The translations under genes and the position numbers were made by a program. A DNA stretch of 57,180 nucleotides from Patescibacteria group bacterium (lineage in GTDB: Bacteria > Patescibacteriota > Patescibacteriia > JBDRGY01). The notes beneath the pieces were generated by a model. It searched no databases. It was not told the origin of the DNA and saw only the letters and a program-made list of their open reading frames with translations. Where the stretch lies: the NCBI GenBank assembly GCA_043817315.1, contig JBDRGY010000003.1:1-57180 (forward strand). Direction: 5' to 3'. Below, in pieces: positions 1-57,180 of the stretch; positions within the stretch are counted from its first letter, which is position 1, and each line of letters opens with the position of its first letter.

Positions 1-1208
1 GCGTTGATGAAGTTGAAATATTCGGCTATGCCAAGACCTTAGGAGCTGATTGTTCCGGCACTATCAATGTTGGTGAATCCAAAACCTGTACCATTACCAA
101 TGATGATATCGCTCCTGAATTAACTTTGGTCAAGACAGTGATCAATGACAATGGTGGCATAAAAGAAGTAGCCGACTTCCCATTGTTTATTGATACTGCC
201 GAGGTTGTAAGTGGAGTAACAGAAACCGTAATGGCTAATGTTGAATACACTGCTTCAGAAACTGAAGATCCTAATTATGCTGCTTCTGACTGGAGTGGGG
301 ATTGTGCCGTTGACGGTACAGTTACTTTACAACCAGGTGAAACCAAAACTTGCACCATTACCAATGATGATATTGCACCGGTCTTAACTCTGGTTAAGAC
401 CGTTGATCCTGAGTTAACCAATCCTGGCAAGTTAGTTGTTTACACTGTTGTGGTAGAAAATACCGGTGAGAGCACTGCCTACAACGTTGTCTTGTCAGAT
501 GAATTGCCAGTCGGCTTCACCTTTGCAGATGATGGCGAGAGAACCCGAACTTGGGAATTAGGTGACATGGAGCCTGGTGATAAAATCACTAAAGAATATG
601 AAGTGAACGTTGATAGCAATCAAGCAGCTGGAACCTATGACAATATCGCCGAAGTAGACGCAGATAACCATGAAAAATTATCTGACATCGCTCCGGTTGA
701 AGTAAGAATCCCCATTGTCTTGGGTGAAGAAAGTAAGCCAGAACTAGCCATAGAGAAATCAGTTGATGTCGAATGGACCAACCCTGGAAAAACTGTTAAC
801 TATACTGTGGTTGTTAGCAATATTGGAGATGCTCCGGCTTTGGGAGTAACCTTGACAGATACTCTGCCCGATGGCTTCACTTTTGTCGATACTGGAACCA
901 ATATCAACACTTGGAGCATAGGCGATTTAGTCCCAACCGAAAGCAAAGAAATTGTCTATGAGGTCAAGATTGACGAATCGGTTAAGGCTGGTACTTATGA
1001 AAATCTGGCGGTAGCCAAGGCGGAAAACGCTGATCCGGTATCGGATAAAGTTCCCCTAGAAATCAGGGAAATCGTGGTTTTGGGCGAGGTAGATACCGGA
1101 GCGGGAATTAGAGATTACTTGTTTTTCGGACTTGGCAGCTTGTTCTTGGCAGCCGGTTTATTCTTGTATCGACGAGCCAGTAAACAGATTCTATCTAATA
1201 TTCAATAA
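1..1208 (+). CDS. Cell-surface repeat protein, C-terminal part (5' end lies outside the window)
   Basis: Frame 3 is open from nt 3 (VDEVEIFGYAKTLGADCSGTINVGESKTCTITNDDIAPELTLVKTV), so the track start at 126 is internal. It has the same KTCTITNDD repeat as the next gene, two DUF11-like repeats (TNPGK..Y.V.V.N.G...A..V.L.D.LP.GFTF), and a C-terminal DTGAG motif followed by a hydrophobic stretch and an RRASK tail (sortase-type signal). Confidence 0.8.
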   Translation, partial: VDEVEIFGYAKTLGADCSGTINVGESKTCTITNDDIAPELTLVKTVINDNGGIKEVADFPLFIDTAEVVSGVTETVMANVEYTASETEDPNYAASDWSGDCAVDGTVTLQPGETKTCTITNDDIAPVLTLVKTVDPELTNPGKLVVYTVVVENTGESTAYNVVLSDELPVGFTFADDGERTRTWELGDMEPGDKITKEYEVNVDSNQAAGTYDNIAEVDADNHEKLSDIAPVEVRIPIVLGEESKPELAIEKSVDVEWTNPGKTVNYTVVVSNIGDAPALGVTLTDTLPDGFTFVDTGTNINTWSIGDLVPTESKEIVYEVKIDESVKAGTYENLAVAKAENADPVSDKVPLEIREIVVLGEVDTGAGIRDYLFFGLGSLFLAAGLFLYRRASKQILSNIQ

Positions 1209-1221
1209 AAGTAGCGATTGA

Positions 1222-1249
1222 AAAAAGCCCCGTTTATTCGGGGCTTTTT
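1222..1249 (+). terminator. Rho-independent terminator
   Basis: GCCCCG-tttatt-CGGGGC followed by TTTTT, flanked by an A-run. Confidence 0.8.
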
Positions 1250-1374
1250 GTAATATTGAAACCAGTCTTTCTGAAAAAACTTATCCACAGCCCAATTTTG
1301 GGGCACCTAATCAGGATAACAAATGGCTAATTTTGGCCATTTTTTGTTACATTGAGACCCTGGCCCCCAACCTA

Positions 1375-1403
1375 TTGACAAATCGCTGAAAATGGTGTAG
1401 TAT
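1375..1403 (+). promoter_or_regulatory. Sigma70-type promoter for the surface protein gene
   Basis: TTGACA-N17-TAGTAT. Confidence 0.5.
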
Positions 1404-1638
1404 TACTTGTTAAATTAATAAATAATGTGCTAAGCTAATAAACCGCACATTCGAAAGGAGGAGAGAGTATGCACCTTGTAAAAATTGGAGGAGAAAAACA
1501 AAAAGACCAACAAAAAGTTATAAACAATAGGAAGTACGAAGAAATAAGGTTATTTCTTTATTAGGCTATTTGTAACTTGTCGTTGGTTTTTTTGATAAAA
1601 ATAGTCAATTAATAAGAAGCATTAATAAGGAGAACAAT

Positions 1639-4600
1639 ATGAACACTATCAAAATCGACTTACTACCCAAACAAACACTAAAAAGAAAAGCCCTAAAAAC
1701 TATCAACATCGTGGCCCAAGTTGCTCTAGTTATCAACATGAGCATGGTGGGTGCTATTATAGTTCCGGAAAGAACCGGAGCTGCTGAGTTAGCTCCTACA
1801 GGAACGCTTGGAGCTGTCTGCGATGCCGGAGATGTTAAATATGAAGTAGGAAGTGGCTATGAATATACTGATGGCTCTGCCACTATCAATGTTTTTACAG
1901 TGCCTGGTGATGCTCATAATCGAGTATCCTGGCAAGCTGCTCCGGGTTATAACATTTTATCAATCTGTATTAAAATCGGTGGCCAAGGTGGTTCATTGAT
2001 CCAGGTGAATCCGGTTACCAATTCCGGAGAAGACGGACCTTTCGCTTATGACATTAGTCATGTGGTGATTACTACAGAATCAGTCCAGACACGAAGCCTT
2101 AGGGTTATCAAACACGTCGACAATGATGGAGACGGTATTTATGAAGAGCACAACCCCATTGGTTGGACCTGGGACTTAGACAATGTTAATACTAATTATG
2201 ACATGGGCCACACTGAATGGGTGACCACTGGTTGGCACCATGTTAAAGAAGACCAGCAACCTGGCTATCACGCTGATGGTTGGTATTGTTGCAATGGTAC
2301 TTCCGGTCCTGGCGAGGAGTTGGATGTAAATATTCAAGATGACCTTGTTTGTGAGTTCTGGAATACCAAGGAAAAAGGTTCACTAAAAGTTATCAAACAT
2401 GTAGATAACGGAACAGCTACTCCTGACCAATGGGATTTCACTGTTGCCGGTCAGGGCACTAAATCACCAAACACTGGTGAGAACTTTGTTATCTTCGACG
2501 ACTTACCAGCCGGATCCTACACTGCTACTGAAAGTACAGTTCCTGGTTATCATCCAGTTTCTACAACTTGTAATGATGTTGCCGTGGTGGCTGGCCAGCA
2601 AGCGGTCTGCGAATTCCATAATACTAAAGACACCGAATGTGATTTAGAAATTACCAAATCGGTTGATCTTCAGGCCGCTTATCCCGGAGACATCCTAACC
2701 TATACCATTAACTATGAAAACGTTGGTGACGCCGTTTGTACCGGAACCGGAGTAAAGGTATACGATGAATTACACACCTACCTAACTTACGTAGCCGGTT
2801 CCAAGACCATCCAGATCTTCAACGATGGAGAAGGTGATGGCTACCACGCTACTCAAGGTAACGACTACAACGGAAAGACCAATACCTTACTTTACAACGT
2901 TAACCGAGTCAGCCCGGGTGAATCGGGAGTGATTACTTTAGAGGCTGAGATTACCGACTTATCCTGCGGTGAATACGACATTCCCAATAAAGCCCGAATC
3001 TGGAGTAATGAAACTGGTAACATCTGGAGCAATCAAGTAAACACCCACGTTTCCATTCCTTGCGGAGCGGAATTAACAGTTATTAAACATGTAATAAACG
3101 ATGATGGTGGCACAGCTGTTGCTACTGATTTCACCATGAACGTGACTGGAACTAATGTATCCAACTCTTCTTTCCCTGGCAATGAATCAGGGACTACAGT
3201 TACCCTAGATGCTGGCAGCTATAGTGTTGATGAAAACTATTTCTCCGGTTATGCCAAGACAATTGGCGCTAATTGTTCCGGCAGTATTGCTGATGGGGAA
3301 CACAAAACCTGTACCATTACCAATAATGATAAACCTGCCACCCTGACTTTGATCAAACACGTGATCAATGATGATGGCGGAACCAAGCAAGTTGCTGACT
3401 TCCCCCTATTCATTGATGCTACTCAAGTAACCAGTGGTGTGGCTAACTCAGTTACTCCTGGTACCTATACTGCTTCAGAAACCGAAGATCCTGGTTATCA
3501 GGCTTCTGCTTGGGGTGGTGATTGTGCCGCTGCTGGTGCAGTTACCATCGCACTAGGCGAGCATAAAGTCTGTGAGATTACTAATGATGACATATCATCC
3601 AGCTTGACCTTGATCAAACATGTGATCAACGACGACGGTGGCACTTTGGGTGTAGCTGACTTTAATCTCTATGTTGATTCTACCCAAGTAACCAGCGGGG
3701 TAGCTCACAATGTTGCTCCGGGAACTTATACAGCTTCTGAAGATACCAGTCCCGGTTATTCAGCTTCTCCTTGGAGCGTCGACTGCGCTCCTGACGGTAC
3801 AGTTACTGTGCAAGCTGGTGAACACAAAGTTTGTCATATTACCAATGATGATATGGCACCTCAATTAACTGTTATCAAGCATGTAATAAATGATGATGGT
3901 GGCACTGCTGTAGCAGCTGACTTCACCATGAATGTAACTGGAACCAACGTTTCCAATCCTTCATTCCCTGGTGATGAATCTGGAACTACAGTTACCCTGA
4001 ACCAAGGTTCTTACGTTGTTGATGAAGTGATGGTATCCGGCTACGCCAAGTTAATTGGCGCAGATTGTGTTGGAACTATCAATGTTGGCGAAAGCAAAAC
4101 CTGCACTATCACTAATGACGACGAAGGTCCAACTATCACTCTAGTTAAAGCAGTGATTAACGATAATGGTGGTACAGCCGGAGTTAATGATTTCGGCCTA
4201 ACCATCGGTGCAACTGCCGTTACTTCCGGCCAAACCTTAAACGTTATGGCCAACACTTCCTATGCTTTAGACGAAGCCGGATTGGCTGGCTATAGCTTCG
4301 TTTCCTTAACCGGAGATGAACAATGTCCTGAAGTACTGGGCGGTGAAGTCACCCTGGGCTTAGATGAACACATCACCTGTACCATTACCAACGACGACAT
4401 TGCTCCTGAGCTAACAGTTATCAAACACGTAATAAACGATGACGGCGGCACTGCAGTCGCTGCTGACTTCTTAATGAACGTTACCGGCACCAATGTTTCC
4501 AACGATTCATTTGACGGTGTCGAGTCCCCCGGAGTAACCGTTACTCTGGATCAAGGCTCCTATAGCGTTGACGAAGTCGAAGTAGACGGCTACGCCAAAA

Positions 4601-5814
4601 CTCTTGGCGCTGACTGTTCCGGCACTATCAATGTTGGTGAGCAAAAGACTTGCACTATCACTAATGATGATATTGCTCCAACCCTGACTTTGATCAAAAA
4701 TGTGATCAATGACAACGGTGGCACCAAAGAAGCCGCTGACTTTGAGCTGTTTATCGACAGCCTCCAAGTAGCCAGCGGCGTAACAGAGACTGTAATGGCC
4801 AATGTCCAATATACTGCTTCAGAGAATGAAGACGCTGATTATACAGCTTCTGACTGGAGCGGTGATTGTGCCGCTGATGGTACCGTTACTTTACTGTTGG
4901 GTGAAAATAAAACCTGTGAGATTACCAACAATGATATACCAGAAGAAAAGACCTACGATCCGGTATTGGGAATCACCAAGGCCGTCAATGTAGAATTCAC
5001 CAATCCGGGTAAAGACGTTACCTATACAGCAACCGTTACCAACAATGGTAAGGAAACTGCTTTCAACGTCATCCTGGATGATGATCTGCCTAACGGCTTC
5101 ACCTTTGTAGACGGCGGTGACAACATCAAATCATGGGAATTAGGAGATATGAAAGTCGGTGATGAAATTACCAAGGTGTTTGATGCCCACGTCGATAGTA
5201 ACGAACCGGCCGGCATCTACAACAACGTTGCCTGTACCAAGGCCGATAACCATGGTCAGATTTGCGCCACCGCCCCGGTCGAAATCAGGATCCCCAAAGT
5301 CTTAGCTGAAGAGGCTGACCCCGAATTGACCATTGATAAATCAGTCAATGTGGAATATACCAATCCGGGCAATACCATTACTTATACTTTAGTGATCAGA
5401 AATATCGGAGACGGAGTAGCCGAGGATGTCGAAGTAGTTGACACCTTGCCCGATGGCTTTACCTTCGCTGACACCGGAGTCTACAGCCGCCTGTGGGAAT
5501 TAGGTGATATGGTTCCTGATGAAGAAAGAATCATCACTTATGATGTTAAGGTTGACGTCTCAGTCAAAGCTGGTGTCTATGAAAACCTAGCCATTGTCTC
5601 CGCCAAGGATCTGCCCGACAAATCTGACAAGACAGATGTTGAGGTCAGAATCCCCGAGGTGTTAGGTGCCGAGTTACCTGATACTGGCGGCAATGGAATG
5701 TGGTATCTGATCAGCGGCCTGATGTTGATCATAATGGGTGTGGGAATTACCATGTATCTGAGAAAGAATTCCTTACCCAGATTTGATGGCATGAATTTCC
5801 TGAGCCTGCTTTAA
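1639..5814 (+). CDS. Giant sortase-anchored surface protein (1391 aa) with about 10 tandem ~90-aa repeats and 2 DUF11-type repeats
   Basis: SD aaggag, N-terminal signal/TM segment, and a reiterated L(T/S)(V/L)IKHVINDDGGT...DF...KTCTITNDD unit. Two TNPG...LP(D/N)GFTF repeats. C-terminal LPDTGG followed by a hydrophobic stretch and LRKNS. Confidence 0.85.
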   Translation: MNTIKIDLLPKQTLKRKALKTINIVAQVALVINMSMVGAIIVPERTGAAELAPTGTLGAVCDAGDVKYEVGSGYEYTDGSATINVFTVPGDAHNRVSWQAAPGYNILSICIKIGGQGGSLIQVNPVTNSGEDGPFAYDISHVVITTESVQTRSLRVIKHVDNDGDGIYEEHNPIGWTWDLDNVNTNYDMGHTEWVTTGWHHVKEDQQPGYHADGWYCCNGTSGPGEELDVNIQDDLVCEFWNTKEKGSLKVIKHVDNGTATPDQWDFTVAGQGTKSPNTGENFVIFDDLPAGSYTATESTVPGYHPVSTTCNDVAVVAGQQAVCEFHNTKDTECDLEITKSVDLQAAYPGDILTYTINYENVGDAVCTGTGVKVYDELHTYLTYVAGSKTIQIFNDGEGDGYHATQGNDYNGKTNTLLYNVNRVSPGESGVITLEAEITDLSCGEYDIPNKARIWSNETGNIWSNQVNTHVSIPCGAELTVIKHVINDDGGTAVATDFTMNVTGTNVSNSSFPGNESGTTVTLDAGSYSVDENYFSGYAKTIGANCSGSIADGEHKTCTITNNDKPATLTLIKHVINDDGGTKQVADFPLFIDATQVTSGVANSVTPGTYTASETEDPGYQASAWGGDCAAAGAVTIALGEHKVCEITNDDISSSLTLIKHVINDDGGTLGVADFNLYVDSTQVTSGVAHNVAPGTYTASEDTSPGYSASPWSVDCAPDGTVTVQAGEHKVCHITNDDMAPQLTVIKHVINDDGGTAVAADFTMNVTGTNVSNPSFPGDESGTTVTLNQGSYVVDEVMVSGYAKLIGADCVGTINVGESKTCTITNDDEGPTITLVKAVINDNGGTAGVNDFGLTIGATAVTSGQTLNVMANTSYALDEAGLAGYSFVSLTGDEQCPEVLGGEVTLGLDEHITCTITNDDIAPELTVIKHVINDDGGTAVAADFLMNVTGTNVSNDSFDGVESPGVTVTLDQGSYSVDEVEVDGYAKTLGADCSGTINVGEQKTCTITNDDIAPTLTLIKNVINDNGGTKEAADFELFIDSLQVASGVTETVMANVQYTASENEDADYTASDWSGDCAADGTVTLLLGENKTCEITNNDIPEEKTYDPVLGITKAVNVEFTNPGKDVTYTATVTNNGKETAFNVILDDDLPNGFTFVDGGDNIKSWELGDMKVGDEITKVFDAHVDSNEPAGIYNNVACTKADNHGQICATAPVEIRIPKVLAEEADPELTIDKSVNVEYTNPGNTITYTLVIRNIGDGVAEDVEVVDTLPDGFTFADTGVYSRLWELGDMVPDEERIITYDVKVDVSVKAGVYENLAIVSAKDLPDKSDKTDVEVRIPEVLGAELPDTGGNGMWYLISGLMLIIMGVGITMYLRKNSLPRFDGMNFLSLL

Positions 5815-5835
5815 ATTGAGAGAATAGTCTTCAAT

Positions 5836-5870
5836 AAAACCCCGGCGCTCGCGAGCGACGGGGATTGAGT
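5836..5870. terminator. Bidirectional terminator between convergent genes
   Basis: CCCCGGCGCTCGCGAGCGACGGGG palindrome with an A-run on the left, which reads as a T-run on the minus strand. Confidence 0.6.
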
Positions 5871-5883
5871 TTAATCAGAAAAT

Positions 5884-6846
5884 CTAGACGGTCCTTTTTA
5901 GATTGACGATAGAAAAGATAGCGATGAACATAATGCCAGCCCCAACCCATTGACCGACAGTCAACATTTTATCGTGGATTAGGTATTCGAGCAGGATGGC
6001 GCTTATGGGAAAAAATAACTCATAGATAGTGGCTCGGGAAGCGGTTACTCGCTTTAGTCCCCAGTAGTAGATAAAGATGGCGGTTGCTCCGGTGGTTAAA
6101 GCAATAATGATAAAGAGAAAGATCAGCTGGGAATTGATCATCTTAAAACCATCTAGGCCAGCATAGCTGGTGTTAACTCCGGCTGAGTTTAAACACATGA
6201 TTGCCAAAATAATAACGATCATGACTACGGTGGTAAGCATGAACCGCAGAGCGGTGCCCAGCTGAAAGCTGATTTTGGTAATCGCTTTTTTGGAAAAAAC
6301 AGTAGAAGCAGCAAAAGAAAAAGCGGCCAAGAGAGCAAGCAGGGCGGGAACCAACATGCCTTGAGCAGAAATGTCTGGCTTAGCCCAACCAAAAGTCAGA
6401 AAATAGCTGCCGATTAGGGCAAGGACTGCCCAGCTGTAAAACTTTTTAACGGGACGTTCTTTGAGAATTAGAAAGGCTAGTAGAATGGCAAATAGGGGTT
6501 GTAACTTTTGTAGCAGTAAAACAACAGAAATGTTTAAATGAGCCGAGTGTACTTTTAGGATAGCGGCTACTATAGCCATGGTGCCGACAGCACCACCAAA
6601 AATAGCCACTAACCAAAAAGAACCCCAATCGCTCTTTTGCAGATTCTTCAGTTCCCCCTTTTTCTGGAACAAGAAGGATAAAAGGAAAAATGAGCCCACT
6701 AGATGGAGCAGGAAAACAATGGTGGGGACATCATATAACCCCAGATCTAAAATCTTGGGAGTGAAGAAAACCCCGTCCAGAGCCCATAAAAAAGCGGCCA
6801 GCATAATGGCCAGGGCCCCTAAGATTAGTAAAGATTTTTTAGTCAT
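5884..6846 (-). CDS. EamA/DMT-family transporter
   Basis: 320 aa with about 10 hydrophobic helices in two similar halves, typical of drug/metabolite transporter repeats. Confidence 0.75.
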   Translation of the reverse strand: MTKKSLLILGALAIMLAAFLWALDGVFFTPKILDLGLYDVPTIVFLLHLVGSFFLLSFLFQKKGELKNLQKSDWGSFWLVAIFGGAVGTMAIVAAILKVHSAHLNISVVLLLQKLQPLFAILLAFLILKERPVKKFYSWAVLALIGSYFLTFGWAKPDISAQGMLVPALLALLAAFSFAASTVFSKKAITKISFQLGTALRFMLTTVVMIVIILAIMCLNSAGVNTSYAGLDGFKMINSQLIFLFIIIALTTGATAIFIYYWGLKRVTASRATIYELFFPISAILLEYLIHDKMLTVGQWVGAGIMFIAIFSIVNLKRTV

Positions 6847-7528
6847 TGATAATTTCTTTTCTGCTAATTTCTGTGTAGTGACCGGTCGGCAGGTTGCCCA
6901 GCCTGTAGCTACCGATTCGGACTCTCTTTAAATATACTATATTATGGTTGATTTGTTCAAACATTCTACGAATTTGTCTTTTCCATCCTTGGTGGATTAC
7001 CAGAAAGATCTTTTTATTACCGGAAACTTTTAGCTGATCTGCTTTAGCTAATCCCTCGTCCAGACGTATTCCTCTTTTTAACTGGCCGATTTGATTTTCC
7101 GATATTGGTCTGGTCGTCTCAATCTCATACTCTTTCTGATGTTTGAAGCTGGGATGAGTCAATCTTTGGATCAAGTCTCCATCATCGGTTAAGATCATCA
7201 GTCCTTGCGATTTTTTATCAAGGCGCCCAGCAATCTTTAGCCTGGAACTTCCTGGTATTAACTGATAAACAGTTTTTTCCGATGGAAACTTGGCTCGGGT
7301 GCTGATATAGTCGACAGGCTTATTAAGGGCTAAGTAGCGAAATTGACCGGGAGGAGTCACTTGCCGATTATTGAGGTAGACTATATCTTTTTGAGAATTA
7401 ACCTTGGTTCCCAGCACGGTAACCAATTTTCCATTTAACTTCACTTGGCCACCAGCAATAGCCTGTTCCGCTTGGCGACGTGACAAATCAGTTGATCGAG
7501 AAAGATACTTTTGGAGACGTTCAGGCAT
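6839..7528 (-). CDS. rRNA pseudouridine synthase (RsuA/RluB family) with an N-terminal S4 domain
   Basis: SRR.A...I..G.V.LNG S4-like N-terminus and the catalytic GRLDKKSQGLMILTDDG motif. Overlaps the downstream gene by 8 nt. Confidence 0.85.
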   Translation of the reverse strand: MPERLQKYLSRSTDLSRRQAEQAIAGGQVKLNGKLVTVLGTKVNSQKDIVYLNNRQVTPPGQFRYLALNKPVDYISTRAKFPSEKTVYQLIPGSSRLKIAGRLDKKSQGLMILTDDGDLIQRLTHPSFKHQKEYEIETTRPISENQIGQLKRGIRLDEGLAKADQLKVSGNKKIFLVIHQGWKRQIRRMFEQINHNIVYLKRVRIGSYRLGNLPTGHYTEISRKEIIND

Positions 7529-7553
7529 AATTCTATTATAACAAGAAAACCTC

Positions 7554-7581
7554 TTGACAAGAAAGCCACAGATGCTATACT
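7554..7581 (+). promoter_or_regulatory. Sigma70-type promoter
   Basis: TTGACA-N16-TATACT, about 105 nt upstream of the zinc-ribbon ORF. Confidence 0.5.
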
Positions 7582-7686
7582 GGGCTTACTAATAAACAGC
7601 GTATTTTGTTAGTAACAAGTTCCGAGATTAGCTGAGTAAGTTAGTAGGGAGCAGGTTCAACAAAATACCCATAACGGACATTCAAA

Positions 7687-7860
7687 ATGGACAACCAACA
7701 AGGCTTTGGTCAAAGAAAAATGTACCAAGGCAAATGGACTTGCTCCGAGTGTGGAGCAGAAATCACGGAATTGCCTTTTGAACCGGATGGCGACCGAGCA
7801 ATTTATTGCCGCAAATGCCATCAGGATCGAAGACAGAACCGTGGCGGAAACAAGTTCTAA
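7687..7860 (+). CDS. Small zinc-ribbon protein (57 aa, CxxC-x17/18-CxxC type)
   Basis: Not in the ORF track because it is under 60 aa. Sequence: MDNQQGFGQRKMYQGKWTCSECGAEITELPFEPDGDRAIYCRKCHQDRRQNRGGNKF. A strong terminator follows. It replaces the antisense track ORF 7657..7884. Confidence 0.7.
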   Translation: MDNQQGFGQRKMYQGKWTCSECGAEITELPFEPDGDRAIYCRKCHQDRRQNRGGNKF

Positions 7861-7882
7861 ATAAACTTTTTCCAAATAAAAC

Positions 7883-7920
7883 AAAAAACAAGAACCCCGA
7901 GGACGGGGTTCTTGTTTTGT
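7883..7920. terminator. Bidirectional rho-independent terminator
   Basis: ACAAGAACCCCG-agga-CGGGGTTCTTGT flanked by an A-run and a T-run. Confidence 0.85.
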
Positions 7921-7930
7921 ATAGAATCTT

Positions 7931-8503
7931 TTATTCTAGATCCAGGGTTTGATGATCAATATTGAGATAGACCCAATTGACTTTATTGTTGGCATCCAGG
8001 CTGTAGGCAAAGACTTCTCTGGAGTCAGCTATTCCAATAGTTTTTCCGCCGAAATAATCTGCCATATTAGTCAGCATGGTGACCACGATTTGCTGAGTTT
8101 GGTCAAAGTTAAAGTTAGTAGTGACATTATCGATCCAAGTTAACTGAGTCTGAGCTGCTGTTTTATCGAGGTCACCACAACAACCACTGGCCTCCTTTTC
8201 CAGATGAACGGTATCAGCCAGATAGGTAGCAATGGTGTCGTGGTCATCAGCATTGACAGCGGCTTGAAAGGCAGAGCGCACTTGGCTTGAAGTCATGGTG
8301 GTTGTGGTGTTAACATTTTGGTTGGCTATATTTACGTTTTGGTTCGTTACATTGACATTCTGATTGGTAGTATTAGTGGTTTCTTCAGTTGGCTGCATCC
8401 ACCAATATACCGCGAATATAATTACCACAATAATAACCAATAAGATAAAGCCAGTTGATGATTTTTTTGGTTTTTGCTCTACTGATTTTGCTTGTTCGTC
8501 CAT
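7931..8503 (-). CDS. Membrane-anchored protein with an N/T-rich 7-aa tandem repeat linker
   Basis: MDEQ..EQKPKKSS, then a TM helix, then WW, then TNQNVNV x3, then a globular C-terminal domain. No family recognised. Confidence 0.6.
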   Translation of the reverse strand: MDEQAKSVEQKPKKSSTGFILLVIIVVIIFAVYWWMQPTEETTNTTNQNVNVTNQNVNIANQNVNTTTTMTSSQVRSAFQAAVNADDHDTIATYLADTVHLEKEASGCCGDLDKTAAQTQLTWIDNVTTNFNFDQTQQIVVTMLTNMADYFGGKTIGIADSREVFAYSLDANNKVNWVYLNIDHQTLDLE

Positions 8504-8600
8504 AAAAATTTAGTTTAATTATCCAAGTATTTAAATTAATTATCTACATTAAGTATACCAAGTAATCTCCAATATCTAAAACCTATGTGGATAACCTTTC

Positions 8601-8628
8601 TTGACAGGGGATATCAGGGTGCTAAAGT
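8601..8628 (+). promoter_or_regulatory. Promoter of the nrtR-like gene
   Basis: TTGACA-N16-TAAAGT. Confidence 0.45.
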
Positions 8629-8630
8629 GA

Positions 8631-8649
8631 TAGTGTAAAAGATACACTT
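8631..8649. promoter_or_regulatory. Candidate NrtR operator (imperfect palindrome)
   Basis: TAGTGTAaAAgATACACTt lies just after the -10 and matches the perfect palindrome at 9359 in 16/19 positions. It contains a GT-N7-AC core. Confidence 0.4.
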
Positions 8650-8659
8650 ATTAACAGCC

Positions 8660-9328
8660 ATGATTAAAAAGAGGTATAAACATGTAGTAATAGCCGTCGA
8701 TGTGGTAATTTTTACCATAATCGAAGAGCAGCTACATGTTTTGTTGATTAAGATGAAAAGAAAGCCTTATCTAAAAGCCTGGGCCGCTCCCGGAGGATTA
8801 GTCGATGTTAAAGATTCGGTGGAACAGGCTGCCCAAAAACATCTTCATCTAAAGGCCGGAGTTAAAGACATCTATTTGGAACAGCTTTACACTTTTGGGG
8901 AAGCCAGTCGGGATCCTTTCGGTCGGGTTGTTACGGTGGCTTATTTCGCCTTAATTCCCTCACGGAGCGTTAAACTAAAGACTACCAAAGAATACGGAGG
9001 AGTTAAGTGGTTCCCGGTTGGTAAATTACCTCAATTGGCCTATGACCACCGGCAGATTATTGAATATGCGGTGCACAGATTAAAGCTAAAATTGGAGCGT
9101 TCTAACGTGGTTTACGGCCTATTGCCCCGGGAATTTACCCTGGCCGAGCTGAAAGAGACCTACGAAATAATTTTGGGTAAAAAGATAGATAAAAGGAATT
9201 TCTATAAAAAGGTGAAAACTTTGAAGATTATCAGGGCAACCGGCCGTCTCAGAAGGGGAGAAGCCAACCGGCCGGCTATGCTTTATACTTTTATAACCCG
9301 CCAACCCAAACAGATCAGTGTCCTTTAA
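8660..9328 (+). CDS. nrtR: NrtR-like regulator (degenerate Nudix domain plus C-terminal winged helix)
   Basis: The Nudix box is degenerate: GGLVDVKDSVEQAAQKHLHLKAGV, with KHLHLK in place of REL.EE. The C-terminus, LLPREFTLAELKETYEIILGKKIDKRNFYKKV, is typical of NrtR wHTH domains. Confidence 0.7.
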   Translation: MIKKRYKHVVIAVDVVIFTIIEEQLHVLLIKMKRKPYLKAWAAPGGLVDVKDSVEQAAQKHLHLKAGVKDIYLEQLYTFGEASRDPFGRVVTVAYFALIPSRSVKLKTTKEYGGVKWFPVGKLPQLAYDHRQIIEYAVHRLKLKLERSNVVYGLLPREFTLAELKETYEIILGKKIDKRNFYKKVKTLKIIRATGRLRRGEANRPAMLYTFITRQPKQISVL

Positions 9329-9358
9329 ATATAAGTTATAAAAATTTTTCCCCTTAGT

Positions 9359-9377
9359 TAGTGTATAAAATACACTA
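9359..9377. promoter_or_regulatory. Candidate NrtR operator (perfect 19-bp palindrome)
   Basis: TAGTGTAT-AAA-ATACACTA, located between the nrtR stop codon and the first island promoter. Confidence 0.4.
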
Positions 9378-9435
9378 TACCGAGACCAGTGATTTGGCAC
9401 TTATCAATAATGGAAATTTGTGGGGTAAATGACCA

Positions 9436-9464
9436 TTGACAAATCTAAAGTTTTTAGCTAAGGT
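9436..9464 (+). promoter_or_regulatory. Promoter of the PP2C-kinase-PncA-vWA operon
   Basis: TTGACA-N17-TAAGGT. The -10 lies inside the palindrome at 9455-9470. Confidence 0.45.
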
Positions 9465-9509
9465 TAGCTATTCTCTGGCAAAAAGGCTAAGTTTAGCCTC
9501 ATTCCAGAG
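9455..9509 (+). promoter_or_regulatory. Island leader motif, copy 1 (two hairpins)
   Basis: TAGCTAA-gg-TTAGCTA, then ttc, then CTCTGG..AGGCTAA-gt-TTAGCCT..CCAGAG. Confidence 0.5.
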
Positions 9510-9580
9510 AGTTTGGATATTGGTTTGTACCTTGAAATCCCAGATTAGGCAAAAACACAGGAAAAACGGAGGGGGAAAAG

Positions 9581-10459
9581 ATGACAGAGCTGTTTGAGAT
9601 TGCTGCCGGCTCAGTGGCTGGCCGCGATCATGTCTTGGCCGGCCGTAATAACCAAGACGCCTATGTCTGGTCTATGTCTGACCAGGCAGTAATCGGCGTG
9701 GTTTGTGACGGCTGCTCCAAGGAGAGGCATAGCGAAGTAGGTAGTCAATTGACTGCTCAGCTTCTAGTGGAGACAATCAGACGCCACCATCTTCAGGGTC
9801 TGGCCAGAGGAAATCCCAATCTGCCGTTCATACATAGGGGTGCCTACTTTCCCTTTTGGGAAAAAGTGCGCCTGGATGTGTTAGCCCAGATCCGGGTTCT
9901 GGCCAATGCCATGGGAGAGAGTTTCAGTCGAACTGTCTGGAACTACTTCCTGTTTACTACGATGGGCTTCATAGTGACAGAACTGGGAGCGGCCTTCTTC
10001 TCCATTGGTGACGGAGTTTTCTTTATCAATGATGAGATGGTACGTCTCGGACCCTTTACCGACAACAAGCCGCCGTACCTGGCTTACGACCTGGTCGACT
10101 TGCCCGACGACAGTTTCGAGTCATCTGACTTGAGATTCCGTCTGGACATCTACCCGCCTGGTGCTGTCGATTCATTGTTGATTGGCACCGACGGGATTCT
10201 CGACTTGATCAAGAGTCAAGACCGAGTTATTCCCGGCAAGACAGAGTTGGTTGGCCCCATCAGTCAGTATTGGGAGAGTGATCGTTTCTTCCGCAACCCA
10301 GACAGCGTACGACGTCGCCTGGTTATCATCAACCGGGAGAGCGTACGAGTGGATCCACAGAAGAGAAGCTTGGTCAAGGAAGTGGGTCGTCTGGCTGATG
10401 ACACTACGCTAATCGTCCTGCGTCGCCAAGTCGAGGCAGAAGGGGTGGTAGAGCCATGA
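9581..10459 (+). CDS. PP2C-family protein phosphatase
   Basis: GR.NQDA, VCDGCS, IGDG, IGTDGI and C-terminal DDTTLIVL motifs. SD ggaggggg. Confidence 0.8.
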   Translation: MTELFEIAAGSVAGRDHVLAGRNNQDAYVWSMSDQAVIGVVCDGCSKERHSEVGSQLTAQLLVETIRRHHLQGLARGNPNLPFIHRGAYFPFWEKVRLDVLAQIRVLANAMGESFSRTVWNYFLFTTMGFIVTELGAAFFSIGDGVFFINDEMVRLGPFTDNKPPYLAYDLVDLPDDSFESSDLRFRLDIYPPGAVDSLLIGTDGILDLIKSQDRVIPGKTELVGPISQYWESDRFFRNPDSVRRRLVIINRESVRVDPQKRSLVKEVGRLADDTTLIVLRRQVEAEGVVEP

Positions 10460-12339
10460 AGTATGTCTATGTAAAAGATAGACGTGTTCGGCTCGACCCC
10501 ACTCGTTCGATCGGCAAAGGGGGAGAGGCGGATGTATTCGATGTCGGTGGCGGAGTGGCTCTTAAGCTATTTAAACCACCTAGCCATCCTGACTACCAGG
10601 GACAACCGCATGAGCAGCAAGCAGCTGAGGTACGTATCACCACCCATCAGCAAAAGCTGCCCGAACTGATGACCAGGGCAAATGTGTTACCCGGCAGGGT
10701 AATAACCCCCATTTCTTTGGCCACTAACCAGGCAGGCAGTCAGATTCTCGGCTATACCATGAAGTTTCTTGATGGCAACGAGATTCTGCTGCGCTTTACT
10801 GATCGTGGCTTCAGACAGACGGGAGTGGAAAACCAAGAGGTGGTCGACATCTTTTGCGATCTGCATCCCACCGTAACCGGAATTCATGGTGCCAGTTTCG
10901 TGATCGGTGACTTCAACGACCTCAACATCTTGGTCAGAGGAACTGAAGCTTGGTTGATCGATGCAGATAGCTTCCAGTTTGGGCCGTACAAGTGCACCAT
11001 GTTCACTCAGCGCTTTGTTGACCCCTTGCTCTGTGATCCCAAGAGATCCAGCCTGATGCTAGCCAGGCCCCATAATCAGGGTTCTGACTGGTATTCCTTC
11101 GCCGTGATGCTGATGCAGTGTCTGCTCTTCGTAGACCCCTACGGTGGAATCTATCGTCCCAAGCAAAAGGGCCAGAGGATTCCTCATGGAGCCAGACCTC
11201 TGCACCGCATCACTGTTTTCAATCCTGAGGTCAAGTATCCTAAACCAGCTATTCACTTTGGAGTGCTGCCGGATGAGCTTCTGCATCACTTCCATCTGGT
11301 GTTTGAAAAGGACCAGCGGGATCCATTTCCCCTGTCCTTGCTGCAAGGGATTCGCTGGACCACTTGTCCCAACTGTGGAGCGGAGCATGCCAGGACCCAG
11401 TGTCCCCAGTGTGCTGAAATGGCTCCGGGGATAGTCAAAGAGAGGATCCAAGTGAGGGGCCAAGTGACAGCTACCCGGATTTTCCAGACCGACGGCCAGA
11501 TCCTCTTTGCCGCCTATCAAGGCGGCAGGATGCGCTGGCTCTATCACCAGAACGGTCAGTATCGGCGTGAAGATCAATTAGTTGTCTTTTCCGGAGACTT
11601 GGATCGTAACGTCCGCTACCGTATCCACGGAGATCAAACTCTGTTGGGAAGCGGCAGCAATCTGGTTACCCTGCAAAGGGGGCAAGAACCAGACAAGATC
11701 AGTGTTGATACCTATCACAATCTACCAATCTTTGATGCCAATAGCCGAAGGCGTTACTGGTTGGATCAGGGTCGGTTGTACTGTGATGGTCAGTTCGGAC
11801 GCGATTACCTTGGTGATGTGCTGCGGGGACAGACTCTATTCTGGGTCGGTCCCAAGTTCGGATTCGGTTTCTACCGGGCCGGAACGCTCAACATTGCCTT
11901 TGTTTTCGACGCCGAACACCGGGGTATCAACGACTCGGTCAAGATTCCGGGTCTACGAGGTCAGCTGGTTGATTCGACCTGTTACTTCACCAAGGATCGA
12001 TGCTGGTTCTTGATATCGGTTCAGGAAGGCGGTAAGATATTTAACCGCTGCTACCTGATTCGGCCCGATGGCACTGTGGAAGCTTCAGCTGAAGCTGAAA
12101 GCGGAGATGATTCCTGGTTGGCCCGCTTGCGCGGCAAGTGTGCTGCCGGTCATTTCCTGATGGTAGCCACGGACGAAGGATTGGTTCGAGTGGAGAGGAG
12201 CGGCGATCAGCTGGTTGTCAGCAAAGAGTTTCCGGATACGGAACCGTTTGTCGATGCCGGTTGTCATCTCTTTCCCTGCAAGGAAGGTATCTACGCAGTG
12301 GATCAGCATGAAGTTCGTCTATTGAAGATCAGCAAGTAA
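10456..12339 (+). CDS. Protein kinase-like protein with an internal zinc ribbon and a large beta-rich C-terminal domain
   Basis: IGKGGEADVF...ALKLF (Gly loop and Lys), GDFNDLNIL (catalytic loop-like), LIDADSF (DFG-like), CPNCG..x8..CPQC. The start overlaps the PP2C stop (ATGA). Confidence 0.7.
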   Translation: MKYVYVKDRRVRLDPTRSIGKGGEADVFDVGGGVALKLFKPPSHPDYQGQPHEQQAAEVRITTHQQKLPELMTRANVLPGRVITPISLATNQAGSQILGYTMKFLDGNEILLRFTDRGFRQTGVENQEVVDIFCDLHPTVTGIHGASFVIGDFNDLNILVRGTEAWLIDADSFQFGPYKCTMFTQRFVDPLLCDPKRSSLMLARPHNQGSDWYSFAVMLMQCLLFVDPYGGIYRPKQKGQRIPHGARPLHRITVFNPEVKYPKPAIHFGVLPDELLHHFHLVFEKDQRDPFPLSLLQGIRWTTCPNCGAEHARTQCPQCAEMAPGIVKERIQVRGQVTATRIFQTDGQILFAAYQGGRMRWLYHQNGQYRREDQLVVFSGDLDRNVRYRIHGDQTLLGSGSNLVTLQRGQEPDKISVDTYHNLPIFDANSRRRYWLDQGRLYCDGQFGRDYLGDVLRGQTLFWVGPKFGFGFYRAGTLNIAFVFDAEHRGINDSVKIPGLRGQLVDSTCYFTKDRCWFLISVQEGGKIFNRCYLIRPDGTVEASAEAESGDDSWLARLRGKCAAGHFLMVATDEGLVRVERSGDQLVVSKEFPDTEPFVDAGCHLFPCKEGIYAVDQHEVRLLKISK

Positions 12340-12450
12340 CCATCACTCAACCAAGGAGGCTGGTATGTCAGTACGAGACGGCCCGCCCTAGCGGACCCAG
12401 ACATTGGTAGCAGTTCAGGATCAAGAACCTCTTACAGAAAGGAAGAGGAA

Positions 12451-13551
12451 ATGAGCAAGATTCAGACCATTCCGATGCCTTCTTTCTTCAGCGCTGCTAA
12501 TGCCGGAGAATGGGGCTACCGGCCCGATGTGGCCAGGCTGGCTGAGCTGGCCCCCAACTGGGCAGCTGAGCACGGTATCAAGGCTTCCGGCACGGATGAT
12601 TTCCGGCTGCATGTCCTGGGTATCGACCAGCAGCGGGATTTCTGCTTCCCCGAAGGAACTCTGTTCGTAGGGGGCAGGAGCGGCAGCGGAGCTATTGACG
12701 ACAGCGCTCGGTTTGCCGAGTACATCTACAGGAATTTGGGCATCATCACCCGGATTGATCTGACCTTCGACACCCACTTCGCCTTCCAGATCTTCTTCCC
12801 CTGGTTCTGGGTGGATACGGCTGGCAAGACTTTGCAAGCTCACACCCTGATCGTGGTCAGTGACGACGGTAAGTCACTTTCCAACATCGGTCTGGATGGC
12901 AGCCTGCTGCACGAGGATGTCAGGCCTAATCCGGCCATGACCTCCTGGCTGGCCAACGGCAACTACGGTTTCCTCTGCCAGTACGCCCTGCACTACTGTA
13001 AGCAGCTCAAGGAAGGCGGCAAGTACACGCTTTATCTCTGGCCGCCGCATTGTCTGCTGGGTGGCGAGGGACATGCCCTGGTCGGAGTGATCCACGAGGC
13101 GCATATGTTCCACGCCCTGGTCAGAGGATCTCAGAACAATGCCGAGGTTAAGGGAGGTAACCCCTTCACCGAGAACTACAGTGTCTTCCGGTCGGAGGTA
13201 CTGACTCGACAGGATGGCCAGGCAATCGCTCAGCGCAACACCCACTTCCTGAAGACGCTGACTGATGCTGATGCCGTGGTCATCGGAGGACAAGCCGCCA
13301 GCCACTGTGTCAAGAGCTCAATCGACGATCTGTTGGACGAGATCATGGCTCAGGACGCGGGATTGGCTCGCAAGGTCTATATCCTCAAGGACTGCATGTC
13401 CTCAGTGGCCATTCCTGACGGATCAGGCGGATTCGCCGTCGACTTCACGGACGAGACTGAAAAGGCGTTCGAGCGATTCACTGCTGCTGGCATGCATCTG
13501 GTGCTGTCGACCGATCCGATGGACACCTGGCCGGATCTCAATCTGGCCTGA
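12451..13551 (+). CDS. Nicotinamidase (PncA/isochorismatase family) with a ~100-aa insertion
   Basis: GIDQQRDFC, FDTH, WPPHCLLGGEGH, VKGGNPFTENYSVF and GGQAASHCV align to the PncA catalytic Asp/Lys/Cys and metal ligands. Confidence 0.7.
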   Translation: MSKIQTIPMPSFFSAANAGEWGYRPDVARLAELAPNWAAEHGIKASGTDDFRLHVLGIDQQRDFCFPEGTLFVGGRSGSGAIDDSARFAEYIYRNLGIITRIDLTFDTHFAFQIFFPWFWVDTAGKTLQAHTLIVVSDDGKSLSNIGLDGSLLHEDVRPNPAMTSWLANGNYGFLCQYALHYCKQLKEGGKYTLYLWPPHCLLGGEGHALVGVIHEAHMFHALVRGSQNNAEVKGGNPFTENYSVFRSEVLTRQDGQAIAQRNTHFLKTLTDADAVVIGGQAASHCVKSSIDDLLDEIMAQDAGLARKVYILKDCMSSVAIPDGSGGFAVDFTDETEKAFERFTAAGMHLVLSTDPMDTWPDLNLA

Positions 13552-13609
13552 TTTCTGGGGCAGTAAGTGGCAGTAGTCAATTTCTACATCAGAAACAGGA
13601 GGTAATCAG

Positions 13610-14431
13610 ATGAGTCAGGCCCCAGATGTTAAGGAACTGCTGAGTTCAGCCAAGGAAGAGGGAAGTATCTCCCAGTCGACCTTCGAGCTGCTCAGTGATG
13701 TCGATATCGGCGCCCGGATCCAGGCTGGACTGGGACTGACCGTGGATGATGTCCAGGCCAGTGAGGTCTTTCTGGTCACTCTGCTGATCGATGACTCAGG
13801 TTCCATCCGCTTTGCCGGCAATACGCAAGTGATGCGAGATGGCAACAACCTGATCATCGATTCCCTGATAGCCACTAAGCAGGTGGACAACATCCTGATG
13901 TCGACCCGCTACCTCAACGGCGACATCATCAGCCCCTTCGTCCTCATCGATCAGGCGGTGCGTCTTGACACCAGCAACTACGACCCCAACGGTGGTACTC
14001 CGCTTTACGACATGACTCTGGAGACCCTGGGCACAGTACTGGTCAAGTCCCAGGAGTTTGCTGATCAGGGCGTAATGGTGCGGTCGATCACGGTCATTGT
14101 CTCCGATGGCAATGACCAGCATTCACCGCGTCAGCACGGTGGTCGGGGAACTGCTCCGGCTGACTGTGCGGAGCTGGTCAAGAAGATGTTGCTGTCAGAA
14201 CAGCACATCGTGGCGGCCATGGGCATCGATGATGGCACAACGGACTTCAAGGATGTGTTCCGGTCAATGGGTATCCACGATGAGTGGGTTCTGACACCGG
14301 GCAACAACGAGAGTGAGATCCGCCACGCCTGGGGGTTCGTCTCCCAGTCAGCGGTTCGGGCTTCTCAGGGAGCAGCCAGCTTCTCGGAGACGGCTCTGGG
14401 CGGCTTCGGCGAGGAAGACGACGGCAGTTAG
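13610..14431 (+). CDS. vWA-domain protein (TerY-like)
   Basis: MIDAS motif LLIDDSGSI, GGTPLYD, VIVSDGNDQ. Confidence 0.75.
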   Translation: MSQAPDVKELLSSAKEEGSISQSTFELLSDVDIGARIQAGLGLTVDDVQASEVFLVTLLIDDSGSIRFAGNTQVMRDGNNLIIDSLIATKQVDNILMSTRYLNGDIISPFVLIDQAVRLDTSNYDPNGGTPLYDMTLETLGTVLVKSQEFADQGVMVRSITVIVSDGNDQHSPRQHGGRGTAPADCAELVKKMLLSEQHIVAAMGIDDGTTDFKDVFRSMGIHDEWVLTPGNNESEIRHAWGFVSQSAVRASQGAASFSETALGGFGEEDDGS

Positions 14432-14462
14432 CCTAATCAGGAGGGATTTGTACCTTTGGGAA

Positions 14463-14499
14463 GGGGGGTAGCCATCTTGGCTCCCCCCACCCCTTTTTA
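14463..14499 (+). terminator. Rho-independent terminator
   Basis: GGGGGGTAGCCA-tct-TGGCTCCCCCC followed by TTTTT. Confidence 0.7.
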
Positions 14500-14509
14500 C
14501 CTAAGACCC

Positions 14510-14538
14510 TTGACAAATCCTAGAAAATATGTTAAGTT
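14510..14538 (+). promoter_or_regulatory. Promoter of the NMNAT-NADK operon
   Basis: TTGACA-N17-TAAGTT. Confidence 0.55.
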
Positions 14539-14558
14539 TTGTTGTTTCTAAGAGAGGT

Positions 14559-14611
14559 TTAACTAAGTAATCTTGGTTAAATATCTCTGGCCTTAAACCG
14601 AGTTTGAGGCC
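14559..14611 (+). promoter_or_regulatory. Island leader motif, copy 2
   Basis: TTAACTAA-gtaatc-TTGGTTAA, then atatc, then TCTGG within GGCCTTAAA-ccgag-TTTGAGGCC. Lies downstream of the predicted -10, so it should be transcribed. Confidence 0.55.
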
Positions 14612-14677
14612 AAATAAACGGAGGAAACTTGGTATTCTTTGGATCGTCCTTTGAGATATTAATGAGAGGAGGCTGTA

Positions 14678-16060
14678 ATGGCCGAGCGAATTGCTCTCTT
14701 CGGAGGCAGTTTCAATCCGCCTGGGATGCACCATCGTTTGGTGGTGGAGCGGTTGCTACAGTCTTTTGAACGAGTGGTGATCATCCCCTGTGGTTTCCGT
14801 CCCGACAAGGAAACGACTAATGATGTGGAACCGATCCACCGTGCGGTAATGGCTGATCTGGCTTTCGGAGATTTACCGGGAGCAGAAGTAGTCCTTGATG
14901 ATCTGGAACAGGGAATCTTCACCAGAACCCATCAGTTGGATCAGATTTACCGGGAACAGGGTGAGGTTTGGCATGTGGTTGGTGGCGATCTGATCAAGGA
15001 AGGTAAAGATCGTCGGTCGGTGATCCAGAGGGAATGGCAGAAAGGACCGCAGGTTTGGCAAGACTGCAATTTTGCAGTTGTAGCCCGGCCCGGATACCGC
15101 TATTCCCAGGATGATCTGCCGCCACACAACCAGATGATGACCCCGATTGTTGAAGGCTCCAGTTCGGAGATTCGACAGAGAGCGTTCAACCACTTGCCTT
15201 ATGGGGATCTGGTGACTGCTAGGGTGGCCCAATACATCGAGCGCTACGCTCTGTACCGGGGTCGCCCCCCCTATCATTCAGCCCGTTTCAGTCTGGAGGA
15301 GCCTCGTCCTTTTGTCTTCTGCGATACGCAGAACTCACGAGCCTGTGAGTTGGCCAGAGGACTTGATAGCTTCCCCAGCCCCAACTGTATTCTGGTCCTG
15401 GGCGGCGATGGTACTATGCTGCGGGCTATCCGTGAGCACTGGCGCCTGAGGCTGCCCTTTATCGGCATTAACCTGGGGCACTACGGATTCAAGCTCAACG
15501 AAGATGATGGTTCTATCATCGACGGTGACCAGGTTAGGCTGCAAGACTTGGTGATAAGAAACTTGCCCTTGCTCTACGTGCAGACTTCTGATAATCAGGG
15601 ATCTGTAACAGATCATCTGGCTTTCAATGACGTCTGGATAGAGAGACAAGGAGGCCAGACTGCCTGGATCGAAGTTGCGGTTGACAAGGTGGTGCGTCTC
15701 CACAAGCTAGTCGGTGACGGCGTACTGATTGCAACAGCGGCTGGTTCCACTGCCTATGCTAGTGCTATGGGTGCCTCGGCCTTGCCGGTTGACGCTCCGG
15801 TTCTGATCATGGCGGGATCCAACGTTTTCTCGCCGGCCGGCTGGAAAGTGGCCAACTTACCACTTGAGGCTGATATCGAACTACGCGGTTTGGACACCGG
15901 CAAGCGGCCCCTGGATGGCTTTGTGGACGGAGAGCCTCTAGGTGAAGTTGTCCGCCTGTGCGCCAGGATAAGTCGGACTGCTTCAGCCGAAGTGGCTTTT
16001 GTGCCTACTTATGATATTGCTGAGAAGCTGACTCGAATCCAGTTTCCGGAGGGAGGGTAA
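14678..16060 (+). CDS. Fusion of NMN/NaMN adenylyltransferase (NMNAT-like) and NAD kinase
   Basis: N-terminus: FGGSFNPPGMHHR, HRAVMADLA, SSSEIR. C-terminus: ILVLGGDGTMLRAI, NDVWIER, GDGVLIATAAGSTAYASAMGA (NadK motifs). Confidence 0.8.
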   Translation: MAERIALFGGSFNPPGMHHRLVVERLLQSFERVVIIPCGFRPDKETTNDVEPIHRAVMADLAFGDLPGAEVVLDDLEQGIFTRTHQLDQIYREQGEVWHVVGGDLIKEGKDRRSVIQREWQKGPQVWQDCNFAVVARPGYRYSQDDLPPHNQMMTPIVEGSSSEIRQRAFNHLPYGDLVTARVAQYIERYALYRGRPPYHSARFSLEEPRPFVFCDTQNSRACELARGLDSFPSPNCILVLGGDGTMLRAIREHWRLRLPFIGINLGHYGFKLNEDDGSIIDGDQVRLQDLVIRNLPLLYVQTSDNQGSVTDHLAFNDVWIERQGGQTAWIEVAVDKVVRLHKLVGDGVLIATAAGSTAYASAMGASALPVDAPVLIMAGSNVFSPAGWKVANLPLEADIELRGLDTGKRPLDGFVDGEPLGEVVRLCARISRTASAEVAFVPTYDIAEKLTRIQFPEGG

Positions 16061-16062
16061 CC

Positions 16063-16365
16063 ATGTCCAAGTCAGAACTGGCGGTGAAGTTGACCATTAA
16101 GCGGGAAGGTGACAACGTCTTTGTCATCGGTCTGCTTGGTCATCAGGGTGCTCTACAGATTGTGCCCAGCCTGCGTGACGAGGATTTGATCATCGAGCCG
16201 GGTGGACGGGCCCACCTGGAGTTCCGTACCATTACTCAGAAGCCGATGGTTCAGATCTGCCGCAGCGACGGTGAGGTAATACTGACCCGGGACCTGGATC
16301 GCGATGAGATTCTGATCACCTTCGATCCCTGGGATCATATCGCCTCGGTCCCCGTCTCCTGGTAA
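16063..16365 (+). CDS. Hypothetical 100-aa protein, tightly coupled to the fusion gene
   Basis: ATG 2 nt after the upstream stop, island-like G+C, no family recognised. Confidence 0.5.
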   Translation: MSKSELAVKLTIKREGDNVFVIGLLGHQGALQIVPSLRDEDLIIEPGGRAHLEFRTITQKPMVQICRSDGEVILTRDLDRDEILITFDPWDHIASVPVSW

Positions 16366-16379
16366 GAAGCTCTTCTCTT

Positions 16380-16426
16380 GTCTGGCAGTAGACCCTAGCG
16401 GGTTGCTGCCAGACAGATTATTTTTT
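16380..16426 (+). terminator. Rho-independent terminator
   Basis: GTCTGGCAG...CTGCCAGAC followed by TTATTTTTT. Confidence 0.7.
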
Positions 16427-16485
16427 CAGAAAAGGGTAACTAAATACTTGGTTATCGCTTTCTGGTCTCAAAGCGATTTGAGACT
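16425..16485 (+). promoter_or_regulatory. Island leader motif, copy 3
   Basis: TAACTAA-atac-TTGGTTA (16437-16454), then tcgctt, then TCTGG within GGTCTCAAA-gcga-TTTGAGACT (16464-16485). 56/61 identical to copy 4. Confidence 0.55.
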
Positions 16486-16537
16486 ATCGATCATTACAAT
16501 TGACAAGGATAAACCCCCAAGAACAGGGAGGAATAAA

Positions 16538-17326
16538 ATGGAGCAGAGATCTTCTGTTACCGTTCCTTCCTTGTTCATTCAGACAAGGGGGGAAGATTCG
16601 TTTAAGGTAGCACTGCAGCTGACCACAGCTGCCAGCCGGTTTGTAGTTAGACTAACCGGTGGTTGTGGTTACATGAGAGAAGCTGACGCTAGGGGGATGT
16701 ACGATCTGTTCAGGGGTGCCTTTGCTGGTTACCTGGGAGCTTTGCTCTTTGGGGGAACCAGAATGGTACGTAAAGACGATCACTCTGTGGTGGTGCCTGG
16801 GATTACAGAAGTAGCACCGCTAATCGGTCAACATTGCCCTGGTTCTATGGTTATGGGTGTCATTCCTCGCACTCAGGATCTCAAGGTTTCTGAAGCGGGG
16901 TTGATTGTCCACCAAGAACCAGACAACGACTTCCTGACCGTTATTCATCCAGACCAGCAGGTCTGTGTGGTGGTCCAGAAATCAGCTGACCAGGAAGTTC
17001 CCTGGGAGGCTGAATACCTGGAGTGCCTGCGGATTATGCATAATCTAAGGGAGCATGCCAAGTTTGCTTCTCTGCTTATCAGCTACAACGGCGGTTCAGT
17101 AACCGAGAAGGAAATCCTAGCAACCGCCAAACTAGGTTGGCCGGTTCTGCTGATCAACGGCAGCGGTCGAATCTCTGACCAGTATGCCAATGATCAAGAC
17201 TTCCTGGAGCAATACCCCAACGTAGCAGTGGCTTGGAGGGACGTTGCTTCGTTCCGAGAACAACTGGTTCGTTTGGGCGCTCTGCATGGCGTTAACCCTG
17301 AGTTATCCCAGGTTGAAAGGGGGTAG
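16538..17326 (+). CDS. SLOG-superfamily protein, TRPM-type (LSDAT-like), paralog 1
   Basis: Start moved from 16403 to the ATG behind SD gggagg, because the track extension covers the leader motif. Motifs: LTGGCG, LFGGTR, SYNGGSVTEKEI, WPVLLINGSGRISDQYA (compare TRPM GSGR.AD). Confidence 0.65.
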   Translation: MEQRSSVTVPSLFIQTRGEDSFKVALQLTTAASRFVVRLTGGCGYMREADARGMYDLFRGAFAGYLGALLFGGTRMVRKDDHSVVVPGITEVAPLIGQHCPGSMVMGVIPRTQDLKVSEAGLIVHQEPDNDFLTVIHPDQQVCVVVQKSADQEVPWEAEYLECLRIMHNLREHAKFASLLISYNGGSVTEKEILATAKLGWPVLLINGSGRISDQYANDQDFLEQYPNVAVAWRDVASFREQLVRLGALHGVNPELSQVERG

Positions 17327-17386
17327 GAAGGCGTATCACCTCTAGGCACTATAGGCCAAGGGAAGGGCTACAGAAAGGGAGGTTGT

Positions 17387-18166
17387 GTGAAAGGACCATA
17401 CGCGGTAACGGCACCAGGTGGCAAGCTCAACCTGATGGTGATGGATGCATCGGACGGTGTTCCTGCCGCTTTTGCCCTGATGGGCACCCTGGCCGAGCGC
17501 AAGGTAGCGCTGCGTCTAGGAGGCGGCTGCAAGGGTATGGACACCAACGACAAGGCAGCAATGCTGGCCTACTTCCGGGATGCCCTACGGGGCTTCAACG
17601 GCTTGATCTGGTCTGGCGGCACTCGTCAGGTCGATGGGAACGACCAGGTGAACCCCATGGTCACCGACGTGCCCGGCGTGATTGCCGCTGAGAACCCCGG
17701 CGCTGTGGCTCTGGGTACAGTACCCCGGGTCGAGATGCTGACCCTACAACAGGATTCCCGACTGGTTCTGGACCAGTGGGGCACCGTGCCCAATCCGACT
17801 ATGTCCGGTATCCTGGTGGTACAGAACGGCCCGGACGGTGAGTTGGACTGGGACGGCGATGTAGATACCTACATCGCCATGATGGAGAGCTGGCGTACCT
17901 ACGCTAACTTCACGGCCCTGGGCTTGGTCGCCTGGAACGGCGGAGCGGTCACCGAGCAGGAGATTATCAAGGCCGCCAGCAAGGGCTGGCCCGTGATCCT
18001 GATCAAGGGATCGGGTAGGGTGACCGACGAGATCGCCACCAAGCTGGCGGCGGACGATCCGGCGCTGATCGCCAAGCTACCGCAGGAGTTCAAGATCATC
18101 GTGGCCGACATCGCCGATCCCAACACGCTGCGAGTGGCCCTGACCGAGCACGGCTTCCTGGGATAG
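17387..18166 (+). CDS. SLOG-superfamily protein, TRPM-type (LSDAT-like), paralog 2
   Basis: GTG start behind gggagg. Motifs: LGGGCKG, WSGGTR, AWNGGAVTEQEI, WPVILIKGSGRVTDEIA. Collinear with paralog 1. Confidence 0.65.
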   Translation: MKGPYAVTAPGGKLNLMVMDASDGVPAAFALMGTLAERKVALRLGGGCKGMDTNDKAAMLAYFRDALRGFNGLIWSGGTRQVDGNDQVNPMVTDVPGVIAAENPGAVALGTVPRVEMLTLQQDSRLVLDQWGTVPNPTMSGILVVQNGPDGELDWDGDVDTYIAMMESWRTYANFTALGLVAWNGGAVTEQEIIKAASKGWPVILIKGSGRVTDEIATKLAADDPALIAKLPQEFKIIVADIADPNTLRVALTEHGFLG

Positions 18167-18180
18167 ACATTCTTGTCGAC

Positions 18181-18216
18181 AGGAGGAGGGGTGAGCATGG
18201 CTCATCCCTCCTACCT
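18181..18216 (+). terminator. Rho-independent terminator (weak T-tract)
   Basis: GGAGGGGTGAGC-atg-GCTCATCCCTCC followed by TACCTATTTATT. Confidence 0.5.
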
Positions 18217-18221
18217 ATTTA

Positions 18222-18282
18222 TTCAGAAAATGGTAACTAAATATTTAGTTATCGCTTTCTGGTCTCAAAGAGATTTGAGGCT
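18222..18282 (+). promoter_or_regulatory. Island leader motif, copy 4
   Basis: Perfect 18-nt palindrome TAACTAAATATTTAGTTA (18234-18251), then tcgctt, then TCTGG within GGTCTCAAA-gaga-TTTGAGGCT (18261-18282). Confidence 0.55.
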
Positions 18283-18346
18283 TGCGTACCTTACAATGTA
18301 GCTAAGTAGGAAAACACCTATGGCGACTAGCCAGGAGGTTAGTGTT

Positions 18347-19591
18347 ATGTTTGAGCCGATCATCCGCACCCTGATGGATATTGATTTCTACAAGTTCACT
18401 ATGGGACATCTGATTTTCCTGATTCCCAGCTACCGTCGTTTGCGCGTCAAATTCGCCTTCAGGAACCGCACCCCTGGCGTGGCTCTGGCCGATATTATGT
18501 CAGAAGAGGCTTTGCGTTGGCAGCTAGATCAGGCGATGACTCTGCGCTTCAACAACTCAGACTTGCATTACCTGCGGGGAACCAACGAGTACGGTCGTCG
18601 TATGTTCGACGAACAGTATTTGGAGTTCCTGCGGGGATACAGCCTGCCTTCTTATCACCTGGAGCGATCTGGCGACACCTATGTCCTGGAGTTCGAAGGC
18701 CCCTGGGCTGAGGTGACCTACTGGGAAACCATTGCCCTGGCTATCATCAACGAGCTGTACACTCAGGCAATGATCAGCGGCTTCAGCTCCTTCGATCAGG
18801 ATGTGGTCATGGCCGAAGGCCGGATGAGGCTGGCAGACAAGATCTCCAGACTGCGAGCGGCACCTTTCGACCTGACTCTCTCTGATTTCGGGACGCGACG
18901 TCGTTGGAGCCGGTTCTGGCAAGAATATGTAGTCAGGACTCTGGCCGAAGAACTGCCCCGTCATCTGCTGGGTACTTCTAACACCTGGCTGGCCATGAAG
19001 CTCGGCTTGCTGCCGATGGGCACCTCGGCTCATGAGCTGCCCATGGCTGTATCCGGACTGTTTCATGACAGCGACGAAGGGATTCTTCATTCCCAGATGC
19101 AGGTGCTGGATGACTGGTGGGAGCTTTACGGCGAAGGCCTGTCCATTGCCTTGCCTGATACCTATGGTACGGAATCGTTTTTCCGAGCCATGGGAGAGAA
19201 AAGGGCTAGGGACTGGAAGGGTACCCGCCAGGATTCAGGCGATCCCTTCGAGATTGGAGAGATGACCATTGCCTTCTACGAGGGCCTGGGCATCGATCCC
19301 AAGGACAAGCTGCTGGTGTTCAGCGACGGACTGGATGTGGATACCATACTGGCTCTGTTCGAGCGGTTCCAGGGCCGGATTCGTCCCACCTTTGGTTGGG
19401 GCACTAACCTGACCAACGATCTGGGCATTAAGCCGCTTTCTCTGGTGATCAAGGTGGTGGAGAGTAATGGCCACGGTACGGTCAAGCTGTCTGACAACCT
19501 GGCCAAGGCCATTGGAACGTCGGATGATGTGGAGCGTTTCAAGCACATCTTCGGCTACACCAAGAACACCTACACCCCAGTTACCTACTAG
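18347..19591 (+). CDS. pncB: Nicotinate phosphoribosyltransferase
   Basis: Collinear with E. coli-type PncB: DFYKFTM, DFGTRRR, GTSN, MGTSAHE, RQDSGDP, VFSDGLD, GWGTNLT, KLSDN. Start placed at the ATG 8 nt after AGGAGG; the track start at 18320 adds 9 aa. Confidence 0.9.
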   Translation: MFEPIIRTLMDIDFYKFTMGHLIFLIPSYRRLRVKFAFRNRTPGVALADIMSEEALRWQLDQAMTLRFNNSDLHYLRGTNEYGRRMFDEQYLEFLRGYSLPSYHLERSGDTYVLEFEGPWAEVTYWETIALAIINELYTQAMISGFSSFDQDVVMAEGRMRLADKISRLRAAPFDLTLSDFGTRRRWSRFWQEYVVRTLAEELPRHLLGTSNTWLAMKLGLLPMGTSAHELPMAVSGLFHDSDEGILHSQMQVLDDWWELYGEGLSIALPDTYGTESFFRAMGEKRARDWKGTRQDSGDPFEIGEMTIAFYEGLGIDPKDKLLVFSDGLDVDTILALFERFQGRIRPTFGWGTNLTNDLGIKPLSLVIKVVESNGHGTVKLSDNLAKAIGTSDDVERFKHIFGYTKNTYTPVTY

Positions 19592-19600
19592 GCTACAACT

Positions 19601-19647
19601 GGTGGGAGAGAAACCTCGCGTTTCCCTCCCACCACAATATTTTCTTC
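19601..19647 (+). terminator. Rho-independent terminator
   Basis: GGTGGGAGAGAAAC-ctcgc-GTTTCCCTCCCACC followed by a T-rich tract. Confidence 0.6.
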
Positions 19648-19753
19648 TGACTATACCCCCTTACTTATTAAGAGGTTGCAGTGAGGAGGAAAGTAGATCA
19701 TTCACAAACGGATTCTCAGTTCAGCTGAGAATCAAAGGAAAGGAGCCAATCTG

Positions 19754-20692
19754 ATGGCTTGGTTGACTATGGACGAAATTCCCAGCTTCCTGCGGATTGA
19801 TGCGAAAAAGGAAGTCGAGATCATCGTACAGAGGATGACAGAGTTCCGAGACCGAGAACTTCTCATGACTGGCAAAGAGAAAATGGCCATTGTCTTGGGG
19901 CTTTCCGGGGGCCTGGACTCTGCCGTCGTTTGTCGTCTCTGGACGGAAGTGGTTGGCCCGGAGAACGTCTATCCGGTGATCATGCCCGGTCCTACTTCCA
20001 ATAGTGACAGCGACGATCTGGCCCGGCTACTGGCCATTAGACTGCAGACACCACAAGCAAATCGGGTCAAACTGCCGATTTCTGAGGCTGATATTACTCA
20101 CGCCCTGGGTGCGGATCTGGATTCCGAGGGTCCGGGCGGCCTGACGCGTCGCGGTAATGTGATGGCCCGGTTGAGGATGCTACGACTGAGAGATCGAGTG
20201 TCTCAGCTGGCCGAGGAGCATCCAGAAGTGATGTTCCGACTGGCCGGAACCGAGAACGCTTCGGAGCACTGGATGGCTTTCTTCACCATCTCTGGCGACC
20301 AGTCATCAGATATTGAGATACTGACCGGTTACCTGAAGACACAGGTCTGGCAGTTGGGTAAGCACTTCTGCCTTTCTCCAGAGATCCTGGATCGGGATCC
20401 TTCGCCGGAGCTGGGAGACTGCCAGACGGATGAAGAGGCCCTGCCCTCGGTTTACTGGCAGGTTGATTCGGTACTTTTCCACTTGCTGCGGATGGGAGAC
20501 GATCCGGCGGATGTACGCCGCATGCTCCGGGAAGAGAAGCTCAGGGATCTGCTGGAGCTGGTGCATTCACCTCTCCACACCTTTATCCAGTACGACACCG
20601 CTGAGCGGATCCTGCAGTGGATCATCGACCACCTGGGCAAGCTGGAGATTCCCTATGAGTTAACCGGGGATCGGTTGTACCACCAGAGTTAG
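19754..20692 (+). CDS. nadE: NH3-dependent NAD+ synthetase
   Basis: PP-loop GLSGGLDS, GNVMARLRM, GTENASE....FFT..GD...D...L.GL.K, DPSPEL. Confidence 0.75.
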   Translation: MAWLTMDEIPSFLRIDAKKEVEIIVQRMTEFRDRELLMTGKEKMAIVLGLSGGLDSAVVCRLWTEVVGPENVYPVIMPGPTSNSDSDDLARLLAIRLQTPQANRVKLPISEADITHALGADLDSEGPGGLTRRGNVMARLRMLRLRDRVSQLAEEHPEVMFRLAGTENASEHWMAFFTISGDQSSDIEILTGYLKTQVWQLGKHFCLSPEILDRDPSPELGDCQTDEEALPSVYWQVDSVLFHLLRMGDDPADVRRMLREEKLRDLLELVHSPLHTFIQYDTAERILQWIIDHLGKLEIPYELTGDRLYHQS

Positions 20693-20701
20693 GAGGTCAA
20701 G

Positions 20702-21136
20702 ATGGCACTTGATGCCAGTACTCATGTGGTCAGGCTTCTCCGCTGCTCTTTCTGCGGCAGCTATCATGGTAGTACCAAGGAAGCGGAAAGACACGGTTGC
20801 CTGGCCGGTGAACTTCCGAAGGACTTCACGGTCGGCGATCGGGTGATCGCCGACTTCACCGTCGGTGAGGGAATGTCTGCAGTTGGCCACCAGAAGGTTG
20901 TCGGAGTGATCAAGGAGATTGCCCCGCCGCACAGTGAGGAACTGAAGCCTGAGCTGACTGTACAGCGACCTCCCTGGGCACCTCCTGGTATCGGTATCCA
21001 GCCCTTTCCCATCCAGGCTCCCCTTAAGCTTCATGAGTGGGTGGCCCTGGTTGAGCCGACTGAGCAACCAGAAGAACCACGCTACATTCGGGAGGAGAGG
21101 TTTTTCTTTTCTGATCTGATACCCGCTGAGGGTTAG
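20702..21136 (+). CDS. Hypothetical protein (144 aa)
   Basis: SD aggagg, island-like G+C, N-terminal CSFCG...H..C possible metal site, no family recognised. Confidence 0.5.
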   Translation: MALDASTHVVRLLRCSFCGSYHGSTKEAERHGCLAGELPKDFTVGDRVIADFTVGEGMSAVGHQKVVGVIKEIAPPHSEELKPELTVQRPPWAPPGIGIQPFPIQAPLKLHEWVALVEPTEQPEEPRYIREERFFFSDLIPAEG

Positions 21137-21150
21137 AAGATCGTATTACA

Positions 21151-21180
21151 AGGAGCGCAAAGCAACGCGCTCCTTTTTCT
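21151..21180 (+). terminator. Rho-independent terminator
   Basis: AGGAGCGC-aaagcaac-GCGCTCCT followed by TTTTCTTTT. Confidence 0.75.
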
Positions 21181-21185
21181 TTTCC

Positions 21186-21214
21186 TTGACGGATAATTAT
21201 CATATTGATAAGGT
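21186..21214 (+). promoter_or_regulatory. Promoter with an embedded 10-bp palindrome
   Basis: TTGACG-N17-TAAGGT. The GATAATTATC palindrome sits directly after the -35. Confidence 0.5.
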
Positions 21215-21297
21215 AATAAACTGTCCTTTTAACCAGGGGCGCTGAGAGGCAGCCCCCGCTCTGGAGACGGAGCGAGTCCTTCGAGAGGAGGAGGCAG

Positions 21298-22101
21298 ATG
21301 GCAAGAACGTGTGACCTGGCACTGGCCCAGTGGCATCTTTTCGGTCGTAAGGTCGATAAACTGAGCCTCAGGGTCCATACCCTGTTGTCGCGAGTAGGAC
21401 AGCCAGGTGGACCCAAAACCGTTGAGGATATCTACGACGACGTTATCCAAGCCTGTTTTACAATCAGGCCTGATGGAACCCCGCTGGAAAGCGTGGAGCG
21501 AATTGCCACCATCTTTGTGGCAGTAGCTGAGGCCAATTCCGATTTGGCTCACCACTGGCTGAGGAAGGTGGATTCCTCTATCGCGGAAGGAGTACCCGAA
21601 GGCAAGATCAATTCCAACTACGTCTTCGGCATGCTCTTGGGTATCTTCCGGGCGGCGGCCCAAATCGACAGCAGCCGTTGTGATCTGCCGGAATTCAAGA
21701 AACAGATGCCCCATGTAGTTCTCAGTATGATTAAGGAGTGGAAGCACGGGGTACCTAGAGACGACAGATGGACCCTACGTGAATTCGGCCGCAAGTATCC
21801 TGGGCTACTTTCAGAATCGATCAAGAAGTGGGTAGGCATGGCCTGGAACAGAATGAACACCCTGAGAGTTTATCGCCAGACTGACTTGCATTTGATCATG
21901 CTGGAGCTGGACAGGTGGTTGTCCCAACGACCACATCCCAAGCTTTCTGCGTTTACCTCTCTGATTGTCAACGAGCTGACTGGAGCTCAGTTTGTGAGAG
22001 GGGATGCCCGTAATAGGGCCCTCATCTTAGCTCACTGGGAACAGAAGCAGGATGACGAAGTGAGAGCCAGAGGGGAAGTTGAGAAAGGCGAAGATTCATA
22101 G
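21298..22101 (+). CDS. Hypothetical helical protein (267 aa)
   Basis: SD gaggagg, island-like G+C, no family recognised. Confidence 0.5.
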   Translation: MARTCDLALAQWHLFGRKVDKLSLRVHTLLSRVGQPGGPKTVEDIYDDVIQACFTIRPDGTPLESVERIATIFVAVAEANSDLAHHWLRKVDSSIAEGVPEGKINSNYVFGMLLGIFRAAAQIDSSRCDLPEFKKQMPHVVLSMIKEWKHGVPRDDRWTLREFGRKYPGLLSESIKKWVGMAWNRMNTLRVYRQTDLHLIMLELDRWLSQRPHPKLSAFTSLIVNELTGAQFVRGDARNRALILAHWEQKQDDEVRARGEVEKGEDS

Positions 22102-22110
22102 TTCCTTCAG

Positions 22111-22138
22111 CGGGCAACTGGATAGTTGCCCGTTTTTT
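22111..22138 (+). terminator. Rho-independent terminator
   Basis: CGGGCAACT-ggat-AGTTGCCCG followed by TTTTTT. Confidence 0.8.
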
Positions 22139-22206
22139 ATATATAAAAAATGCCATAAAATTGGCATCTTTTTGGGCCTTGAGCCCGTCGTTCGCGAACG
22201 ACGGGC

Positions 22207-22234
22207 TTGACAAAATAAAAATATGTGCTAAGAT
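22207..22234 (+). promoter_or_regulatory. Promoter of the lipoprotein gene
   Basis: TTGACA-N16-TAAGAT. The -35 is overlapped by the perfect 24-bp palindrome GCCCGTCGTTCGCGAACGACGGGC. Confidence 0.5.
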
Positions 22235-22292
22235 GGCCTGTTCGGCAATTTGCGGAATAATAGCCTAATAACACCGAAGGAGGGTACAGACG

Positions 22293-22850
22293 ATGAAGCG
22301 AGGATTGTGGCTATTACTGCTGATCGGCCTGGTAGTCGTCTGTCTGTTCGGCTGCATGCCGGAGGTGGAACAGCCGACAGACCGGCAGACCATTGCTGCT
22401 GTCATTAGCCGACCGGATGAGTGTCTGACTGACAAGCTGACCGAGTACAAAGGTGGCGTTGTTGTCCAGATGCACAAGAAGGGCAATAAGGCCATCGTAG
22501 TGGTGGCCCCGCTGCCCCTTCCTGATCTCCAGGAAAAAGGACAGTCGGCTAAGCGTTTATTGGTCGTCAGTATTCCGTCTTGGCAGTTCGGGGACCTGAG
22601 CATCGGGTCGATCATCAAGGCCACGGGTCGCCTGAAAACTATCGACCTTCAAAGCAGGACCATGTTCTACGTCGATGCTGCAGACGTTGAGGTGATCGAC
22701 CAGATCGACATCCATATGCCTGATTTCATGGCTATCACCGATGCTCTGATGCCTGATGGCAGTGGCTCCAACGACGACGACTTCTTCCTGATGCCCTTTA
22801 TGAACTCTCTCAATCCAACCCAAGATCTCTTGGACGATGACGGTTGGTAA
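22293..22850 (+). CDS. Putative lipoprotein (185 aa)
   Basis: Signal peptide with lipobox LFGC. Last G+C-rich gene of the island. Confidence 0.55.
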   Translation: MKRGLWLLLLIGLVVVCLFGCMPEVEQPTDRQTIAAVISRPDECLTDKLTEYKGGVVVQMHKKGNKAIVVVAPLPLPDLQEKGQSAKRLLVVSIPSWQFGDLSIGSIIKATGRLKTIDLQSRTMFYVDAADVEVIDQIDIHMPDFMAITDALMPDGSGSNDDDFFLMPFMNSLNPTQDLLDDDGW

Positions 22851-22876
22851 GAGAAACTTGGCGAGTTTCGGCTCGC

Positions 22877-22911
22877 GACCATTCAGTCAAGTGACTGGGT
22901 GGTCTTTTTTT
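22877..22911 (+). terminator. Rho-independent terminator at the right edge of the island
   Basis: About 12-bp stem (GACCATTCAGTC..GACTGGGTGGTC, includes G-U pairs) followed by TTTTTTT. Confidence 0.7.
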
Positions 22912-22969
22912 GTAACAAAAAACCACCCTGATTAGGGATGATTTTTTGATAAAAGCTTTTATCAAGCAG

Positions 22970-23110
22970 CTAGAGTACCCACCAGATAACTAGACCAATA
23001 ATGACCAGAGCTATGATAATCCCCCACATCATACCGGCTGATGATTTTTTTGGTTTTTGTTCCGCTGGCTGCTCTGCTTGAGGTTGTTGCTGTGGTTGTT
23101 GTTCGTCCAT
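22970..23110 (-). CDS. Small membrane protein (46 aa), paralog of the N-terminal module of 7931..8503
   Basis: Not in the track. MDEQQPQQQPQAEQPAEQKPKKSSAGMMWGIIIALVIIGLVIWWVL. Shares a 21-nt identical DNA stretch and the first 10 nt with the 5' end of the gene at 8503. Confidence 0.45.
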   Translation of the reverse strand: MDEQQPQQQPQAEQPAEQKPKKSSAGMMWGIIIALVIIGLVIWWVL

Positions 23111-23262
23111 TTTTCCTATTTAATGTTAATTTTCAATATATTAACCTAAGTTTAGTATAGCAGATTATTGACAAATATGGAAAGGGCCACTTTTTTCCTT
23201 ATTTTCTTGATATTTTAGCCACATTATTATAAGGTAATAGGGTAATAATTAACCCCAAAAAT

Positions 23263-23598
23263 ATGTCCGAAGAATGGCCCAGATCGAATCGCCCGGATCT
23301 GAATAATCGACCCGGGGAAAGAGACAGAATTCCCAGATCAAATCGGGCGGCAGTTTGGATAATTTCTGCCGTCATTCTAATTCTCCTCTTTGTGATGTGG
23401 TGGTGGTTGTGGGGTAACGAGGAAGAAACAAACACAAATATTAACACCAATACCTCTATTATGGACGAGATTACAGAAACCAACACCAATACAGACATTG
23501 CTGAAGAAACGGTTAATGAAACTGTAGATGAAGCTGGATTTACCAATGCCCCGATTCCTGAATTGATTTTTGAAGAAACGGTTCCCCCTGGACCCTAA
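23263..23598 (+). CDS. Membrane-anchored protein with a TNTN-rich linker
   Basis: One TM helix followed by WWW and N/T/E-rich low complexity. Confidence 0.45.
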   Translation: MSEEWPRSNRPDLNNRPGERDRIPRSNRAAVWIISAVILILLFVMWWWLWGNEEETNTNINTNTSIMDEITETNTNTDIAEETVNETVDEAGFTNAPIPELIFEETVPPGP

Positions 23599-23648
23599 GC
23601 AGATATCAAAAAACCACTCTAATTAGTAAGGGTGGTTTTTTAATAGCT

Positions 23649-24035
23649 TTATTCCTTCGATAACTCCATTTCCAATTTTTGCAGCTCTTCTTTTAAGTCA
23701 GCATTTTCCGCAAATTCTAAATACTCCTTTACTAATTCAAGTGTCTTAGTCTTTCCTTCTGCATCGAGCCCGCTAAGAAATATTTCTCTTGATTTTCGGA
23801 TTTCTTCTAAAAGTTCCCGTTCCATTCGGGCGTTAATCATCTCAACCTCTTCTTGGGCGGGAGGTTCTTCTCCTCCGTATTCTGCCGCAATGTCCTGATA
23901 AATCTTTCTATTGCCTACCAGAATTTCTAATTTTTCCGTTACATCACCTTTGGCAAAAGCTGATTCGGGATTACTGGGCATGTCCTCAAGGTTAGGCAAT
24001 GCAGGGGCAGCTTCTTTGCTCATAGTATTATGCAA
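23649..24035 (-). CDS. Hypothetical acidic coiled-coil protein
   Basis: The only long ORF here; no family recognised. Confidence 0.45.
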   Translation of the reverse strand: MHNTMSKEAAPALPNLEDMPSNPESAFAKGDVTEKLEILVGNRKIYQDIAAEYGGEEPPAQEEVEMINARMERELLEEIRKSREIFLSGLDAEGKTKTLELVKEYLEFAENADLKEELQKLEMELSKE

Positions 24036-24045
24036 TTAATTATTA

Positions 24046-24267
24046 TTAAGGAGAAGGATCTCGTTTACCTTCGACGTATTTTGTAATTTCTTCTTCTACT
24101 TCATTTTCATCCCATTCGGTTAGTTCCATAATTTCTTCAATGGCACGTTTTCTCAATCTAGCAGCCACTGCCGGATCCAGTTCCTTATCGGATTGTTCGA
24201 TTATGGCCAGTCGCTCAATGACTCGGAAATCCATTTCCCCTTTTGGTTCGCTTTCTCGACTTTTCAT
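24046..24267 (-). CDS. Hypothetical acidic protein (73 aa)
   Basis: In the same operon orientation, 10 nt upstream of the next gene. Confidence 0.4.
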   Translation of the reverse strand: MKSRESEPKGEMDFRVIERLAIIEQSDKELDPAVAARLRKRAIEEIMELTEWDENEVEEEITKYVEGKRDPSP

Positions 24268-24269
24268 AA

Positions 24270-24761
24270 CTATTGACCTTTCACTTGGTTAATAAATTGA
24301 TCAGGATTTTGAGGAGTAATCACATAATGTTCTTTATTCCGAGTGGTGATTAAGACTCCATCTTGGAAATTGGTCATAGCTACCCAGGCCCTACCGATCC
24401 CCGGCAGATAATAACGACCACCAACAAAGCTGCCGCCCCATAAACGAATTCCAAAGGGAATTGAGGAACGCTTAATTTCTTCAATATCAGAAAGCTTGAC
24501 CACATTTTTATTAAAAGCACCAAAAATAGTAATCTCGCCATTTTTAACCAGATATCTCATGTGGTAAATGCGGTAGAGGACGATAATAAACCAGATTAAA
24601 ACGATGGCAAAAGCCAGGCGAAACACGTTAGCTTCAAGCGACGACATATCATCTTTGGACCAGTATGGAATACCAATTAGCATTACGGTCAAGAATATCG
24701 GTATGCTCCAATACATAGCCAGAATACCCTTTGATTTTTTGGTGGTAAATTCTTGGTTCAT
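24270..24761 (-). CDS. Membrane protein with a bacterial PH (YdbT-like) domain
   Basis: Start moved to MNQEF, since the track start overlaps the upstream gene by 150 nt. Two TM helices followed by a beta-rich domain. Confidence 0.5.
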   Translation of the reverse strand: MNQEFTTKKSKGILAMYWSIPIFLTVMLIGIPYWSKDDMSSLEANVFRLAFAIVLIWFIIVLYRIYHMRYLVKNGEITIFGAFNKNVVKLSDIEEIKRSSIPFGIRLWGGSFVGGRYYLPGIGRAWVAMTNFQDGVLITTRNKEHYVITPQNPDQFINQVKGQ

Positions 24762-24768
24762 GCAGTTA

Positions 24769-25548
24769 TTATAACTCTTTTTTAATAATCTGATAAAATC
24801 TATCCTTGGCCCCCTTTTCCCGCCAGGGATCATGTCCGCATTTGGCCAGCAAAATGAATTTGAAATCATGAACAACAGAAGACAGGGGAGTTTTGACTCC
24901 CTCGGCTGGTCTGGGGTCATAATCACCGTGGATGGCTACAACTGGACATTGAATGTTTTCACCCAGGGCTACAAGCTCACCGCTGCGCCTTAAGGCTTCT
25001 GCTTCTGCCCAAACTTGTTTATAGATTTCATATTGAACTTTTGGCTTTTCATGGTTATCGGGTAAGGGGTTTAAAAGATCAACCCGGGAAATCATCTGGC
25101 CCAGTTCGGAAAAAGTTCTATCTTTATGGGCATTATCAGGATCGTTTAAGCTAAAGAGTAATTGATCGATCTTGTTTCTATCTTCTTCAGTCAGCCGGCT
25201 TAAACGGGTTGGCATAATATCTGCTGCATAACTATCTTTAAAAACAGCACTGCTGACTAAAATCAGTTTTTTTACCAAATTAGGATAATTAGCAGTAAGG
25301 ACAAAACTTAAGATCGCTCCCCAGGAAAAACCGATTAAGGTTATCGGTGCTTGCCCCTGCTTTACAATTACTTCTACTAATTCGTCCACCTGATCAGCAA
25401 TGGTGTTCTTGGTTTGTAGCGGTTCCAGAACGCCATGGTCTTTTGCCAACTCTTCGGCAACTGGTTTCATTTCGCCGGGTGCTCCTGGACCGCCATGAAT
25501 GACAGCGACACGATAGGGGGGTTGGCCGTGTTTTCTTAGATTATCCAT
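24769..25548 (-). CDS. Alpha/beta hydrolase
   Basis: HGGPG oxyanion motif and nucleophile elbow GFSWG. Start moved to MDNLRK, 4 nt after the upstream stop. Confidence 0.75.
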   Translation of the reverse strand: MDNLRKHGQPPYRVAVIHGGPGAPGEMKPVAEELAKDHGVLEPLQTKNTIADQVDELVEVIVKQGQAPITLIGFSWGAILSFVLTANYPNLVKKLILVSSAVFKDSYAADIMPTRLSRLTEEDRNKIDQLLFSLNDPDNAHKDRTFSELGQMISRVDLLNPLPDNHEKPKVQYEIYKQVWAEAEALRRSGELVALGENIQCPVVAIHGDYDPRPAEGVKTPLSSVVHDFKFILLAKCGHDPWREKGAKDRFYQIIKKEL

Positions 25549-25552
25549 ATAA

Positions 25553-26224
25553 TTATTGACAGACATATAAACAAGGATCCAGCCAATTATCCAGTTCGGC
25601 TTGAGAACTGACATAACCGCGAATGTTTAAATCGGTTCCTTGGTGCAGGGCCAAATGCAAATGCTTGCGCTCTCCGTCAGTTTCGCTGCTTAGGTTGGCA
25701 CCCAGAACCCCGATAGTTTGTCCCTTGGTAATTTCTTCATCCAAAGCCCATTCAACGCTGGATAATCTCAAATGTCCGTAAGTGATAGTTATTGATTCAC
25801 CCTCCAACTGGCATTTTTGGATAACGACACCGCCATAACCATTAGATTGTTGTTTCAAAAGCAACTGACCGGTACAAATAGCGTGGACCGATACATCACT
25901 ATCTAGTTCTTCCGTGAAAATTTCGAAATCAGTTCCGGTGTGATAACCCTGAAATCTTTCCGGTTGAACTGGCGAAGTACCCGGAGTGATGTAATCACCG
26001 AATTCTTTTTTAGTGACCCTTTCTTTGGTTCGGATTAGGGGAGGCGAAAATTCACCAGTATCGTCAACTGTTATTGATTCGTTAACCGGCAAGGGAAGGT
26101 TAACTGAAAGATTGGCATTCGTTTCTATGGCCTGATTGATGTCCTCAACCGCAGTATCTTTAGTTAAAAAGAAAATGGCCACTGCGATAAGTAGAATAAT
26201 GGTTATCAATAGTACCTTTTTCAT
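25553..26224 (-). CDS. M23-family metallopeptidase
   Basis: HTGTDF and KHLHLALH motifs, with an N-terminal signal anchor. Confidence 0.8.
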   Translation of the reverse strand: MKKVLLITIILLIAVAIFFLTKDTAVEDINQAIETNANLSVNLPLPVNESITVDDTGEFSPPLIRTKERVTKKEFGDYITPGTSPVQPERFQGYHTGTDFEIFTEELDSDVSVHAICTGQLLLKQQSNGYGGVVIQKCQLEGESITITYGHLRLSSVEWALDEEITKGQTIGVLGANLSSETDGERKHLHLALHQGTDLNIRGYVSSQAELDNWLDPCLYVCQ

Positions 26225-26230
26225 GACATT

Positions 26231-26239
26231 AGTATACCA
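26231..26239 (-). promoter_or_regulatory. Extended -10 promoter (TGGTATACT) 6 nt from the ATG: leaderless arrangement
   Basis: Minus strand reads TGGTATACT-aatgtc-ATG. Confidence 0.5.
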
Positions 26240-26333
26240 TTAGACAACCAAAAAACCACACGATTTTATTATAAACCACCCCGAAAAATACTTGTCAAAA
26301 TATTGAACCATAGTACAATAAGGCTTACTGAAT

Positions 26334-27053
26334 ATGCATTATAATTCCACATTAATAATCGGGATAGTAGTCGTTTTGTATCTGACTACCTGGTTGTTGG
26401 TCAAATTTAAAAAATTACAGCTGGCCACCCATAGAAAGATCTGGAATGTTCTGATGGCGGCCTTTTTTTTGATTTCCGCCCTGCTTGGCTTATTAATGGC
26501 AATCAGTTTGGACAACAAACTATCGCTGTCTTGGTACCGGGAAGTTCTCTGGGTTCATGTAGAGCTGGGAATCGCCATGGCGGTTATAGCAATTTTTCAC
26601 TTTGCCTGGCACTTGCGCTATTTTGCAGCGGCTTTGGGAGGTATTTGGGGAAAAAACAACGAACCCAATAACAAAATAATCAGCCGGGGAAAAAAATTAT
26701 TGTGGCTAGGAATTCCGGTTTTAGCCTTAGTTACTTATTTGATAATCATGGCCCGTGGCGACTCAACTAATAACGATCAAAATGAAAGCAAAGATACTGT
26801 TATCCAATCCCAGGACGATCAAACAGCAGATAATGAAGCTGTGATTACTAATGCAGCAACTGATGATTATGATCAGCTTAAGGTGAGTTCCGCCTGTATC
26901 GGCTGCGGTCGCTGTGTTCTAACTGACCCGGAGCATTTTGCCTTTGATTATTCAGTGCGTCAGGCCGAAGTAATTTCGGAATCCAATCTTGATTCAGCTA
27001 AGTTAGACAGTGCTATTCGCAATTGTCCGGCTCGGGCCATTATTCGGACATAG
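26334..27053 (+). CDS. Membrane protein with a C-terminal ferredoxin-like domain
   Basis: Four TM helices with His residues, then CIGCGRC...CPARAI. Confidence 0.55.
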   Translation: MHYNSTLIIGIVVVLYLTTWLLVKFKKLQLATHRKIWNVLMAAFFLISALLGLLMAISLDNKLSLSWYREVLWVHVELGIAMAVIAIFHFAWHLRYFAAALGGIWGKNNEPNNKIISRGKKLLWLGIPVLALVTYLIIMARGDSTNNDQNESKDTVIQSQDDQTADNEAVITNAATDDYDQLKVSSACIGCGRCVLTDPEHFAFDYSVRQAEVISESNLDSAKLDSAIRNCPARAIIRT

Positions 27054-27086
27054 TTTTTTACCAATAAAAAAACACCCAATTTGGGC

Positions 27087-27115
27087 TTGACAAGGGATGT
27101 TATTCATGATAAAGT
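27087..27115 (+). promoter_or_regulatory. Promoter of the cold-shock gene (long 5' UTR)
   Basis: TTGACA-N17-TAAAGT, about 120 nt upstream of the start codon. Confidence 0.5.
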
Positions 27116-27236
27116 ATTGACGAACTGTTAATAACAACTAAAAACTGGTGTTAACGGTTCAAGGGTATAGTAAGCATAGAAATATAGTCGAATTTCGAGG
27201 TTACTATATGATAAAATTAATTTGATTATTATCTCT

Positions 27237-27434
27237 ATGCAAGGAGAAATCAAAAAATTGACTGACAAAAACTTTGGTTTCATCAGTGCTGAAGGACAGG
27301 ACAAAGACCTGTTTTTCCACGCTAATGAAGTTGAAGGTGTCCAGTTCAGCGAGTTGAACGAAGGGGACGCAGTCACTTTTGAAGTATCAGATACCCCAAA
27401 AGGGCCTGCTGCTACTAAAGTCAACAAAGCCTAA
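27237..27434 (+). CDS. Cold-shock domain protein
   Basis: GEIKKLTDKNFGFI...DLFFH..EV (RNP1/RNP2-like). Start taken at MQGEIKK. Confidence 0.85.
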   Translation: MQGEIKKLTDKNFGFISAEGQDKDLFFHANEVEGVQFSELNEGDAVTFEVSDTPKGPAATKVNKA

Positions 27435-27450
27435 AATAACTTAGGAAAAC

Positions 27451-27486
27451 AAAAAACGCCCGTTTAACGACGGGTGTTTTTTGTTT
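27451..27486 (+). terminator. Rho-independent terminator
   Basis: ACGCCCGT-ttaacg-ACGGGTGT followed by a T-run. Confidence 0.75.
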
Positions 27487-27588
27487 TATCTATATTAATA
27501 GCTACTTTTATTATACACCAATTTCTAGGTTGACAAAGTCGGTAGGGGTAGTAAGCTTGAATTGGATTTTAGCAAATAACCAAAAAAT

Positions 27589-28137
27589 ATGATAGAACGA
27601 GGACCAGGAGGACCAGATAGAAAAGATATAGAATTTTCAGCCGAGTCTACTGATCAAGAAAATGCAGAATCGGGCCAAGAGGACGAAATAAAAGTGGGGG
27701 ATATTGCCAGAGTCGATGGCACAGCGGCCACCTACCGGAACGGCCAAGGCACTGAATGTGAAGTGCTGGAGGTTACTGAGGATAGAGTCAAGGTGAGGCT
27801 AAGGGAGGGTAAATATGTCGGTGAAGATGGCTGGACTTTTATGAAGAGTGAAGTAAAATCAACCGGCAGAACAATAGCACAAATAAGGGAGCAAGATAGA
27901 GAAGAAATGAGATTGCGTGATGAAAAAACAAGAAAGTCTCACGAGGGAGCCAAAGTCGGTGATACGGTGATTGGCCGGGGAACGTCTATTACTAGAGATG
28001 GTACTCGAGCTGAAATATTAAGCATTGATCCTGATGATGATATGAGGGTAGTGGTAAGGATTACAGAGGGTAAGCGAACGGGTTTTGAGATTGAGCTCTA
28101 TGGTTCTGAGTGGAAATTAGATGAAGAACAACAATAA
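27589..28137 (+). CDS. Hypothetical protein with two similar halves
   Basis: The G..A.V......T.....G.E.EVL....D.RV.VR..EGK pattern occurs twice. No family recognised. Confidence 0.45.
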   Translation: MIERGPGGPDRKDIEFSAESTDQENAESGQEDEIKVGDIARVDGTAATYRNGQGTECEVLEVTEDRVKVRLREGKYVGEDGWTFMKSEVKSTGRTIAQIREQDREEMRLRDEKTRKSHEGAKVGDTVIGRGTSITRDGTRAEILSIDPDDDMRVVVRITEGKRTGFEIELYGSEWKLDEEQQ

Positions 28138-28212
28138 ATACATAAAAATACCTCCTTTGATTTTTTGTGATGTAGGGAGTAGGATAGAAATATGATTACT
28201 AAATAAATACTT

Positions 28213-28365
28213 ATGCCAAAGTGTCCACATTGCAAGGGAGAAGTTAACTTCGAAAACGTTAAACGAGAAGTAAAAGGCAAGGGTGTTGTAAAAGAGGAAA
28301 TCCTTTACTATTGCCCACACTGTGAAAAAATATTGGGTTTCAGTCGGGGTAAATATATTGGGTAA
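28213..28365 (+). CDS. Small zinc-ribbon protein (50 aa)
   Basis: Not in the track. MPKCPHCKGEVNFENVKREVKGKGVVKEEILYYCPHCEKILGFSRGKYIG, with two CPHC pairs. Confidence 0.45.
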   Translation: MPKCPHCKGEVNFENVKREVKGKGVVKEEILYYCPHCEKILGFSRGKYIG

Positions 28366-28392
28366 ATAAGTTAGATTACTAATTTTAAGACT

Positions 28393-28689
28393 ATGCCCAA
28401 GACAAAATTAGGAAAATGGTCTGTCAGTCTCTGCGGAGCTTTTATCGTTTTTCTGGCTCTGTTTTATGTCCTAGTGGCAACAGGTCAGAGAGGTGGTGAT
28501 ACTTTCTTTAGCAACTGGGCCCTGACTATTCCCATCCTGTTGGCAGCAATTGGTGGTATTGGTGGATTCGTAATTGGCCTGATGGCCATTTTTAAGCAAC
28601 GGGAACGTAGTTGGCTTGTCTACCTGGCTGTGGTTATCGGGGCTCTGGTAACCTTTTTCACCGCTGCCGAGTTACTTTTTCCGCATTAG
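28393..28689 (+). CDS. Small membrane protein (3 TM)
   Basis: Hydrophobic ORF followed by a terminator. Confidence 0.5.
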   Translation: MPKTKLGKWSVSLCGAFIVFLALFYVLVATGQRGGDTFFSNWALTIPILLAAIGGIGGFVIGLMAIFKQRERSWLVYLAVVIGALVTFFTAAELLFPH

Positions 28690-28695
28690 ATGAAA

Positions 28696-28729
28696 TAAAA
28701 AACATCTCTGGTTCAAGAGATGTTTTTTT
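28696..28729 (+). terminator. Rho-independent terminator (ACATCTC/GAGATGT family)
   Basis: AACATCTCT-ggttca-AGAGATGTT followed by TTTTT. Confidence 0.8.
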
Positions 28730-28762
28730 GATTAATGGCTAGGTAAAGGGTAAAATTAAGCT

Positions 28763-30205
28763 ATGAAAAAAACAATCATCATTACCATTATTATCCTCAT
28801 CATCCTGGGCGGTGGGTACCTGACTTACAGTCAGCTAATAAAGGATGACCCAACCGAAAACACCAAAACCACCGATGTAGCTAAAAACACAAATTCTAAA
28901 CCAAAGCTGGTAATTACCTGGGATCCAGCTAATGAGCTAACCCACTTGAGCCAAGTTGATGTATCTACCGAGCAGGCCTATTTCTTCCGGGGCGGGTGGT
29001 TTTGGTGGAATGCCGTAGAAGAGAAGGAAGGGACCTACAACTGGGATTCTTTTGATGAGCAGATAACCAGGTTCCAGGACTCAGGCGCTATGGTCTTGCC
29101 GGTTATTTTTCCCTACACCAACTGGGATCAGGAGGCCTGCCATCCGGAGGAAAAATATATAGCGGTCTTTGATCCAAAAAAAGGCGGCAAGGTAAAAGTG
29201 GGCGCACCTTGCGATCTGACGGCCTACGCCGATTTCCTGGCGGCCACGGTAGAGCGCTATGACGGTGACGGGGTGGACGACATGCCCGGGCTGGTCATTC
29301 CTATCAAGTACTGGGAAATTATGAATGAACCGGTGATGCAAGGGGGCGGCACCGGCGGGATGGGCGAAGAACTCAAATTTTTTGTGGGGACATCAGCTGA
29401 GTATCTGGAAATTTTGCAGACTTCCTACCAAACCATCAAACAAGCCGATCCCGAGGCCCAGGTGCTGCACGCCGGCATGGCCAGTTTAGCTGCTGAACAT
29501 ACGGATTTTTGGGATCCGATTTTCCAGGCCGGAGCCGGTGACTATTTCGACATCGCTAATATTCATACCATCAGTACCGATAGCCGACGGGAAGATCTAT
29601 ATATGGTAAAAGCTAAAGAATATTTTAAGAAGTATGGCTTGGAGGAAAAACCGATTTGGATAACCGAGGTGCAATTTGGAGAATTAGCCGATCGGCCAGC
29701 GGATATTGAGGAATTTGATCAGTTGGTGGCCCGAGCTTCGGTGTTGGCTTTAGCCCAGGGGGCGGAGAGGCTCTTCTACATAGAGAACTGGCTGTTCTGG
29801 AATGATATCCGGGAAGAGTTGGATAAAGATAAAGAATCCTCCCAAGGCGGATCCGCCTCTGGCGGAGAAGATAAGAAAAAGGAGGAGTTCAAGGAAATAG
29901 CTGACGACAATACTACCCACCAGGTTTATTTGAACCTGGTCGATAAAATCAACAGTTTTGATTCAGTAACAATTATCAATCAAGAACTTGAAGAAAACTT
30001 TAATGATCATGATGGGGTAACTTCGCTAGTCGGCCAGTATGCCTTTGATACCGGCAATGATACGATTTACGTTCTCTGGGGCCAGGCCGACCTGCCCGCG
30101 GCTATTTCCGGAACGATAAAGGTAACCGATATTTACGGCCAAGCCCAAACCATGGAAGCAGATCAATTGGTCTTAACCGATAGTCCGGTGTTTGTGGAGT
30201 TATGA
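28763..30205 (+). CDS. Secreted or anchored clan GH-A-type glycoside hydrolase
   Basis: N-terminal TM and T/N-rich linker. WEIMNEP (acid/base) and IWITEVQ (nucleophile) motifs of (beta/alpha)8 glycosidases. Confidence 0.55.
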   Translation: MKKTIIITIIILIILGGGYLTYSQLIKDDPTENTKTTDVAKNTNSKPKLVITWDPANELTHLSQVDVSTEQAYFFRGGWFWWNAVEEKEGTYNWDSFDEQITRFQDSGAMVLPVIFPYTNWDQEACHPEEKYIAVFDPKKGGKVKVGAPCDLTAYADFLAATVERYDGDGVDDMPGLVIPIKYWEIMNEPVMQGGGTGGMGEELKFFVGTSAEYLEILQTSYQTIKQADPEAQVLHAGMASLAAEHTDFWDPIFQAGAGDYFDIANIHTISTDSRREDLYMVKAKEYFKKYGLEEKPIWITEVQFGELADRPADIEEFDQLVARASVLALAQGAERLFYIENWLFWNDIREELDKDKESSQGGSASGGEDKKKEEFKEIADDNTTHQVYLNLVDKINSFDSVTIINQELEENFNDHDGVTSLVGQYAFDTGNDTIYVLWGQADLPAAISGTIKVTDIYGQAQTMEADQLVLTDSPVFVEL

Positions 30206-30271
30206 CCCTTTTGCTACACAACCGTAATATGATAGATTTTATCCATAAGTAATAATAATCAAGACTAAATT

Positions 30272-30676
30272 ATGGAAGAACAAACTCAACAACAACCCAA
30301 AAGAATTTATCAGAGATTTGGATTACTTTACTGGTTGTTTGGACTGATTTATTTTTTAATATTACCGATATTATTTACTGTTTTGGACTCTTCTCCTGAT
30401 AGATGGCATTGTCCATCAGGAATAACAAAAGTGACTGTATTTTTGTTTACTCCACCCGTATCATTCATAGTACTCATTGTGATGTTAATCATTGCACTGA
30501 TAGTAATTGTCCTGAGAAATTTTTCAAAATATAAAAATCACCCCAGCATAATTCTACTTTACAAAAAAATAAATATAATCACCATTTTAGTTATGGTAGT
30601 TTTATTTATTTTTGCTTTATTTATTGCCCAACCCCTGGAGTTTGTTCCTGGAGAAGGATGGATCTCTCCGTGCTGA
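30272..30676 (+). CDS. Membrane protein (4 TM)
   Basis: Hydrophobic ORF. Confidence 0.45.
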   Translation: MEEQTQQQPKRIYQRFGLLYWLFGLIYFLILPILFTVLDSSPDRWHCPSGITKVTVFLFTPPVSFIVLIVMLIIALIVIVLRNFSKYKNHPSIILLYKKINIITILVMVVLFIFALFIAQPLEFVPGEGWISPC

Positions 30677-30735
30677 CAAAACTAGTTTTTCTTGACCAAA
30701 AACACCTTCTTTTTCGGAGATGTTTTTAATTCTTT

Positions 30736-31395
30736 TTATTTAGTACCAATAACCGACCATTGTCCGTGTTTATTCTTGGTCATTTTCAGCTTAGCAAATT
30801 GGTCAAACATTTTTGTTAACTCAGCTTTACCATAGAAACTATGAGGAGTACCGATTTCCGGGCCGACCAAAGGGACTACCGTGTTTTTGTTTAACCGCCT
30901 GTATTTTTTACAGGTCCGCCAGATCTTTAAGGCCCCTTGATCGGGAATGGAGATAAAAGTCTGGCCGTCGGGTAATAGAGCTTGGTGAATGTTGTTTATT
31001 AATTTCTGCAAATCCTTCTTGGGACCATGTTGGACTGTAGAAATAGAAATAATTAAATCGTATTTGTTTTTAGGTATGGTCATCTTAAACATATCAGCCC
31101 GCCAAATCCGGCCGGCTTCTTTGCCCAAAGCTTTTTTTGTCATCTTTACTGCAGTTTGGCTGGAGTCAACTCCGTCGGTTTGAAAGCCCAAAGAAGACAG
31201 ATAAACCAAGTAGCGCCCCTGGCCGCAACCAATATCCAGAACGTACTTTTTAGTAAGTTTAGTCTGCTTAATAAATTTTCTAAATTCGGGACTAACCTTT
31301 TCAATAAAACAAAAAGGAGTAACTCCGTCTCTAAGAGTTTTCCAAGTCTGGCCGCCTTTGTTTTTGGCTTGATAAATTTTATCCCAAGTGGTCAT
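30736..31395 (-). CDS. Class I SAM-dependent methyltransferase
   Basis: VLDIGCGQGRY motif I. Confidence 0.75.
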   Translation of the reverse strand: MTTWDKIYQAKNKGGQTWKTLRDGVTPFCFIEKVSPEFRKFIKQTKLTKKYVLDIGCGQGRYLVYLSSLGFQTDGVDSSQTAVKMTKKALGKEAGRIWRADMFKMTIPKNKYDLIISISTVQHGPKKDLQKLINNIHQALLPDGQTFISIPDQGALKIWRTCKKYRRLNKNTVVPLVGPEIGTPHSFYGKAELTKMFDQFAKLKMTKNKHGQWSVIGTK

Positions 31396-31396
31396 A

Positions 31397-31789
31397 TTAA
31401 TATTCTAAACACAAAGACTCTTGATTTACCGTTCCATTTAATACCTGCTTAACGCAATCTCTAACCAATTCTTCCGGATAGCAACTGCCAGTTAAGTTAG
31501 ACACTTCATTGCCCGCATCAATTGTCGTCTGCTGGTCAGCTGTTAGCTCGGGCGGGAAGCAAACCCCGGATTGGCATTGGCCGCCGTCAACACAGGCTTC
31601 CCCAGCTGGTCGGCTGGACAAAATACAGGTTTCTGCCTCGGCTTGCCATTCCCCCCAAGATTGCTCACAGGCCTCTTTACTTCTTTCCGGGTGATGCACA
31701 TCCAGTTGGGAATACCAAAAACCCAGGCCGATGCCGCCTATGCATATTACGGCAATAATTATTATGGGATTGCGTAGATTCTTATTCAT
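31397..31789 (-). CDS. Secreted Cys-rich protein
   Basis: Signal anchor and 8 Cys residues. Confidence 0.45.
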   Translation of the reverse strand: MNKNLRNPIIIIAVICIGGIGLGFWYSQLDVHHPERSKEACEQSWGEWQAEAETCILSSRPAGEACVDGGQCQSGVCFPPELTADQQTTIDAGNEVSNLTGSCYPEELVRDCVKQVLNGTVNQESLCLEY

Positions 31790-31795
31790 GATTTT

Positions 31796-32461
31796 TTAAT
31801 AAGGTTCGTCTAATTCACCTGTATTGGAATAACCCCGGCTTTCCCAATAACCTTCATAGTTCTCATCAGCCGAAAACTCGATCTGGTCAATCCACTTGAT
31901 CCATTTATAACCCCACTTGGTTTCAGCTATCAGCTGAAAAGGCCAGCCGCGTTCCGCCGGCAAGGTCACCTCATTCATTTTATAGGCCAGCAGGATATCG
32001 TTATCATAAAAATATTCTAAAGGAAAAGAAGTGGTATAACCATCCACCGCGTGCAAGATAACCACTTTAGTTTCCGTTTTGGGTTGCGCTTGATCTAATA
32101 GATCGCGCAGCAGAATACCTTCCCATAAAATTTTTGCCTCCCATCCTTCCACACAATAAAGAGTAACTACTTTTTTATAACTGGTATAGTCATTAATTAC
32201 TTGGTTATAAGTTAAAGATAGTGGCTGTTCAGCTAAGCCGGTGATACTTAGGCGGTAAGTTTCCTGATCTACCTGTTGCGGTCCTTTGATGGAGTTTTCC
32301 CGAAAGTCGTTGACGGAGGATAAATTTTCTCCTTCGTATTCCCTAACTTCAACAGTATCCAAGACAAGCTCGTTTTCCTGAGAAAATGTGAAATAATAAA
32401 TAGCACTAAGCACAAGGGCTATTGCTATAAAAGCGAGGATGATATTTCTTTTTTCTTTCAT
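31796..32461 (-). CDS. Molybdopterin-dependent oxidoreductase-like protein (sulfite oxidase fold)
   Basis: LYCVEGWEAKILWEGILLRDLL and WGYKWIKW motifs. Confidence 0.65.
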   Translation of the reverse strand: MKEKRNIILAFIAIALVLSAIYYFTFSQENELVLDTVEVREYEGENLSSVNDFRENSIKGPQQVDQETYRLSITGLAEQPLSLTYNQVINDYTSYKKVVTLYCVEGWEAKILWEGILLRDLLDQAQPKTETKVVILHAVDGYTTSFPLEYFYDNDILLAYKMNEVTLPAERGWPFQLIAETKWGYKWIKWIDQIEFSADENYEGYWESRGYSNTGELDEPY

Positions 32462-32529
32462 ATAGTTAGTATACTCTCTTTCTATAATATCAAAAGCACC
32501 CCGTATGCTCGCACTTTCCCGGGGTGGTT

Positions 32530-33258
32530 TTATTTAATGCCAGCTAACAGCAAGCTTTCTAGAGGAATGCCCTGATACTGCTGCTTGCTGATTGCTTTAT
32601 TTTCATTTAGTATTTTAACCTGAAAACCGGCTTGTTTAGCGATATTGATGTAGTCATCTCTAAGTAAAGCTCCGCCGACGCAGCCGGCCAGTAGTTCCTG
32701 ATCCTTCTTTTGTTCCTCACTTAGCTCTTCTAATAGCACAATATCAGACACAAAAATCTGGCCACCTGGTTTTAAGACTCGGAAAGCCTCCTGAAAAACT
32801 TTAGCTTTATCCGGGGCCAGGTTGATGACGCAATTGGAGATGATAATATCAGCTGAATTATCAGGTAGCGGCAAAGTATCGATGTCAGCCAGGATGAATT
32901 CAACATTATGGATATTATCTTTGGCAGCATTAGCTTTGGCCTTAGTCACCATTTCTTCCGTAAAATCAATGCCGATCACCTTTCCTTTATCTCCAACTTT
33001 TTTAGCAGCCAGAAAGCAATCAATACCGGCTCCGCTGCCCAGGTCAATAACCGTATTGCCTTCTTTTATACTGCTAAAAGCCACAGGATTACCACAACCT
33101 AGGCCCAGATCCGCTTCACCTACTTGCTGCAGTTGTTCCTCGCTATAGCCGATATTCTGAAAAATATTATCAGAGCAGGAACAAGAGCAGCCGCAGCCTT
33201 TACTTTGCTGCTTAGCGATCTGGGAATATTTATCTTTGACGATTTTTTTGGTGTCCAT
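32530..33258 (-). CDS. arsM: Arsenite S-adenosylmethyltransferase
   Basis: N-terminal Cys cluster GCGCSCSCS, LGLGCGNP, VIDLGSGAGIDCF. Confidence 0.8.
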   Translation of the reverse strand: MDTKKIVKDKYSQIAKQQSKGCGCSCSCSDNIFQNIGYSEEQLQQVGEADLGLGCGNPVAFSSIKEGNTVIDLGSGAGIDCFLAAKKVGDKGKVIGIDFTEEMVTKAKANAAKDNIHNVEFILADIDTLPLPDNSADIIISNCVINLAPDKAKVFQEAFRVLKPGGQIFVSDIVLLEELSEEQKKDQELLAGCVGGALLRDDYINIAKQAGFQVKILNENKAISKQQYQGIPLESLLLAGIK

Positions 33259-33321
33259 ATTGTTATTATTATAGCATATATAAAAACACCTCCCTTAGTT
33301 GGGAGATGTTTTTTGATCTGT

Positions 33322-33930
33322 TTAATCGTCGCCGTCCAAAAAACTATCAGACTGGAAGCTGGCCAGCATCTCGTCGAAATTATCGGCAACAGTTTCTCTA
33401 TCCTCGTTATTGGCAAATACACAATAAAAACCCAATCCGGTGGCTTCACCCAAAGCATAAACTGCCTCATTTATTTTGTTATCGCTTTCGGTAACAATTC
33501 TGACAGCGATATTATCAGCCAGCGTGGTGGTTGTTCGTTCCACCAGCGTTTCACTTTCTAAAATGAAATCAACGTATTCATCCAAAGTTTGGGCTAGGGC
33601 GTTGTTGAAACCGTAAGCCATACAGGTAATATCTTCTTCTGGTGATATAAATGTCCGACCGTCGTTATTGGTGGGCGGATCAGCTAAAGTCCAGCTTGCC
33701 GGATAGTTAAGGCTAAAACCGTAACGACTATTTTCATAAATGGACCATTGGGTTTCCTCAACCCCTTTATTAACTGTTGTGTTTTTTATTGCTGTTGTGT
33801 TGGTGTTGGTTACGTTGGTTTCTTCTCTGAGCTGATAGTTAAGGTCTATATACCCCCAGACAACAACTCCGATAATAACCACGGCGATGATAATTATTAT
33901 TACCAGTTGTTTTGTTCCTTGTTGGTTCAT
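33322..33930 (-). CDS. Membrane-anchored protein with an N/T-rich linker
   Basis: TM helix, then TNVTNTNTT linker, then a globular domain. Confidence 0.5.
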   Translation of the reverse strand: MNQQGTKQLVIIIIIAVVIIGVVVWGYIDLNYQLREETNVTNTNTTAIKNTTVNKGVEETQWSIYENSRYGFSLNYPASWTLADPPTNNDGRTFISPEEDITCMAYGFNNALAQTLDEYVDFILESETLVERTTTTLADNIAVRIVTESDNKINEAVYALGEATGLGFYCVFANNEDRETVADNFDEMLASFQSDSFLDGDD

Positions 33931-34012
33931 GGGGCTATGGTTAATGAATAGTATTTAAAGTATAGCAAAAAACCATCCTGGTGTTGAGGATGGTTTTTTT
34001 ATCTAGTATTGA

Positions 34013-35323
34013 TTATTCGTAGCGTAAGGCCTTAATCGGATCCAGCTTGGAAGCACGAATAGCGGGGGCGACTCCAAACACTATGCCGACCAGCGCGGTA
34101 AAACTGTAAGCCAGCAGAACAGTTTGCAAATTAATAGTGGGAGCAAAACCGAATTGAACGTCCATAATGGTAGCACCGGCAAAAGCCAGAGCTACTCCGA
34201 TAGTCCCGCCCAAAAAGGTTAAGAAAATCGCTTCTACTAAAAATTGAATCAAAACATCATTATCCGAAGCACCGATAGCTTTACGCAAACCGATTTCGTA
34301 GGTTCGTTCGGTAACAGAAACCAGCATGATGTTCATCACTCCAATGCCGCCGACTAGCAGAGAGATTGCGGCAATGCCGCCCAACATAGTAGTTAAGACG
34401 GATAGGATCTGATCAAGCATGCTCAAAATTTCCTCTTGAGTAGTGATGGAAAAATCTTCAACCCCTTCTCTTGCTTCCAGTAAAGCCAGGCGGATATCCT
34501 CTTTGATCGTATCAATAGCTTCAGCATCGGTCACAGAAACTACCATTTGGGAAATAGCAGTTGAATCAGCCAGGGCGAAAGCGGTACTCATGGGAATGAT
34601 GACTACGTTGGACATACTGCTTTGGCCGGCAAAGAGATCACCTGATTCGTCCGGTGTCTGGGCTCCGATTATGGCAAACGGTTCCTTGCCGATATAGATG
34701 GTACGGCCAAGAGCATCCTCGGCAGAAGTGTCAGGAAATAATTGATCCAAAGCTCCCGAGAGAACAGTGGCTACTCTAGCTTCGTTGTCATATTCTTCCT
34801 GAGTAAATCTCCGGCCCAAAATTGGTTGATCAAAAAATAAATCAGATCCTTCAGATATAAATTTCATATCTGTGGTACTGCCAGCGGCCAGTACTTGCTG
34901 GTGCATCTGGCCCATTAAGCCGGAGTCTCCTGTCGAATCGTCTGATAATAAAGCTAGCTGATCCGGGCTAAGTTCTGAGGGGGCAATCGGGGCTGTGTCA
35001 GCCACGGGGAGAGGCACTATAGCCATGGGCACAACGTAATCCAAACCAGCTACTCCCTTTACCGTTTCCAGGTCTTCCGGAGAGAAAGAACCGCTATTGG
35101 CAGTCGGCGGACCACCCAAAGATCCGGGCATGACCATCAGCATATTGGAGCCGAAACCTTCAATTTGGCCGGTAACTTCATCCTTAACTCCTTCGCCGAT
35201 GCCGATCAACAGAACAATGGAAAAAACGCCGATAATAATTCCTAGCATAGTTAAGAAGGAACGTATCTTTTTTCCCATGATGGCTTTGATTGCCAACCTA
35301 ACGTTTCCCAAAAATTTATACAT
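34013..35323 (-). CDS. ABC transporter permease (MacB/FtsX type)
   Basis: N-terminal TM, large periplasmic domain, and a C-terminal FtsX 3-TM bundle ending LDPIKALRYE. Confidence 0.85.
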   Translation of the reverse strand: MYKFLGNVRLAIKAIMGKKIRSFLTMLGIIIGVFSIVLLIGIGEGVKDEVTGQIEGFGSNMLMVMPGSLGGPPTANSGSFSPEDLETVKGVAGLDYVVPMAIVPLPVADTAPIAPSELSPDQLALLSDDSTGDSGLMGQMHQQVLAAGSTTDMKFISEGSDLFFDQPILGRRFTQEEYDNEARVATVLSGALDQLFPDTSAEDALGRTIYIGKEPFAIIGAQTPDESGDLFAGQSSMSNVVIIPMSTAFALADSTAISQMVVSVTDAEAIDTIKEDIRLALLEAREGVEDFSITTQEEILSMLDQILSVLTTMLGGIAAISLLVGGIGVMNIMLVSVTERTYEIGLRKAIGASDNDVLIQFLVEAIFLTFLGGTIGVALAFAGATIMDVQFGFAPTINLQTVLLAYSFTALVGIVFGVAPAIRASKLDPIKALRYE

Positions 35324-35328
35324 ATGAT

Positions 35329-36000
35329 TTATTGTTCAATTTTCCCATCTTGTATCTTGATGATCCGCTTAGCTTGTGCTGCAATTTTCGGATCGTGAGT
35401 GACAGTAATAATTGTCGTACCCTGTTGATTGAGATTATTTAATATTTCCATGACCTGCTCACCGCTTTTAGAATCTAAATTACCGGTTGGTTCATCAGCC
35501 AATATTATAGCCGGATCGTTAACTAGGGCCCGGGCAATGGCTACTCGCTGTTTTTCTCCACCGGAAAGCATATTGGGCATGTGCCGCTGCCTTTTTTCTA
35601 AACCGACTTTGGTCATAACTTCTCTGGCTTTTTGCCGCATCTCTTTAGGTCTCACCCCCTTATAAAAAAGAGGCATTTCCACGTTGGTAACAGCTTGTAC
35701 TCTGGGCAGTAAATTAAAATTCTGAAAGACAAAACCGATCTTATTGCGTCTGATTTTGACCAGATCCTTTTTGTCTAATTTGGCAATCTCTTCTCCATCA
35801 AATTTATAGACGCCGGAGGTAGGTTTATCCAGGCAACCGATAATGTTCATCAGGGTTGATTTGCCGGAACCGGAAACTCCCATGATTGCTACCATCTCCC
35901 CCTTGTCTATATTCAAAGAAACGCCATCCAGGGCAGCAAACTCATTGGCCTTTTCTTCAAAATAGATCTTTTTAATATTTTCTAGCTCTAAAAGTGACAT
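35329..36000 (-). CDS. ABC transporter ATP-binding protein (MacB/LolD type)
   Basis: Walker [10 protein letters not shown], signature LSGGEKQR, Walker B ILADEPT. Confidence 0.9.
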
Positions 36001-36024
36001 TGATTGATAATTGGTTATTACTGA

Positions 36025-36285
36025 TTATTTCTTTGGTTTTGCCAACTTCTTTATTTTATTTACTGCTTTTTGGCCTTCTTTTTTGAACTGTTCGAACATA
36101 GAGATCATCCAGGCGGCTTCCGACTCAGGTATCATGCTAATAATCTGGGGGATTCTAGAAAATACTATCAAGGAATCTCCGGTATTAATGCCCAATTTCT
36201 TCCGTAAACTTACCGGAATAACCACTTGACCCTGGGACCCCACTTTCACTGATCCATGAATTTCAGGAGGGGTAGGTTGTTCCAT
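36025..36285 (-). CDS. AbrB/SpoVT-type DNA-binding protein
   Basis: GQVVIPVSLRKKLGINTGDSLIV swapped-hairpin motif. Confidence 0.6.
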   Translation of the reverse strand: MEQPTPPEIHGSVKVGSQGQVVIPVSLRKKLGINTGDSLIVFSRIPQIISMIPESEAAWMISMFEQFKKEGQKAVNKIKKLAKPKK

Positions 36286-36310
36286 GGTATTAGCCCTGGT
36301 TAAATATTAA

Positions 36311-36346
36311 TCTTATATTTCTTATATTTCTTATATTTCTTATAAT
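36311..36346. repeat. Tandem 9-bp repeat (TCTTATATT x3 plus TCTTATAAT)
   Basis: Read directly from the sequence. Lies 26 nt upstream of the AbrB-like start codon on the minus strand. Confidence 0.85.
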
Positions 36347-36449
36347 TAGTCTATATCAGCTGAAACTGCTGTCAACAATATTCTGTGGATAACCAAAAAC
36401 ATCTCCCGTTACAAGAGAGATGTTTTGATTAGTTTGATTTTTGAAAATT

Positions 36450-36752
36450 TTACAATCCTAGGTATTTAAACAATCCATGAATCAAAAAGGCCGGCCAAAC
36501 GATCGCTTTTAAAATTCCGAGTACACCAACCCAAAAGGTTGTGGCTGTTCCGATATAATAAACGGCCGCTCCGATAAAACCAAGACACCAGACACCACCA
36601 CCAGCCCCAGATTTGTACATTTTGTTTTTCTTGGATGTTTTGCAATTGTCGTCTTGGCAACATTCTCCGGAAAATTTATTCTTTATCCATTCCTCAACCT
36701 TTTTCTCGCTAATTTCTTCGCCCATTTTACTTTCGTTGTTTTCTTCTTCCAT
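36450..36752 (-). CDS. Small membrane protein
   Basis: Acidic N-terminus, CCQDDNC, then two TM helices. Confidence 0.5.
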   Translation of the reverse strand: MEEENNESKMGEEISEKKVEEWIKNKFSGECCQDDNCKTSKKNKMYKSGAGGGVWCLGFIGAAVYYIGTATTFWVGVLGILKAIVWPAFLIHGLFKYLGL

Positions 36753-36843
36753 GGTTATATCTTAATGATCTTACTCTTAGTATACCAAAAAACCACCCCT
36801 TTTGGGAATGATTTTCTGATTGTAACGTAAAATCGCTAATAAA

Positions 36844-36993
36844 TTATTTCTTCTTCTTATGCTTCTTTTTTCCCTTGTTTTTGTTCTTCTTGGCTTTGGC
36901 TTCAAGCATAAGTTTCTTTGCCGCTAGCCTCTTCTTTGTTTTACGGGATTTTGATTTCTGGGGCCGGCCGATAGCGTGGTCTCTTTTTGCCAT
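36844..36993 (-). CDS. Possible very basic 49-aa protein
   Basis: Not in the track. MAKRDHAIGRPQKSKSRKTKKRLAAKKLMLEAKAKKNKNKGKKKHKKKK. Support is composition only. Confidence 0.3.
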   Translation of the reverse strand: MAKRDHAIGRPQKSKSRKTKKRLAAKKLMLEAKAKKNKNKGKKKHKKKK

Positions 36994-37045
36994 ATAAGTT
37001 TATTAAAGGTAAGTAGAACTATCTTAGCTGATTATGGAGAAAAAA

Positions 37046-37411
37046 TCAATATTTAAGTATTTTATCCACAAAAATCATTATTACTGCTCCGACAACCATC
37101 AGATGAACAAAACGCAGCTGAAATTTCTTATAAATAGTTGCTATCGAAATCATAATTAGCCATATCGTAATTACAGCGATGATCATGGGAATACCGACCC
37201 TGATAACTTCGGGGATTATTTCATCAAGACCAGCAGTAAAGAAGGGCGGATAGAATACCACCTCACCATGGTAGATATGTTCTGGTATAAGCCAGGCCGC
37301 TCCTCCCCAAAGCAAGGCAAGAAGCCATTCAATGTGGTAACGAGATGGAATTTTTTTCTTGGCTGCAGTTACAATGATTGCTGCAGCGGTCGGAGCAATG
37401 AAACAAGCCAT
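37046..37411 (-). CDS. Membrane protein (4 TM)
   Basis: Hydrophobic ORF. Confidence 0.5.
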   Translation of the reverse strand: MACFIAPTAAAIIVTAAKKKIPSRYHIEWLLALLWGGAAWLIPEHIYHGEVVFYPPFFTAGLDEIIPEVIRVGIPMIIAVITIWLIMISIATIYKKFQLRFVHLMVVGAVIMIFVDKILKY

Positions 37412-37480
37412 AAGGATTATTAAATAGTAGGTAAAATTAGTTTAGCTGATTTTTGAAATATAATCAATTTTTTTAACTTA

Positions 37481-37735
37481 TTAAAGATAAATTTCGGCTA
37501 AGGCGCCCACTGCTAGAGTTATCCAGATTATAATTATCGCCAAGATTATTTTTATCACCGGCGGAATTGCCAAACCGAACTTTTTCTGGAAGGTAACGTT
37601 TAGCGGAGGAAAATAAACTAAAGAAAGAAGTAGAAAAGCAACTCCCAAACCAGGATCGTTACCCCGAAACAGGTTTAATAGACCGTTGGCCAAAACAACT
37701 AGACCAAATAGCCAACTGATTATTTTTGTTATCAT
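37481..37735 (-). CDS. Small membrane protein (leaderless start)
   Basis: Start moved to MITKIISW. The track extension (MVFWYNGV) is translated from the TGGTATAAT promoter itself. Confidence 0.5.
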   Translation of the reverse strand: MITKIISWLFGLVVLANGLLNLFRGNDPGLGVAFLLLSLVYFPPLNVTFQKKFGLAIPPVIKIILAIIIIWITLAVGALAEIYL

Positions 37736-37741
37736 GACGCC

Positions 37742-37750
37742 ATTATACCA
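37742..37750 (-). promoter_or_regulatory. Extended -10 promoter (TGGTATAAT) 6 nt from the ATG
   Basis: Minus strand reads hairpin-TTTTTTGGTATAAT-ggcgtc-ATG. Confidence 0.55.
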
Positions 37751-37781
37751 AAAAACCACCCTGAGTGAAATCGAAGGGTGA

Positions 37782-37800
37782 TTTTTTGATGGGGTGGCTA
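37782..37800. repeat. Left 19-bp direct repeat of the arsenic island (tRNA-His 3' end plus trailer)
   Basis: ttttttgatggggtggcta is identical to 41977-41995. Imperfect similarity extends about 40 nt further left. Confidence 0.85.
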
Positions 37801-37804
37801 TCGG

Positions 37805-37819
37805 TCGCTTATTTTAACT
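37805..37819. repeat. Inner 15-bp direct repeat, left copy
   Basis: tcgcttattttaact is identical to 40852-40866. Confidence 0.8.
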
Positions 37820-37939
37820 CGTACATATAAGACAATCAAAAATAAACCATATTTAGACCACTTACTCAACCTATTTAATTTAATTCATAACTACCAATCA
37901 AATTGACTTGTCACCCGAATTAATAGATGATATTATAAC

Positions 37940-37961
37940 AATATCAACGGCCATTGATATT
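37940..37961. promoter_or_regulatory. Candidate ArsR operator
   Basis: AATATCAA-cggcca-TTGATATT inverted repeat 15 nt upstream of the arsR ATG. Confidence 0.5.
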
Positions 37962-37975
37962 AATTACAAATTTCT

Positions 37976-38287
37976 ATGCAAAAAAGCTGCTGTCAAGCAA
38001 ATTCCTCCCAAAGTCAGAAGATCAAACAAACATCCTCGTTTATAAGGTTGCTCAATGAACCAAATCGTTTGCGGATCCTCTGTCTCTTAAAGCAAGGGGA
38101 GTTGTGCGTTTGTGAGATATTCCAAGCCCTCAATTTGCCCCAAAATCTGACTTCCCACCACCTCAAAGTATTAAAGGATTTTGGTTTGATTTCTTCAAAA
38201 AAAGAGGGCCTGAAAGTTTTTTATAAATTAAACCGAGCCATATTAACAAGATATGCGGAATCATTAAATAAATTATTTAAACAATGA
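37976..38287 (+). CDS. arsR: ArsR/SmtB-family metalloregulator
   Basis: R..IL.LL..GELCVCE....L......SHHLK.L...GL motif. Confidence 0.85.
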   Translation: MQKSCCQANSSQSQKIKQTSSFIRLLNEPNRLRILCLLKQGELCVCEIFQALNLPQNLTSHHLKVLKDFGLISSKKEGLKVFYKLNRAILTRYAESLNKLFKQ

Positions 38288-38580
38288 AAAGACAATCAAT
38301 TCAAGTTTTGGGCTCTGGCTGCCCGACTTGCAAACAGCTCTTAGAAACTACTAAAAAAATTGCCAAAGAATTAAACATTGATACAGAAATTGAATATATC
38401 ACCGATGTGGCCAAATTAGTGGAAATGGGCGTAATGACCAGTCCCGCCTTAGCTGTTAATGGTAAACCGGTTTTAAGCGGAGGCGGCCATAGCGAAAACG
38501 ACATCAGGCAAGCCTTACAAAATAACTCCAGTCAAGAAAACGACGTTTCGACCGGTTGCTCTTGTGGTGGTAAATGTTAA
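38284..38580 (+). CDS. Thioredoxin-fold protein (redox-active disulfide protein 2 type)
   Basis: GSGCPTCK motif and a C-terminal CSCGGKC. Overlaps the arsR stop by 4 nt. Confidence 0.7.
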   Translation: MKRQSIQVLGSGCPTCKQLLETTKKIAKELNIDTEIEYITDVAKLVEMGVMTSPALAVNGKPVLSGGGHSENDIRQALQNNSSQENDVSTGCSCGGKC

Positions 38581-38595
38581 TTTAATCTATTAATT

Positions 38596-39576
38596 ATGGA
38601 TATATTTAGACCTGTTCAAATATTGGCTGATACGGCCACTAACAATTGGTTGGGCATCACTGATCATTATTGGGGTGAAGCCATCAATTTTTTTATTTAT
38701 GATGTAATCAAAATTGGTTTGCTTTTGATTGTGATAAATTTCGTTATGGCTATTACTCGTTACTATTTTCCAGTTGAAAAAATAAGAAGTATTTTAACGG
38801 GCCGTAAATGGTATGGTCTCGATTATTTCTTTGCCGCCCTGCTGGGAGTAATAACGCCTTTTTGCTCCTGCTCTTCCATCCCTTTATTTATCGGGTTTGT
38901 CAGCGCCGGCATACCTTTGGGCGTAACCTTCGCTTTTCTGATCGCTTCGCCGCTGGTCAACGAAGCTTCGCTTTTTATTTTCCCTTCTATTTTCGGGCTG
39001 AAGATGACCTTAACTTATAACAGTATCGGTATCGCCATTGCCATGCTGGCGGGGATGGTTATCCAAAGGTTAAAAATGGACAAGAATGTCAATCAAAATT
39101 TTCTGAAATTTAAAACCCAAAAGGAAGCCGTTAAAGATAACCAGGGCAGGGCCATTCCTTTAAAGAAAAGGCTGAAAATCTGGTGGCAGGACGGCCTGCA
39201 CATCTCCAAAAGCATCTTCCCCTACGTGATAGCCGGTGTCGGCTTAGGTGCTTTAATTCACGGATTTGTCCCCAGAGATTTTGTGGAAACATATTTGTCG
39301 ATAAAAGATTGGTGGGCAGTTCCAATGGCAGTGATTTTGGGAATGCCTCTATATGCAAATTCAGTAAGTGTAATTCCTGTTGTCGAAGCTATGACTGGCA
39401 AAGGCATACCACTTGGTACCTCTCTGGCTTTTATGACTGCCACAGTAACCCTGTCAATCCCCGGACTCTTAATTCTCAAAAAAGCTATGAACTGGAAATT
39501 ATTATCCGCCTTTATAGTTATTACAGCAATAGGGATTATGATTATTGGTTACTTTTTTAATTTCTTTAATTTTTAG
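38596..39576 (+). CDS. Permease (COG0701/ArsP-like)
   Basis: About 8 TM helices with a conserved TPFCSCSSIP motif. The context beside arsR and the thioredoxin-like gene is typical. Confidence 0.65.
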   Translation: MDIFRPVQILADTATNNWLGITDHYWGEAINFFIYDVIKIGLLLIVINFVMAITRYYFPVEKIRSILTGRKWYGLDYFFAALLGVITPFCSCSSIPLFIGFVSAGIPLGVTFAFLIASPLVNEASLFIFPSIFGLKMTLTYNSIGIAIAMLAGMVIQRLKMDKNVNQNFLKFKTQKEAVKDNQGRAIPLKKRLKIWWQDGLHISKSIFPYVIAGVGLGALIHGFVPRDFVETYLSIKDWWAVPMAVILGMPLYANSVSVIPVVEAMTGKGIPLGTSLAFMTATVTLSIPGLLILKKAMNWKLLSAFIVITAIGIMIIGYFFNFFNF

Positions 39577-39584
39577 ATAACAAT

Positions 39585-40031
39585 ATGCTGAAAAAATCAC
39601 TTTTTCTTTTCTTATTAAGTTTATCTGTTTTAATTCTTGCCGGTTGTGGTCAAACAGGTGGTAATCAATCGGTAGAAAGTAGTTCAGTCGATCTTGGGGC
39701 CGACAGAATTGAGGTTGTTCATTTTCACGCCACTCAGCAGTGTTGGTCGTGTATTACGGTTGGGGAACTTGCCTTGAAGACAATTCAAGAAAAATTTCCA
39801 GAGGAATATAAAAATGGACTTATTGTTTTTAAGGACATTAACGGCGAACTGCCGGAAAACAAAAACATTGTAATTAAATATCAAGCTAGTGGCTCATCGC
39901 TTTTTATTAACGCAATTACAAACGGAAGTGATAACATTCAAGAAGATACGACTGTTTGGCGCTATGTTTCCAATGAGACTCAATTCATTAACTATTTAGA
40001 AAATATATTAAAAACTCTTTTAGGCAAATGA
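39585..40031 (+). CDS. Lipoprotein with a CxxC motif (thioredoxin-like)
   Basis: Lipobox LAGC and CWSC. Confidence 0.5.
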   Translation: MLKKSLFLFLLSLSVLILAGCGQTGGNQSVESSSVDLGADRIEVVHFHATQQCWSCITVGELALKTIQEKFPEEYKNGLIVFKDINGELPENKNIVIKYQASGSSLFINAITNGSDNIQEDTTVWRYVSNETQFINYLENILKTLLGK

Positions 40032-40035
40032 CACG

Positions 40036-40752
40036 ATGGATTTTATCAATGTTTTAATAGACAATTACAATATTCCTATTGCAACTTCTTTCTTATTGGG
40101 AATTTTGACCTCAATAAGTCCCTGCCCCCTTGCTACAAACGTCACGGCTGTTGCCTATATTTCTAAAGAAATAAAGACGGTCAAAAACACTTTGCTTAAT
40201 GGCTTGTATTACACTTTGGGTCGGGGCATTAGCTACACGCTTTTGGCTACTTTAATTTATTTCGGCTTGTCATCGTTTCAGATTTCGGGAATTTTTCAAG
40301 GTTGGGGCGACAAAATTTTGGGACCCGTTTTGATTATTATCGGCCTGATAATTTTCGGAGTGATAAAGATCAAACTCAACGGACACAACCAGAAGATTGA
40401 AAATCTGAAAGAATGGCTGGCCGGCAAAGGATATATTGGCTCGTTGCTTTTGGGAGTTTTATTTGCTTTGGCTTTTTGTCCTTATAGCGGAGTTATATTC
40501 TTTGGTATATTGATGCCTTTGATTTTACGATCTAGCGAGGGTTTGTTACTGCCCCCTTTGTTTGCCCTCGGAACGGGACTGCCTGTAATAATTTTTTCAT
40601 TTCTGATTGCTTTTAGTATGCAAAAAGTGAGTAAAGCCTTCCAAGTCGTTCAGAGGGTAGAAAAGTTTATGCGGTATGCTGTTGCTTCCATATTTATTAT
40701 TACAGGGATTTATTATTTGCAGATTTTATTCAGATATTTAGCAAACTTGTAA
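40036..40752 (+). CDS. CcdA/DsbD-family thiol-disulfide transporter
   Basis: Six TM helices with SISPCPL and FCPYS motifs. Confidence 0.6.
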   Translation: MDFINVLIDNYNIPIATSFLLGILTSISPCPLATNVTAVAYISKEIKTVKNTLLNGLYYTLGRGISYTLLATLIYFGLSSFQISGIFQGWGDKILGPVLIIIGLIIFGVIKIKLNGHNQKIENLKEWLAGKGYIGSLLLGVLFALAFCPYSGVIFFGILMPLILRSSEGLLLPPLFALGTGLPVIIFSFLIAFSMQKVSKAFQVVQRVEKFMRYAVASIFIITGIYYLQILFRYLANL

Positions 40753-40851
40753 TAATTTGAACACTCATAATAAAAACACCTCCTATTTTAAAGGAGATGT
40801 TTTTTCCTTTGACTTCGAACACTTTGGTTCAGAGGCAAAGGTCCCTACCGA

Positions 40852-40866
40852 TCGCTTATTTTAACT
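40852..40866. repeat. Inner 15-bp direct repeat, right copy
   Basis: tcgcttattttaact, overlapping the acr3 stop codon. Confidence 0.8.
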
Positions 40867-41935
40867 AATTTGATGAGGATGTCGGAAACTGAAACTGTTT
40901 TTGATGGCGTTTCATTATACCAACAAGAGAAAGCATTACAGGAACTTCCACAAGTACGCCAACAACTGTAGCAAGTGTTGCACCCGAATTCATCCCAAAA
41001 AGGATAAGAGCAACTGCAACTGAAAGTTCAAAAAAATTGCTAGCTCCGATGAATACTGATGGAGCAGCCTCTTTGAATGAAATCTTTAATTTCCTTGCTC
41101 CAAGATACCCAAGGTAAAAAATAATGTATGTTTGTAGTACTAATGGAATTGCAATAAGTAGAATGTGAAGCGGATGTTGAATAATTCTTTCTCCTTGAAA
41201 GATGAAAAGTAAAACAAGCGTAACAAGTAAACCAGCTGGTGTGACCCATTCAATTTTTTTAATAAATTTTTCTTCAAGCCACGAAACACCTATTTTATGT
41301 ATAGTGATAAAACGTGTTGCCATGGCCAATCCGAGTGGTAGAGCTACATAGAATAGTATTGAGAAAAAAATCGTATCCAGAGGCACTGGAAAATCAGTTG
41401 TTACTCCAAGGAGTAATTTTCCAAGTGGTGCAAATAAGATAAGTATTATTAAATCATTAACTGTGACTTGCATTAGTGCATAGTTAAGATTTCCTCGTGC
41501 TAAATATGTCCAAACAAAAACCATAGCTGTGCACGGCGCTAAGCCTAGTAGAATCATACCGGCAATGTACTCGCTTTGAAGTGCCACCGGAATAAAGTTG
41601 GCAAAAATAAACCTCATAAATAGCCAGGCAATAAAGGCCATCGTAAACGGTTTGATGGCCCAGTTGACAACTAACGTAAGCCAGAGCGGTTTTGTATTAT
41701 TGCGTAGTTTTTTTATCTCACCAAAATTTATCTTAAGCATAATCGGATACATCATCAAGAGAAGCACTATAGCAACCGGAATTGAAACGTTTGCAATCTC
41801 AAAAGAACCCAGTGTGTTAGAGATTCTTGGAAAAGAATATCCAATAGCTGTGCCAATTGCTATACAGAGGAATACCCACAATGACAGGTATCGATTGAAG
41901 AAATCAATTTTTCTTTCGTCTTCGAATTCTTTCAT
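40865..41935 (-). CDS. acr3: Arsenite efflux transporter ACR3
   Basis: The N-terminus (FFNRYLSLWVF) and the 10-TM layout are typical of ACR3. Start moved to MKEFEDE, 6 nt after TGGTATAGT. Confidence 0.8.
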   Translation of the reverse strand: MKEFEDERKIDFFNRYLSLWVFLCIAIGTAIGYSFPRISNTLGSFEIANVSIPVAIVLLLMMYPIMLKINFGEIKKLRNNTKPLWLTLVVNWAIKPFTMAFIAWLFMRFIFANFIPVALQSEYIAGMILLGLAPCTAMVFVWTYLARGNLNYALMQVTVNDLIILILFAPLGKLLLGVTTDFPVPLDTIFFSILFYVALPLGLAMATRFITIHKIGVSWLEEKFIKKIEWVTPAGLLVTLVLLFIFQGERIIQHPLHILLIAIPLVLQTYIIFYLGYLGARKLKISFKEAAPSVFIGASNFFELSVAVALILFGMNSGATLATVVGVLVEVPVMLSLVGIMKRHQKQFQFPTSSSN

Positions 41936-41941
41936 AGTTTT

Positions 41942-41950
41942 ACTATACCA
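41942..41950 (-). promoter_or_regulatory. Extended -10 promoter (TGGTATAGT) 6 nt from the acr3 ATG
   Basis: Minus strand reads hairpin-TTTTTTGGTATAGT-aaaact-ATG. It is a duplicate of the 37742 module. Confidence 0.55.
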
Positions 41951-41976
41951 AAAAACCATCCTAACAAATAGCATGG

Positions 41977-41995
41977 TTTTTTGATGGGGTGGCTA
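41977..41995. repeat. Right 19-bp direct repeat of the arsenic island
   Basis: Identical to 37782-37800. Confidence 0.85.
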
Positions 41996-42024
41996 GAGGG
42001 AATTGAACCCTCATCACCAGTGCC
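41985..42024 (-). pseudogene. Orphan 3' half of a second tRNA-His (anticodon loop to CCA)
   Basis: 39/40 identical to 42091-42130. The single change (G to A in CUAGCCACC) is complementary to the change in the 5' fragment at 42238-42299. Confidence 0.7.
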
Positions 42025-42090
42025 ATCCCGCAACCAGTCGCTACGCTCCGGTGCGGGACAGGCAGACTTCGTATCCAGAAAGGTGGCCAC

Positions 42091-42166
42091 TGGGGTGGCC
42101 AGAGGGAATTGAACCCTCATCACCAGTGCCACAGACTGGTGCACTAACCATTGTGCTATGGCCACC
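42091..42166 (-). tRNA. tRNA-His (GUG), with encoded G-1 and CCA
   Basis: Hand-folded cloverleaf: G-1, GUGGCCA/UGGCCAC acceptor, GCAC/GUGC D stem, CCAGU-CUGUGGC-ACUGG anticodon arm, GAGGG-UUCAAUU-CCCUC T arm, C73-CCA. Confidence 0.9.
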
Positions 42167-42237
42167 TTTCTGGATATAAGTTTATAATATACTTGTGCCC
42201 TGCCCTGAACTGCGAGCGGTAGTGAGCTAGTTTAGGG

Positions 42238-42299
42238 ACTAACCATTGCCCGCCTCGCGTCGGCTCGCAACGCGAGTCGAGGCGGGTGCTATAGCCACC
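42238..42299 (-). pseudogene. Orphan 5' part of the second tRNA-His, carrying a 38-nt G+C-rich hairpin in the D arm
   Basis: GGUGGCUAUAGCA, then the insert 42249-42286 (CCCGCCUCG...CGAGGCGGG), then CAAUGGUUAGU. Similarity to the intact gene ends after that point. Confidence 0.65.
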
Positions 42300-42352
42300 A
42301 TAATAGTAACTTAGAATAAAAAATACAAAATGTAAAATGTCATTATTTGTTT

Positions 42353-43198
42353 CTATGCACGAAAATACCTTTTGAAATCTTTCTTTTTTTGTTCATCCCA
42401 ATCACGTGATTTTTCTTCCCACGATCCTGTTGCTTTGTCAATGGTCTCTTGATCTAAACCAGAAAATTTGTCTATTATGACGCCAAGTTCAGCACCAAGA
42501 CCAGCTTCCAATAAGGCGTTGGCGATTTCTGGGTGATCCGACTCTTGGAAATTAAAGTTGTCAAAATATCCTATAATATTAGCAGATTCTCCCACTCCCG
42601 CCTTTCCCGCCTCTATTATTTTAAGAGCGGTATCTTTGTGATTAAGGCCTGGAAATTTTTCTAAATTTCTAAGAACTACTCCTCCTTGACCGACACCAAT
42701 TAGATTGGTAGCAGCTTCTTCTGAATCAAGACCTTGAAATTTTTCCAGATTATCTTCTATCGCCATTGCTATCTGTTTAGCTTTAGCAGGATTGCTTTTT
42801 ATTTCTTCAATCAATAGCGAAAAAGCCGCTCGATGGTCAGTGCCTCTAAATTTATCTATATTTGCGGGTACCGTTTCCCCATGCTTTGATTCTATAAGCG
42901 CTCGAATAAAATCTGGATGATCATTTTCATCAAAATGTTTTAGATTATTAAATAAGGGTGCACCACCAAAAAGCCAGGCAAGATTTAAGCCGAATTCTTT
43001 ATGTAGAGCAGGATCCAATTCACGAAGGATAGGTTTCACTTGGAAAATTGCTCTTGAATAACCTTCATTCTGCAGATAATTCATAACCTTACCGATAGAC
43101 TTTCTCTGTTCTTCGGTCAATTCATTTTGGTCGGTTGGTGTTTGTTCTCCAGTTAATTCATCAGGATTAACCAGTTGTTGTTCTGGCTTTTCAGGCAT
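42353..43198 (-). CDS. Hypothetical repeat protein (281 aa)
   Basis: Reiterated ~35-aa units (..KF.GLD/N....A..LI..G.G..). No family recognised. Confidence 0.5.
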   Translation of the reverse strand: MPEKPEQQLVNPDELTGEQTPTDQNELTEEQRKSIGKVMNYLQNEGYSRAIFQVKPILRELDPALHKEFGLNLAWLFGGAPLFNNLKHFDENDHPDFIRALIESKHGETVPANIDKFRGTDHRAAFSLLIEEIKSNPAKAKQIAMAIEDNLEKFQGLDSEEAATNLIGVGQGGVVLRNLEKFPGLNHKDTALKIIEAGKAGVGESANIIGYFDNFNFQESDHPEIANALLEAGLGAELGVIIDKFSGLDQETIDKATGSWEEKSRDWDEQKKKDFKRYFRA

Positions 43199-43218
43199 AG
43201 TTTTATGATTAATTATTT

Positions 43219-43365
43219 TCGTCTGGTACCCTCGAGAGCCCGCCTACTCCCACGTCCGCGGGATTCGGCGGATCTCCGCTGCGCTCCGAGAATCTCACTT
43301 TCCGCCCGACTCGCCTGGTACCCTCGAGAGGAATCCCCGCCAGAGGCGGGTCCGCCGTACCTTTT
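43219..43365. repeat. G+C-rich structured segment with two 16-nt direct repeats
   Basis: CTGGTACCCTCGAGAG occurs at 43223-43238 and 43315-43330. CCCGCC...GGCGGG hairpins are present. TCGTCTGGTA also matches the 3' end and trailer of tRNA-Arg at 43415-43424. Confidence 0.5.
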
Positions 43366-43418
43366 ACATCTAAATTTAAAGTGGCGGAGAACCTCTCGTA
43401 TTTAGATTTTTTATCGTC

Positions 43419-43493
43419 TGGTATCCCCAGTAGGAATCGAACCTACATCTAGGGCTTAGAAGGCCCTCGTTCTATCCATTGAACTATGGGGAC
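43419..43493 (-). tRNA. tRNA-Arg (UCU), with encoded CCA
   Basis: Hand-folded: GUCCCCA/UGGGGAU acceptor, AGGGC-CUUCUAA-GCCCU anticodon arm, GUAGG-UUCGAUU-CCUAC T arm. Confidence 0.9.
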
Positions 43494-43536
43494 ATATTTT
43501 TGGTAGAAGTAAATTTATCAGATATATTTTAAAAGG

Positions 43537-44490
43537 TCAAGACTTCTTGCGGCGTTTATCATGGAATGATTGAAACACTTCTTTTAGCTTTTTGTCGGTA
43601 ACATGAGTATAGATTTGAGTAGTGGTGATGGAAGCATGACCCAACAGTGCTTGAACCGAACGGATATCAGCACCGGAAGACAGAAGGTCAGTGGCGTAAG
43701 TATGCCTTAGGGTATGGGGAGTGATTCTTTTAGTGATGCCGGCAACTTTAGCGTATTTATTTACCATCCTTTGAATAGAGCGAGGCGTTAATCTGGTATC
43801 CTTCTCTTGATTTCTTTTGAAGGCGCGGTCGTGGCGGACAAACAGTGACGGAAAAACGTCATTTCTTTTATCTTGATATTGTTTTAGCCAGTACTTAGCC
43901 TGGTTAGATATAAAGACTACTCTTAATTTTCCGCCTTTGCCCCGAACGGTGAATTCATCCTTTTTTAAACTGACATGCTCGATGTCCAAGTTGGATAATT
44001 CAGAAACTCGTAAACCGGTAGAAAAAAGCATTTCCAAAATCGCTTTGTCACGCAGTTGGATAATTCGGGCCTCTTTAGTTTTTAGGGGAGCTTCCAAAAA
44101 TCTTTCCAAATCATCTCCTTCCAGAAATTCCACTTGGCGGTCCGGTTGTTTGCTCAGTTCTATTTTTTCTGCGGCTAAAGATTTGATGTCTCTTTTAGAA
44201 AGATATTTCAAAAAGGCGCGTAAAGCAATCAAATGATAATTTTGGGTAGACTTTTTGAGATGCTGGTCTTTGGGATCGGGTGATTGAGTATTAGTCAACC
44301 GATTTAGATAAAGACGGAACTCCCGCACTTTATCTTGAGTGATCTGCTCTGGTTTTTGAATTTTTGCCCAGATAATAAAACGAGTCAGATAAAAATCATA
44401 ATTCTGCCGGGTGCGCTGGCTGCGGCCTCGTTCGATTTCTAGATAGTCTAGAAAGTCTTCGAGCAGGGAGTTGAGGTTGGGGGATGGCAT
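43537..44490 (-). CDS. Tyrosine recombinase (XerC/XerD-like)
   Basis: HTLRHTYATDLL...GADIRSVQALLGHASITTTQIYTHV and an N-terminal SAM-like domain. Start taken at MPSPNL; the first 16 codons of the track ORF fall in a heptamer-repeat region. Confidence 0.85.
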   Translation of the reverse strand: MPSPNLNSLLEDFLDYLEIERGRSQRTRQNYDFYLTRFIIWAKIQKPEQITQDKVREFRLYLNRLTNTQSPDPKDQHLKKSTQNYHLIALRAFLKYLSKRDIKSLAAEKIELSKQPDRQVEFLEGDDLERFLEAPLKTKEARIIQLRDKAILEMLFSTGLRVSELSNLDIEHVSLKKDEFTVRGKGGKLRVVFISNQAKYWLKQYQDKRNDVFPSLFVRHDRAFKRNQEKDTRLTPRSIQRMVNKYAKVAGITKRITPHTLRHTYATDLLSSGADIRSVQALLGHASITTTQIYTHVTDKKLKEVFQSFHDKRRKKS

Positions 44491-44512
44491 AGTTTGATTT
44501 AGTTTACAAGTT

Positions 44513-44577
44513 GGTAAGTTTGTAAGTTTATAAGGCAATAAAAACCCCTTATTAACTTACTAACTTTTAAACTTACC
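44513..44577. repeat. Inverted heptamer repeats upstream of the recombinase gene
   Basis: GTAAGTT at 44514 and 44522. AACTTAC at 44554 and 44570. The imperfect inverted repeat is centred near 44543. Confidence 0.6.
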
Positions 44578-44700
44578 GACTAATCACCATTTTACGACAC
44601 TTTTACTCTTTTGACAAGGGGGTTGCCAAGAATCGGCCTTTATGCTAAACTTTTCCTACTAGAGAATTAACGGTGATGACTCGGTACCGCCAAGAATAAA

Positions 44701-44729
44701 TTGACAGGACGCTACTTGGTTATCACAAT
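44701..44729 (+). promoter_or_regulatory. Promoter of rpsO
   Basis: TTGACA-N17-CACAAT. Confidence 0.4.
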
Positions 44730-44743
44730 AAGGATATTGAAAT

Positions 44744-45019
44744 ATGGTCAAAACAAAGGACAAAGGCAAAAAAGCCAAGCTAATCCAAGAATTTAAAATT
44801 CACGAATCTGACACTGGTTCAGCTGAAGTACAGATTGCTATTCTATCTAATGAGGTTAATCAATTAACTTCTCACCTCAAGAGTCATAAGAAGGATTTTT
44901 CATCGAGAAGAGGTCTCCTACGCAAAATCGGGCAAAGAAGGAGACTTTTAAAATTCCTGGAAAAAGACAATCCGGAAGGTTACGAGAAGTTAGTTAAGAA
45001 GTTAAAGTTAAAAAAATAA
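44744..45019 (+). CDS. rpsO: 30S ribosomal protein S15
   Basis: DTGS.EVQIA.L...I..L..HLK.HKKD..SRRGLL....QRR.LL.YL. Confidence 0.95.
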   Translation: MVKTKDKGKKAKLIQEFKIHESDTGSAEVQIAILSNEVNQLTSHLKSHKKDFSSRRGLLRKIGQRRRLLKFLEKDNPEGYEKLVKKLKLKK

Positions 45020-45036
45020 ATTAGGAATATTTTCAT

Positions 45037-45558
45037 ATGATCAAACATAAAGACCAAAGAGTCGGCGTTTTCGTCGATGTTCAGAACATGTATTATTCGG
45101 CCAAGAATTTGTATAAATCTAAAGTTAATTTTGGAGCAATCTTGAAAACTGCCGTGGGCAATCGTGAACTTATCAGATCCATCGCCTATGTTATTAAAGC
45201 CTCAGCCCCGGAAGAGCAAAGTTTTTTTGAGGCCCTAGACAAGCAAGGTTTTGAATTACAGATGAAGGATTTGCAGGTTTTTTTCGGTGGCCACAAAAAA
45301 GGTGACTGGGACATTGGCATGGCAGTGGATGCCATTCGATTATCCGACCGGTTGGATGCCATAGTCTTGGTGACCGGCGATGGTGATTTCGCCCCTTTGG
45401 TTGATTATCTGAAATACAACCGTGGTTGCCAAGTGGAAGTGATAGCTTTTGGAGAATCCTGTTCCTCACAGTTGAAAGAATTAGCCGATGAGTTTTCTGA
45501 TTTGAGCAGCAATAGGCAACGCTTTTTGATAAGAGATATCAGAAGAAGAAAAAAATAA
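45037..45558 (+). CDS. NYN-domain (LabA-like) protein
   Basis: VGVFVDVQNMYYS ... VLVTGDGDFAPLV. Confidence 0.75.
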   Translation: MIKHKDQRVGVFVDVQNMYYSAKNLYKSKVNFGAILKTAVGNRELIRSIAYVIKASAPEEQSFFEALDKQGFELQMKDLQVFFGGHKKGDWDIGMAVDAIRLSDRLDAIVLVTGDGDFAPLVDYLKYNRGCQVEVIAFGESCSSQLKELADEFSDLSSNRQRFLIRDIRRRKK

Positions 45559-45652
45559 TATAATAACTTGGTCTTCAGACAAGTTAGACTTTTTGCCTTT
45601 TGGGGCAGTAGTCTAAAAGTCTGGGGATCAGGACGCAAGAAAGGATCTTATT

Positions 45653-47878
45653 ATGGAACCTCAAAAATTTGAGACTGATCTCGGAGGTAAAAAATTAATA
45701 ATAGAGGTGGGAAGGTATGCCAGCCAGGCTCACGGTTCTTGTACTGTCCAGTACGGAGATACTGTGATTTTAGCCACGGCAGTGATGAATGAAGGTATTC
45801 GAGAAGGAGTCGATTACTTCCCCCTGATGGTAGACTACGAAGAGAAGCTTTATGCTGCGGGAAAAATAAAAGGTTCCCGTTTTATTAAACGCGAAGGCAG
45901 ACCTTCAACCGAAGCGGTTCTCTCTGGTCGTTTGATCGATCGGTCTATTAGGCCGCTTTTTGATAATACTGTCAGGCAAGATGTCCAGGTGATTTTGACC
46001 ATTTTGTCAGTTGACCAGGAGAATGATCCTGATATTCTGTCGCTAATCGCTGCTTCAGCAGCGGTAGCTATTTCACCGATTCCCTGGGCCGGGCCGATAG
46101 CTGGTGTTAGAGTAGGCCAGATCGAAGACGAGTGGGTGCTTAATCCCACTTACGAAGCTCGGGAAAAAACTGACTTTGAATTAGTAATTGTGGGGCGGGA
46201 AGAGGAAGCGATTATGATCGAAGCTTCCGGCAATCAAATTTCCGAGGATACCATATTGGGAGCCATCAAATTTGGCCAGAAACACCTTAATGTAGCCTTG
46301 AAGTTGATTGAGGAAGTGGTCGGTAAAGTAGGAGAAGCCAAGAAAATAATTACTATTGGCGAAGACGACGAAGAAGAAAAAGCCAAACTGGAAAAAATCC
46401 GCCTCAAAGTAGCTGACAATATTAAAAGTAAATTCGCTGCAATATTTAAGGAAACTGATAATAAAAAGCGTAAAGAAATAGTTAATCAATACAAAGACGA
46501 ACTGGAAGAGAATTTGAAGGAAGATAGCGAAGTGACTAAAGAGCAGCGGTTATACGGAGTCGGCCTGGTTGATGAATTCGTGGATGACGAGGCCCGTCGC
46601 CTGGTTCTGGAAGATGAAACAAGAGTGGACGGTCGGAAACTGGACGAAATTCGTCCCCTGTCGGCTCAAGTTGGTTTATTGCCCCGGACCCATGGGTCAG
46701 GACTGTTCAACCGGGGAGAAACTCAGGTTTTATCCGTAGTCACCCTGGGGGCACCTGGCGATGAACTGGTTCTGGACACCATGGAAGAAAGTGGCAAACG
46801 TCGCTACATGCATCACTACAATTTTCCCGGATTTTCAGTGGGAGAAGTAGCTCCTCTGAGGGGGCCGGGTCGCCGCGAAATCGGTCACGGCGCTTTGGCT
46901 GAAAAAGCCATTGTTCCCTTATTGCCCGATGAAGAAAAGTTCCCATACACTATCAGGGTAGTTTCCGAAGTCTTATCCAGTAACGGTTCCACTTCTCAAG
47001 CTTCGGCCTGTGGTTCTTCCTTGGCCCTGATGGACGCTGGCGTGCCGTTAAAGGAAGCAGTTGCCGGGATTGCCATGGGTTTAATTACCGATAAAGAATC
47101 CGGTAAGTATAAGATCTTAACTGACATTCAGGGAATTGAAGATCACGCGGGAGATATGGACTTTAAAGTAGCCGGCACTAAAAACGGTGTTACCGCCATT
47201 CAAATGGATACCAAACTACACGGTTTGAAATTTGCCATAGTTGAAGAGACATTAGCCAAGGCCAAAGAAGCCAGGTTAAAAATCTTAGAAGTAATGAATA
47301 AAGTAATTGCTGAACCGAGAGCCGAGATGTCTCCCTATGCACCGCGGATTGTAACCCTAATGATCGATCCCGATAAAATCAGAGACGTCATCGGTCCCGG
47401 AGGCAAGATTATCAATAAAATTATCGACGACACCGGAGTGGCTATTGATATCGAAAAAGACGGAACAGTGATGATCACTTCGGAGAATGCCGAAGGATTA
47501 AAAGAAGCGGTTCAAACGGTTAAGGATATTACCCGTGAGGTGGTAGTCGGAGAAGTCTACGAGGGTGAAGTTACCAATATTGTTAAAGACAGAAATTCCG
47601 GCAAAGAGATCGGTGCCATCGTGGAACTGTTGCCCAGTCAGGATGGCATGGTACACATTTCCGCGTTTTCCCACGAGAGGATAGATAGAGTATCTGATGT
47701 AGTTAAGGTTGGAGAGAAGCTAAAAGTAAAAGTGATGGGAATCGATAAAGAGAAAGGACGGATTGAACTGTCACATAAAGTTTTTGAGGAAAACGCCGAA
47801 GAGAGACCCAATAGACCAAAAAGTCCGTTTAAGAAACCTTTCGGTAAATCGGACAGACCATATAAGCCAAGACATTAA
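45653..47878 (+). CDS. pnp: Polyribonucleotide nucleotidyltransferase
   Basis: Two RNase PH domains, KH (GPGGK.I) and S1 domains, in synteny with rpsO. Confidence 0.95.
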   Translation: MEPQKFETDLGGKKLIIEVGRYASQAHGSCTVQYGDTVILATAVMNEGIREGVDYFPLMVDYEEKLYAAGKIKGSRFIKREGRPSTEAVLSGRLIDRSIRPLFDNTVRQDVQVILTILSVDQENDPDILSLIAASAAVAISPIPWAGPIAGVRVGQIEDEWVLNPTYEAREKTDFELVIVGREEEAIMIEASGNQISEDTILGAIKFGQKHLNVALKLIEEVVGKVGEAKKIITIGEDDEEEKAKLEKIRLKVADNIKSKFAAIFKETDNKKRKEIVNQYKDELEENLKEDSEVTKEQRLYGVGLVDEFVDDEARRLVLEDETRVDGRKLDEIRPLSAQVGLLPRTHGSGLFNRGETQVLSVVTLGAPGDELVLDTMEESGKRRYMHHYNFPGFSVGEVAPLRGPGRREIGHGALAEKAIVPLLPDEEKFPYTIRVVSEVLSSNGSTSQASACGSSLALMDAGVPLKEAVAGIAMGLITDKESGKYKILTDIQGIEDHAGDMDFKVAGTKNGVTAIQMDTKLHGLKFAIVEETLAKAKEARLKILEVMNKVIAEPRAEMSPYAPRIVTLMIDPDKIRDVIGPGGKIINKIIDDTGVAIDIEKDGTVMITSENAEGLKEAVQTVKDITREVVVGEVYEGEVTNIVKDRNSGKEIGAIVELLPSQDGMVHISAFSHERIDRVSDVVKVGEKLKVKVMGIDKEKGRIELSHKVFEENAEERPNRPKSPFKKPFGKSDRPYKPRH

Positions 47879-48435
47879 TGATAATATCCATCTCGGGTCA
47901 ACCCGGCTCCGGCAAGTCAACCATTGCCAAAAAGTTAGCCAAGGAGTTTGGCCTGAAGCGTTATTACATGGGAGGGATTCGCCGGAAGATGGCCAAAGAG
48001 CGAGGCATGACCTTGGAAGAATTCAACCAGTTGGGTGAGCAGGAAGCTTTTACTGATAAAGAAGTAGACCAGTATCAGGAGAAACTGGGCAAAGAGCAAG
48101 ACAATTTCGTGATTGAAGGGCGCACTTCATATTTCTGCATCCCGCATTCTATTAAAATTTTTCTGGAAGTTGAAGAACAAGAAGGAGCCAAGCGGATCTT
48201 CGGACATTTAAAAGAAGAGGCCCACGGAAGAAATGAGGGTCATAATCTGGATAGTGTGGAAGCGGTGCTGCGCAGCAACCGGGCCAGGATGAAATCAGAC
48301 AAGGCCCGATACCAGAAATGGTATCAATGTGACCCCTTTGACCATCAACATTACGATTTTGTTCTAGATACTACCAATCTATCGATTGACCAAGTTTTCC
48401 ACAAGGTGGCTGAATATGTAAAAAGCCAGGTCTAA
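47878..48435 (+). CDS. Cytidylate kinase-like P-loop kinase
   Basis: ISGQPGSGKSTIAKKLA P-loop in a small NMP-kinase-sized protein. The start overlaps the pnp stop. Confidence 0.65.
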   Translation: MIISISGQPGSGKSTIAKKLAKEFGLKRYYMGGIRRKMAKERGMTLEEFNQLGEQEAFTDKEVDQYQEKLGKEQDNFVIEGRTSYFCIPHSIKIFLEVEEQEGAKRIFGHLKEEAHGRNEGHNLDSVEAVLRSNRARMKSDKARYQKWYQCDPFDHQHYDFVLDTTNLSIDQVFHKVAEYVKSQV

Positions 48436-48436
48436 T

Positions 48437-50056
48437 ATGGTAACCAAAGTGCTCAAAAGGAGAAAAAGGCTTATATTAGCCTTTTTTATTTCGATTCTCG
48501 CCTTAGCCCTACTTTTTAAGCTGGGGATGTTTATCTATGAGCGCTATTTCAAAGATGTAGACACTTTAGTCCAGTTAGTGCCTCAAAGTGCCCATTTTTA
48601 TAGTCATCTAAATTATGATCAACGCCGTGATCCTTTTAAGACCTTAAATCAGAATTTGGTCGCCACCAAGACCGCCATAACCCTTGAAGACAAACTAGCC
48701 ACTCAGATGCAGGGTTATTTACGGAATTTCGGTTTGGATTGGCGGGAAGAGGTGATTCCCCAGATCGAACAAGAGATTGCTTATGCCACCCTCAATATTA
48801 AAAATCAGGACTTCCCTCTGGTTCTTCTCAAAACAAAAGAAGCAGATCAATTCAGTCGATTGGTAATGGAGAAGATAAGGAATGACAATCCTCTAATGTC
48901 AGATGAATACTTAGAGATAAGAATAAATAATTTTGAGATTGCTCCATCATTGCTGACCGGAGATACGGCATCGCCCCCGCTTCTTAATTGGGACAAGATT
49001 TTTTATACTAACATTGGCAATGACTTCATTATTTCCTCGGCCCAGGATCCTATCGAGGCTGTTATTGATACCTACAAGGAAAGAAATCAATCCCTAGAAT
49101 CTAAGATCGCGGCTCGCTATACGTCTAAAGTTTTTTACAGTTACCTGGAACTAGACAAATGGAAATCAGATTCTGATCAGAACCAATGGCTTAGTTCTTG
49201 GCAGCAGATCTTAGAAGACAATAATGTGGAACAGATTTTTCTCTTTTTGGAATCAGAGACTGACTATACTCGATTGGTGATCGAAAGTCCCAAAGGAATT
49301 TTCAGCGGCCTGAGCTCTGCTGAAGGAATAGATTTAAACTTTTTTAATTATCTGCCAGCCGATTTCCAGCTGGCAGTCTATCAAGAAAACATCGGAGAGA
49401 AACTAAAGCAGTCACAACAAAGTTTTCTGAAAACAAAATTAACTCAACTTGACGTCAACAGCCTCTCGACTATTACGGCTATGTTGCCTCAACAAGATAT
49501 TTTTTCCCAGCTATTGAATAACCCAGCTCTAGTCGTACAAGATGAAAGCGGTAATTACCTGATTATCATTCAGAGCCAGCGTGAAGAAATTGATCAGTCC
49601 TTTAATCAACTAGAAGAACAGCTGAAAGAGATAGCCTCTCTATTCCACCCCAGTGAGCAAGAAATAATATTCGATGACCAGGATAGAGCGATTGAACTAG
49701 TCCCCAACAAAGATAACATAACGGCCAGCCAGGAAGGGGGACTGGGTGATACTTTTTTCTCCATTGACTTTGGGTCAACCAAAATAATTTATGGCCAAGG
49801 AGGAGATTATATTTTTTTAAGTAATTCCTTTCAACTAGTCCAATCTTCTTTGACCAGCCAAGAAGAATCACAACAATATAGTCAGTCGTATCAAAAATGT
49901 CCGGATCTTTTACAGAATGAGATAATGCTCTGGCCGCTGGCCAATCTGCAATTACCTTTACTGGGCACTGTTGGCCAACCATCCAATGTGTTGATAGCCG
50001 GCAGTGATCTCAACAATAAATACTTTCTTTTAGAAGGGTGCCTTTTTTTGGAATAG
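48437..50056 (+). CDS. Membrane-anchored hypothetical protein (539 aa)
   Basis: N-terminal TM and a long ORF with host-like composition. No family recognised with confidence. Confidence 0.55.
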   Translation: MVTKVLKRRKRLILAFFISILALALLFKLGMFIYERYFKDVDTLVQLVPQSAHFYSHLNYDQRRDPFKTLNQNLVATKTAITLEDKLATQMQGYLRNFGLDWREEVIPQIEQEIAYATLNIKNQDFPLVLLKTKEADQFSRLVMEKIRNDNPLMSDEYLEIRINNFEIAPSLLTGDTASPPLLNWDKIFYTNIGNDFIISSAQDPIEAVIDTYKERNQSLESKIAARYTSKVFYSYLELDKWKSDSDQNQWLSSWQQILEDNNVEQIFLFLESETDYTRLVIESPKGIFSGLSSAEGIDLNFFNYLPADFQLAVYQENIGEKLKQSQQSFLKTKLTQLDVNSLSTITAMLPQQDIFSQLLNNPALVVQDESGNYLIIIQSQREEIDQSFNQLEEQLKEIASLFHPSEQEIIFDDQDRAIELVPNKDNITASQEGGLGDTFFSIDFGSTKIIYGQGGDYIFLSNSFQLVQSSLTSQEESQQYSQSYQKCPDLLQNEIMLWPLANLQLPLLGTVGQPSNVLIAGSDLNNKYFLLEGCLFLE

Positions 50057-50132
50057 CCTGGGGATAAGTATGATATAGTAATCAATGGTTTTGGCTTGGC
50101 CTAGCCATTTTTTTATAGTGAGGCCATACTAT

Positions 50133-50161
50133 TTGACATAATCAATTTTGTATGCTATACT
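50133..50161 (+). promoter_or_regulatory. Strong sigma70-type promoter without a downstream ORF
   Basis: TTGACA-N17-TATACT. Confidence 0.55.
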
Positions 50162-50167
50162 TTTACC

Positions 50168-50580
50168 GAGAATTAAGAACATTGAAAAATCCACCAATCA
50201 TAGTAGGGAAGAAGTTGTCCTCAAGGCTATTGAGGCTAGCTTTTTCTCTACTATTCGAACTGGCAACCGACAGCCTGCAAATAAAACAAAAACAAAGCTT
50301 TTTTTCCTCAAAAATTTTAGTGAAAAAGAGACAAAAAGGTAAGCTCATATAAAAAATGAGTGTTACCATAAGAATGGTGGAGAAAATTGCTTTTTGAAAA
50401 AGTCGGAAGTCAAAAAGCATCAAATGGTCTTCGGTGCTATTGTTTGTAACTGCCTTTCTTGAACCCAAAACATTTTGGATTCAGAAAAGGCGGTTGCAAG
50501 CTGGCCCGTGGGGCCCAGGGCGTGTAACCGTTAAATAATAACTTTGTTATGTAACGAGATCGACACGCCCTCTTCTTTTT
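50168..50580 (+). ncRNA. Candidate non-coding RNA (~410 nt, identity unknown)
   Basis: Bounded by a promoter and a terminator-like stem. Hairpins: GCTTTTTGA..TCAAAAAGC, GAACCCAAAA..TTTTGGATTC, CTGGCCC..GGGCCCAG, and AGGGCGTGT..ACACGCCCT followed by a T-tract. Only low-complexity ORFs that start upstream of the predicted TSS. Confidence 0.3.
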
Positions 50581-50611
50581 GTGAAAATATTTGATAGGTG
50601 GATAGCAGCTA

Positions 50612-50640
50612 TTGACAAAAAAGTCCCATGCCGGTAAGAT
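50612..50640 (+). promoter_or_regulatory. Promoter of the dksA-like/lspA operon
   Basis: TTGACA-N17-TAAGAT. Confidence 0.5.
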
Positions 50641-50776
50641 AATAGAGTTACAACTAACCTGTTTCATTTAGTCTTTAAGAAAAAACAAAACTAGTCCAAA
50701 AATAAAACTTATTATCTGGACTAAACAACTGACTAAAATAGAACAGGTTTTATTGTTTTAAGAATTAAGCAACATC

Positions 50777-51136
50777 ATGGACAAGAAAACCATAAAAGAA
50801 TATAAGGCGATATTGGTTGAGGAGCAGGCTGCTCTCAAGCATCAACTGGCAGACGTGCAGCGTACAGCCATGGGGGACCAAGAGAAAAGTTCTGCTATGT
50901 TTCCGGATTACGGAAACAAAGACGACGAGAACGCAGCTGAGGTGGCTACCTTTGCCGATAATATTTCAATCGAAGCGGATCTCAAGAATAATTTGAAAAA
51001 CGTGGAGCACGCTCTACAGCACATTGAAGATGATGAGTTCGGGATTTGTGAGCTTTGCGGCAAAGATATAAATTTGGAGAGACTGAAAATCTATCCCTCA
51101 GCCACTCTTTGTGTTATCTGCAGCGCCAAAAAATAA
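50777..51136 (+). CDS. DksA/TraR-family C4 zinc-finger protein
   Basis: CELCGKDI..x..LCVICS C4 finger after a coiled-coil region. Confidence 0.8.
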   Translation: MDKKTIKEYKAILVEEQAALKHQLADVQRTAMGDQEKSSAMFPDYGNKDDENAAEVATFADNISIEADLKNNLKNVEHALQHIEDDEFGICELCGKDINLERLKIYPSATLCVICSAKK

Positions 51137-51606
51137 TGTGGCGGAAGAAGATAGTCTTTTATAATATCATATTTGTTTTTGCCTTCCTGGCAGATAGACT
51201 GACTAAATGGTTGGCCAATACCTATTGGAATCAGGAAGGCTTTTTTGTTATCGATAATTTTTGGGAAACTAAGTTATACCAGAATTATTATCTTTCTTTC
51301 AGCATTCCTTTACGTTACCCGATCAGTTTACTAATAACCCTACCGGTTCTGCTGCTGGTTATTTATTTATTACTCCGGGCTTACCAAAAAAAGAAAATTA
51401 TATTACTAAGTGCCTTCTCCTTGGTTACCATCGGAGCCATTAGTAATTTAATCGATCGGGTACGCTATGGGTATGTAATTGATTTTATCAATTGGAACTT
51501 CGGTTTCTTAGGAAATCCTTCATTTAATATTGCCGATGCCTACATCTTCTTAGGCATTGTTATAATAATATTCGGCTATTTGTTGAGAAAAAAGTCTACT
51601 GGTTAG
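51136..51606 (+). CDS. lspA: Lipoprotein signal peptidase II
   Basis: DRLTKW, NLIDR, FNIADAYIFLG motifs. Start at the ATG overlapping the upstream stop (TAATG); the track start is an upstream extension. Confidence 0.85.
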   Translation: MWRKKIVFYNIIFVFAFLADRLTKWLANTYWNQEGFFVIDNFWETKLYQNYYLSFSIPLRYPISLLITLPVLLLVIYLLLRAYQKKKIILLSAFSLVTIGAISNLIDRVRYGYVIDFINWNFGFLGNPSFNIADAYIFLGIVIIIFGYLLRKKSTG

Positions 51607-51685
51607 CCTAATTGCCATATCTGTTTTTAAATAGGATTAGCCCCGTCGAGCTTAGCCTGTTTGCCGATAGGCAGGCTCGATAAGG

Positions 51686-51714
51686 TTGACAAATCCTATT
51701 TTTTGTGATAGGAT
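51686..51714 (+). promoter_or_regulatory. Promoter with an embedded inverted repeat
   Basis: TTGACA-N17-TAGGAT. AATCCTAT-N8-ATAGGATT (51692-51715) fills the spacer and the -10. Confidence 0.45.
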
Positions 51715-51772
51715 TCTATGTTCTGAAGGATAATCTACTGCTCATACGAAACAAGGAAGGGGGGTGTTGGTC

Positions 51773-52204
51773 ATGAGTATCCCGATTGTGTGTTGCTTCG
51801 TGGTTGCCATGCTGTGCCTCCTAGTCTGTCTGGTTCTAATCAGGCGGCGACATGGTAACTTCAGCCTGGCCTATGGTCGGCTGTTGCGCCTGGCAACCAG
51901 CTGCTACCTGGTCGGTCTGCTGTTGACTTGGTTAGGCAACCGTCATCTAGCCGAATGGATCTGGATCCTGGGTTGCATCTCCCTTTACTGCTTGCTCCGC
52001 CAGGGCATGATCTTGTATCGGATTGATGGTGCTCGGCAAGCTCTGGCTGTGACCCAAGACGTTCATGATCTTGTGGAACGTCACAATGCCGAGAGTACCC
52101 TCTACCGCGATGCCCCATCTATCTTCGGCTATCATCTGGTTACTACCTTGGGCCTGATGGCGGTGGTGGCCATCTTCACTCCCGAATTCCTCAGTGTGTT
52201 CTAG
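51773..52204 (+). CDS. G+C-rich membrane protein (4 TM)
   Basis: High-G+C ORF. ATG placed 9 nt after ggaagggggg. Confidence 0.5.
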   Translation: MSIPIVCCFVVAMLCLLVCLVLIRRRHGNFSLAYGRLLRLATSCYLVGLLLTWLGNRHLAEWIWILGCISLYCLLRQGMILYRIDGARQALAVTQDVHDLVERHNAESTLYRDAPSIFGYHLVTTLGLMAVVAIFTPEFLSVF

Positions 52205-52275
52205 GCACACCGACCCGATCTTTAAGTACCGCCCGGTTTGCTTCTTCGCGAGCTGGGCGGTTTTCTTATCCCTTG

Positions 52276-52431
52276 ACCCCGTTAGAGATTTTCAATTTCT
52301 AGTCTCTTTTTAGTTCATCCATTGAATTAGCTTTTTAAAGTTGAGAAGCGGTGCATCGTTTCTGGTTATAATCGCATATAAGAGGTAGAATACCAAAAAT
52401 AATTTATGATTCAGAAAATCTCTAACGGGGT
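52276..52431. repeat. 156-bp element bounded by perfect 18-bp inverted repeats
   Basis: ACCCCGTTAGAGATTTTC (52276-52293) and GAAAATCTCTAACGGGGT (52414-52431). Each arm abuts a TTGAC box. Confidence 0.8.
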
Positions 52432-52459
52432 TGACAAATTCTAATTTTTATTATAAGGT
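52431..52459 (+). promoter_or_regulatory. Promoter of the nuclease gene
   Basis: TTGACA-N17-TAAGGT. Confidence 0.5.
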
Positions 52460-52549
52460 AGCCTATTACGTTCTTTGCAGTTACAAGGAGTTTCCAACCA
52501 AGGAGGGCTAACCTTGGCTACACGATTGCAAAAAAGAGAAAAGAGGTAC

Positions 52550-53536
52550 ATGAAAGGGATTTGGTCTGCTTCCGCTTTGCGGAACATCCTGACCTGCCCC
52601 TTGATGTTCTACCTGGATCGTTTGCTACGTAGCCCGGTTCCTTACAGAGCTGACCGGGCCTTTGGCGGGATGGTGCATTTCTGCATGAAGCGGTTCTTCA
52701 GTGTGCGCTACAAATCTTTCAGCACCTTCCTCAACTTTGCCCTGGGATTCTGGGAGGGTGTGGTCAATGGAGATCACGGACCCGACAGCTTTTCGCCTCA
52801 AGTTTCTCGGCCACACGATATTCAGTGGATCGGCAGACGCGACGCCGAGTTCTATACCGAGAGACTGGTTTGGGTACTGTGGTTGTTCTGGGAAATAAAC
52901 ATCGAGATGCGGGATATCCCAGAGTTACAGCCGGAAGTGGAAAAACACATCAGCTACCGCTTTGGCCCCTTTAGTCTTCGGGGAACCATTGACCGGCTAC
53001 AGCCGCATGAGGCTGGCGGAGTGGAAATCTGGGATTACAAAACCTGGCCGCTGGATGATTTACGGACGGTTAATGATCTGCAGATGACTACTTACGATCT
53101 CTGGTATCGGATTGAAAACGGTCTGATACCCCGTGGCCTTTACATTTACAGTTACTATGAAGGAAGAGATGTCCCGGTTCCCCTGAGATCAGATGCGGAC
53201 TTCCAGTTTTTCTTCCGCTTGCTACAGGAAGCCACTGCGTATGTCCGGGCGGTTCTGCTGCAAAGTGAGGCCGATGCCGAGATCCTGGACCGCAGTCATT
53301 TCCAGCACTGGCGCTTGGATGCTGAGCTGGGCACCTTCTGTCCCCGCTACGTGGAATGTCCCATTCCTTTCTGTCCCCATCGCGATGAGTGTCTCAAATG
53401 GTTTGAGGATCACCGCAACGGTCTGCCCATGGTCAAAGCCAGCCAGCTAATGACCGCTGAGTTCCAGGCCAGGGTCGAGGCTAAAGACGCCGAAAAAGGA
53501 CATCCCCATCAGGAAACACTCATTCTGGAGGAATGA
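52550..53536 (+). CDS. PD-(D/E)XK nuclease, Cas4/RecB-like, with a four-Cys cluster
   Basis: N-terminal CPLMFYL, GTIDRL...VEIWDYKT core, C-terminal CPRYVECPIPFCPHRDEC. An alternative TTG start at 52514 follows AGGAGG. Confidence 0.7.
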   Translation: MKGIWSASALRNILTCPLMFYLDRLLRSPVPYRADRAFGGMVHFCMKRFFSVRYKSFSTFLNFALGFWEGVVNGDHGPDSFSPQVSRPHDIQWIGRRDAEFYTERLVWVLWLFWEINIEMRDIPELQPEVEKHISYRFGPFSLRGTIDRLQPHEAGGVEIWDYKTWPLDDLRTVNDLQMTTYDLWYRIENGLIPRGLYIYSYYEGRDVPVPLRSDADFQFFFRLLQEATAYVRAVLLQSEADAEILDRSHFQHWRLDAELGTFCPRYVECPIPFCPHRDECLKWFEDHRNGLPMVKASQLMTAEFQARVEAKDAEKGHPHQETLILEE

Positions 53537-53571
53537 TCAATACGAGGACGAGTCAATCGTCCTCTTTTTTA

Positions 53572-53601
53572 TTGACAGAATGATTAGGTTTGTGATAAAG
53601 T
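53572..53601 (+). promoter_or_regulatory. Promoter of comM
   Basis: TTGACA-N18-TAAAGT, immediately after the terminator GAGGACGA..TCGTCCTC-TTTTTT. Confidence 0.45.
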
Positions 53602-53641
53602 ATATTTAAGGACGGGCCAATGACGGGTCCGTATTTTTAAT

Positions 53642-55162
53642 TTGAAAAAGGTGTCAGCCAAAGTATTTTCCGCTGCAGTAATCGGCCTGGACAGCGAATT
53701 AATCGAGGTAGAAGTAGATATTTCCTCGGGGCTGCCTAATTTTTTGATCGTAGGTTTACCCGATGCCGCTGTTCAAGAATCCAGAGAAAGAGTAAGGTCA
53801 GCTATCAAAAATTCCGGTTTTGATTTTCCCAAAACCCGGGTAACTGTAAACTTAGCCCCGGCTGATCTCAAAAAAGTTGGACCGGCTTATGATCTACCCA
53901 TTGCCCTTTCTATCTTGATTCAAAGAAAGGTGGTTGATTTCGACTTTTATCAAAAAATATTTATAGGCGAATTAGCTCTTGACGGCAGCCTGAGGAAAGT
54001 AAACGGGATTTTACCAATTGTATTATTGGCCAAGCAACTGGCAATAGGAGAAGTCTATCTTCCAGTGGACAATGCCAAAGAGGCAAGCCTGGTTGAAGGT
54101 ATGAAAATTTTTTCCGTTAATAATTTAAAACAGCTTGTTGGTCATTTTAAAAGAAAGCCTCTGGACCGGTATCAGCCGAAACAGATTAAACCCCCATTAT
54201 TAAACTACGCTCACGACTTTTCCCGGATCAGAGCCCAGGATCATGCCAAGCGGGCTTTAGAAATCGCCGCAGCTGGAGGACACAACGTTTTATTGTCAGG
54301 ACCTCCGGGCTCGGGAAAAACCTTATTAGCCAAATCTCTGCCCTCGATACTGCCCATCTTGACTAACGACGAATCTTTACAGGTTACCAAGATCTACTCA
54401 GTATCCGGCTTGATCCGGACCGATAAACCGTTAATTTCTCAGAGACCCTTCCGTTCTCCCCATCATACTTCCTCCGGAGTTTCCCTGATTGGCGGAGGCA
54501 GTTTTCCCAAACCTGGTGAGATTTCTTTGGCCCACCGCGGCGTTTTGTTCTTAGACGAACTAAGTGAATTCCCCCGCAAGGTTTTAGAAAACTTGCGTCA
54601 GCCCCTGGAAGACGGAATAATAACTGTAGCCAGAGCAGCCGGCACTGTTACTTACCCGGCCGAATTTATTTTAGTAGCAGCCACTAACCCTTGTCCCTGT
54701 GGCTTTGCCACTGATCCGGAGAAAGAGTGTGTTTGTACTCCGGCCCAAATCATCAAATACCAGAAAAAGATTTCAGGACCCCTGCTGGATCGTATTGACT
54801 TACACGTGGAAGTACCCCGGCTCAGCTTCCAGAAGATTACCAGGGATAAACGAACTGAATCTTCAGACACTATCCGTCAACGGGTGGAAGCGGCCAGACA
54901 AATTCAAAAAAAACGTTTTGCAGACGAGAAGACAATCAGTAACGCCGAAATGGACAACCGCTTAATTGAGAAATTTTGTGATTTAGATAAGCAATGTACT
55001 CAATTATTAAAGAAGGCAGTTAACCAATTTTTTCTATCAGTCCGTTCTTACATGAGAATCTTGAAAATGGCTCGGACCATCGCTGATCTGGAGAACAGTA
55101 ATAAAATTTCAATTACTCATATTGCTGAAGCTCTACAATATCGATTGAAGGATTACCATTAG
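53642..55162 (+). CDS. comM: Mg-chelatase-like ATPase ComM/YifB
   Basis: N-terminal Lon-like domain, Walker A GPPGSGKT, VLFLDE, C-terminal ChlI-like region. Confidence 0.9.
   Translation: MKKVSAKVFSAAVIGLDSELIEVEVDISSGLPNFLIVGLPDAAVQESRERVRSAIKNSGFDFPKTRVTVNLAPADLKKVGPAYDLPIALSILIQRKVVDFDFYQKIFIGELALDGSLRKVNGILPIVLLAKQLAIGEVYLPVDNAKEASLVEGMKIFSVNNLKQLVGHFKRKPLDRYQPKQIKPPLLNYAHDFSRIRAQDHAKRALEIAAAGGHNVLLSGPPGSGKTLLAKSLPSILPILTNDESLQVTKIYSVSGLIRTDKPLISQRPFRSPHHTSSGVSLIGGGSFPKPGEISLAHRGVLFLDELSEFPRKVLENLRQPLEDGIITVARAAGTVTYPAEFILVAATNPCPCGFATDPEKECVCTPAQIIKYQKKISGPLLDRIDLHVEVPRLSFQKITRDKRTESSDTIRQRVEAARQIQKKRFADEKTISNAEMDNRLIEKFCDLDKQCTQLLKKAVNQFFLSVRSYMRILKMARTIADLENSNKISITHIAEALQYRLKDYH
55108..55156. 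repeat. 49-bp direct repeat, copy 1 (native-looking 3' end of comM)
   Basis: Identical to 56057-56105 when checked base by base. Confidence 0.95.
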
Positions 55163-56056
55163 CCCTGAACATAATCCAACATACTTTGAGTTCGAATTGA
55201 CCAAAAGACTACCAAAAGCATATAATTAAGCCGTAAAATGAGTTGACGGGGGCAGTGGAGTAAGATAGGTCGAGATTGTATACGTTGATGGCGGGGGTAT
55301 ACTACAGAGGGGGTACTAGTCAGTCTAATAACTATATTACGATACTTTGACTGTAATATTATTAAGACATAAAGACGTTAGGACAATATCATGAAAAAAA
55401 CATCAATCAACGGGTTTAAATTTATTGGCAATACAGTTGGCGGTTTTTTAGGAGGGGGTCTCGTTGGTCTAGCACTTTTATTTTGGATAGTATCGTGGAT
55501 GGAGTTACTTGAAAAAAAAATAGGTTGGTACTCAATTCCAGTGGCCATTGGCATTCTGATTTTCATACTTGTCCTGTTGTCTTTTATATTCTCAGACATT
55601 CGTAATTATATTAAAAAGAAAAAAGGGATTAAGAAAATAGACAATCAAGAAAAAAAGGTTTTTATGAAGAAACCCTTCCTTTGGGGACTAATTATTGGTA
55701 TCGTAATGTTTTTCCTTATTATTGGAATTTATTTGTGGCCGTATTTATTTGACCATGACGATAATTTATTGTTTATAGAATACAGAGAGTATAAAGCCGA
55801 TATCACTAACTTTGACTACATCGACACATCTAAAAGTTCATTTATTGAAGGCGCTTGGTTTGATGCCGATAATGAGTATATGATTATTAATCTAAATGGT
55901 AAAAATTATCAGAAATGTCGTTTACCTGAAAAAATCTGGGAAGAGTTTAAAGTAGCGAACTCGTTTGGGACATATTACAATTCACAAATAGAAGGAAAAT
56001 ATACGTGCACGTTTGGAAGTGTTCCAGACACCCCTGGTAAACCCGCAAATCGATAA
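55157..56056. mobile_element. 900-bp cassette inserted in the 3' end of comM
   Basis: Lies between two perfect 49-bp repeats and carries one gene. No recombinase. Confidence 0.55.
55391..56056 (+). CDS. Membrane protein with a C-terminal KTSC-like domain
   Basis: Three TM helices, then SSFIEGAWFDADNEYMIINLNGKNYQKCRLPEKIWEEFKVANSFGTYYNSQI. Confidence 0.6.
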   Translation: MKKTSINGFKFIGNTVGGFLGGGLVGLALLFWIVSWMELLEKKIGWYSIPVAIGILIFILVLLSFIFSDIRNYIKKKKGIKKIDNQEKKVFMKKPFLWGLIIGIVMFFLIIGIYLWPYLFDHDDNLLFIEYREYKADITNFDYIDTSKSSFIEGAWFDADNEYMIINLNGKNYQKCRLPEKIWEEFKVANSFGTYYNSQIEGKYTCTFGSVPDTPGKPANR

Positions 56057-56105
56057 TTCAATTACTCATATTGCTGAAGCTCTACAATATCGATTGAAGG
56101 ATTAC
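56057..56105. repeat. 49-bp direct repeat, copy 2 (displaced comM 3' end, reads ...KDY stop)
   Basis: Identical to 55108-55156. Confidence 0.95.
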
Positions 56106-56137
56106 TAATTTTGGCTGTTTTGTTATAATACAGACAA

Positions 56138-57046
56138 ATGGCTAAACAGAAACAATTTTATGTAATTGTTAATCCCACGGCTAATCGGGGAGACGCCGCT
56201 GCTATGATTCCACAATTGGAATCTCTTTTTAATACCAAAAAGATAGAGTACAAAATGGAAGTGACCAAAGCTCCGCTGCATGCTACCGAGCTAGCCAGGC
56301 AGGCAGCCAGTTCCGGTTACCCGGTTATCATTGCCGCCGGAGGTGACGGGACCGTTAATGAAGTAGTCAATGGCCTGGTTGGTTCCGATTCTGTTTTGGG
56401 GGTGCTGCCTTTGGGGTCGGGTAACGATTTTAGTAAGAATTTGGCCTTAAGAAAACAAGATCTTGATTTTGACTTGAAAGTGCTGCTTAAAAAGAAAGTA
56501 AAAAAAATAGATTTGGGTATTATTAACGATCATTATTTTGCTTCTCAAACCAGCATGGGGTTTACCGGCCGGGTAAATAATTACGTTAAGCAATCACCAG
56601 CCTTTTTGCGGGGCTACTCCATGATGATCTACTCTATAATGAGAATATTGATCGATTATTATCCGCACCATCTCCAGATAACCATGAAGGATGATAAGGA
56701 CAAGACAATAAAGTTGGACGGTGATTATACAATTTGTGACGTGGGCAATGGTCGCTACGAGGGTGATGGTTTTCAATTGACCCCGGATGCCAGATTGGAT
56801 GACGGTATTTTGGACGTCTGCCTGGCTGACACTGTCACCCGCAAGTATATTTTGAGGTTATTGCCCAAAATAATGCAGGGACAACACGTCAATATGCCCC
56901 ATATCTCCATGTATAAAGTAAAAGAAATTACGGTAGAATCAGATAAAATAATCCCCCTTCATTACGACGGAGAGCTAAACAATCAATACAAAAAGGTAGT
57001 TATCAAAGTTGTGCCGGCCGCCCTCAAAGTGATTAGCCACGATTAA
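56138..57046 (+). CDS. Diacylglycerol/lipid kinase (YegS/DagK family)
   Basis: AAGGDGTVNEVVNGL and LPLGSGNDFSK motifs. Confidence 0.85.
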   Translation: MAKQKQFYVIVNPTANRGDAAAMIPQLESLFNTKKIEYKMEVTKAPLHATELARQAASSGYPVIIAAGGDGTVNEVVNGLVGSDSVLGVLPLGSGNDFSKNLALRKQDLDFDLKVLLKKKVKKIDLGIINDHYFASQTSMGFTGRVNNYVKQSPAFLRGYSMMIYSIMRILIDYYPHHLQITMKDDKDKTIKLDGDYTICDVGNGRYEGDGFQLTPDARLDDGILDVCLADTVTRKYILRLLPKIMQGQHVNMPHISMYKVKEITVESDKIIPLHYDGELNNQYKKVVIKVVPAALKVISHD

Positions 57047-57051
57047 GTATC

Positions 57052-57083
57052 AAAAAAACAGTCGAGCCAGGGACTGTTTTTTC
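57052..57083. terminator. Bidirectional terminator
   Basis: ACAGTC-gagccagg-GACTGT flanked by an A-run and a T-run. Confidence 0.7.
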
Positions 57084-57089
57084 TTTTAT

Positions 57090-57180
57090 TTACAGATAGC
57101 TTAAGGGATTGACCTTGCTGCCATTGATAAATACTTCAAAGTGAAGGTGGGTGCCAGTGCACCAGCCAGTACAGCCCTGC
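57090..57180 (-). CDS. M23 peptidase, C-terminal end only (continues outside the window)
   Basis: Minus-strand frame reads ...GTHLHFEVFINGSKVNPLSYL stop. Confidence 0.7.
   Translation of the reverse strand, partial: QGCTGWCTGTHLHFEVFINGSKVNPLSYL

Follow-up and report, generated by a model that had tools for sequence, protein, structure and literature searches.

Within the window, the whole stretch of 57,180 nt of Patescibacteria DNA analysed here, an island of NAD-salvage and ADP-ribose genes with a GC content of 53-56% (against ~41% in the flanks) carries similar hairpin-forming sequences ahead of a PP2C operon, an NMNAT-NADK fusion, two SLOG (LSDAT_prok) genes and pncB, and the question is whether these sequences act as DNA or as RNA, and how. 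The first-pass annotation had described them as four copies of one two-hairpin leader motif. The sequence features it listed are all present, the downstream genes included, but the copy at 9455 proved not to belong with the other three. The hairpin-1 pattern TA[AG]CTAA-N0-8-TT[AG]G[CT]TA matches exactly four places in the window (9455-9470, 14560-14579, 16437-16454 and 18234-18251), with loops of 2, 4, 4 and 6 nt as claimed, and had no exact match in 100 shuffles. The 56/61 identity between 16425-16485 and 18222-18282 was reproduced and sits within an 82-nt direct repeat (16419-16500 and 18216-18297, 87% identity). The pairing-preserving changes (A:T to G:C, T:G wobbles, and a U-A/U-G/C-G series in hairpin 2) were found again, as were the terminators directly preceding two of the copies, copies 3 and 4. 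The features around the last three copies are as follows.

14459-14498: predicted terminator, upstream of the next site
14510-14538, + strand: promoter-like TTGACA-17-TAAGTT, read from sequence, between that terminator and copy 2
14551-14588, + strand: copy 2 hairpin 1 (H1), P1 AGAGA/UCUCU, 1x1 mismatch, 11-bp upper stem, loop UAAU
14589-14611, + strand: copy 2 hairpin 2 (H2), GGCCUUAAAC/GUUUGAGGCC, 0-nt linker from H1
14631-14645, + strand: copy 2 third conserved element GGTATTCTTTGGATC, placed by alignment, poorest fit to the consensus
16380-16426, + strand: predicted intrinsic terminator of the NMNAT-NADK/100-aa unit, GUCUGGCAG...CUGCCAGAC then a U tract, adjoining copy 3
16427-16464, + strand: copy 3 H1, CAGAAA/UUUCUG, 2x2 internal loop, upper stem GGUAACUAA/UUGGUUAUC
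16465-16485, + strand: copy 3 H2, GUCUCAAA/UUUGAGAC(U)
16487-16500, + strand: copy 3 third conserved element TCGATCATTACAAT, placed by alignment
18184-18223, + strand: predicted intrinsic terminator of the SLOG pair, 13-bp stem with 8 GC pairs and a T-rich tail, adjoining copy 4
18224-18261, + strand: copy 4 H1, CAGAAA/UUUCUG, 1x1 A.C mismatch, 10-bp upper stem
18262-18282, + strand: copy 4 H2, GUCUCAAA/UUUGAGGC(U)
18284-18297, + strand: copy 4 third conserved element GCGTACCTTACAAT, placed by alignment
19693-19709, + strand: third-element-like GTAGATCATTCACAAAC in the nadE leader, after a terminator at 19600-19646 and without the two hairpins

Homologues are present in the NAD islands of three further Patescibacteria, L019 (4 copies), L026 (2) and L031 (3), all syntenic and nrtR-linked and all carrying the element 5′ of NAD or ADP-ribose genes, among them pncA, ADP-ribosylglycohydrolase and Nudix genes. 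Together with those of the window this gives 12 copies from four genomes, an effective sample smaller than 12 since the copies are paralogous and the genomes so few. Each lies on the strand of its downstream gene (12/12). H1 is 34-38 nt long and built in three tiers: a 5-bp P1 (AGARA/UYUCU), a 1x1 mismatch, 3-4 bp, a further mismatch and a variable top of 5-7 bp, the last being what had been called hairpin 1. The TCTGG described as an element between the hairpins is really made up of the 3′ strand of an outer helix and the base or bases with which hairpin 2 opens, since AGAAA/UUUCU or AGAGA/UCUCU encloses hairpin 1. H2, of 9-10 bp, begins GGYC, frequently has a central mismatch and follows H1 with a 0-nt linker; the third element, G-W-W-C-W-U-U-n-A-A-A, comes 8-15 nt further on, and the start codon lies ~40-65 nt past H2. 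Positions conserved at 90% or above are in P1 and the H2 stem, while loops and mismatches vary. Conserved bases carried in helices are also to be expected of a signal at the DNA level.

The two-hairpin architecture is shared by the minimum free energy (MFE) folds of 11 of the 12 copies, with z scores of -3.7 to -5.2 for seven copies; the remaining ones range from -1.2 to -2.7. In the window, copy 2 folds at -39.6 kcal/mol (z = -5.2) and scores 71.9 bits (E 3e-15) against the covariance model R1; copies 3 and 4 have z = -4.3 and -4.1 and scores of 63.3 and 62.9 bits, copy 4 forming an inverted repeat with 19-nt arms. RNAalifold, run on a sequence-only MAFFT alignment, recovered the same two hairpins with 17/23 pairs compensated. 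Paired cells amounted to 87.5%, compared with 70.1±1.7% after shuffling (0/500 shuffles reached the observed value) and 33-49% when the pairing was slid by ±1-3, and the covariation score was 0.513 against 0.223 (shuffled) and 0.09-0.16 (slid). Both-sided changes occur at 20 of 26 pairs, and the covariance-model alignment gives the same pair counts. Hairpin-1 sequence is wholly different among copies, even inside one genome, with pairing retained: the top stems are UGUAACG/CGUUUCA, AAUGAU/AUCAUU and CCGAAA/UUUCGG in L031 and CACCAC/GUGGUG and GUGGA/UCCAC in L026, and P1 covaries as well (AGAAA/UUUCU, AGAGA/UCUCU, AAAGC/GCUUU). A DNA-binding dimer that reads sequence cannot account for an element whose top stem varies while its pairing is kept. 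The homologues, the pairing preserved under changed sequence, the RNAalifold fold and the pair-count controls thus bear out the earlier preference for an RNA stem-loop over a fixed-spacing dimer operator. Between strains, copy 3 H1 is identical in the strain-level contigs L022 and L023, and across 18134-18273 (140 nt) only two positions differ, 18270 and 18271, both in the copy 4 H2 loop; the gene adjoining this near-invariant stretch is ~20% diverged.

No Rfam family matched the element at E<=10, in agreement with the earlier remark that it does not resemble the nadA or pnuC riboswitches. The R1 scan of 468 kb returned these copies only (42-72 bits) and no match beyond NAD islands; the element is absent from the Patescibacteria NAD islands L029 and L036 and from the non-Patescibacteria NMNAT-NADK loci L027 and L037. 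Copies 2, 3 and 4 are best read as belonging to a family of structured RNAs, conserved but absent from Rfam, of Patescibacteria NAD-salvage/ADP-ribose islands.

MFE was better on the + strand in 8/12 copies, including all three of the window, and on the minus strand in 3/12; G.U cells number 29 and A.C cells 15, with A.C mismatches recurring at two fixed positions. The asymmetry between the two readings is modest. Promoter-like sites lie 5′ of four full copies, including copy 2, A1 in L019 and B1 in L026; the first L019 copy is preceded by TTGACA-17-TAAGTT, as copy 2 is, and the L026 NMNAT-NADK copy by TTGACG-17-TACTGT. So placed, these copies, among them copy 2 with its site at 14510-14538, would fall in a 5′ UTR. 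In 9/12 copies a terminator-like hairpin lies directly 5′ with no recognisable promoter upstream, so these copies would reach RNA only through read-through. We infer that the element is transcribed, on the + strand, and that it regulates in cis; the kind of factor that reads it is inferred likewise.

On balance, and with moderate confidence, the element is taken to be a new structured part of the mRNA, acting in cis from the leader or from between cistrons, that is recognised by a protein or by RNA polymerase rather than sensing a ligand directly. Each copy would form its two hairpins on the + strand within the mRNA, and P1 and H2, with no linker between H1 and H2, could stack along one conserved, unbroken strand, CUYUCU-GGYC. 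A trans-acting macromolecule, whether a protein that binds RNA or RNA polymerase itself as it transcribes, might then recognise the stacked junction, and is favoured over a direct ligand because the conserved bases sit in the helices of the H1/H2 junction. A search of the island genes for a candidate RNA-binding protein found none.

A third class of NAD-pathway riboswitch, responding to NAD+, NaAD, NMN, ADP-ribose, nicotinamide or a related compound and controlling translation or termination of the salvage gene, is possible but unlikely. The element is associated exclusively with NAD-salvage and ADP-ribose genes in four genomes, its structure is conserved and covarying, its several copies per island recall the regulon-wide use of riboswitches, and, as NrtR boxes serve no more than nrtR and its neighbouring operon, the remaining units have no known regulator. 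The NAD+-I riboswitch, too, is built of two tandem bulged stem-loops (PMC7297122). However, the copies have no conserved unpaired nucleotides that could form a pocket, since loops and the identities of mismatches differ among them, and Rfam riboswitch models gave no match. A search for an expression platform demonstrated none: no terminator or Shine-Dalgarno (SD)-sequestering helix is linked to the fold, the sequence after H2 is A-rich rather than U-rich, and the mean anti-SD duplex energy was -6.92 kcal/mol with a copy's own SD against -6.79 kcal/mol with those of other copies, no instance-specific signal. Of the earlier interpretation, the base-paired single-stranded structure is supported; a riboswitch specifically is not favoured.

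It is rather improbable that the copies are DNA-level or selfish palindromes that came with a horizontally acquired island, whether REP/MITE-like, attC-like, cruciform or promoter-architecture elements. The GC contrast of the island, the 82-nt repeat formed by copies 3 and 4, the placement of copies at module boundaries after terminators, the imperfect hairpins with fixed mismatch positions (reminiscent of attC and REP), the equal or better folding of the minus strand in 4/12 copies and a third element that is weakly -10-like in some (TACAAT, copies 3 and 4) would all suit such an origin. Against it, no copies were found off the islands in the ~470 kb searched, no integrase or transposase was found near the island, RYYYAAC/GTTRRRY cores are absent, and no -35 stands 16-18 nt from the third element. 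Orientation is always that of the downstream gene, at a roughly constant distance from the start codon, and the copies of a single island have diverged strongly in sequence yet retain the fold, which argues for long-term selection and not recent spread.

Still less probable is a passive element for RNA processing or stability, in which an endonuclease would cut the transcript at the third element or in the gap separating H1 from the upstream terminator hairpin, with the hairpins protecting the new ends and so setting the relative stability of island mRNA segments without sensing. RN|WUU is the reported RNase E cleavage motif, and the observed order, in which a GC hairpin is followed by an AU-rich single strand, H1/H2 and an element like that motif, suits such processing. 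Conservation in helices rather than loops also fits, as do the hairpins upstream of the L019 copies, which have no U tracts and thus look intercistronic in one long operon. Restriction to NAD islands would not be expected of a generic RNase signal, and the promoter-proximal copies (copy 2, A1 and B1) have no need of processing.

The copy at 9455 and the regulator gene beside it bear on the remaining reading, and their features are these.

8601-8606 and 8623-8628: predicted nrtR promoter, -35 TTGACA and -10 TAAAGT
8631-8649: NrtR box 1 TAGTGTAAAAGATACACTT, outside the motif, a GT-N7-AC palindrome just 3′ of the promoter -10 of nrtR
8660-9328, + strand: nrtR, a Nudix plus NrtR winged-helix repressor (Pfam NrtR_WHD 1.6e-21, NUDIX 4.6e-12)
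9359-9377: NrtR box 2 TAGTGTATAAAATACACTA, a perfect palindrome 30 nt past the nrtR stop, not part of the motif
9436-9464, + strand: promoter-like TTGACA-17-TAAGGT, 5′ of the PP2C operon, recognised by its letters alone
9455-9509, + strand: copy 1, a partial look-alike, dyad TAGCTAAGGTTAGCTA, CUCUGG (9473-9478) pairing with CCAGAG (9504-9509) in the MFE fold

In that fold the CUCUGG/CCAGAG helix encloses a hairpin, GGCUAAGUUUAGCC (9485-9498). Within the dyad TAGC-TAAGGT-TAGCTA lies a -10 belonging to a conserved kind of promoter, TTGACA-N16/17-TAAGKT, which recurs at 14510-14538 in the window, at ~12398 in L019, ~16326 in L031 and ~13420 in L029. Copy 1 scored below 5 bits against R1 with filters off, compared with 63-72 bits for copies 2-4, and has no 5′ strand of the outer helix; with a promoter -10 inside its dyad, it was rejected as a member of the family. 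The product of nrtR scored 150 bits against the NCBIfam ADP-ribose-responsive repressor model, under the cut-off of 400, and its nearest homologues (58-70% identity) carry only Patescibacteria or Parcubacteria labels where a source is named. The canonical NrtR box has the form TAGTGTA-N5-TACACTA around a GT-N7-AC core, by which the palindrome was defined (PMC2330246). With two mismatches or fewer this pattern matched the window only twice, against 0.10 expected. Boxes like box 1 overlap the nrtR promoters of L019, L026, L031, L029, L034 and L036, and counterparts of box 2 lie 3′ of nrtR in L016, L019, L021, L026, L029, L031 and L036. The first-pass annotation had overlooked both boxes, as well as the outer helix. 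That the palindromes are operators at which NrtR or another dimeric transcription factor represses island promoters, as the position of nrtR directly 5′ of copy 1, the overlap of the copy 1 dyad with a -10, dyads standing a steady 29-30.5 bp apart in all four copies of the window and known tandem NrtR sites (PMC2330246) might suggest, is in practice excluded: the canonical boxes with their GT-N7-AC core, 21-bp palindromes of different sequence conserved beside nrtR in at least seven related loci, are separate sites flanking that gene. The motif has no such core, keeps its pairing but not its half-sites, and is placed inconsistently relative to promoter-like sites. Its arm spacing varies too, the loop of the upper stem measuring 4-6 nt and H2 in L026 holding inserts as long as 37 nt.

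The cis-acting mRNA element, read by a protein or RNA polymerase, would operate alongside NrtR, whose own DNA boxes surround nrtR only. Heading each transcription or translation unit (NMNAT-NADK, the SLOG pair and pncB), it would act on its own transcript. Its recognition might set how accessible the ribosome-binding site downstream is, since P1 sequesters a CU-rich strand resembling an anti-SD sequence, or it might set read-through of the island's internal terminators, in which case its action would be likened to that of put and EAR.

A degenerate pattern for the palindromic hairpin of the leader motif matched exactly four places in the 57-kb window (9455, 14560, 16437 and 18234), and the exact palindrome gave no matches in 100 shuffles. 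These places mark copies 1 to 4 (W1-W4), whose sequences agree with the first-pass annotation, as does Pfam with the genes it had put downstream, namely the PP2C operon, NMNAT-NADK, the SLOG pair and pncB. The reported identity of 16425-16485 and 18222-18282 at 56 of 61 positions was confirmed, and both stretches lie within an 82-nt direct repeat (87% identity). The repeat search also returned a window inverted repeat with 19-nt arms, CAGAAAATGGTAACTAAAT/ATTTAGTTATCGCTTTCTG.

Genes of the window island (+ strand coordinates, Pfam assignments)
8660-9328, nrtR
9581-14431, PP2C operon
14678-16060, NMNAT-NADK fusion
16538-17326 and 17387-18166, two SLOG (LSDAT_prok) genes
18320-19591, pncB
19754-20692, nadE

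Among the other contig loci compared with the window, three syntenic Patescibacteria islands bear the element ahead of NAD/ADPR genes, every time on the gene strand.

Syntenic islands with the element
L019, four copies: nrtR-pnuC-nadR-265aa-pncA-ADP-ribosylglycohydrolase-NMNAT/NADK-pncB-nadE
L026, two copies: nrtR-PP2C operon-NMNAT/NADK-Nudix-like-pncB-nadE
L031-L033, three copies in L031: nrtR-PP2C operon-pncA-297aa-NMNAT/NADK-Nudix-pncB

Folding of single copies gave one recurring architecture in 11 of the 12 copies. The first hairpin, H1 (34-38 nt), starts from an outer helix of 5 bp, P1 (AGARA/UYUCU). A 1x1 mismatch separates this from 3-4 bp, and another mismatch comes before a top stem of 5-7 bp, which is the hairpin 1 originally described; the second hairpin, H2, is the original hairpin 2 and follows after 0-1 nt in all 12 copies. 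Since P1 encloses hairpin 1 and H2 adjoins it without a linker, the TCTGG formerly taken as a linker is instead the 3′ strand of P1 together with the first G(s) of H2. The element is separated from the start codon by 40-65 nt.

When the 12 copies were aligned by sequence alone (MAFFT), RNAalifold arrived at this two-hairpin structure too, and 17 of its 23 pairs are compensated. For a 26-pair structure, 87.5% of cells pair, compared with 70.1±1.7% in shuffles (0 of 500 reached the observed value) and 33-49% when the 3′ partner was slid by 1-3 columns. Both sides change in 20 of the 26 pairs, and the covariation score was 0.513, against 0.223 for shuffled and 0.09-0.16 for slid alignments. An alignment derived from R1, a covariance model (CM) of the element, gave the same picture for pairing and covariation. 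The H1 top stems read AACUAA/UUAGUU or UUGGUU in the window, CACCAC/GUGGUG and GUGGA/UCCAC in L026, and UGUAACG/CGUUUCA, AAUGAU/AUCAUU and CCGAAA/UUUCGG in L031, and P1 occurs as AGAAA/UUUCU, AGAGA/UCUCU and AAAGC/GCUUU. This is qualitative evidence and the most telling: unrelated top stems with pairing kept are inexplicable by a DNA-binding dimer that reads sequence and explicable by a hairpin. The homologues and their covariation thus support the earlier preference for an RNA stem-loop over a fixed-spacing dimer operator.

The covariance model, which had been suggested as a check, scores the 12 copies, along with their strain-level duplicates, at 42-72 bits. Across 468 kb (the 57-kb window and ~410 kb of related loci) R1 found nothing beyond the NAD-island copies, with no match in non-Patescibacteria NrtR loci (L001-L014) or NMNAT-NADK loci (L027, L037), nor in two Patescibacteria islands that are both without the NMNAT-NADK fusion (L029, L036). 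A metagenome search with the pattern TAACTAA-N2-6-TTRGTTA-N3-8-TCTGGNCTNAAA gave one match (L015), within an ORF and without hairpin 2, which was judged to be chance. Short forms without hairpin 1 in the pncA leader (~16360-16400) and PP2C leader (~10800-10860) of L031 scored at most 9 bits and were rejected.

One of the four proposed copies was lost in this analysis. Copy 1 (9455-9509) scores below 5 bits with R1 even with filters off; it has no P1 5′ strand, and a downstream CCAGAG (9504-9509) is the pairing partner of its CUCUGG. Its dyad, TAGC-TAAGGT-TAGCTA, holds the -10 of a promoter of the type TTGACA-N16/17-TAAGKT; were this a real promoter, hairpin 1 of copy 1 would not be transcribed. 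This leaves the window with three bona fide copies and a partial look-alike. The A:T to G:C compensation that had been drawn from copy 1 is discounted, copy 1 being no member, and other genomes give far better compensations. Promoter-like TTGACA-N16/17-TAAGKT, with its unusual -10, was seen in the window at 9436-9464 and 14510-14538, in L019 at ~12398, in L031 at ~16326 and in L029 at ~13420; islands from different genomes share this conserved arrangement, which a generic promoter scan missed.

A promoter-like site lies ahead of copy 2 and of the copies A1 in L019 and B1 in L026, which would, from their sequence context, sit in 5′ UTRs. Each of the remaining nine directly adjoins the terminator-like hairpin of the gene before it (in L019 these hairpins are without a U tract), with no recognisable promoter between hairpin and start codon. 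Each internal terminator of the window island (16380, 18184 and 19600) has a copy upstream within its unit (W2, W3 and W4, respectively). The element itself was rejected as an intrinsic terminator: the sequence after H2 is A-rich with no U tract, and the true terminators are separate upstream hairpins. A third element, the short conserved sequence r-y-G-W-W-C-W-T-T-n-A-A-A, is found 8-15 nt 3′ of H2.

Terminators and third elements in the window (+ strand coordinates)
16380-16426, internal terminator
18184-18223, internal terminator
19600-19646, internal terminator
9525-9538, third element, in a leader without hairpins
14631-14645, third element
16487-16500, third element
18284-18297, third element
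19693-19709, third element, in a leader without hairpins

These third elements lie 33-55 nt upstream of start codons, and the sequence is also present in hairpin-less leaders of L029, L016 and the L031 PP2C operon. It was rejected as a σ70 promoter, having -10-like hexamers without A2/T6 conservation and no -35 at 16-18 nt; ECF, σ54, Bacteroidetes-type and NadR-box sites were judged by eye and dropped. An anti-Shine-Dalgarno (SD) switch is possible from the complementarity between the CU-rich 3′ strand of P1 and SD regions, with W4 at -13.3 kcal/mol, the L019 copy A2 at -9.4 and W3 at -8.5. The duplex energies with a copy's own SD (-6.92 kcal/mol) and with the SDs of other copies (-6.79 kcal/mol) are indistinguishable, however, and lend such a switch no support. 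In the pncB leader of L036 (15736-15836) the two-hairpin element is absent, and a CU-rich CUCUCUCAA complementary to the SD region UUGAGAGAGGAG suggests a putative SD-sequestering hairpin.

Taken as a whole, the data somewhat favor the reading of the element as a new family of structured cis-acting RNA, located in mRNA leaders or between cistrons. Recognition of its stacked P1/H2 junction by a protein or RNA polymerase is the favored mechanism, which could control terminator read-through or access to the ribosome binding site. Neither PADLOC nor relaxed Pfam scans of unknown ORFs gave a candidate for an RNA-binding protein encoded in the island.

A metabolite riboswitch is a possible but doubtful alternative. 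The element shows the conserved secondary structure with covariation in a 5′ leader that is expected of riboswitches generally; it has no highly conserved unpaired nucleotides that could form a pocket. Positions conserved in at least 90% of copies fall in P1 and the H2 stem, on a continuous strand, CUYUCU-GGYC, at the helix junction, whereas loops and mismatch positions vary between copies. In the strain-level contig L022, the terminator and copy 4 differ from the window at two bases only, both in the H2 loop. The second SLOG gene region (17206-18133) differs by ~20% between window and L022, contigs that are otherwise less than 0.5% apart; this makes it a sharply delimited hot spot of recombination or diversification, which stops just short of the terminator and copy 4.

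That the element acts at the DNA level or is a selfish palindrome is unlikely. Pair cells hold 29 G.U against 15 A.C (27 against 10 without one misaligned row), and in 8 of 12 copies, the three of the window among them, folding is better for the + strand; this asymmetry is only moderate, and A.C mismatches are seen repeatedly at position 6 of H1 and position 5 of H2. Polarity, with the order H1-H2-third element-gene kept in 12 of 12 copies, is the stronger argument for the + strand. A REP- or MITE-like dispersed repeat was rejected, CM copies having come solely from NAD islands when the 57-kb window plus ~410 kb from related loci were searched, as was an integron attC site, for which the RYYYAAC...GTTRRRY cores are absent at the hairpin bases and no integrase was found among the window ORFs scanned.

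A passive processing signal is improbable. Stem-loop processing or stability signals between cistrons include the T7 early RNase III sites and REP hairpins. These too are long imperfect hairpins with internal mismatches, located between co-oriented cistrons beside terminators. The element differs in its confinement to one island type, its conserved junction sequence and its fixed layout of two hairpins and third element, and it would also occur in 5′ UTRs right after promoter-like sites.

Least probable is a transcription-factor operator. NrtR binds 21-bp palindromes that have a GT-N7-AC core and overlap promoters or fall between promoter and start codon, and tandem sites occur (PMC2330246). 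The element resembles them in being palindromic and in its intergenic position within an NAD gene cluster linked to nrtR, but the operator is conserved in sequence while the element varies in sequence and keeps its pairing. The pattern TAGTGTA-N5-TACACTA has two matches only in the window, against 0.10 expected.

NrtR boxes in the window (+ strand coordinates)
8631-8649, box 1, TAGTGTAAAAGATACACTT, just downstream of the nrtR promoter -10
9359-9377, box 2, TAGTGTATAAAATACACTA, a perfect palindrome 30 nt past the nrtR stop codon

The first-pass annotation had kept a DNA operator as an alternative; canonical NrtR boxes do exist, but at sites apart from the copies. With no GT-N7-AC core in W1-W4, boxes elsewhere and half-sites that vary while pairing is kept, the two-hairpin element was rejected as an NrtR operator. 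A box is found on both sides of nrtR in eight other loci (L016, L019, L021, L026, L029, L031, L034 and L036), near-identical from locus to locus, in contrast to the H1 top stem, which differs between copies. The pnuC gene of the relatives L016 and L019 has an NrtR box upstream, not the two-hairpin element. Three tandem boxes were seen between nrtR and the PP2C operon of L036 (10697-11041), each after a similar T-rich repeat unit of ~100 nt. The closest NrtR homologues are 58-70% identical and, where named, are labelled solely Patescibacteria or Parcubacteria. An exact-protein look-up of the window NrtR gave no record; a scan of genome contigs with NrtR gave solely relatives from other phyla (at most 51% identity), none with the element by CM; and viral contigs searched with NMNAT-NADK and NrtR gave no match.

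The NAD/ADPR cluster (~9.6-22 kb) has 53-56% GC, compared with ~41% for the surrounding chromosome, which also encodes PNPase, YifB and tRNAs. Because nrtR itself is at 43% GC, it looks like a resident gene, and the island beside it like a horizontal acquisition. With an identical strain copy set aside, the best matches of the window NMNAT-NADK (52-54% identity) include Patescibacteria and also Verrucomicrobiota, Planctomycetes and Acidobacteria. The salvage genes of the window island are pncB, the NMNAT-NADK fusion and nadE; relatives also have pncA. The four-gene PP2C operon next to nrtR (9581-14431) also occurs in L026, L031 and L036. Besides the PP2C phosphatase it encodes proteins of 627, 366 and 273 aa, of which the first gave a weak kinase-like and the second a weak nicotinamidase-like match; PADLOC gave no match for the operon. 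The truncated end of L016 holds a PP2C-like N-terminus after nadR. Farther out, a pair of large surface-type proteins with DUF11 repeats (B_ant_repeat), one of them 1391 aa long, is encoded at 126-5814 of the window, and L019 has a diversity-generating-retroelement-like pair (bAvd and reverse-transcriptase fragments) at 1047-2723, ~7 kb upstream of its NAD island.

Patescibacteria, whose genomes are reduced and whose gene regulation is little characterised, are commonly regarded as dependent on scavenged metabolites. At this locus two regulatory layers would meet on an NAD-salvage/ADP-ribose island that looks horizontally mobile: the NrtR repressor, whose textbook boxes surround its own gene, and a conserved structured RNA, not in Rfam, that heads each remaining unit. 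A full-text literature search turned up no publication that connects Patescibacteria/CPR with an RNA motif related to NAD. Only tentatively, the element may be a new CPR-native NAD regulatory RNA, either a third NAD/ADP-ribose riboswitch class or a put-like, factor-independent antiterminator reading through the internal terminators; if true, it would be a second regulatory layer beside NrtR. Sensing of an NAD-related metabolite would make it a new riboswitch class, while an antiterminator or protein-binding site would point to a new regulator of NAD homeostasis. The element could also be a native regulatory part for organisms without genetic tools, and R1 is directly usable for mining Patescibacteria genomes and metagenomes.

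An Rfam 15 cmscan of window 8500-19800 and L019 9700-18800 placed no family on the element at gathering threshold or at E≤10. The view that it does not resemble the nadA or pnuC NAD+ riboswitches holds, there being no Rfam match and defining features being absent. NAD+-I (the nadA motif of Acidobacteria) has two consecutive stem-loops with internal loops (PMC7297122, PMC6859854); its two domains are similar and carry a conserved ACANCCCC bulge (PMC7297122). The element is likewise a cis-element of two consecutive stem-loops upstream of NAD-pathway genes, but its hairpins are dissimilar, its 1x1 mismatches vary in identity and ACANCCCC is absent; it also heads salvage and ADPR genes rather than nadA, in a different phylum. 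NAD+-II (the pnuC motif) is a pseudoknotted three-helix fold overlapping the ribosome binding site of pnuC (PMC10085692, PMC7749635). The element shares its tie to NAD salvage but differs in having neither pseudoknot evidence nor an Rfam match and in not lying upstream of pnuC. The put sites of phage HK022 and EAR of Bacillus are cis-acting processive antiterminator RNAs with two stem-loops, a linker of at most 1 nt and a position upstream of the terminators they suppress. Adjacent stem-loops with essentially no linker, a location upstream of intrinsic terminators and a putative function through helices rather than loops would be shared features. The element differs in recurring after each terminator and, unlike put, in its link to one metabolic regulon. 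The put and EAR RNAs and intercistronic processing hairpins would be its nearest functional analogues.

Follow-up and report, generated by a model that had tools for sequence, protein, structure and literature searches.

The closest described systems to the gene pair reported here are the MHR1/2 region of TRPM channels (LSDAT_euk), the LOG/PpnN enzymes, the ThsA protein of type I Thoeris and the NAD operons controlled by NrtR. In human TRPM2, residue R358 touches both phosphates of ADP-ribose (PMC6759353). LOG enzymes build their active site at a dimer interface and hydrolyse AMP, and the catalytic residues of CgLOG are Glu122 and Arg99, the latter in an MHxRK helix (PMC4979012). In defence and counter-defence, SLOG domains are furthermore described as sensors of ADPr-derived signals, or are predicted to break them down (PMC9503650). 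The NrtR repressor has ADP-ribose as its effector and a 21 bp motif with a GT-N7-AC core (Rodionov 2008, PMC2330246); its regulons include, in some bacteria, prs and ADP-ribose-linked pentose genes (PMC2330246).

The window, that is, the whole stretch of 57,180 nucleotides analysed from contig JBDRGY010000003.1 of a Patescibacteria group bacterium, carries two adjacent genes, SLOG-A and SLOG-B (together A/B; Table 1), which can be set against each of these systems. With TRPM MHR1/2 they share the predicted fold and the GSGRxxD motif, but they stand alone at about 260 aa without channel or ankyrin regions, and they are two co-evolving paralogous genes of prokaryotes placed in metabolic operons. 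With LOG/PpnN they have the superfamily in common, and by sequence register a Glu falls on the place of the catalytic one, whereas they possess an extra beta-rich insert and are presumed to form a heteromer in place of the homodimer or hexamer of those enzymes. ThsA likewise uses a SLOG domain to recognise an NAD-derived nucleotide, a recognition that is presumed for A/B; unlike A/B, however, it is fused to a SIR2 effector, has a TIR partner and lies in a defence island. The surroundings of the pair resemble the NrtR-regulated Preiss-Handler operons (pncA-pncB-nadD-nadE) in regulator, operator type and enzyme set. The operons compiled in PMC2330246 are devoid of SLOG proteins, whereas those of the Patescibacteria type add the A/B pair and often Nudix and radical-SAM genes. 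We consider it likely, with a probability of about 0.8, that A/B is an NAD-salvage-linked heteromer which would bind ADP-ribose or a pyridine nucleotide.

Paralogy, family membership and pairing

An earlier note on this DNA, made from the letters alone, had described a tandem pair of paralogous TRPM-type SLOG proteins without effector domains, and the searches agree with it. Both reading frames are present on the plus strand, each with a GGGAGG Shine-Dalgarno sequence 5-6 nt ahead of its start (ATG at 16538 for SLOG-A, GTG at 17387 for SLOG-B), and their products are 37% identical over 194 residues in pairwise alignment (E 3e-40), while profile-profile comparison relates them with a probability of 100% and E 2.3e-54. 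The prokaryotic TRPM-like SLOG family LSDAT_prok (PF18171), reportedly defined by Burroughs et al. 2015, matches SLOG-A at 29.9 bits and SLOG-B at 35.5 bits, both above the cut-off of 25.4, through the C-terminal half of the model only (positions about 89-184 of 195). Among the 47 members scanned, LSDAT_prok is found in 16 of 17 A homologs and in all 30 B homologs, and LSDAT_euk in 14 (4 of 17 A, 10 of 30 B). The profile of the B family also reaches TRPM8 at 3.7e-4 and TRPM2 at 1e-3, and the proposed likeness of the GSGR motif to TRPM is borne out by the alignment of EGSGRIAD in TRPM8 with KGSGRVTD in SLOG-B. Neither Pfam, PHROG, NCBIfam nor PADLOC yields a further domain in SLOG-A or SLOG-B, which are thus single-domain proteins without an output domain.

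Table 1 Features of the locus, with positions counted from the first letter of the window
Feature	Position	Strand	Basis
NrtR operator box 1 (TAGTGTAAAAGATACACTT)	8631..8649	.	palindrome with GT-N7-AC core, just upstream of nrtR
nrtR (Nudix-related, ADP-ribose-responsive repressor of NAD genes)	8660..9328	+	Pfam NrtR_WHD 1.6e-21, NUDIX 4.6e-12
NrtR operator box 2 (TAGTGTATAAAATACACTA)	9359..9377	.	exact palindrome match, between nrtR and first gene of the island
Four-gene block	9581..14431	+	family matches weak
PP2C-like gene	9581-10459	+	weak family match
Kinase-like/Zn-ribbon protein, 627 aa	10456-12339	+	weak family match
Nicotinamidase-like protein (putative), 366 aa	12451-13551	+	weak NCBIfam PncA match (E 4.7e-4) and D/K/C motifs
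Protein with DxSxS (vWA-like) motif, 273 aa	13610-14431	+	motif; weak family match
Structured two-hairpin element, copy 1	14545..14614	+	upstream of nadD-nadK; covariance model 78.8 bits; -31.9 kcal/mol, z -7.0
nadD-nadK fusion (NaMN adenylyltransferase and NAD kinase)	14678..16060	+	Pfam CTP_transf_like and NAD_kinase; NCBIfam NAD kinase 9.1e-43, NadD 8.7e-21
sm100, 100-aa ORF	16063..16365	+	homology to C-terminal extensions of B homologs
Structured element, copy 2	16422..16488	+	upstream of SLOG-A; covariance model 93.8 bits; -25.4 kcal/mol, z -5.4
SLOG-A (LSDAT-type SLOG protein, 262 aa)	16538..17326	+	LSDAT_prok 4e-7
SLOG-B (LSDAT-type SLOG protein, 259 aa)	17387..18166	+	LSDAT_prok 7.8e-9
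Terminator-like hairpin 3' of SLOG-B	18184..18212	+	13-bp stem, then T-rich tail; consensus match only
Structured element, copy 3	18219..18285	+	upstream of pncB; covariance model 89.4 bits; -24.9 kcal/mol, z -5.0
pncB (nicotinate phosphoribosyltransferase)	18320..19591	+	NAPRTase 5.2e-48, NAPRTase_N 5.2e-17
nadE (NAD synthetase)	19754..20692	+	NAD_synthase 1.2e-35

SLOG-A has at least 144 homologs with identities of 44-95%, and the SLOG-B family comprises 369 clusters among 1.84 billion representatives; the two make up distinct orthologue groups, each of them conserved. A and B form a fixed gene pair: of 48 distinct loci, 42 have SLOG-A directly upstream of SLOG-B in the same orientation, with gaps of -32 to +71 nt between the called genes, and the remaining six show an A that is cut off or a distance of 0.4-1.1 kb between the two. 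The former description as stand-alone proteins therefore holds in that no domain is fused to them, and has to be amended in that they occur as an obligate gene pair in the order A then B, probably as subunits of one heteromer, and not as two independent proteins. This fixed pairing with ties to NAD salvage sets the A/B subfamily apart within PF18171.

The pair was found in Patescibacteria, on one contig binned as archaeal (DPANN), in Melainabacteria-type MAGs and on a few phage-like contigs, and it is kept in streamlined genomes. Some copies follow ribosomal, secY, adk, ruvX or recO genes, which are housekeeping contexts; some stand alone or in unrelated neighbourhoods with no obvious target enzyme nearby; and some homologous pairs are situated beside NADAR on phage-like contigs dense in small ORFs that lack a known function.

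A third component is suggested by sm100, the small ORF ahead of SLOG-A. It belongs to no known family in Pfam, PHROG, NCBIfam or PADLOC, and blastp (2e-13 to 2e-8) as well as an HMM search relate it to the C-terminal extensions of three B homologs, P0054, P0063 and P0098, in each of which B is fused to sm100. In this lineage sm100 is thus probably a third partner that acts jointly with the pair. A fused GNAT-like N-terminus occurs in some other relatives.

Predicted fold and conserved pocket

AlphaFold2 models of SLOG-A and SLOG-B were obtained with pLDDT values of 92.2 and 92.7, respectively. Among the best 50 Foldseek matches in the PDB, 50 of 50 for SLOG-B and 49 of 50 for SLOG-A are MHR1/2 regions of TRPM2/3/4/5/7/8, with E values down to 5e-9 overall (7e-9 and weaker for SLOG-A) and TMq of 0.5-0.69, and several of the matched structures were solved with ADP-ribose or ATP. 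The claim of a TRPM-type SLOG protein is therefore upheld by family threshold as well as by predicted fold, and the profile matches do fall in the LSDAT families of the SLOG superfamily.

Conservation was read from distinct sequences only, 42 of A and 38 of B. Columns conserved to at least 90% in both families contain R..GGC..M, G.TR, NGG..T..E, WP and G..R, and all four motifs quoted in the earlier note were located within such columns. Roughly 24 residues, with many polar ones among them, reach this level in both paralogs, G208 and R211 of the GSGR motif included, which points to a conserved pocket common to A and B. Since R211 of SLOG-B aligns without gaps to R358 of human TRPM2, the GSGR arginine suggests itself as a putative contact to the nucleotide phosphate.

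The resemblance to LOG enzymes was found to be partial. Following CgLOG G116-E122, the segment N184-E192 stands in register with the LOG motif PGGxGTxxE, a register of sequence only, and E192 falls on the position of the catalytic Glu122, where TRPM8 has Ser. Both paralogs keep the string N-G-G-x-x-T-x-x-E with little or no variation; relative to LOG, Thr and Glu are retained, P is replaced by N and the third Gly is lost. The counterpart of the second catalytic residue, Arg99, is not conserved in SLOG-B, whose helix reads M-E-x-W-(R/Q/K/L/T) and is variable; in SLOG-A an L-R is frequent, though not invariant, at a place that is equivalent by sequence position only. The LOG Pfam family (Lysine_decarbox) gave no match at E<=1 in any of the 47 members scanned, and the nearest links are weak matches to the LOG-like PDB entry 1rcu (E 0.097) and to a phage LOG model. 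The LOG likeness of the motif that had been pointed out earlier thus extends, by sequence, to the register and the final Glu, and does not extend to the Pfam family or the second catalytic residue, Arg.

NAD salvage neighbourhood, NrtR boxes and a structured leader

The pair had been placed between NAD kinase and pncB. With pncB this is so; upstream, the neighbour is a NadD-NadK fusion followed by the 100-aa ORF. The supposed link to NAD is stronger than could be seen from a single locus, as a conserved NrtR/Preiss-Handler neighbourhood appears in many genomes, in which the pair recurs with nrtR, pncA, pncB, nadD(-nadK), nadE and a Nudix gene. Of 25 loci that extend over at least 10 kb, 10 have nrtR and/or pncA, pncB, nadD or nadE within 10 kb and 11 have no reference NAD gene nearby, some of the latter being housekeeping or phage-like contexts. 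The gene immediately upstream of A is pncA in five loci (L013, L015, L043, L045 and L058), and pncB or nadD follows immediately downstream of the pair in many. The Nudix gene has an ADP-ribose pyrophosphatase as its nearest PDB match, at a weak E of 4.5e-3; it comes after pncB or after the pair in L003, L013, L015, L034 and L035, and is absent from the window itself. The four-gene block upstream of nadD-nadK recurs beside the pair with its order kept in L001, L035, L041, L058 and L016; a PDB sequence search with its 366-aa and 273-aa members gave nothing useful. In the LSDAT/SLOG literature, taken here apart from Burroughs et al. 2015, we found no A/B pair described with NAD salvage, NrtR or pncB.

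The nrtR gene of the window has a host-like GC content of 0.43 and shares 50-59% identity with the nrtR genes beside the pair in other loci. Each of the 10 distinct related loci with an nrtR gene has a box adjoining it, and boxes lie directly upstream of pair-containing operons in L003, L013, L015, L025 (two boxes) and L023. In the window a box precedes the first gene of the island, and none is found directly before SLOG-A. The loose box pattern (<=1 mismatch) was observed 24 times against 15.5 expected, a modest enrichment overall, so that the argument for NrtR is one of box position only. Genomic and cis-regulatory links together assign the A/B module to a predicted NrtR-controlled NAD salvage regulon.

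A second candidate for shared control is a structured element of 67 nt that stands ahead of nadD-nadK, SLOG-A and pncB in the window and ahead of similar gene types in L034, L035 and L058. Copies 2 and 3 are 87% identical over 82 nt. No Rfam family matched the element at E<=1, apart from an irrelevant sub-threshold sroD match elsewhere. It may act as RNA or as DNA, and on account of its position before three NAD genes it is a candidate cis-regulatory RNA of a new, NAD-related kind. A sigma-70 promoter scan around the pair gave matches no more numerous than in shuffled sequence, so promoters were not placed.

Proposed function

Within the reading of A/B as a nucleotide-binding heteromer linked to NAD salvage, the pair probably adds a step or a control point to NAD recycling. 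The most likely version, which we nevertheless put somewhat below even odds, is a LOG-like N-glycosidase that would act on a pyridine nucleotide and release nicotinamide, closely followed in likelihood by a regulator without catalytic activity. Each subunit would contribute a TRPM-MHR1/2-like Rossmannoid pocket in which the GSGR arginine holds a phosphate or diphosphate, the NGGxxT loop binds the ribose-phosphate and the invariant Glu occupies the place of the catalytic Glu of LOG. The substrate could be NMN left by the NAD-dependent ligase, or another NAD breakdown product, and the products would be nicotinamide and ribose-5-phosphate, after which PncA, PncB, NadD, NadE and NadK from the flanking genes would rebuild NAD(P).

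Catalysis is favoured by the pairing of A with B, given that LOG active sites form at a dimer interface; by the NAD gene context, the NrtR boxes and the common structured element; by the match of R211 to TRPM2 R358, the place of E192 and the polar conservation in both paralogs; and by the lack of an output domain together with retention in streamlined genomes. It is weakened by the nearest structural relatives, since TRPM MHR1/2 domains are non-catalytic ligand sensors, as well as by the missing LOG Pfam match, the imperfect motif and the unconserved catalytic Arg. The long loci without reference NAD genes, the GNAT-like and sm100 fusions, which resemble sensor-plus-partner architectures, and the lack of a box directly before SLOG-A in the window weaken it further.

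Patescibacteria and DPANN have minimal genomes and depend on salvage. In such symbionts, a conserved two-gene module in an NAD salvage regulon points to a step or a control still missing from the picture of how NAD is maintained. It is possible, though doubtful as a whole, that A/B is a new enzyme of their pyridine nucleotide cycle, namely an N-glycosidase or base-exchange enzyme for NMN or NAD (or a derivative) made from TRPM-type SLOG domains; NrtR and a new structured RNA leader would control it together with the salvage enzymes. If so, no free-living prokaryotic protein would stand nearer to the ADP-ribose-binding domain of TRPM2 than A/B, and the position of the pair in these operons beside an ADP-ribose pyrophosphatase-like Nudix gene would mirror the combination of SLOG and NUDT9-H in that channel. 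The pair combines a Glu of the LOG catalytic type with a TRPM-type phosphate-binding Arg. It offers a simple soluble prokaryotic model of the nucleotide site of TRPM MHR1/2 and may show whether the ancestor of the TRPM sensor did catalysis or sensing.

Alternative explanations

The regulator that competes with the N-glycosidase would bind ADP-ribose, NAD(P) or a precursor in the manner of TRPM2 MHR1/2 or the ThsA SLOG domain and, as a PII-type sensor of NAD homeostasis, could tune PncB, NadD-NadK, the PncA-like or the kinase/PP2C/vWA-like proteins through protein contacts. The ligand-sensing TRPM domains among the structural matches, the conserved diphosphate-binding Arg, the deficits against LOG listed above, the recurrent PP2C-like/kinase-like/vWA-like block and the relatives fused to sm100 or GNAT-like regions all accord with it. 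Such a sensor fits less readily with the absence of a universal output domain or partner, with pairs that occur alone or in unrelated contexts, and with a LOG-type Glu and many polar residues that are invariant in both paralogs, though TRPM8 has lost that Glu. An unlikely variant of catalysis would have A/B recycle ADP-ribose and AMP: the Nudix enzyme would split ADP-ribose into AMP and ribose-5-phosphate, and A/B, in the way LOG-family enzymes hydrolyse AMP (PMC4979012), would cleave AMP into adenine and ribose-5-phosphate, a precursor of PRPP for PncB. The Nudix genes next to the pair in five loci and the prs and pentose genes of NrtR regulons elsewhere are consistent with this route. Against it, a Nudix gene of this kind is missing from the window, pncA and not the Nudix gene is the closest companion of the pair, and the catalytic caveats of the N-glycosidase apply to it equally.

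A role in biological conflict, in which A/B would either soak up or hydrolyse immune signals derived from NAD, such as gcADPR, as a counter-defence protein of a phage or mobile island, or else sense them, is highly improbable. It would agree with the reported dealings of SLOG domains with ADPr-derived signals, with the island of the window being a GC-rich, horizontally acquired segment and with the homologous pairs beside NADAR. A phage or defence origin of the window was rejected, however, as PADLOC had no match for any of the 10 island proteins, PHROG none for SLOG-A or SLOG-B, megablast against 50,697 phage genomes and the IMG/VR scan were both negative, and the best viral structural match (BFVD) was a weak LOG-family model with TM 0.44. 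The host sequence is a Patescibacteria chromosome, the flanks are Patescibacteria chromosomal genes, the genes conserved around the pair are biosynthetic and NrtR-controlled, some pairs keep housekeeping company, and no TIR or SIR2 gene was seen in any neighbourhood read. The suggestion of a sponge or anti-Thoeris protein in the earlier note is thus disfavoured for the window. For the few relatives on phage-like contigs beside NADAR, an anti-Thoeris function is still conceivable.

Paralogy, family and fold of SLOG-A and SLOG-B

The two same-strand genes SLOG-A and SLOG-B, termed the pair, encode proteins of 262 and 259 aa which are 37% identical across 194 residues (E 3e-40) in sequence alignment and match each other with a probability of 100% (E 2.3e-54) in profile-profile comparison, and are on these grounds paralogs. 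The description of two collinear paralogs of about 260 aa in the earlier note is thereby borne out, and all the motifs quoted in it were found in the two proteins. An extended SLOG-A reading from a TTG start at 16403 overlaps a conserved non-coding element, and the N-termini of homologs give it no support.

The domain family is already known and is in Pfam. LSDAT, the name given by Burroughs et al. 2015 to the TRPM-type SLOG clade as quoted in PMC13143021, is represented by LSDAT_prok, which scored 29.9 bits in SLOG-A and 35.5 bits in SLOG-B, both above the threshold of 25.4. Pfam scans recovered LSDAT_prok in 16/17 SLOG-A and 30/30 SLOG-B homologs, and LSDAT_euk in 4/17 and 10/30. Among all PDB sequences, a profile built from 30 SLOG-B homologs matched TRPM8 (3.7e-4) and TRPM2 (1e-3), and the LOG-like 1rcu at just 0.097. 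AlphaFold2 models (pLDDT 92.2 for SLOG-A and 92.7 for SLOG-B) retrieved MHR1/2, the N-terminal domain of TRPM channels, in 49 and 50, respectively, of the best 50 Foldseek PDB matches (E 5e-9 to 5e-6, TMq 0.48-0.69 for both models), including ADP-ribose-bound TRPM2 and ATP-bound TRPM4. The TRPM-type SLOG assignment proposed earlier is thus corroborated by Pfam, profile and structural matches. Another Foldseek match of the SLOG-A model, chain 6A of PDB 9nw3, shares its fold (TMt 0.57); this 256-aa protein stands alone and comes from the ciliary-tip central pair of Tetrahymena, so eukaryotes also have free-standing LSDAT-like proteins.

Putative nucleotide pocket

SLOG-B residues 180-219 align without gaps with residues 327-366 of human TRPM2, whereby R211 of the GSGR motif matches TRPM2 R358, which together with the N-terminus of the next helix binds both ADP-ribose phosphates in MHR1/2 (PMC6759353). 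The invariant N184-G-G-x-x-T189-x-x-E192 lines up position by position with P114-...-T119-...-E122 of CgLOG, a member of the LOG phosphoribohydrolases, in which the P114-E122 loop binds the 5'-phosphate and Glu122 and Arg99 are the proposed catalytic residues (PMC4979012). Both resemblances suspected beforehand, of GSGR to TRPM and of NGG.VTE..E to the LOG motif, hold in residue register by sequence, the latter imperfectly, with Asn in place of Pro and the third Gly lost. With TRPM2 and TRPM8 the pair shares the MHR1/2 fold and the GSGR Arg, whereas TRPM8 has Ser in place of the LOG-type Glu of NGGxxTxxE. Compared with LOG, the pair keeps this Glu, but no conserved counterpart of the MHxRK-helix Arg was seen in SLOG-B, SLOG-A shows just a frequent L-R, and the LOG Pfam family, Lysine_decarbox, had zero matches at E<=1 among the 17 SLOG-A and 30 SLOG-B homologs. 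As read from these alignments, the site would have the phosphate clamp of the TRPM type and, in addition, one of the two residues that make up the LOG catalytic pair.

Pairing and fused relatives

The family is small: when 1.84 billion representatives were searched exhaustively with a profile, only 369 clusters passed E<=1e-3 and 177 passed E<=1e-10, and stand-alone homologs of about 200-370 aa comprised at least 144 clusters from each of the SLOG-A and SLOG-B searches. From 64 fetched loci, whose ORFs were compared with the window genes, 48 were distinct, and SLOG-A lies directly 5' of SLOG-B on the same strand in 42 of them; for the remaining six, upstream sequence is missing in three and a gap of 0.4-1.1 kb intervenes in three. 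The called genes overlap by up to 32 nt or lie up to 71 nt apart. That the two genes form a conserved LSDAT SLOG module is firmly supported.

The orthologs of SLOG-A and of SLOG-B form two separate conserved groups. Conservation reaches at least 90% in both groups at the columns R..GGC..M, G, G.TR, T, P, P, Q, W, NGG..T..E, WP, G..R and a C-terminal L, while TGGCG, FGGTRM, PGITE, H137, Q140, D151, E159 and C163 are invariant specifically in SLOG-A, and GGCK, S76, DPMVT, R114, D129 and WDGD in SLOG-B. Such a pattern would be expected for an old duplication whose products cooperate, with both nucleotide pockets intact. Because LOG active sites are assembled at the dimer interface (PMC4979012), a SLOG-A/SLOG-B heterodimer can reasonably be inferred by analogy.

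Three SLOG-B homologs (P0054, P0063, P0098; 318-365 aa) have C-terminal extensions homologous to the 100-aa ORF sm100, a probable third partner of the pair; they are SLOG-B-sm100 fusions and furnish a Rosetta-stone link. Relatives of sm100 beyond these fusions were not detected, and it matched no known family. Four distant relatives (P0244, P0251, P0265, P0266; 640-801 aa) carry a SLOG-A-like domain after some 450 aa of N-terminal sequence, which gave a weak GNAT (acetyltransferase) match in one of them.

NAD-salvage neighbourhood

Features of the window and of relative loci (L numbers), with positions
Feature	Location	Remarks
nrtR	8660-9328	first of the window's salvage gene series
NrtR box TAGTGTAAAAGATACACTT	8631-8649	flanks nrtR
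NrtR box TAGTGTATAAAATACACTA	9359-9377	flanks nrtR
sm100	16063-16365	starts 3 nt past end of nadD-nadK
SLOG-A	16538-17326 (+)	ATG start, GGGAGG ahead of start
SLOG-B	17387-18166 (+)	GTG start, GGGAGG ahead of start
Two-hairpin element, ~67 nt	14545-14614; 16422-16488; 18219-18285	5' of nadD-nadK; SLOG-A; pncB
Further copies of element	L034 1104-1171; L035 7655-7725, 9175-9243; L058 3431-3501	
Four-gene block	window 9581-14431; L001 4469-9133; L035 1025-5715; L041 80-4068; L016 13132-17912	adjoins pair
Second block	L020 428-7015 (= L009, L029); L023 1-6706; L026 4755-8099; L027 4447-7909; L048 2259-9041	
Nudix + radical-SAM genes	L003 12291-13903; L013 13725-15422	between pncB and nadE
Radical-SAM gene	L001 12202-13131	after pncB
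Asp/Glu-racemase-family gene	L006/L007 10880-11680; L003 17432-18193; L013 20119-20757	near pair

The gene order of the window is nrtR, PP2C-like, 627-aa kinase-like, 366-aa nicotinamidase-like, 273-aa DxSxS, nadD-nadK fusion, sm100, SLOG-A, SLOG-B, pncB, nadE and three unknown ORFs; counting the nicotinamidase-like protein, it appears to encode the whole Preiss-Handler route and NAD kinase. The placement of the pair between NAD kinase and pncB, as given in the earlier note, holds, with sm100 lying between nadD-nadK and SLOG-A. The window order recurs in L001 and L035 with proteins 40-63% identical, while Uhrbacteria-type loci read nrtR / pncA-A-B-nadD-nadK-pncB-Nudix-radical SAM-nadE and L003-type loci nrtR / pncA-nadD-A-B-pncB-Nudix-rSAM-nadE. 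Across the compared loci, pncA is the gene most often found directly 5' of SLOG-A.

Of the distinct loci, 25 are 10 kb long or longer, and in 10 of these nrtR and/or salvage enzymes lie within 10 kb of the pair. A second recurrent block accompanies it in four, consisting of 272-aa and 377-aa unknowns, a PurA-like protein (Adenylsucc_synt 6.7e-32), a 395-aa protein and a 644-aa Pol-beta nucleotidyltransferase; it itself adjoins nrtR, NrtR boxes or NADAR and looks like an uncharacterised NrtR-regulated pathway. None of the reference genes is near the pair in the other 11, one of which places it after a ribosomal/secY/adk/map/ruvX/recO cluster.

The four-gene block (PP2C-like, 627-aa kinase-like/Zn-ribbon, 366-aa nicotinamidase-like and vWA-like 273-aa DxSxS proteins, family matches all weak) suggests that phospho-signalling controls, or is controlled by, a nicotinamidase. 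The Nudix gene of Uhrbacteria-type operons has an ADP-ribose pyrophosphatase as its best PDB relative (weak match). The three contexts of the racemase-family gene are otherwise different.

Regulatory elements

NrtR operators are 21-bp palindromes with a GT-N7-AC core, from which ADP-ribose releases NrtR (PMC2330246). Both window boxes fit this palindrome, and the same box stands beside nrtR in 10/10 distinct nrtR-carrying loci, directly 5' of pncA-...-A-B operons in L003, L013 and L015, twice ahead of nadD-pncB-A-B in L025, and in the divergent promoter 5' of SLOG-A in L023. Since overall enrichment of the loose pattern is modest (24 observed vs 15.5 expected), the argument rests on positions. 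As judged from sequence, the genetic and regulatory embedding of the pair in ADP-ribose-responsive NAD salvage is firmly supported.

The 82-nt stretches 5' of SLOG-A (16419-16500) and 5' of pncB (18216-18297) are 87% identical, and a diverged copy precedes nadD-nadK. The three share one two-hairpin fold (-25 to -32 kcal/mol, z -5 to -7), and a covariance model built from them located four more, one each in L034 and L058 and two in L035, preceding Nudix-pncB, nadD-nadK and SLOG-A. Over six copies, 94% of cells pair vs 33-54% in slid controls and 11/23 pairs change on both sides, both values being favoured by the model-fitted alignment. Several coding-strand G-U pairs become mismatches on the other strand, which favours an RNA leader over palindromic DNA operators. 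The element, to which no Rfam family corresponds, is a candidate for a new NAD-related cis-regulatory RNA, or else a pair of palindromic operators. Its positions upstream of nadD-nadK, SLOG-A and pncB, together with the NrtR box evidence, indicate that the pair would be co-regulated with nadD-nadK and pncB.

Proposed function

The preferred reading, to which we assign a probability of about 0.4, is that SLOG-A and SLOG-B constitute a heteromeric LOG-like N-glycosidase, which would cleave NMN or another NAD-derived nucleotide into nicotinamide and ribose-5-phosphate. It is favoured because the proteins have no output domain, because the pair sits among enzymes, tightest with pncA and pncB, because unusually many polar residues, the LOG-type Glu among them, are invariant in both paralogs, and because salvage-dependent organisms with an NAD-dependent ligase require a route from NMN to NAD. 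NMN nucleosidase is not known to have an assigned gene. Nearly as likely, and equally tentative, is a non-catalytic ADP-ribose/NAD sensor regulating the neighbouring enzymes, since the nearest structures are all sensors and the LOG Arg is absent. A variant recycling AMP or ADP-ribose is unlikely, and a conflict or counter-defence role is quite improbable; PHROG and PADLOC searches returned zero matches.

In the literature searched, outside the defining 2015 paper (which may mention NAD-related neighbourhoods), the fixed pairing and NrtR-regulon membership are undescribed; likewise undescribed there are the Patescibacteria and DPANN distribution, the sm100 fusion and the shared structured leader.

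Carriers and origin

With a PNPase 60-68% identical to Patescibacteria, Kerfeldbacteria or Nomurabacteria proteins and flanks encoding ComM, FtsX, EamA, surface DUF11/SpaA proteins and tRNAs, the window is Patescibacteria (CPR) chromosome. Named genomes with the pair belong to Saccharibacteria, Absconditabacterales, Uhrbacteria, Adlerbacteria and Moraniibacteria; other carriers are an Aenigmatarchaeota-binned contig and MAGs labelled Gammaproteobacteria, and Melainabacteria/Obscuribacterales carry more divergent versions. No relatives of the pair were found in IMG/VR and GenBank phages. A cellular origin, with concentration in streamlined symbiont genomes, is firmly supported.

The salvage island (9.5-22.9 kb) has a GC of 0.54 vs 0.42 in the rest of the window, with GC3 reaching 0.78 (SLOG-B), and nrtR is host-like (GC 0.43). 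The island including the pair was probably gained horizontally, coming under an NrtR that was either resident or transferred along with it. Transfer between episymbiont lineages is also suggested by L001, the Aenigmatarchaeota-binned contig, whose gene order matches that of the window.

Two homologous pairs, in L064 (120-kb contig) and on the 69.5-kb contig of P0116, lie amid dozens of small co-directional unknown ORFs, and despite the IMG/VR result these contigs may belong to large phages or to mobile elements. A NADAR gene lies near the L064 pair, and the P0116 contig has thymidylate kinase, Peptidase_M78 and RlaP as neighbours.

Follow-up and report, generated by a model that had tools for sequence, protein, structure and literature searches.

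A two-module arsenic-resistance islet lacking an integrase gene, located next to a rearranged tRNA-His gene on a Patescibacteria chromosome

Background

Genomic islands that target tRNA genes leave a signature consisting of the tDNA and a displaced fragment of it, and the crossover subsites recognised within tRNA genes are the T-stem/acceptor-stem junction (subsite 'J'), the anticodon loop and the T loop (PMC4383910). For the ArsEFG proteins we follow Chen, Zhang and Rosen 2019, as they are cited in PMC9144182. The Patescibacteria have tiny genomes, and the routes by which they gain genes are poorly documented. Xer-dependent (dif/IMEX) modules are flanked by 28-bp sites that have two 11-nt Xer-binding arms.

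We analyzed a 57,180-nucleotide stretch from a Patescibacteria group bacterium (GCA_043817315.1, JBDRGY010000003.1:1-57180), referred to below as the window. Its segment 37801-41976 is a mosaic arsenic-resistance islet of about 4.2 kb, made up of two modules and lacking an integrase; the chromosome is one of the Patescibacteria (CPR), and the islet has a rearranged tRNA-His gene just upstream of it. The islet is an ordinary and well-delimited example of an already known type; more out of the ordinary is the neighbouring tRNA-His gene, which is split by small GC-rich hairpin insertions and also by an insertion that carries its replacement. The locus offers a tangible example of metalloid-resistance genes that are modular, have probably been exchanged horizontally and reside at a tRNA gene with no integrase of their own; should their mobility be demonstrated, it would point to trans-acting recombination in Patescibacteria.

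Like tRNA-targeted (Islander-type) islands, the islet lies downstream of a tRNA gene and has a cognate 3' fragment in the same orientation at its far end, the repeated fragment starts at the recognised T-stem/acceptor-stem subsite, the cargo is an adaptive resistance cluster, and additional tRNA fragments nearby suggest that the site has been used repeatedly. Unlike those islands, it has no tyrosine integrase of a non-Xer, non-integron kind (the sole recombinase lies outside and is Xer-type), it is only 4.2 kb long and known here from sequence alone, its base composition does not deviate (GC of 0.35-0.46 in the islet versus 0.35-0.45 in the flanks), and its adjacent tRNA gene was not regenerated, being a disrupted copy replaced by an intact nested gene of a different allele. 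The resemblance to arsEFG/ArsP/Acr3 operons includes an ArsR with a CVC motif, Acr3 and ArsG equivalogs, and proteins of the ArsE, ArsF and ArsP_1 families; unlike the known operons, the bracketed segment has no arsC, arsM is 4.5 kb away, and acr3 is convergent, with its own promoter and no ArsR operator. Integrase-less modules, a short recurring boundary motif and an adjacent tyrosine recombinase gene also recall integron cassettes and dif modules. Unlike integrons, this locus lacks an IntI-specific signature, and its cassette ends yielded no imperfect-palindrome attC; unlike dif modules, it showed no two-armed dif-like site at the islet. In relatives the pattern was not seen.

Gene content and predicted regulation

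Profile searches assigned all six ORFs between the two copies of a 19-bp direct repeat to ars genes. A first-pass annotation of this DNA had found no integrase inside the islet, which this result bears out, and its gene list is now refined to arsR, an ArsE-family gene, ArsP_1, an ArsF-family gene, ArsG and Acr3. No integrase gene was detected among these six ORFs or in the corresponding islet of L004, another Patescibacteria MAG contig. Module 1 is an acr3 cassette on the minus strand with its own terminator and promoter, and module 2 is an ArsR-controlled plus-strand operon of arsR, arsE, the ArsP_1 permease gene, arsF and arsG. The genes and signals are as follows:

37941..37960, plus strand: predicted ArsR operator, ATATCAA-N6-TTGATAT, between the arsR -10 box and start codon
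37976..38287, plus strand: arsR, ArsR/SmtB metalloregulator (NF033788, 86.8 bits versus a cut-off of 55; ELCVCE motif)
38284..38580, plus strand: arsE, MTH895/ArsE-family thioredoxin-like protein (TIGR00412, 81 bits versus 62; Pfam Thioredoxin_3; CPTC motif)
38596..39576, plus strand: ArsP_1-family permease (PF03773, 206 bits)
39585..40031, plus strand: arsF-family lipoprotein (NF040494, 90.9 bits versus a cut-off of 60; lipobox and CWSC motif)
40036..40752, plus strand: ArsG-family transporter of DsbD_2 fold (NF040495 equivalog, 286 bits versus a cut-off of 200)
40763..40796, both strands: bidirectional terminator hairpin between arsG and acr3, of the recurrent AAAAACAyCTCC...GGAGrTGTTTTT type
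40865..41935, minus strand: acr3, arsenite efflux transporter of 356 aa (TIGR00832 equivalog, 377.6 bits versus a cut-off of 282.8)
32530..33258, minus strand: arsM, arsenite methyltransferase, outside the bracketed segment (NF008823, 310 bits versus a cut-off of 263)

Members of the ArsE, ArsF and ArsG families are thus encoded together, with the ArsP_1 permease gene between arsE and arsF. The acr3 start was placed at the ATG at 41935, which gives a protein of 356 aa that matches its homologs, since the ORF start at 41974 falls inside a terminator hairpin.

A promoter-like site (37908-37936) lies upstream of arsR. The palindrome listed above is unique in the window and also precedes arsR in L004 and in four other contigs (L015, L016, L017 and L018); judged by its position and recurrence, it is likely the ArsR operator. 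From the family memberships, binding of As(III) would release ArsR from this palindrome and switch on the five-gene operon, while Acr3, expressed from a separate promoter with no such operator, would export arsenite. Organoarsenicals would be handled by ArsE, ArsF, ArsG and the ArsP-type permease, and methylarsenite could be supplied by the product of the distant arsM.

Relatives of the two modules

The same arrangement of acr3, a boundary motif (R, described below), arsR-arsE-permease and a further R is present in L004, where it has other flanks and no tRNA. Homology between the window and L004 runs from 41990 to 40840 at 88.5% identity and from 39587 to 38055 at 75%, and it ends at the two repeats that bracket the islet; because it stops there, the DNA between them behaves as a separate unit that can be transferred. 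Third-codon-position identity to L004 is 77% for acr3 versus 47-54% for arsR, arsE and the permease gene, and these values support different histories for the two modules.

Acr3 is 91% identical to a Patescibacteria homolog. Its nearest relatives beyond L004 and L005 include those of DPANN archaea and Methanosarcina, at 72-78% identity, and acr3 looks horizontally acquired in this comparison. L004 and L005, the contigs with the two closest acr3 homologs, are short and carry Patescibacteria-type neighbours. More than 120 homologs of the ArsP_1 permease were found at 72-87% identity, and those with a named source were mostly from Patescibacteria.

The five-gene operon occurs alone and in unrelated contexts in other contigs that encode permeases 85-87% identical to that of the islet. 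The arsR-arsE-permease-arsF-arsG operons of L012, L013, L015 and L017 comprise the same five gene families, and L008-L010 have a colinear arsR-E-P-acr3-F-G operon of the same six families. The operator palindrome is common to the islet and L015-L018 and is absent from L012 and L013. These Patescibacteria operon loci (L008-L010, L012, L013, L015 and L017) lie in unrelated contexts and have no tRNA-His, R motif or flanking repeat, and their DNA similarity to the window is confined to coding sequences.

No empty site was found in the collections searched, in which no close relative has one. Synteny with the left flank was seen at none of 80 tRNA-His loci, and searches with the 281-aa flank gene returned no record and no homolog. 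Sequencing reads, which gave about 4x coverage or were too divergent, yielded no excision junction or empty site. The left junction of the islet is crossed by an independent assembly. Low-depth contigs obtained in a groundwater run cover portions of acr3 and arsE, of the permease gene and the left-flank genes, and of the nested tRNA-His, with approximately 85-99% identity; should they all derive from a single relative, the arrangement would not be a recent insertion specific to this strain.

Direct repeats, boundary motif and terminator-promoter cassettes

The repeats and cassettes that delimit the modules are:

37742..37787, minus strand: cassette of an 84-aa membrane-protein gene (37481-37735), terminator hairpin plus TGGTATAAT
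37782..37800, minus strand: 19-bp repeat, left copy, exact, reading TAGCCACCCCA (tRNA-His nt 66-76) and the trailer TCAAAAAA
37793..37819, minus strand: boundary repeat R, outer copy, AGTTAAAATAAGCGACCGATAGCCACC on the minus strand, overlapping the 19-mer by 8 nt
40840..40866, minus strand: boundary repeat R, inner copy, immediately following the acr3 stop codon, where the two modules meet
41941..41983, minus strand: the cassette of acr3 itself, made up of a terminator hairpin and a TGGTATAGT extended -10 box; L004 keeps it upstream of its acr3 too
41977..41995, minus strand: 19-bp repeat, right copy, the 3' end and trailer of a displaced outer tRNA-His fragment

The 19-mer TTTTTTGATGGGGTGGCTA occurs exactly twice in the window, in direct orientation and 4195 nt apart, and both copies are exact at the coordinates first reported. 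It consists of the 11-nt 3' end of tRNA-His followed by an 8-nt trailer, and by structure prediction its tRNA part begins with nt 66, the base that opens the 3' acceptor strand at the T-stem/acceptor-stem junction. Two matches to the 19-mer arose in 0 of 100 shuffles, and the expectation from Markov shuffles was 0.02 repeated 19-mers per window, which puts the repeat well outside what chance would give. Only 11 nt of the repeat are tRNA-specific, since the other eight are the A-tract of a recurrent terminator family, and no second copy of the 11-mer was found in 26 other low-GC loci that have the same tRNA-His end.

The inner 15-bp repeat TCGCTTATTTTAACT was likewise confirmed as exact, with exactly two occurrences in the window. 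It is weak evidence when taken alone, because about three repeated 15-mers are expected per window by chance in Markov shuffles; with up to two mismatches allowed, two matches were reached in 3 of 100 shuffles. The repeat extends to 27 nt at 85% identity (23/27; 37793-37819 versus 40840-40866), and we refer to this longer unit as R. The L004 homology block ends at the inner copy (40840), and R recurs at the arsR-distal boundary of L004, matching the boundary of that related islet. In the window, three units in succession have R, complete or degenerate, at their distal end (40866, 37819 and about 36845), and L004 has such motifs at three places. The proposal that the inner repeat records two successive insertions in this genome did not survive the comparison, as L004 already has both the repeat and the nesting, and the two-module nesting thus predates arrival.

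Similarity continues beyond the 19-mer, as first noted, with 37744-37762 and 41944-41962 being 95% identical, but this stretch is part of a terminator-promoter family that the window carries four times on its minus strand (at 33971, 36791, 37754 and 41954). Two further cassettes in L004, identical over 48 nt, flank a 138-aa gene. The hairpins that adjoin the two 19-mer copies differ. It had also been proposed that acr3 is driven by a copy of the promoter of the gene at 37735. We rejected this duplicated promoter as a feature: the element is the terminator-promoter cassette of acr3 itself, kept with acr3 in the 88.5%-identical block of L004 and drawn from a recurrent family.

The tRNA-His locus

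Three tRNA-His elements lie beyond the right repeat:

41985..42025, minus strand: displaced 3' part of an outer tRNA-His copy (nt 35-76), 41 nt, 98% identical, A67 allele
42091..42166, minus strand: intact inner tRNA-His(GTG), placed at 42091-42165 by ARAGORN and Rfam, with encoded G-1 and CCA, C6:G67 allele
42189..42299, minus strand: 5' part of the outer tRNA-His copy (nt -1 to about 33), T6 allele

The 3' fragment starts in the anticodon loop, a matching 5' fragment is present, and the two share compensatory T6/A67 alleles, versus C6/G67 in the intact gene. The outer tRNA-His copy, the proposed target, is disrupted: its anticodon loop has received 163 nt of inserted DNA, and the tRNA-His now in use lies intact within that insertion. 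Two GC-rich insertions (42249-42286 and 42199-42237) in turn interrupt the 5' part. The intact gene is found 106 nt further along than the 41-nt fragment, with a perfect 18-nt inverted repeat at its flanks (42072-42089 and 42159-42176); it ends in TGGCCACCCCA, and its trailer differs from the one in the 19-mer. These nested elements suggest that the tRNA-His locus has been a repeated target of recombination. The nested tRNA-His was also found in a second sample, and a 5'-half version in a second lineage.

The first-pass annotation had placed an insertion at the 3' end of tRNA-His and had read the 19-mer as the last 11 nt of that gene plus its trailer. The repeat does hold that tRNA end, but its right copy lies in the separate 41-nt fragment; what it adjoins is the displaced 3' part of the disrupted outer copy, and the functional tRNA-His is not abutted.

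The neighbouring recombinase

43537..44490, minus strand: Xer-type tyrosine recombinase, part of the conserved backbone and not of the islet

A tyrosine recombinase is indeed present near the islet, as first annotated, but its place in the first-pass interpretation did not hold up, as the gene is of a housekeeping Xer type and is syntenic in contigs that have no islet. The backbone of pnp-rpsO and Xer-tRNA-Arg-tRNA-His was found in at least eight contigs without the islet, and the islet is located in variable DNA directly downstream of the conserved Xer, tRNA-Arg and tRNA-His genes. The recombinase passes the NCBIfam XerA-type model (232.6 bits versus a cut-off of 220) and fails the integron-integrase model TIGR02249 (135.6 bits versus a cut-off of 265). 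The NCBIfam description of the XerA-type model reads 'site-specific tyrosine recombinase/integron integrase'.

Proposed origin of the islet and alternatives

The reading to which we give about an even chance is that a unit of two modules, already joined before arrival, entered a tRNA-His gene by site-specific recombination of the tyrosine-recombinase type at the T-stem/acceptor-stem junction, and that the target copy is the disrupted one. Such an insertion would have displaced the last 11 nt of the tRNA with 8 nt of trailer, creating the distal copy of the 19-bp repeat, and the 37742..37787 cassette would be the original tRNA-His trailer. The recombinase, not encoded by the islet, would either have been lost or act in trans. 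Identity of the unconstrained trailer is not something that an integrase model demands, and counts against the insertion reading. Also against it stand the lack of an integrase gene here and in L004, a base composition like that of the flanks, the failure to find an empty site or excision junction, and the share of the 19-mer that is terminator A-tract.

It is possible, though rather less probable, that there was no site-specific insertion and that recombination, homologous or illegitimate, shuffled an old variable region, as could happen after DNA uptake. Crossovers would have taken place between the recurrent intergenic cassettes (A-tract, hairpin, T-tract and extended -10 box), and the 19-mer would be the identity patch of an exchange or a cassette copy that happened to include a tRNA end. 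The number of such cassettes in the window and in L004 suits this explanation, the differing hairpins beside the 19-mer copies are as expected of a short conversion or crossover patch, and there is neither an integrase nor a compositional signal to account for. Accessory-looking genes, arsM among them, lie on both sides of the left repeat, and because they continue beyond it the left repeat may not mark the boundary between island and core. Shuffling does not readily explain why the repeat stops exactly at tRNA nt 66, a known integrase subsite, why the 11-mer is missing from the other two cassette copies of the window and is never duplicated in the 26 other loci, or why L004 homology gives out at the two ends of the bracketed segment.

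We consider it quite improbable that the locus is a capture platform, in which a conserved Xer-like recombinase acting in trans stacks integrase-less cassettes at the tRNA-His T/acceptor junction, each cassette ending in an R motif and a tRNA-His-like core, in the manner of an integron or of Xer-dependent dif modules. The recombinase gene is always beside tRNA-Arg and tRNA-His and its product passes the XerA-type model, R recurs at the distal ends of successive units, and one arm of R, TTATTTTAACT, is presumably similar to a XerD-binding arm; yet no second, palindromic arm was seen in the sequence of R. Other Xer-tRNA-Arg-tRNA-His loci have no repeated cores or R motifs downstream of tRNA-His, the recombinase falls well short of the integron-integrase cut-off, and the pnp-rpsO/Xer synteny fits a housekeeping dimer-resolution enzyme. 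Were a platform of this kind real, it would constitute a tRNA-anchored, integron-like system in ultrasmall CPR genomes, and the splitting of the nested tRNA-His by GC-rich hairpin elements may have arisen as a side effect of that recombination.

An origin of the repeats in chance matching of AT-rich intergenic DNA is hardly credible, since the shuffle counts that would permit it for the 15-mer effectively refute it for the 19-mer, which contains the GC-rich tRNA end, and the 15-mer itself extends into R and is kept at the same module boundary in L004.

Gene content of the islet

The 4.2-kb segment at 37801-41976, between two copies of a 19-mer, lies at a tRNA-His recombination hot spot; it is a real and well-delimited islet of arsenic-resistance genes and has probably been horizontally exchanged. 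Its genes were assigned with Pfam and NCBIfam profiles.

Arsenic-related genes of the window (where two bit scores are given, the second is the cut-off)
37976-38287, +, arsR, with an ELCVCE motif
38284-38580, +, MTH895/ArsE-family thioredoxin-like protein (TIGR00412, 81 bits vs 62)
38596-39576, +, ArsP_1-family permease (PF03773, 206 bits)
39585-40031, +, ArsF-family lipoprotein (NF040494, 90.9 bits vs 60)
40036-40752, +, ArsG-family transporter (equivalog, 286 bits vs 200)
40865-41935, -, Acr3 (equivalog, 377.6 bits vs 282.8)
32530-33258, outside the bracket, arsenite methyltransferase, arsM (NF008823, 310 bits vs 263)

The profiles confirmed the ars content that the first-pass annotation had placed between the repeats and refined two of its assignments; the genes described there as a CxxC lipoprotein and a CcdA-like gene match, and are therefore, ArsF and ArsG. 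PMC9144182 credits the description of the ArsEFG system to Chen, Zhang and Rosen 2019. Neither Pfam nor NCBIfam detected an integrase or transposase inside the islet, which bears out the earlier remark that it holds no integrase. The neighbors of arsM are genes for a TehB-like methyltransferase and a molybdopterin oxidoreductase, in a minus-strand row at 30736-33930 (PsbP-like protein, ArsM, molybdopterin oxidoreductase, TehB-like methyltransferase), and metalloid genes therefore reach beyond the repeat-bracketed islet.

The palindrome ATATCAA-N6-TTGATAT, unique in the window, lies at 37941-37960 between the -10 box and the start codon of arsR. Since it was also found upstream of arsR in five other Patescibacteria loci, we consider it the likely ArsR operator; acr3 has no such site.

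Flanking repeats

The 19-mer TTTTTTGATGGGGTGGCTA was found exactly twice in the 57 kb, at 37782-37800 and 41977-41995, as originally reported; no shuffle reproduced the pair, and Markov shuffles put the chance expectation at 0.02 repeated 19-mers per window. The reported imperfect extension of the similarity towards the -10 boxes was also found (37744-37762 versus 41944-41962, 95%). The inner 15-mer, TCGCTTATTTTAACT, likewise has exactly two copies in the window, with about three repeated 15-mers expected by chance, but is strengthened by an extension to 23 of 27 matching nucleotides (37793-37819 versus 40840-40866; the R motif) and by its recurrence at the corresponding position in a related islet, the arsR-distal boundary of the Patescibacteria contig L004. 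A dif-like or Xer site at R was rejected, since only a single arm matched and the palindrome was absent.

Terminator-promoter cassettes and the acr3 promoter

An A-tract, a hairpin and a GGTTTTTTG(G/C)TATA motif occur together four times on the minus strand of the window (33971, 36791, 37754 and 41954) and twice in L004, and alignment showed that they form a family. In L004 the cassette ahead of acr3 is conserved together with the gene, and it therefore travels with acr3. This conservation and the recurrence of the family ruled out the proposal that acr3 is driven by a copied promoter of the 84-aa membrane-protein gene left of the islet (37481-37735, minus strand). What sets the two 19-mer copies apart within the family is their 11-nt tRNA end, a second copy of which was present in none of 26 other low-GC loci with the same tRNA-His end.

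In L004, a 138-aa membrane-protein gene just upstream of acr3 lies between two identical 48-nt copies of a direct repeat (283-335 and 848-900) made up of a tRNA-like GACCCCA, a terminator hairpin and a -10 box. Rfam found no tRNA in the tRNA-like fragments upstream of acr3 in L004 and in L005, a second contig with a close Acr3, and the resemblance there (CGACCCCA versus CCACCCCA) is only suggestive. Near-identical terminator stems (AAAAACAyCTCC ... GGAGrTGTTTTT) recur across different Patescibacteria genomes; they were seen in the window (36395-36418 and 40763-40796), in L004 (5129-5170), in L005 (467-512, 1645-1682 and 2181-2216) and in the comparison loci L065 and L084, where the hairpin immediately follows tRNA-His.

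Two modules with different histories

The two closest Acr3 homologs (91% and 88% identical) are encoded on L004, which is 5.4 kb long, and L005, respectively. On L004, acr3, a non-homologous thioredoxin-DsbD fusion gene, an ArsP_1 permease gene, arsE and arsR occur in a window-like arrangement; the flanking genes differ from those of the window and no tRNA is present. Alignment by blastn produced one block of 88.5% identity between window position 41990, which falls within the 19-mer, and position 40840, at the left edge of the 27-mer, and another of 75% identity over 39587-38055. From these limits and the place of R in L004, both ends of the bracket are therefore homology limits between the two genomes. 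Third-codon identity to L004 was 77% for acr3 and 47-54% for arsR, arsE and the permease gene. On this comparison the islet consists of two modules with different histories, the acr3 cassette and the arsR operon, with R at their junction. The inner repeat had been taken as a sign of two successive insertions; the repeat itself stands, but the nesting was not made in that way in this genome because L004 is already nested.

The five-gene operon alone is common, with more than 120 permease homologs at 72-87% identity, mostly from Patescibacteria among those with a source name. Stand-alone copies lie in unrelated contexts, with similarity limited to coding sequence, and another MAG carries a colinear arsR-E-P-acr3-F-G operon. 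Beyond L004 and L005, Acr3 relatives at 72-78% identity include Methanosarcina and DPANN archaea (Nanoarchaeota, Woesearchaeota, Altiarchaeota and Micrarchaeota), which suggests a past inter-domain transfer of acr3.

Rearrangement of tRNA-His

ARAGORN and Rfam both called tRNA-His(GTG) at 42091-42165 on the minus strand, leaving 96 nt to the closest base of the right 19-mer copy. This copy does not adjoin the functional gene, as had been supposed, but terminates a 41-nt stretch (41985-42025) that separately duplicates tRNA nt 35-76 with 98% identity and whose 3' end lies 106 nt from that of the intact gene. The matching 5' part lies upstream of the intact gene at 42299-42189, in the pieces GGTGGCTATAGCA, CAATGGTTAGT and GCACAAGT, interrupted by two GC-rich insertions of 38 and 39 nt. 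When joined, these outer pieces make a complete tRNA-His with its anticodon loop split by approximately 163 nt, and they share a compensatory pair, T6:A67, that is C6:G67 in the inner gene. The insert holds the intact tRNA-His, flanked by a perfect 18-nt inverted repeat; at the finest reading it consists of a 121-nt piece that contains the intact gene and has a 4-nt repeat, AAGT, at its ends, together with a GC-rich element of 37 nt. The computed fold of the 329-nt tRNA-His region is far more stable than those of shuffled sequences (-147.8 kcal/mol, z = -7.25). The nested arrangement is not an assembly artefact, because contigs from an unrelated groundwater run span 41996-42130 (1 mismatch) and 42102-42248 (9 mismatches).

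In a second Patescibacteria lineage (loci L028, L060 and L069), the intact tRNA-His is preceded by a pseudo 5' half of tRNA-His, with a GC-rich insertion that begins CCCGCC at the same D-loop position. Given the split outer copy, the nested gene and this second lineage, tRNA-His here has been a recombination target more than once, and so the islet adjoins a displaced fragment of a repeatedly targeted gene. The pseudo half of the second lineage (L069 1297-1468, about 170 nt upstream) has a different anticodon-stem allele, and no 3' fragment was found downstream in the three loci. The 38-nt GC-rich hairpin in the D-loop of the outer tRNA-His (42249-42286) is high-copy in groundwater run X3 (depth ~433, at least five contigs diverging on both sides), is present with a 30-nt loop insertion in marine run X1 and was absent from the other 116 fetched loci. 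Rfam gave no match in the insertions, which led us to reject a group I intron or a member of any other Rfam family there, and our literature search for tRNA introns in CPR turned up no papers.

The neighboring recombinase and backbone

The tyrosine recombinase pointed out near the islet is present at 43537-44490, and scores with NCBIfam as XerC, XerD or XerA. Its relatives, at 57-68% identity on Patescibacteria contigs, lie directly upstream of tRNA-Arg(TCT) and tRNA-His, which are sometimes only 2 nt apart, with pnp and rpsO on the other side wherever contigs extend far enough; none of these contigs has ars genes or a duplicated tRNA-His end. From this synteny the recombinase is thus a conserved backbone member, and its Xer-type scores and its place in islet-free relatives led us to reject it as the islet's own integrase. 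Islander does not count Xer enzymes as island integrases, an explicit exclusion (PMC4383910).

Extra DNA has entered the backbone of the window in several places, namely a GC-rich block of 200 nt with two repeats resembling the tRNA-Arg end, an orphan gene, the tRNA-His rearrangement and the ars islet. The block (43198-43418, minus strand) immediately follows tRNA-Arg(TCT) and has two units each ending CTCTCGAGGGTACCAG(A/G)CGA, mimicking the tRNA-Arg 3' end and trailer TACCAGACGA. The orphan, a 281-aa ORF at 42353-43198 (minus strand), separates tRNA-Arg from tRNA-His, two genes that adjoin each other in some relatives; neither Pfam nor NCBIfam matched it, and a search of 5.8 billion proteins returned no homolog.

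Searches for an empty site and mobile carriers

As an empty-site probe, the 281-aa protein yielded no record or homolog, and a genome scan with the Xer gene found relatives at 63% identity only, with other DNA downstream of tRNA-His. A metagenome scan with the 3' 25-mer of tRNA-His returned 80 loci, mostly high-GC genomes whose tRNA-His happens to share the same terminal 25 nt, and none had left-flank synteny, ars genes or the duplicated tRNA end. The window genome was found in two marine runs (~4x, fragmented contigs), and a groundwater relative diverges left of 37940. Plasmid and phage collections did not contain the islet, giving weak acr3 or permease coding similarity or nothing, and a viral-contig scan with the T-arm 24-mer matched phage tRNA-Gly genes only. 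A 121-aa flank protein belongs to a modest family (245 cluster representatives) that is uninformative on the islet.

Origin of the islet

The best reading is site-specific entry of a pre-assembled acr3 and ars unit into tRNA-His; the first-pass interpretation is partly supported. The tRNA part of the 19-mer begins at nt 66, where the 3' acceptor strand has its first base; this is the T-stem/acceptor junction, which is one of three crossover subsites of tRNA-targeting tyrosine integrases (PMC4383910), and the anticodon-loop subsite is where the 41-nt fragment begins. Displaced 5' tRNA fragments are known in 159 of 3919 islands (PMC4383910). The unit would have recombined into tRNA-His without an integrase of its own, with an implied empty-site junction ...CCCTCTAGCCACCCCATCAAAAAATCACCCTTCG... 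and an implied outward-facing junction of the excised circle ...AAGCGACCGA-TAGCCACCCCATCAAAAAA-CCATGCTATT...; the sequence comparisons show the repeats, the gene families, the limits of homology, the unequal divergence of the two modules and the backbone synteny, and from there we infer the mechanism, direction and timing of this event, as we do the regulation and substrates of the genes. Against site-specific insertion are the lack of an integrase, an empty site and a compositional signal, the accessory genes past the left repeat, and low-depth groundwater contigs that match parts of the islet and flanks (acr3, arsE, the permease gene, the nested tRNA-His and left-flank genes). Should those contigs represent a single relative, the arrangement would not be a recent insertion specific to this strain.

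The main rival explanation is recombination among recurrent intergenic cassettes, of the family seen in the window and L004, that would need no dedicated site-specific step. Capture by the neighboring Xer-like enzyme is speculative, and support for it in relatives is lacking. An integron was ruled out by NCBIfam profile scores.

Other features of the window

A 13-kb block at 9500-22900 has a GC content of 50-58%, compared with about 40% elsewhere, and co-directional genes for a PP2C phosphatase, an NMNAT/NAD-kinase-like fusion, two SLOG-domain proteins, an NAPRTase, an NAD synthase and several unknowns. A 21-nt exact repeat lies on either side of it (8456-8476 and 23039-23059), in or near the 5' end of a small minus-strand gene on each side. 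Upstream of an AbrB/MazE-like gene (36025-36285) is a tandem 9-nt repeat, TCTTATATT, of about 3.8 copies (36311-36344). Large gene(s) at 1-4900 have many internal repeats of 16-26 nt, and a 49-nt exact direct repeat (55108-55156 and 56057-56105) was found between two neighboring plus-strand genes.
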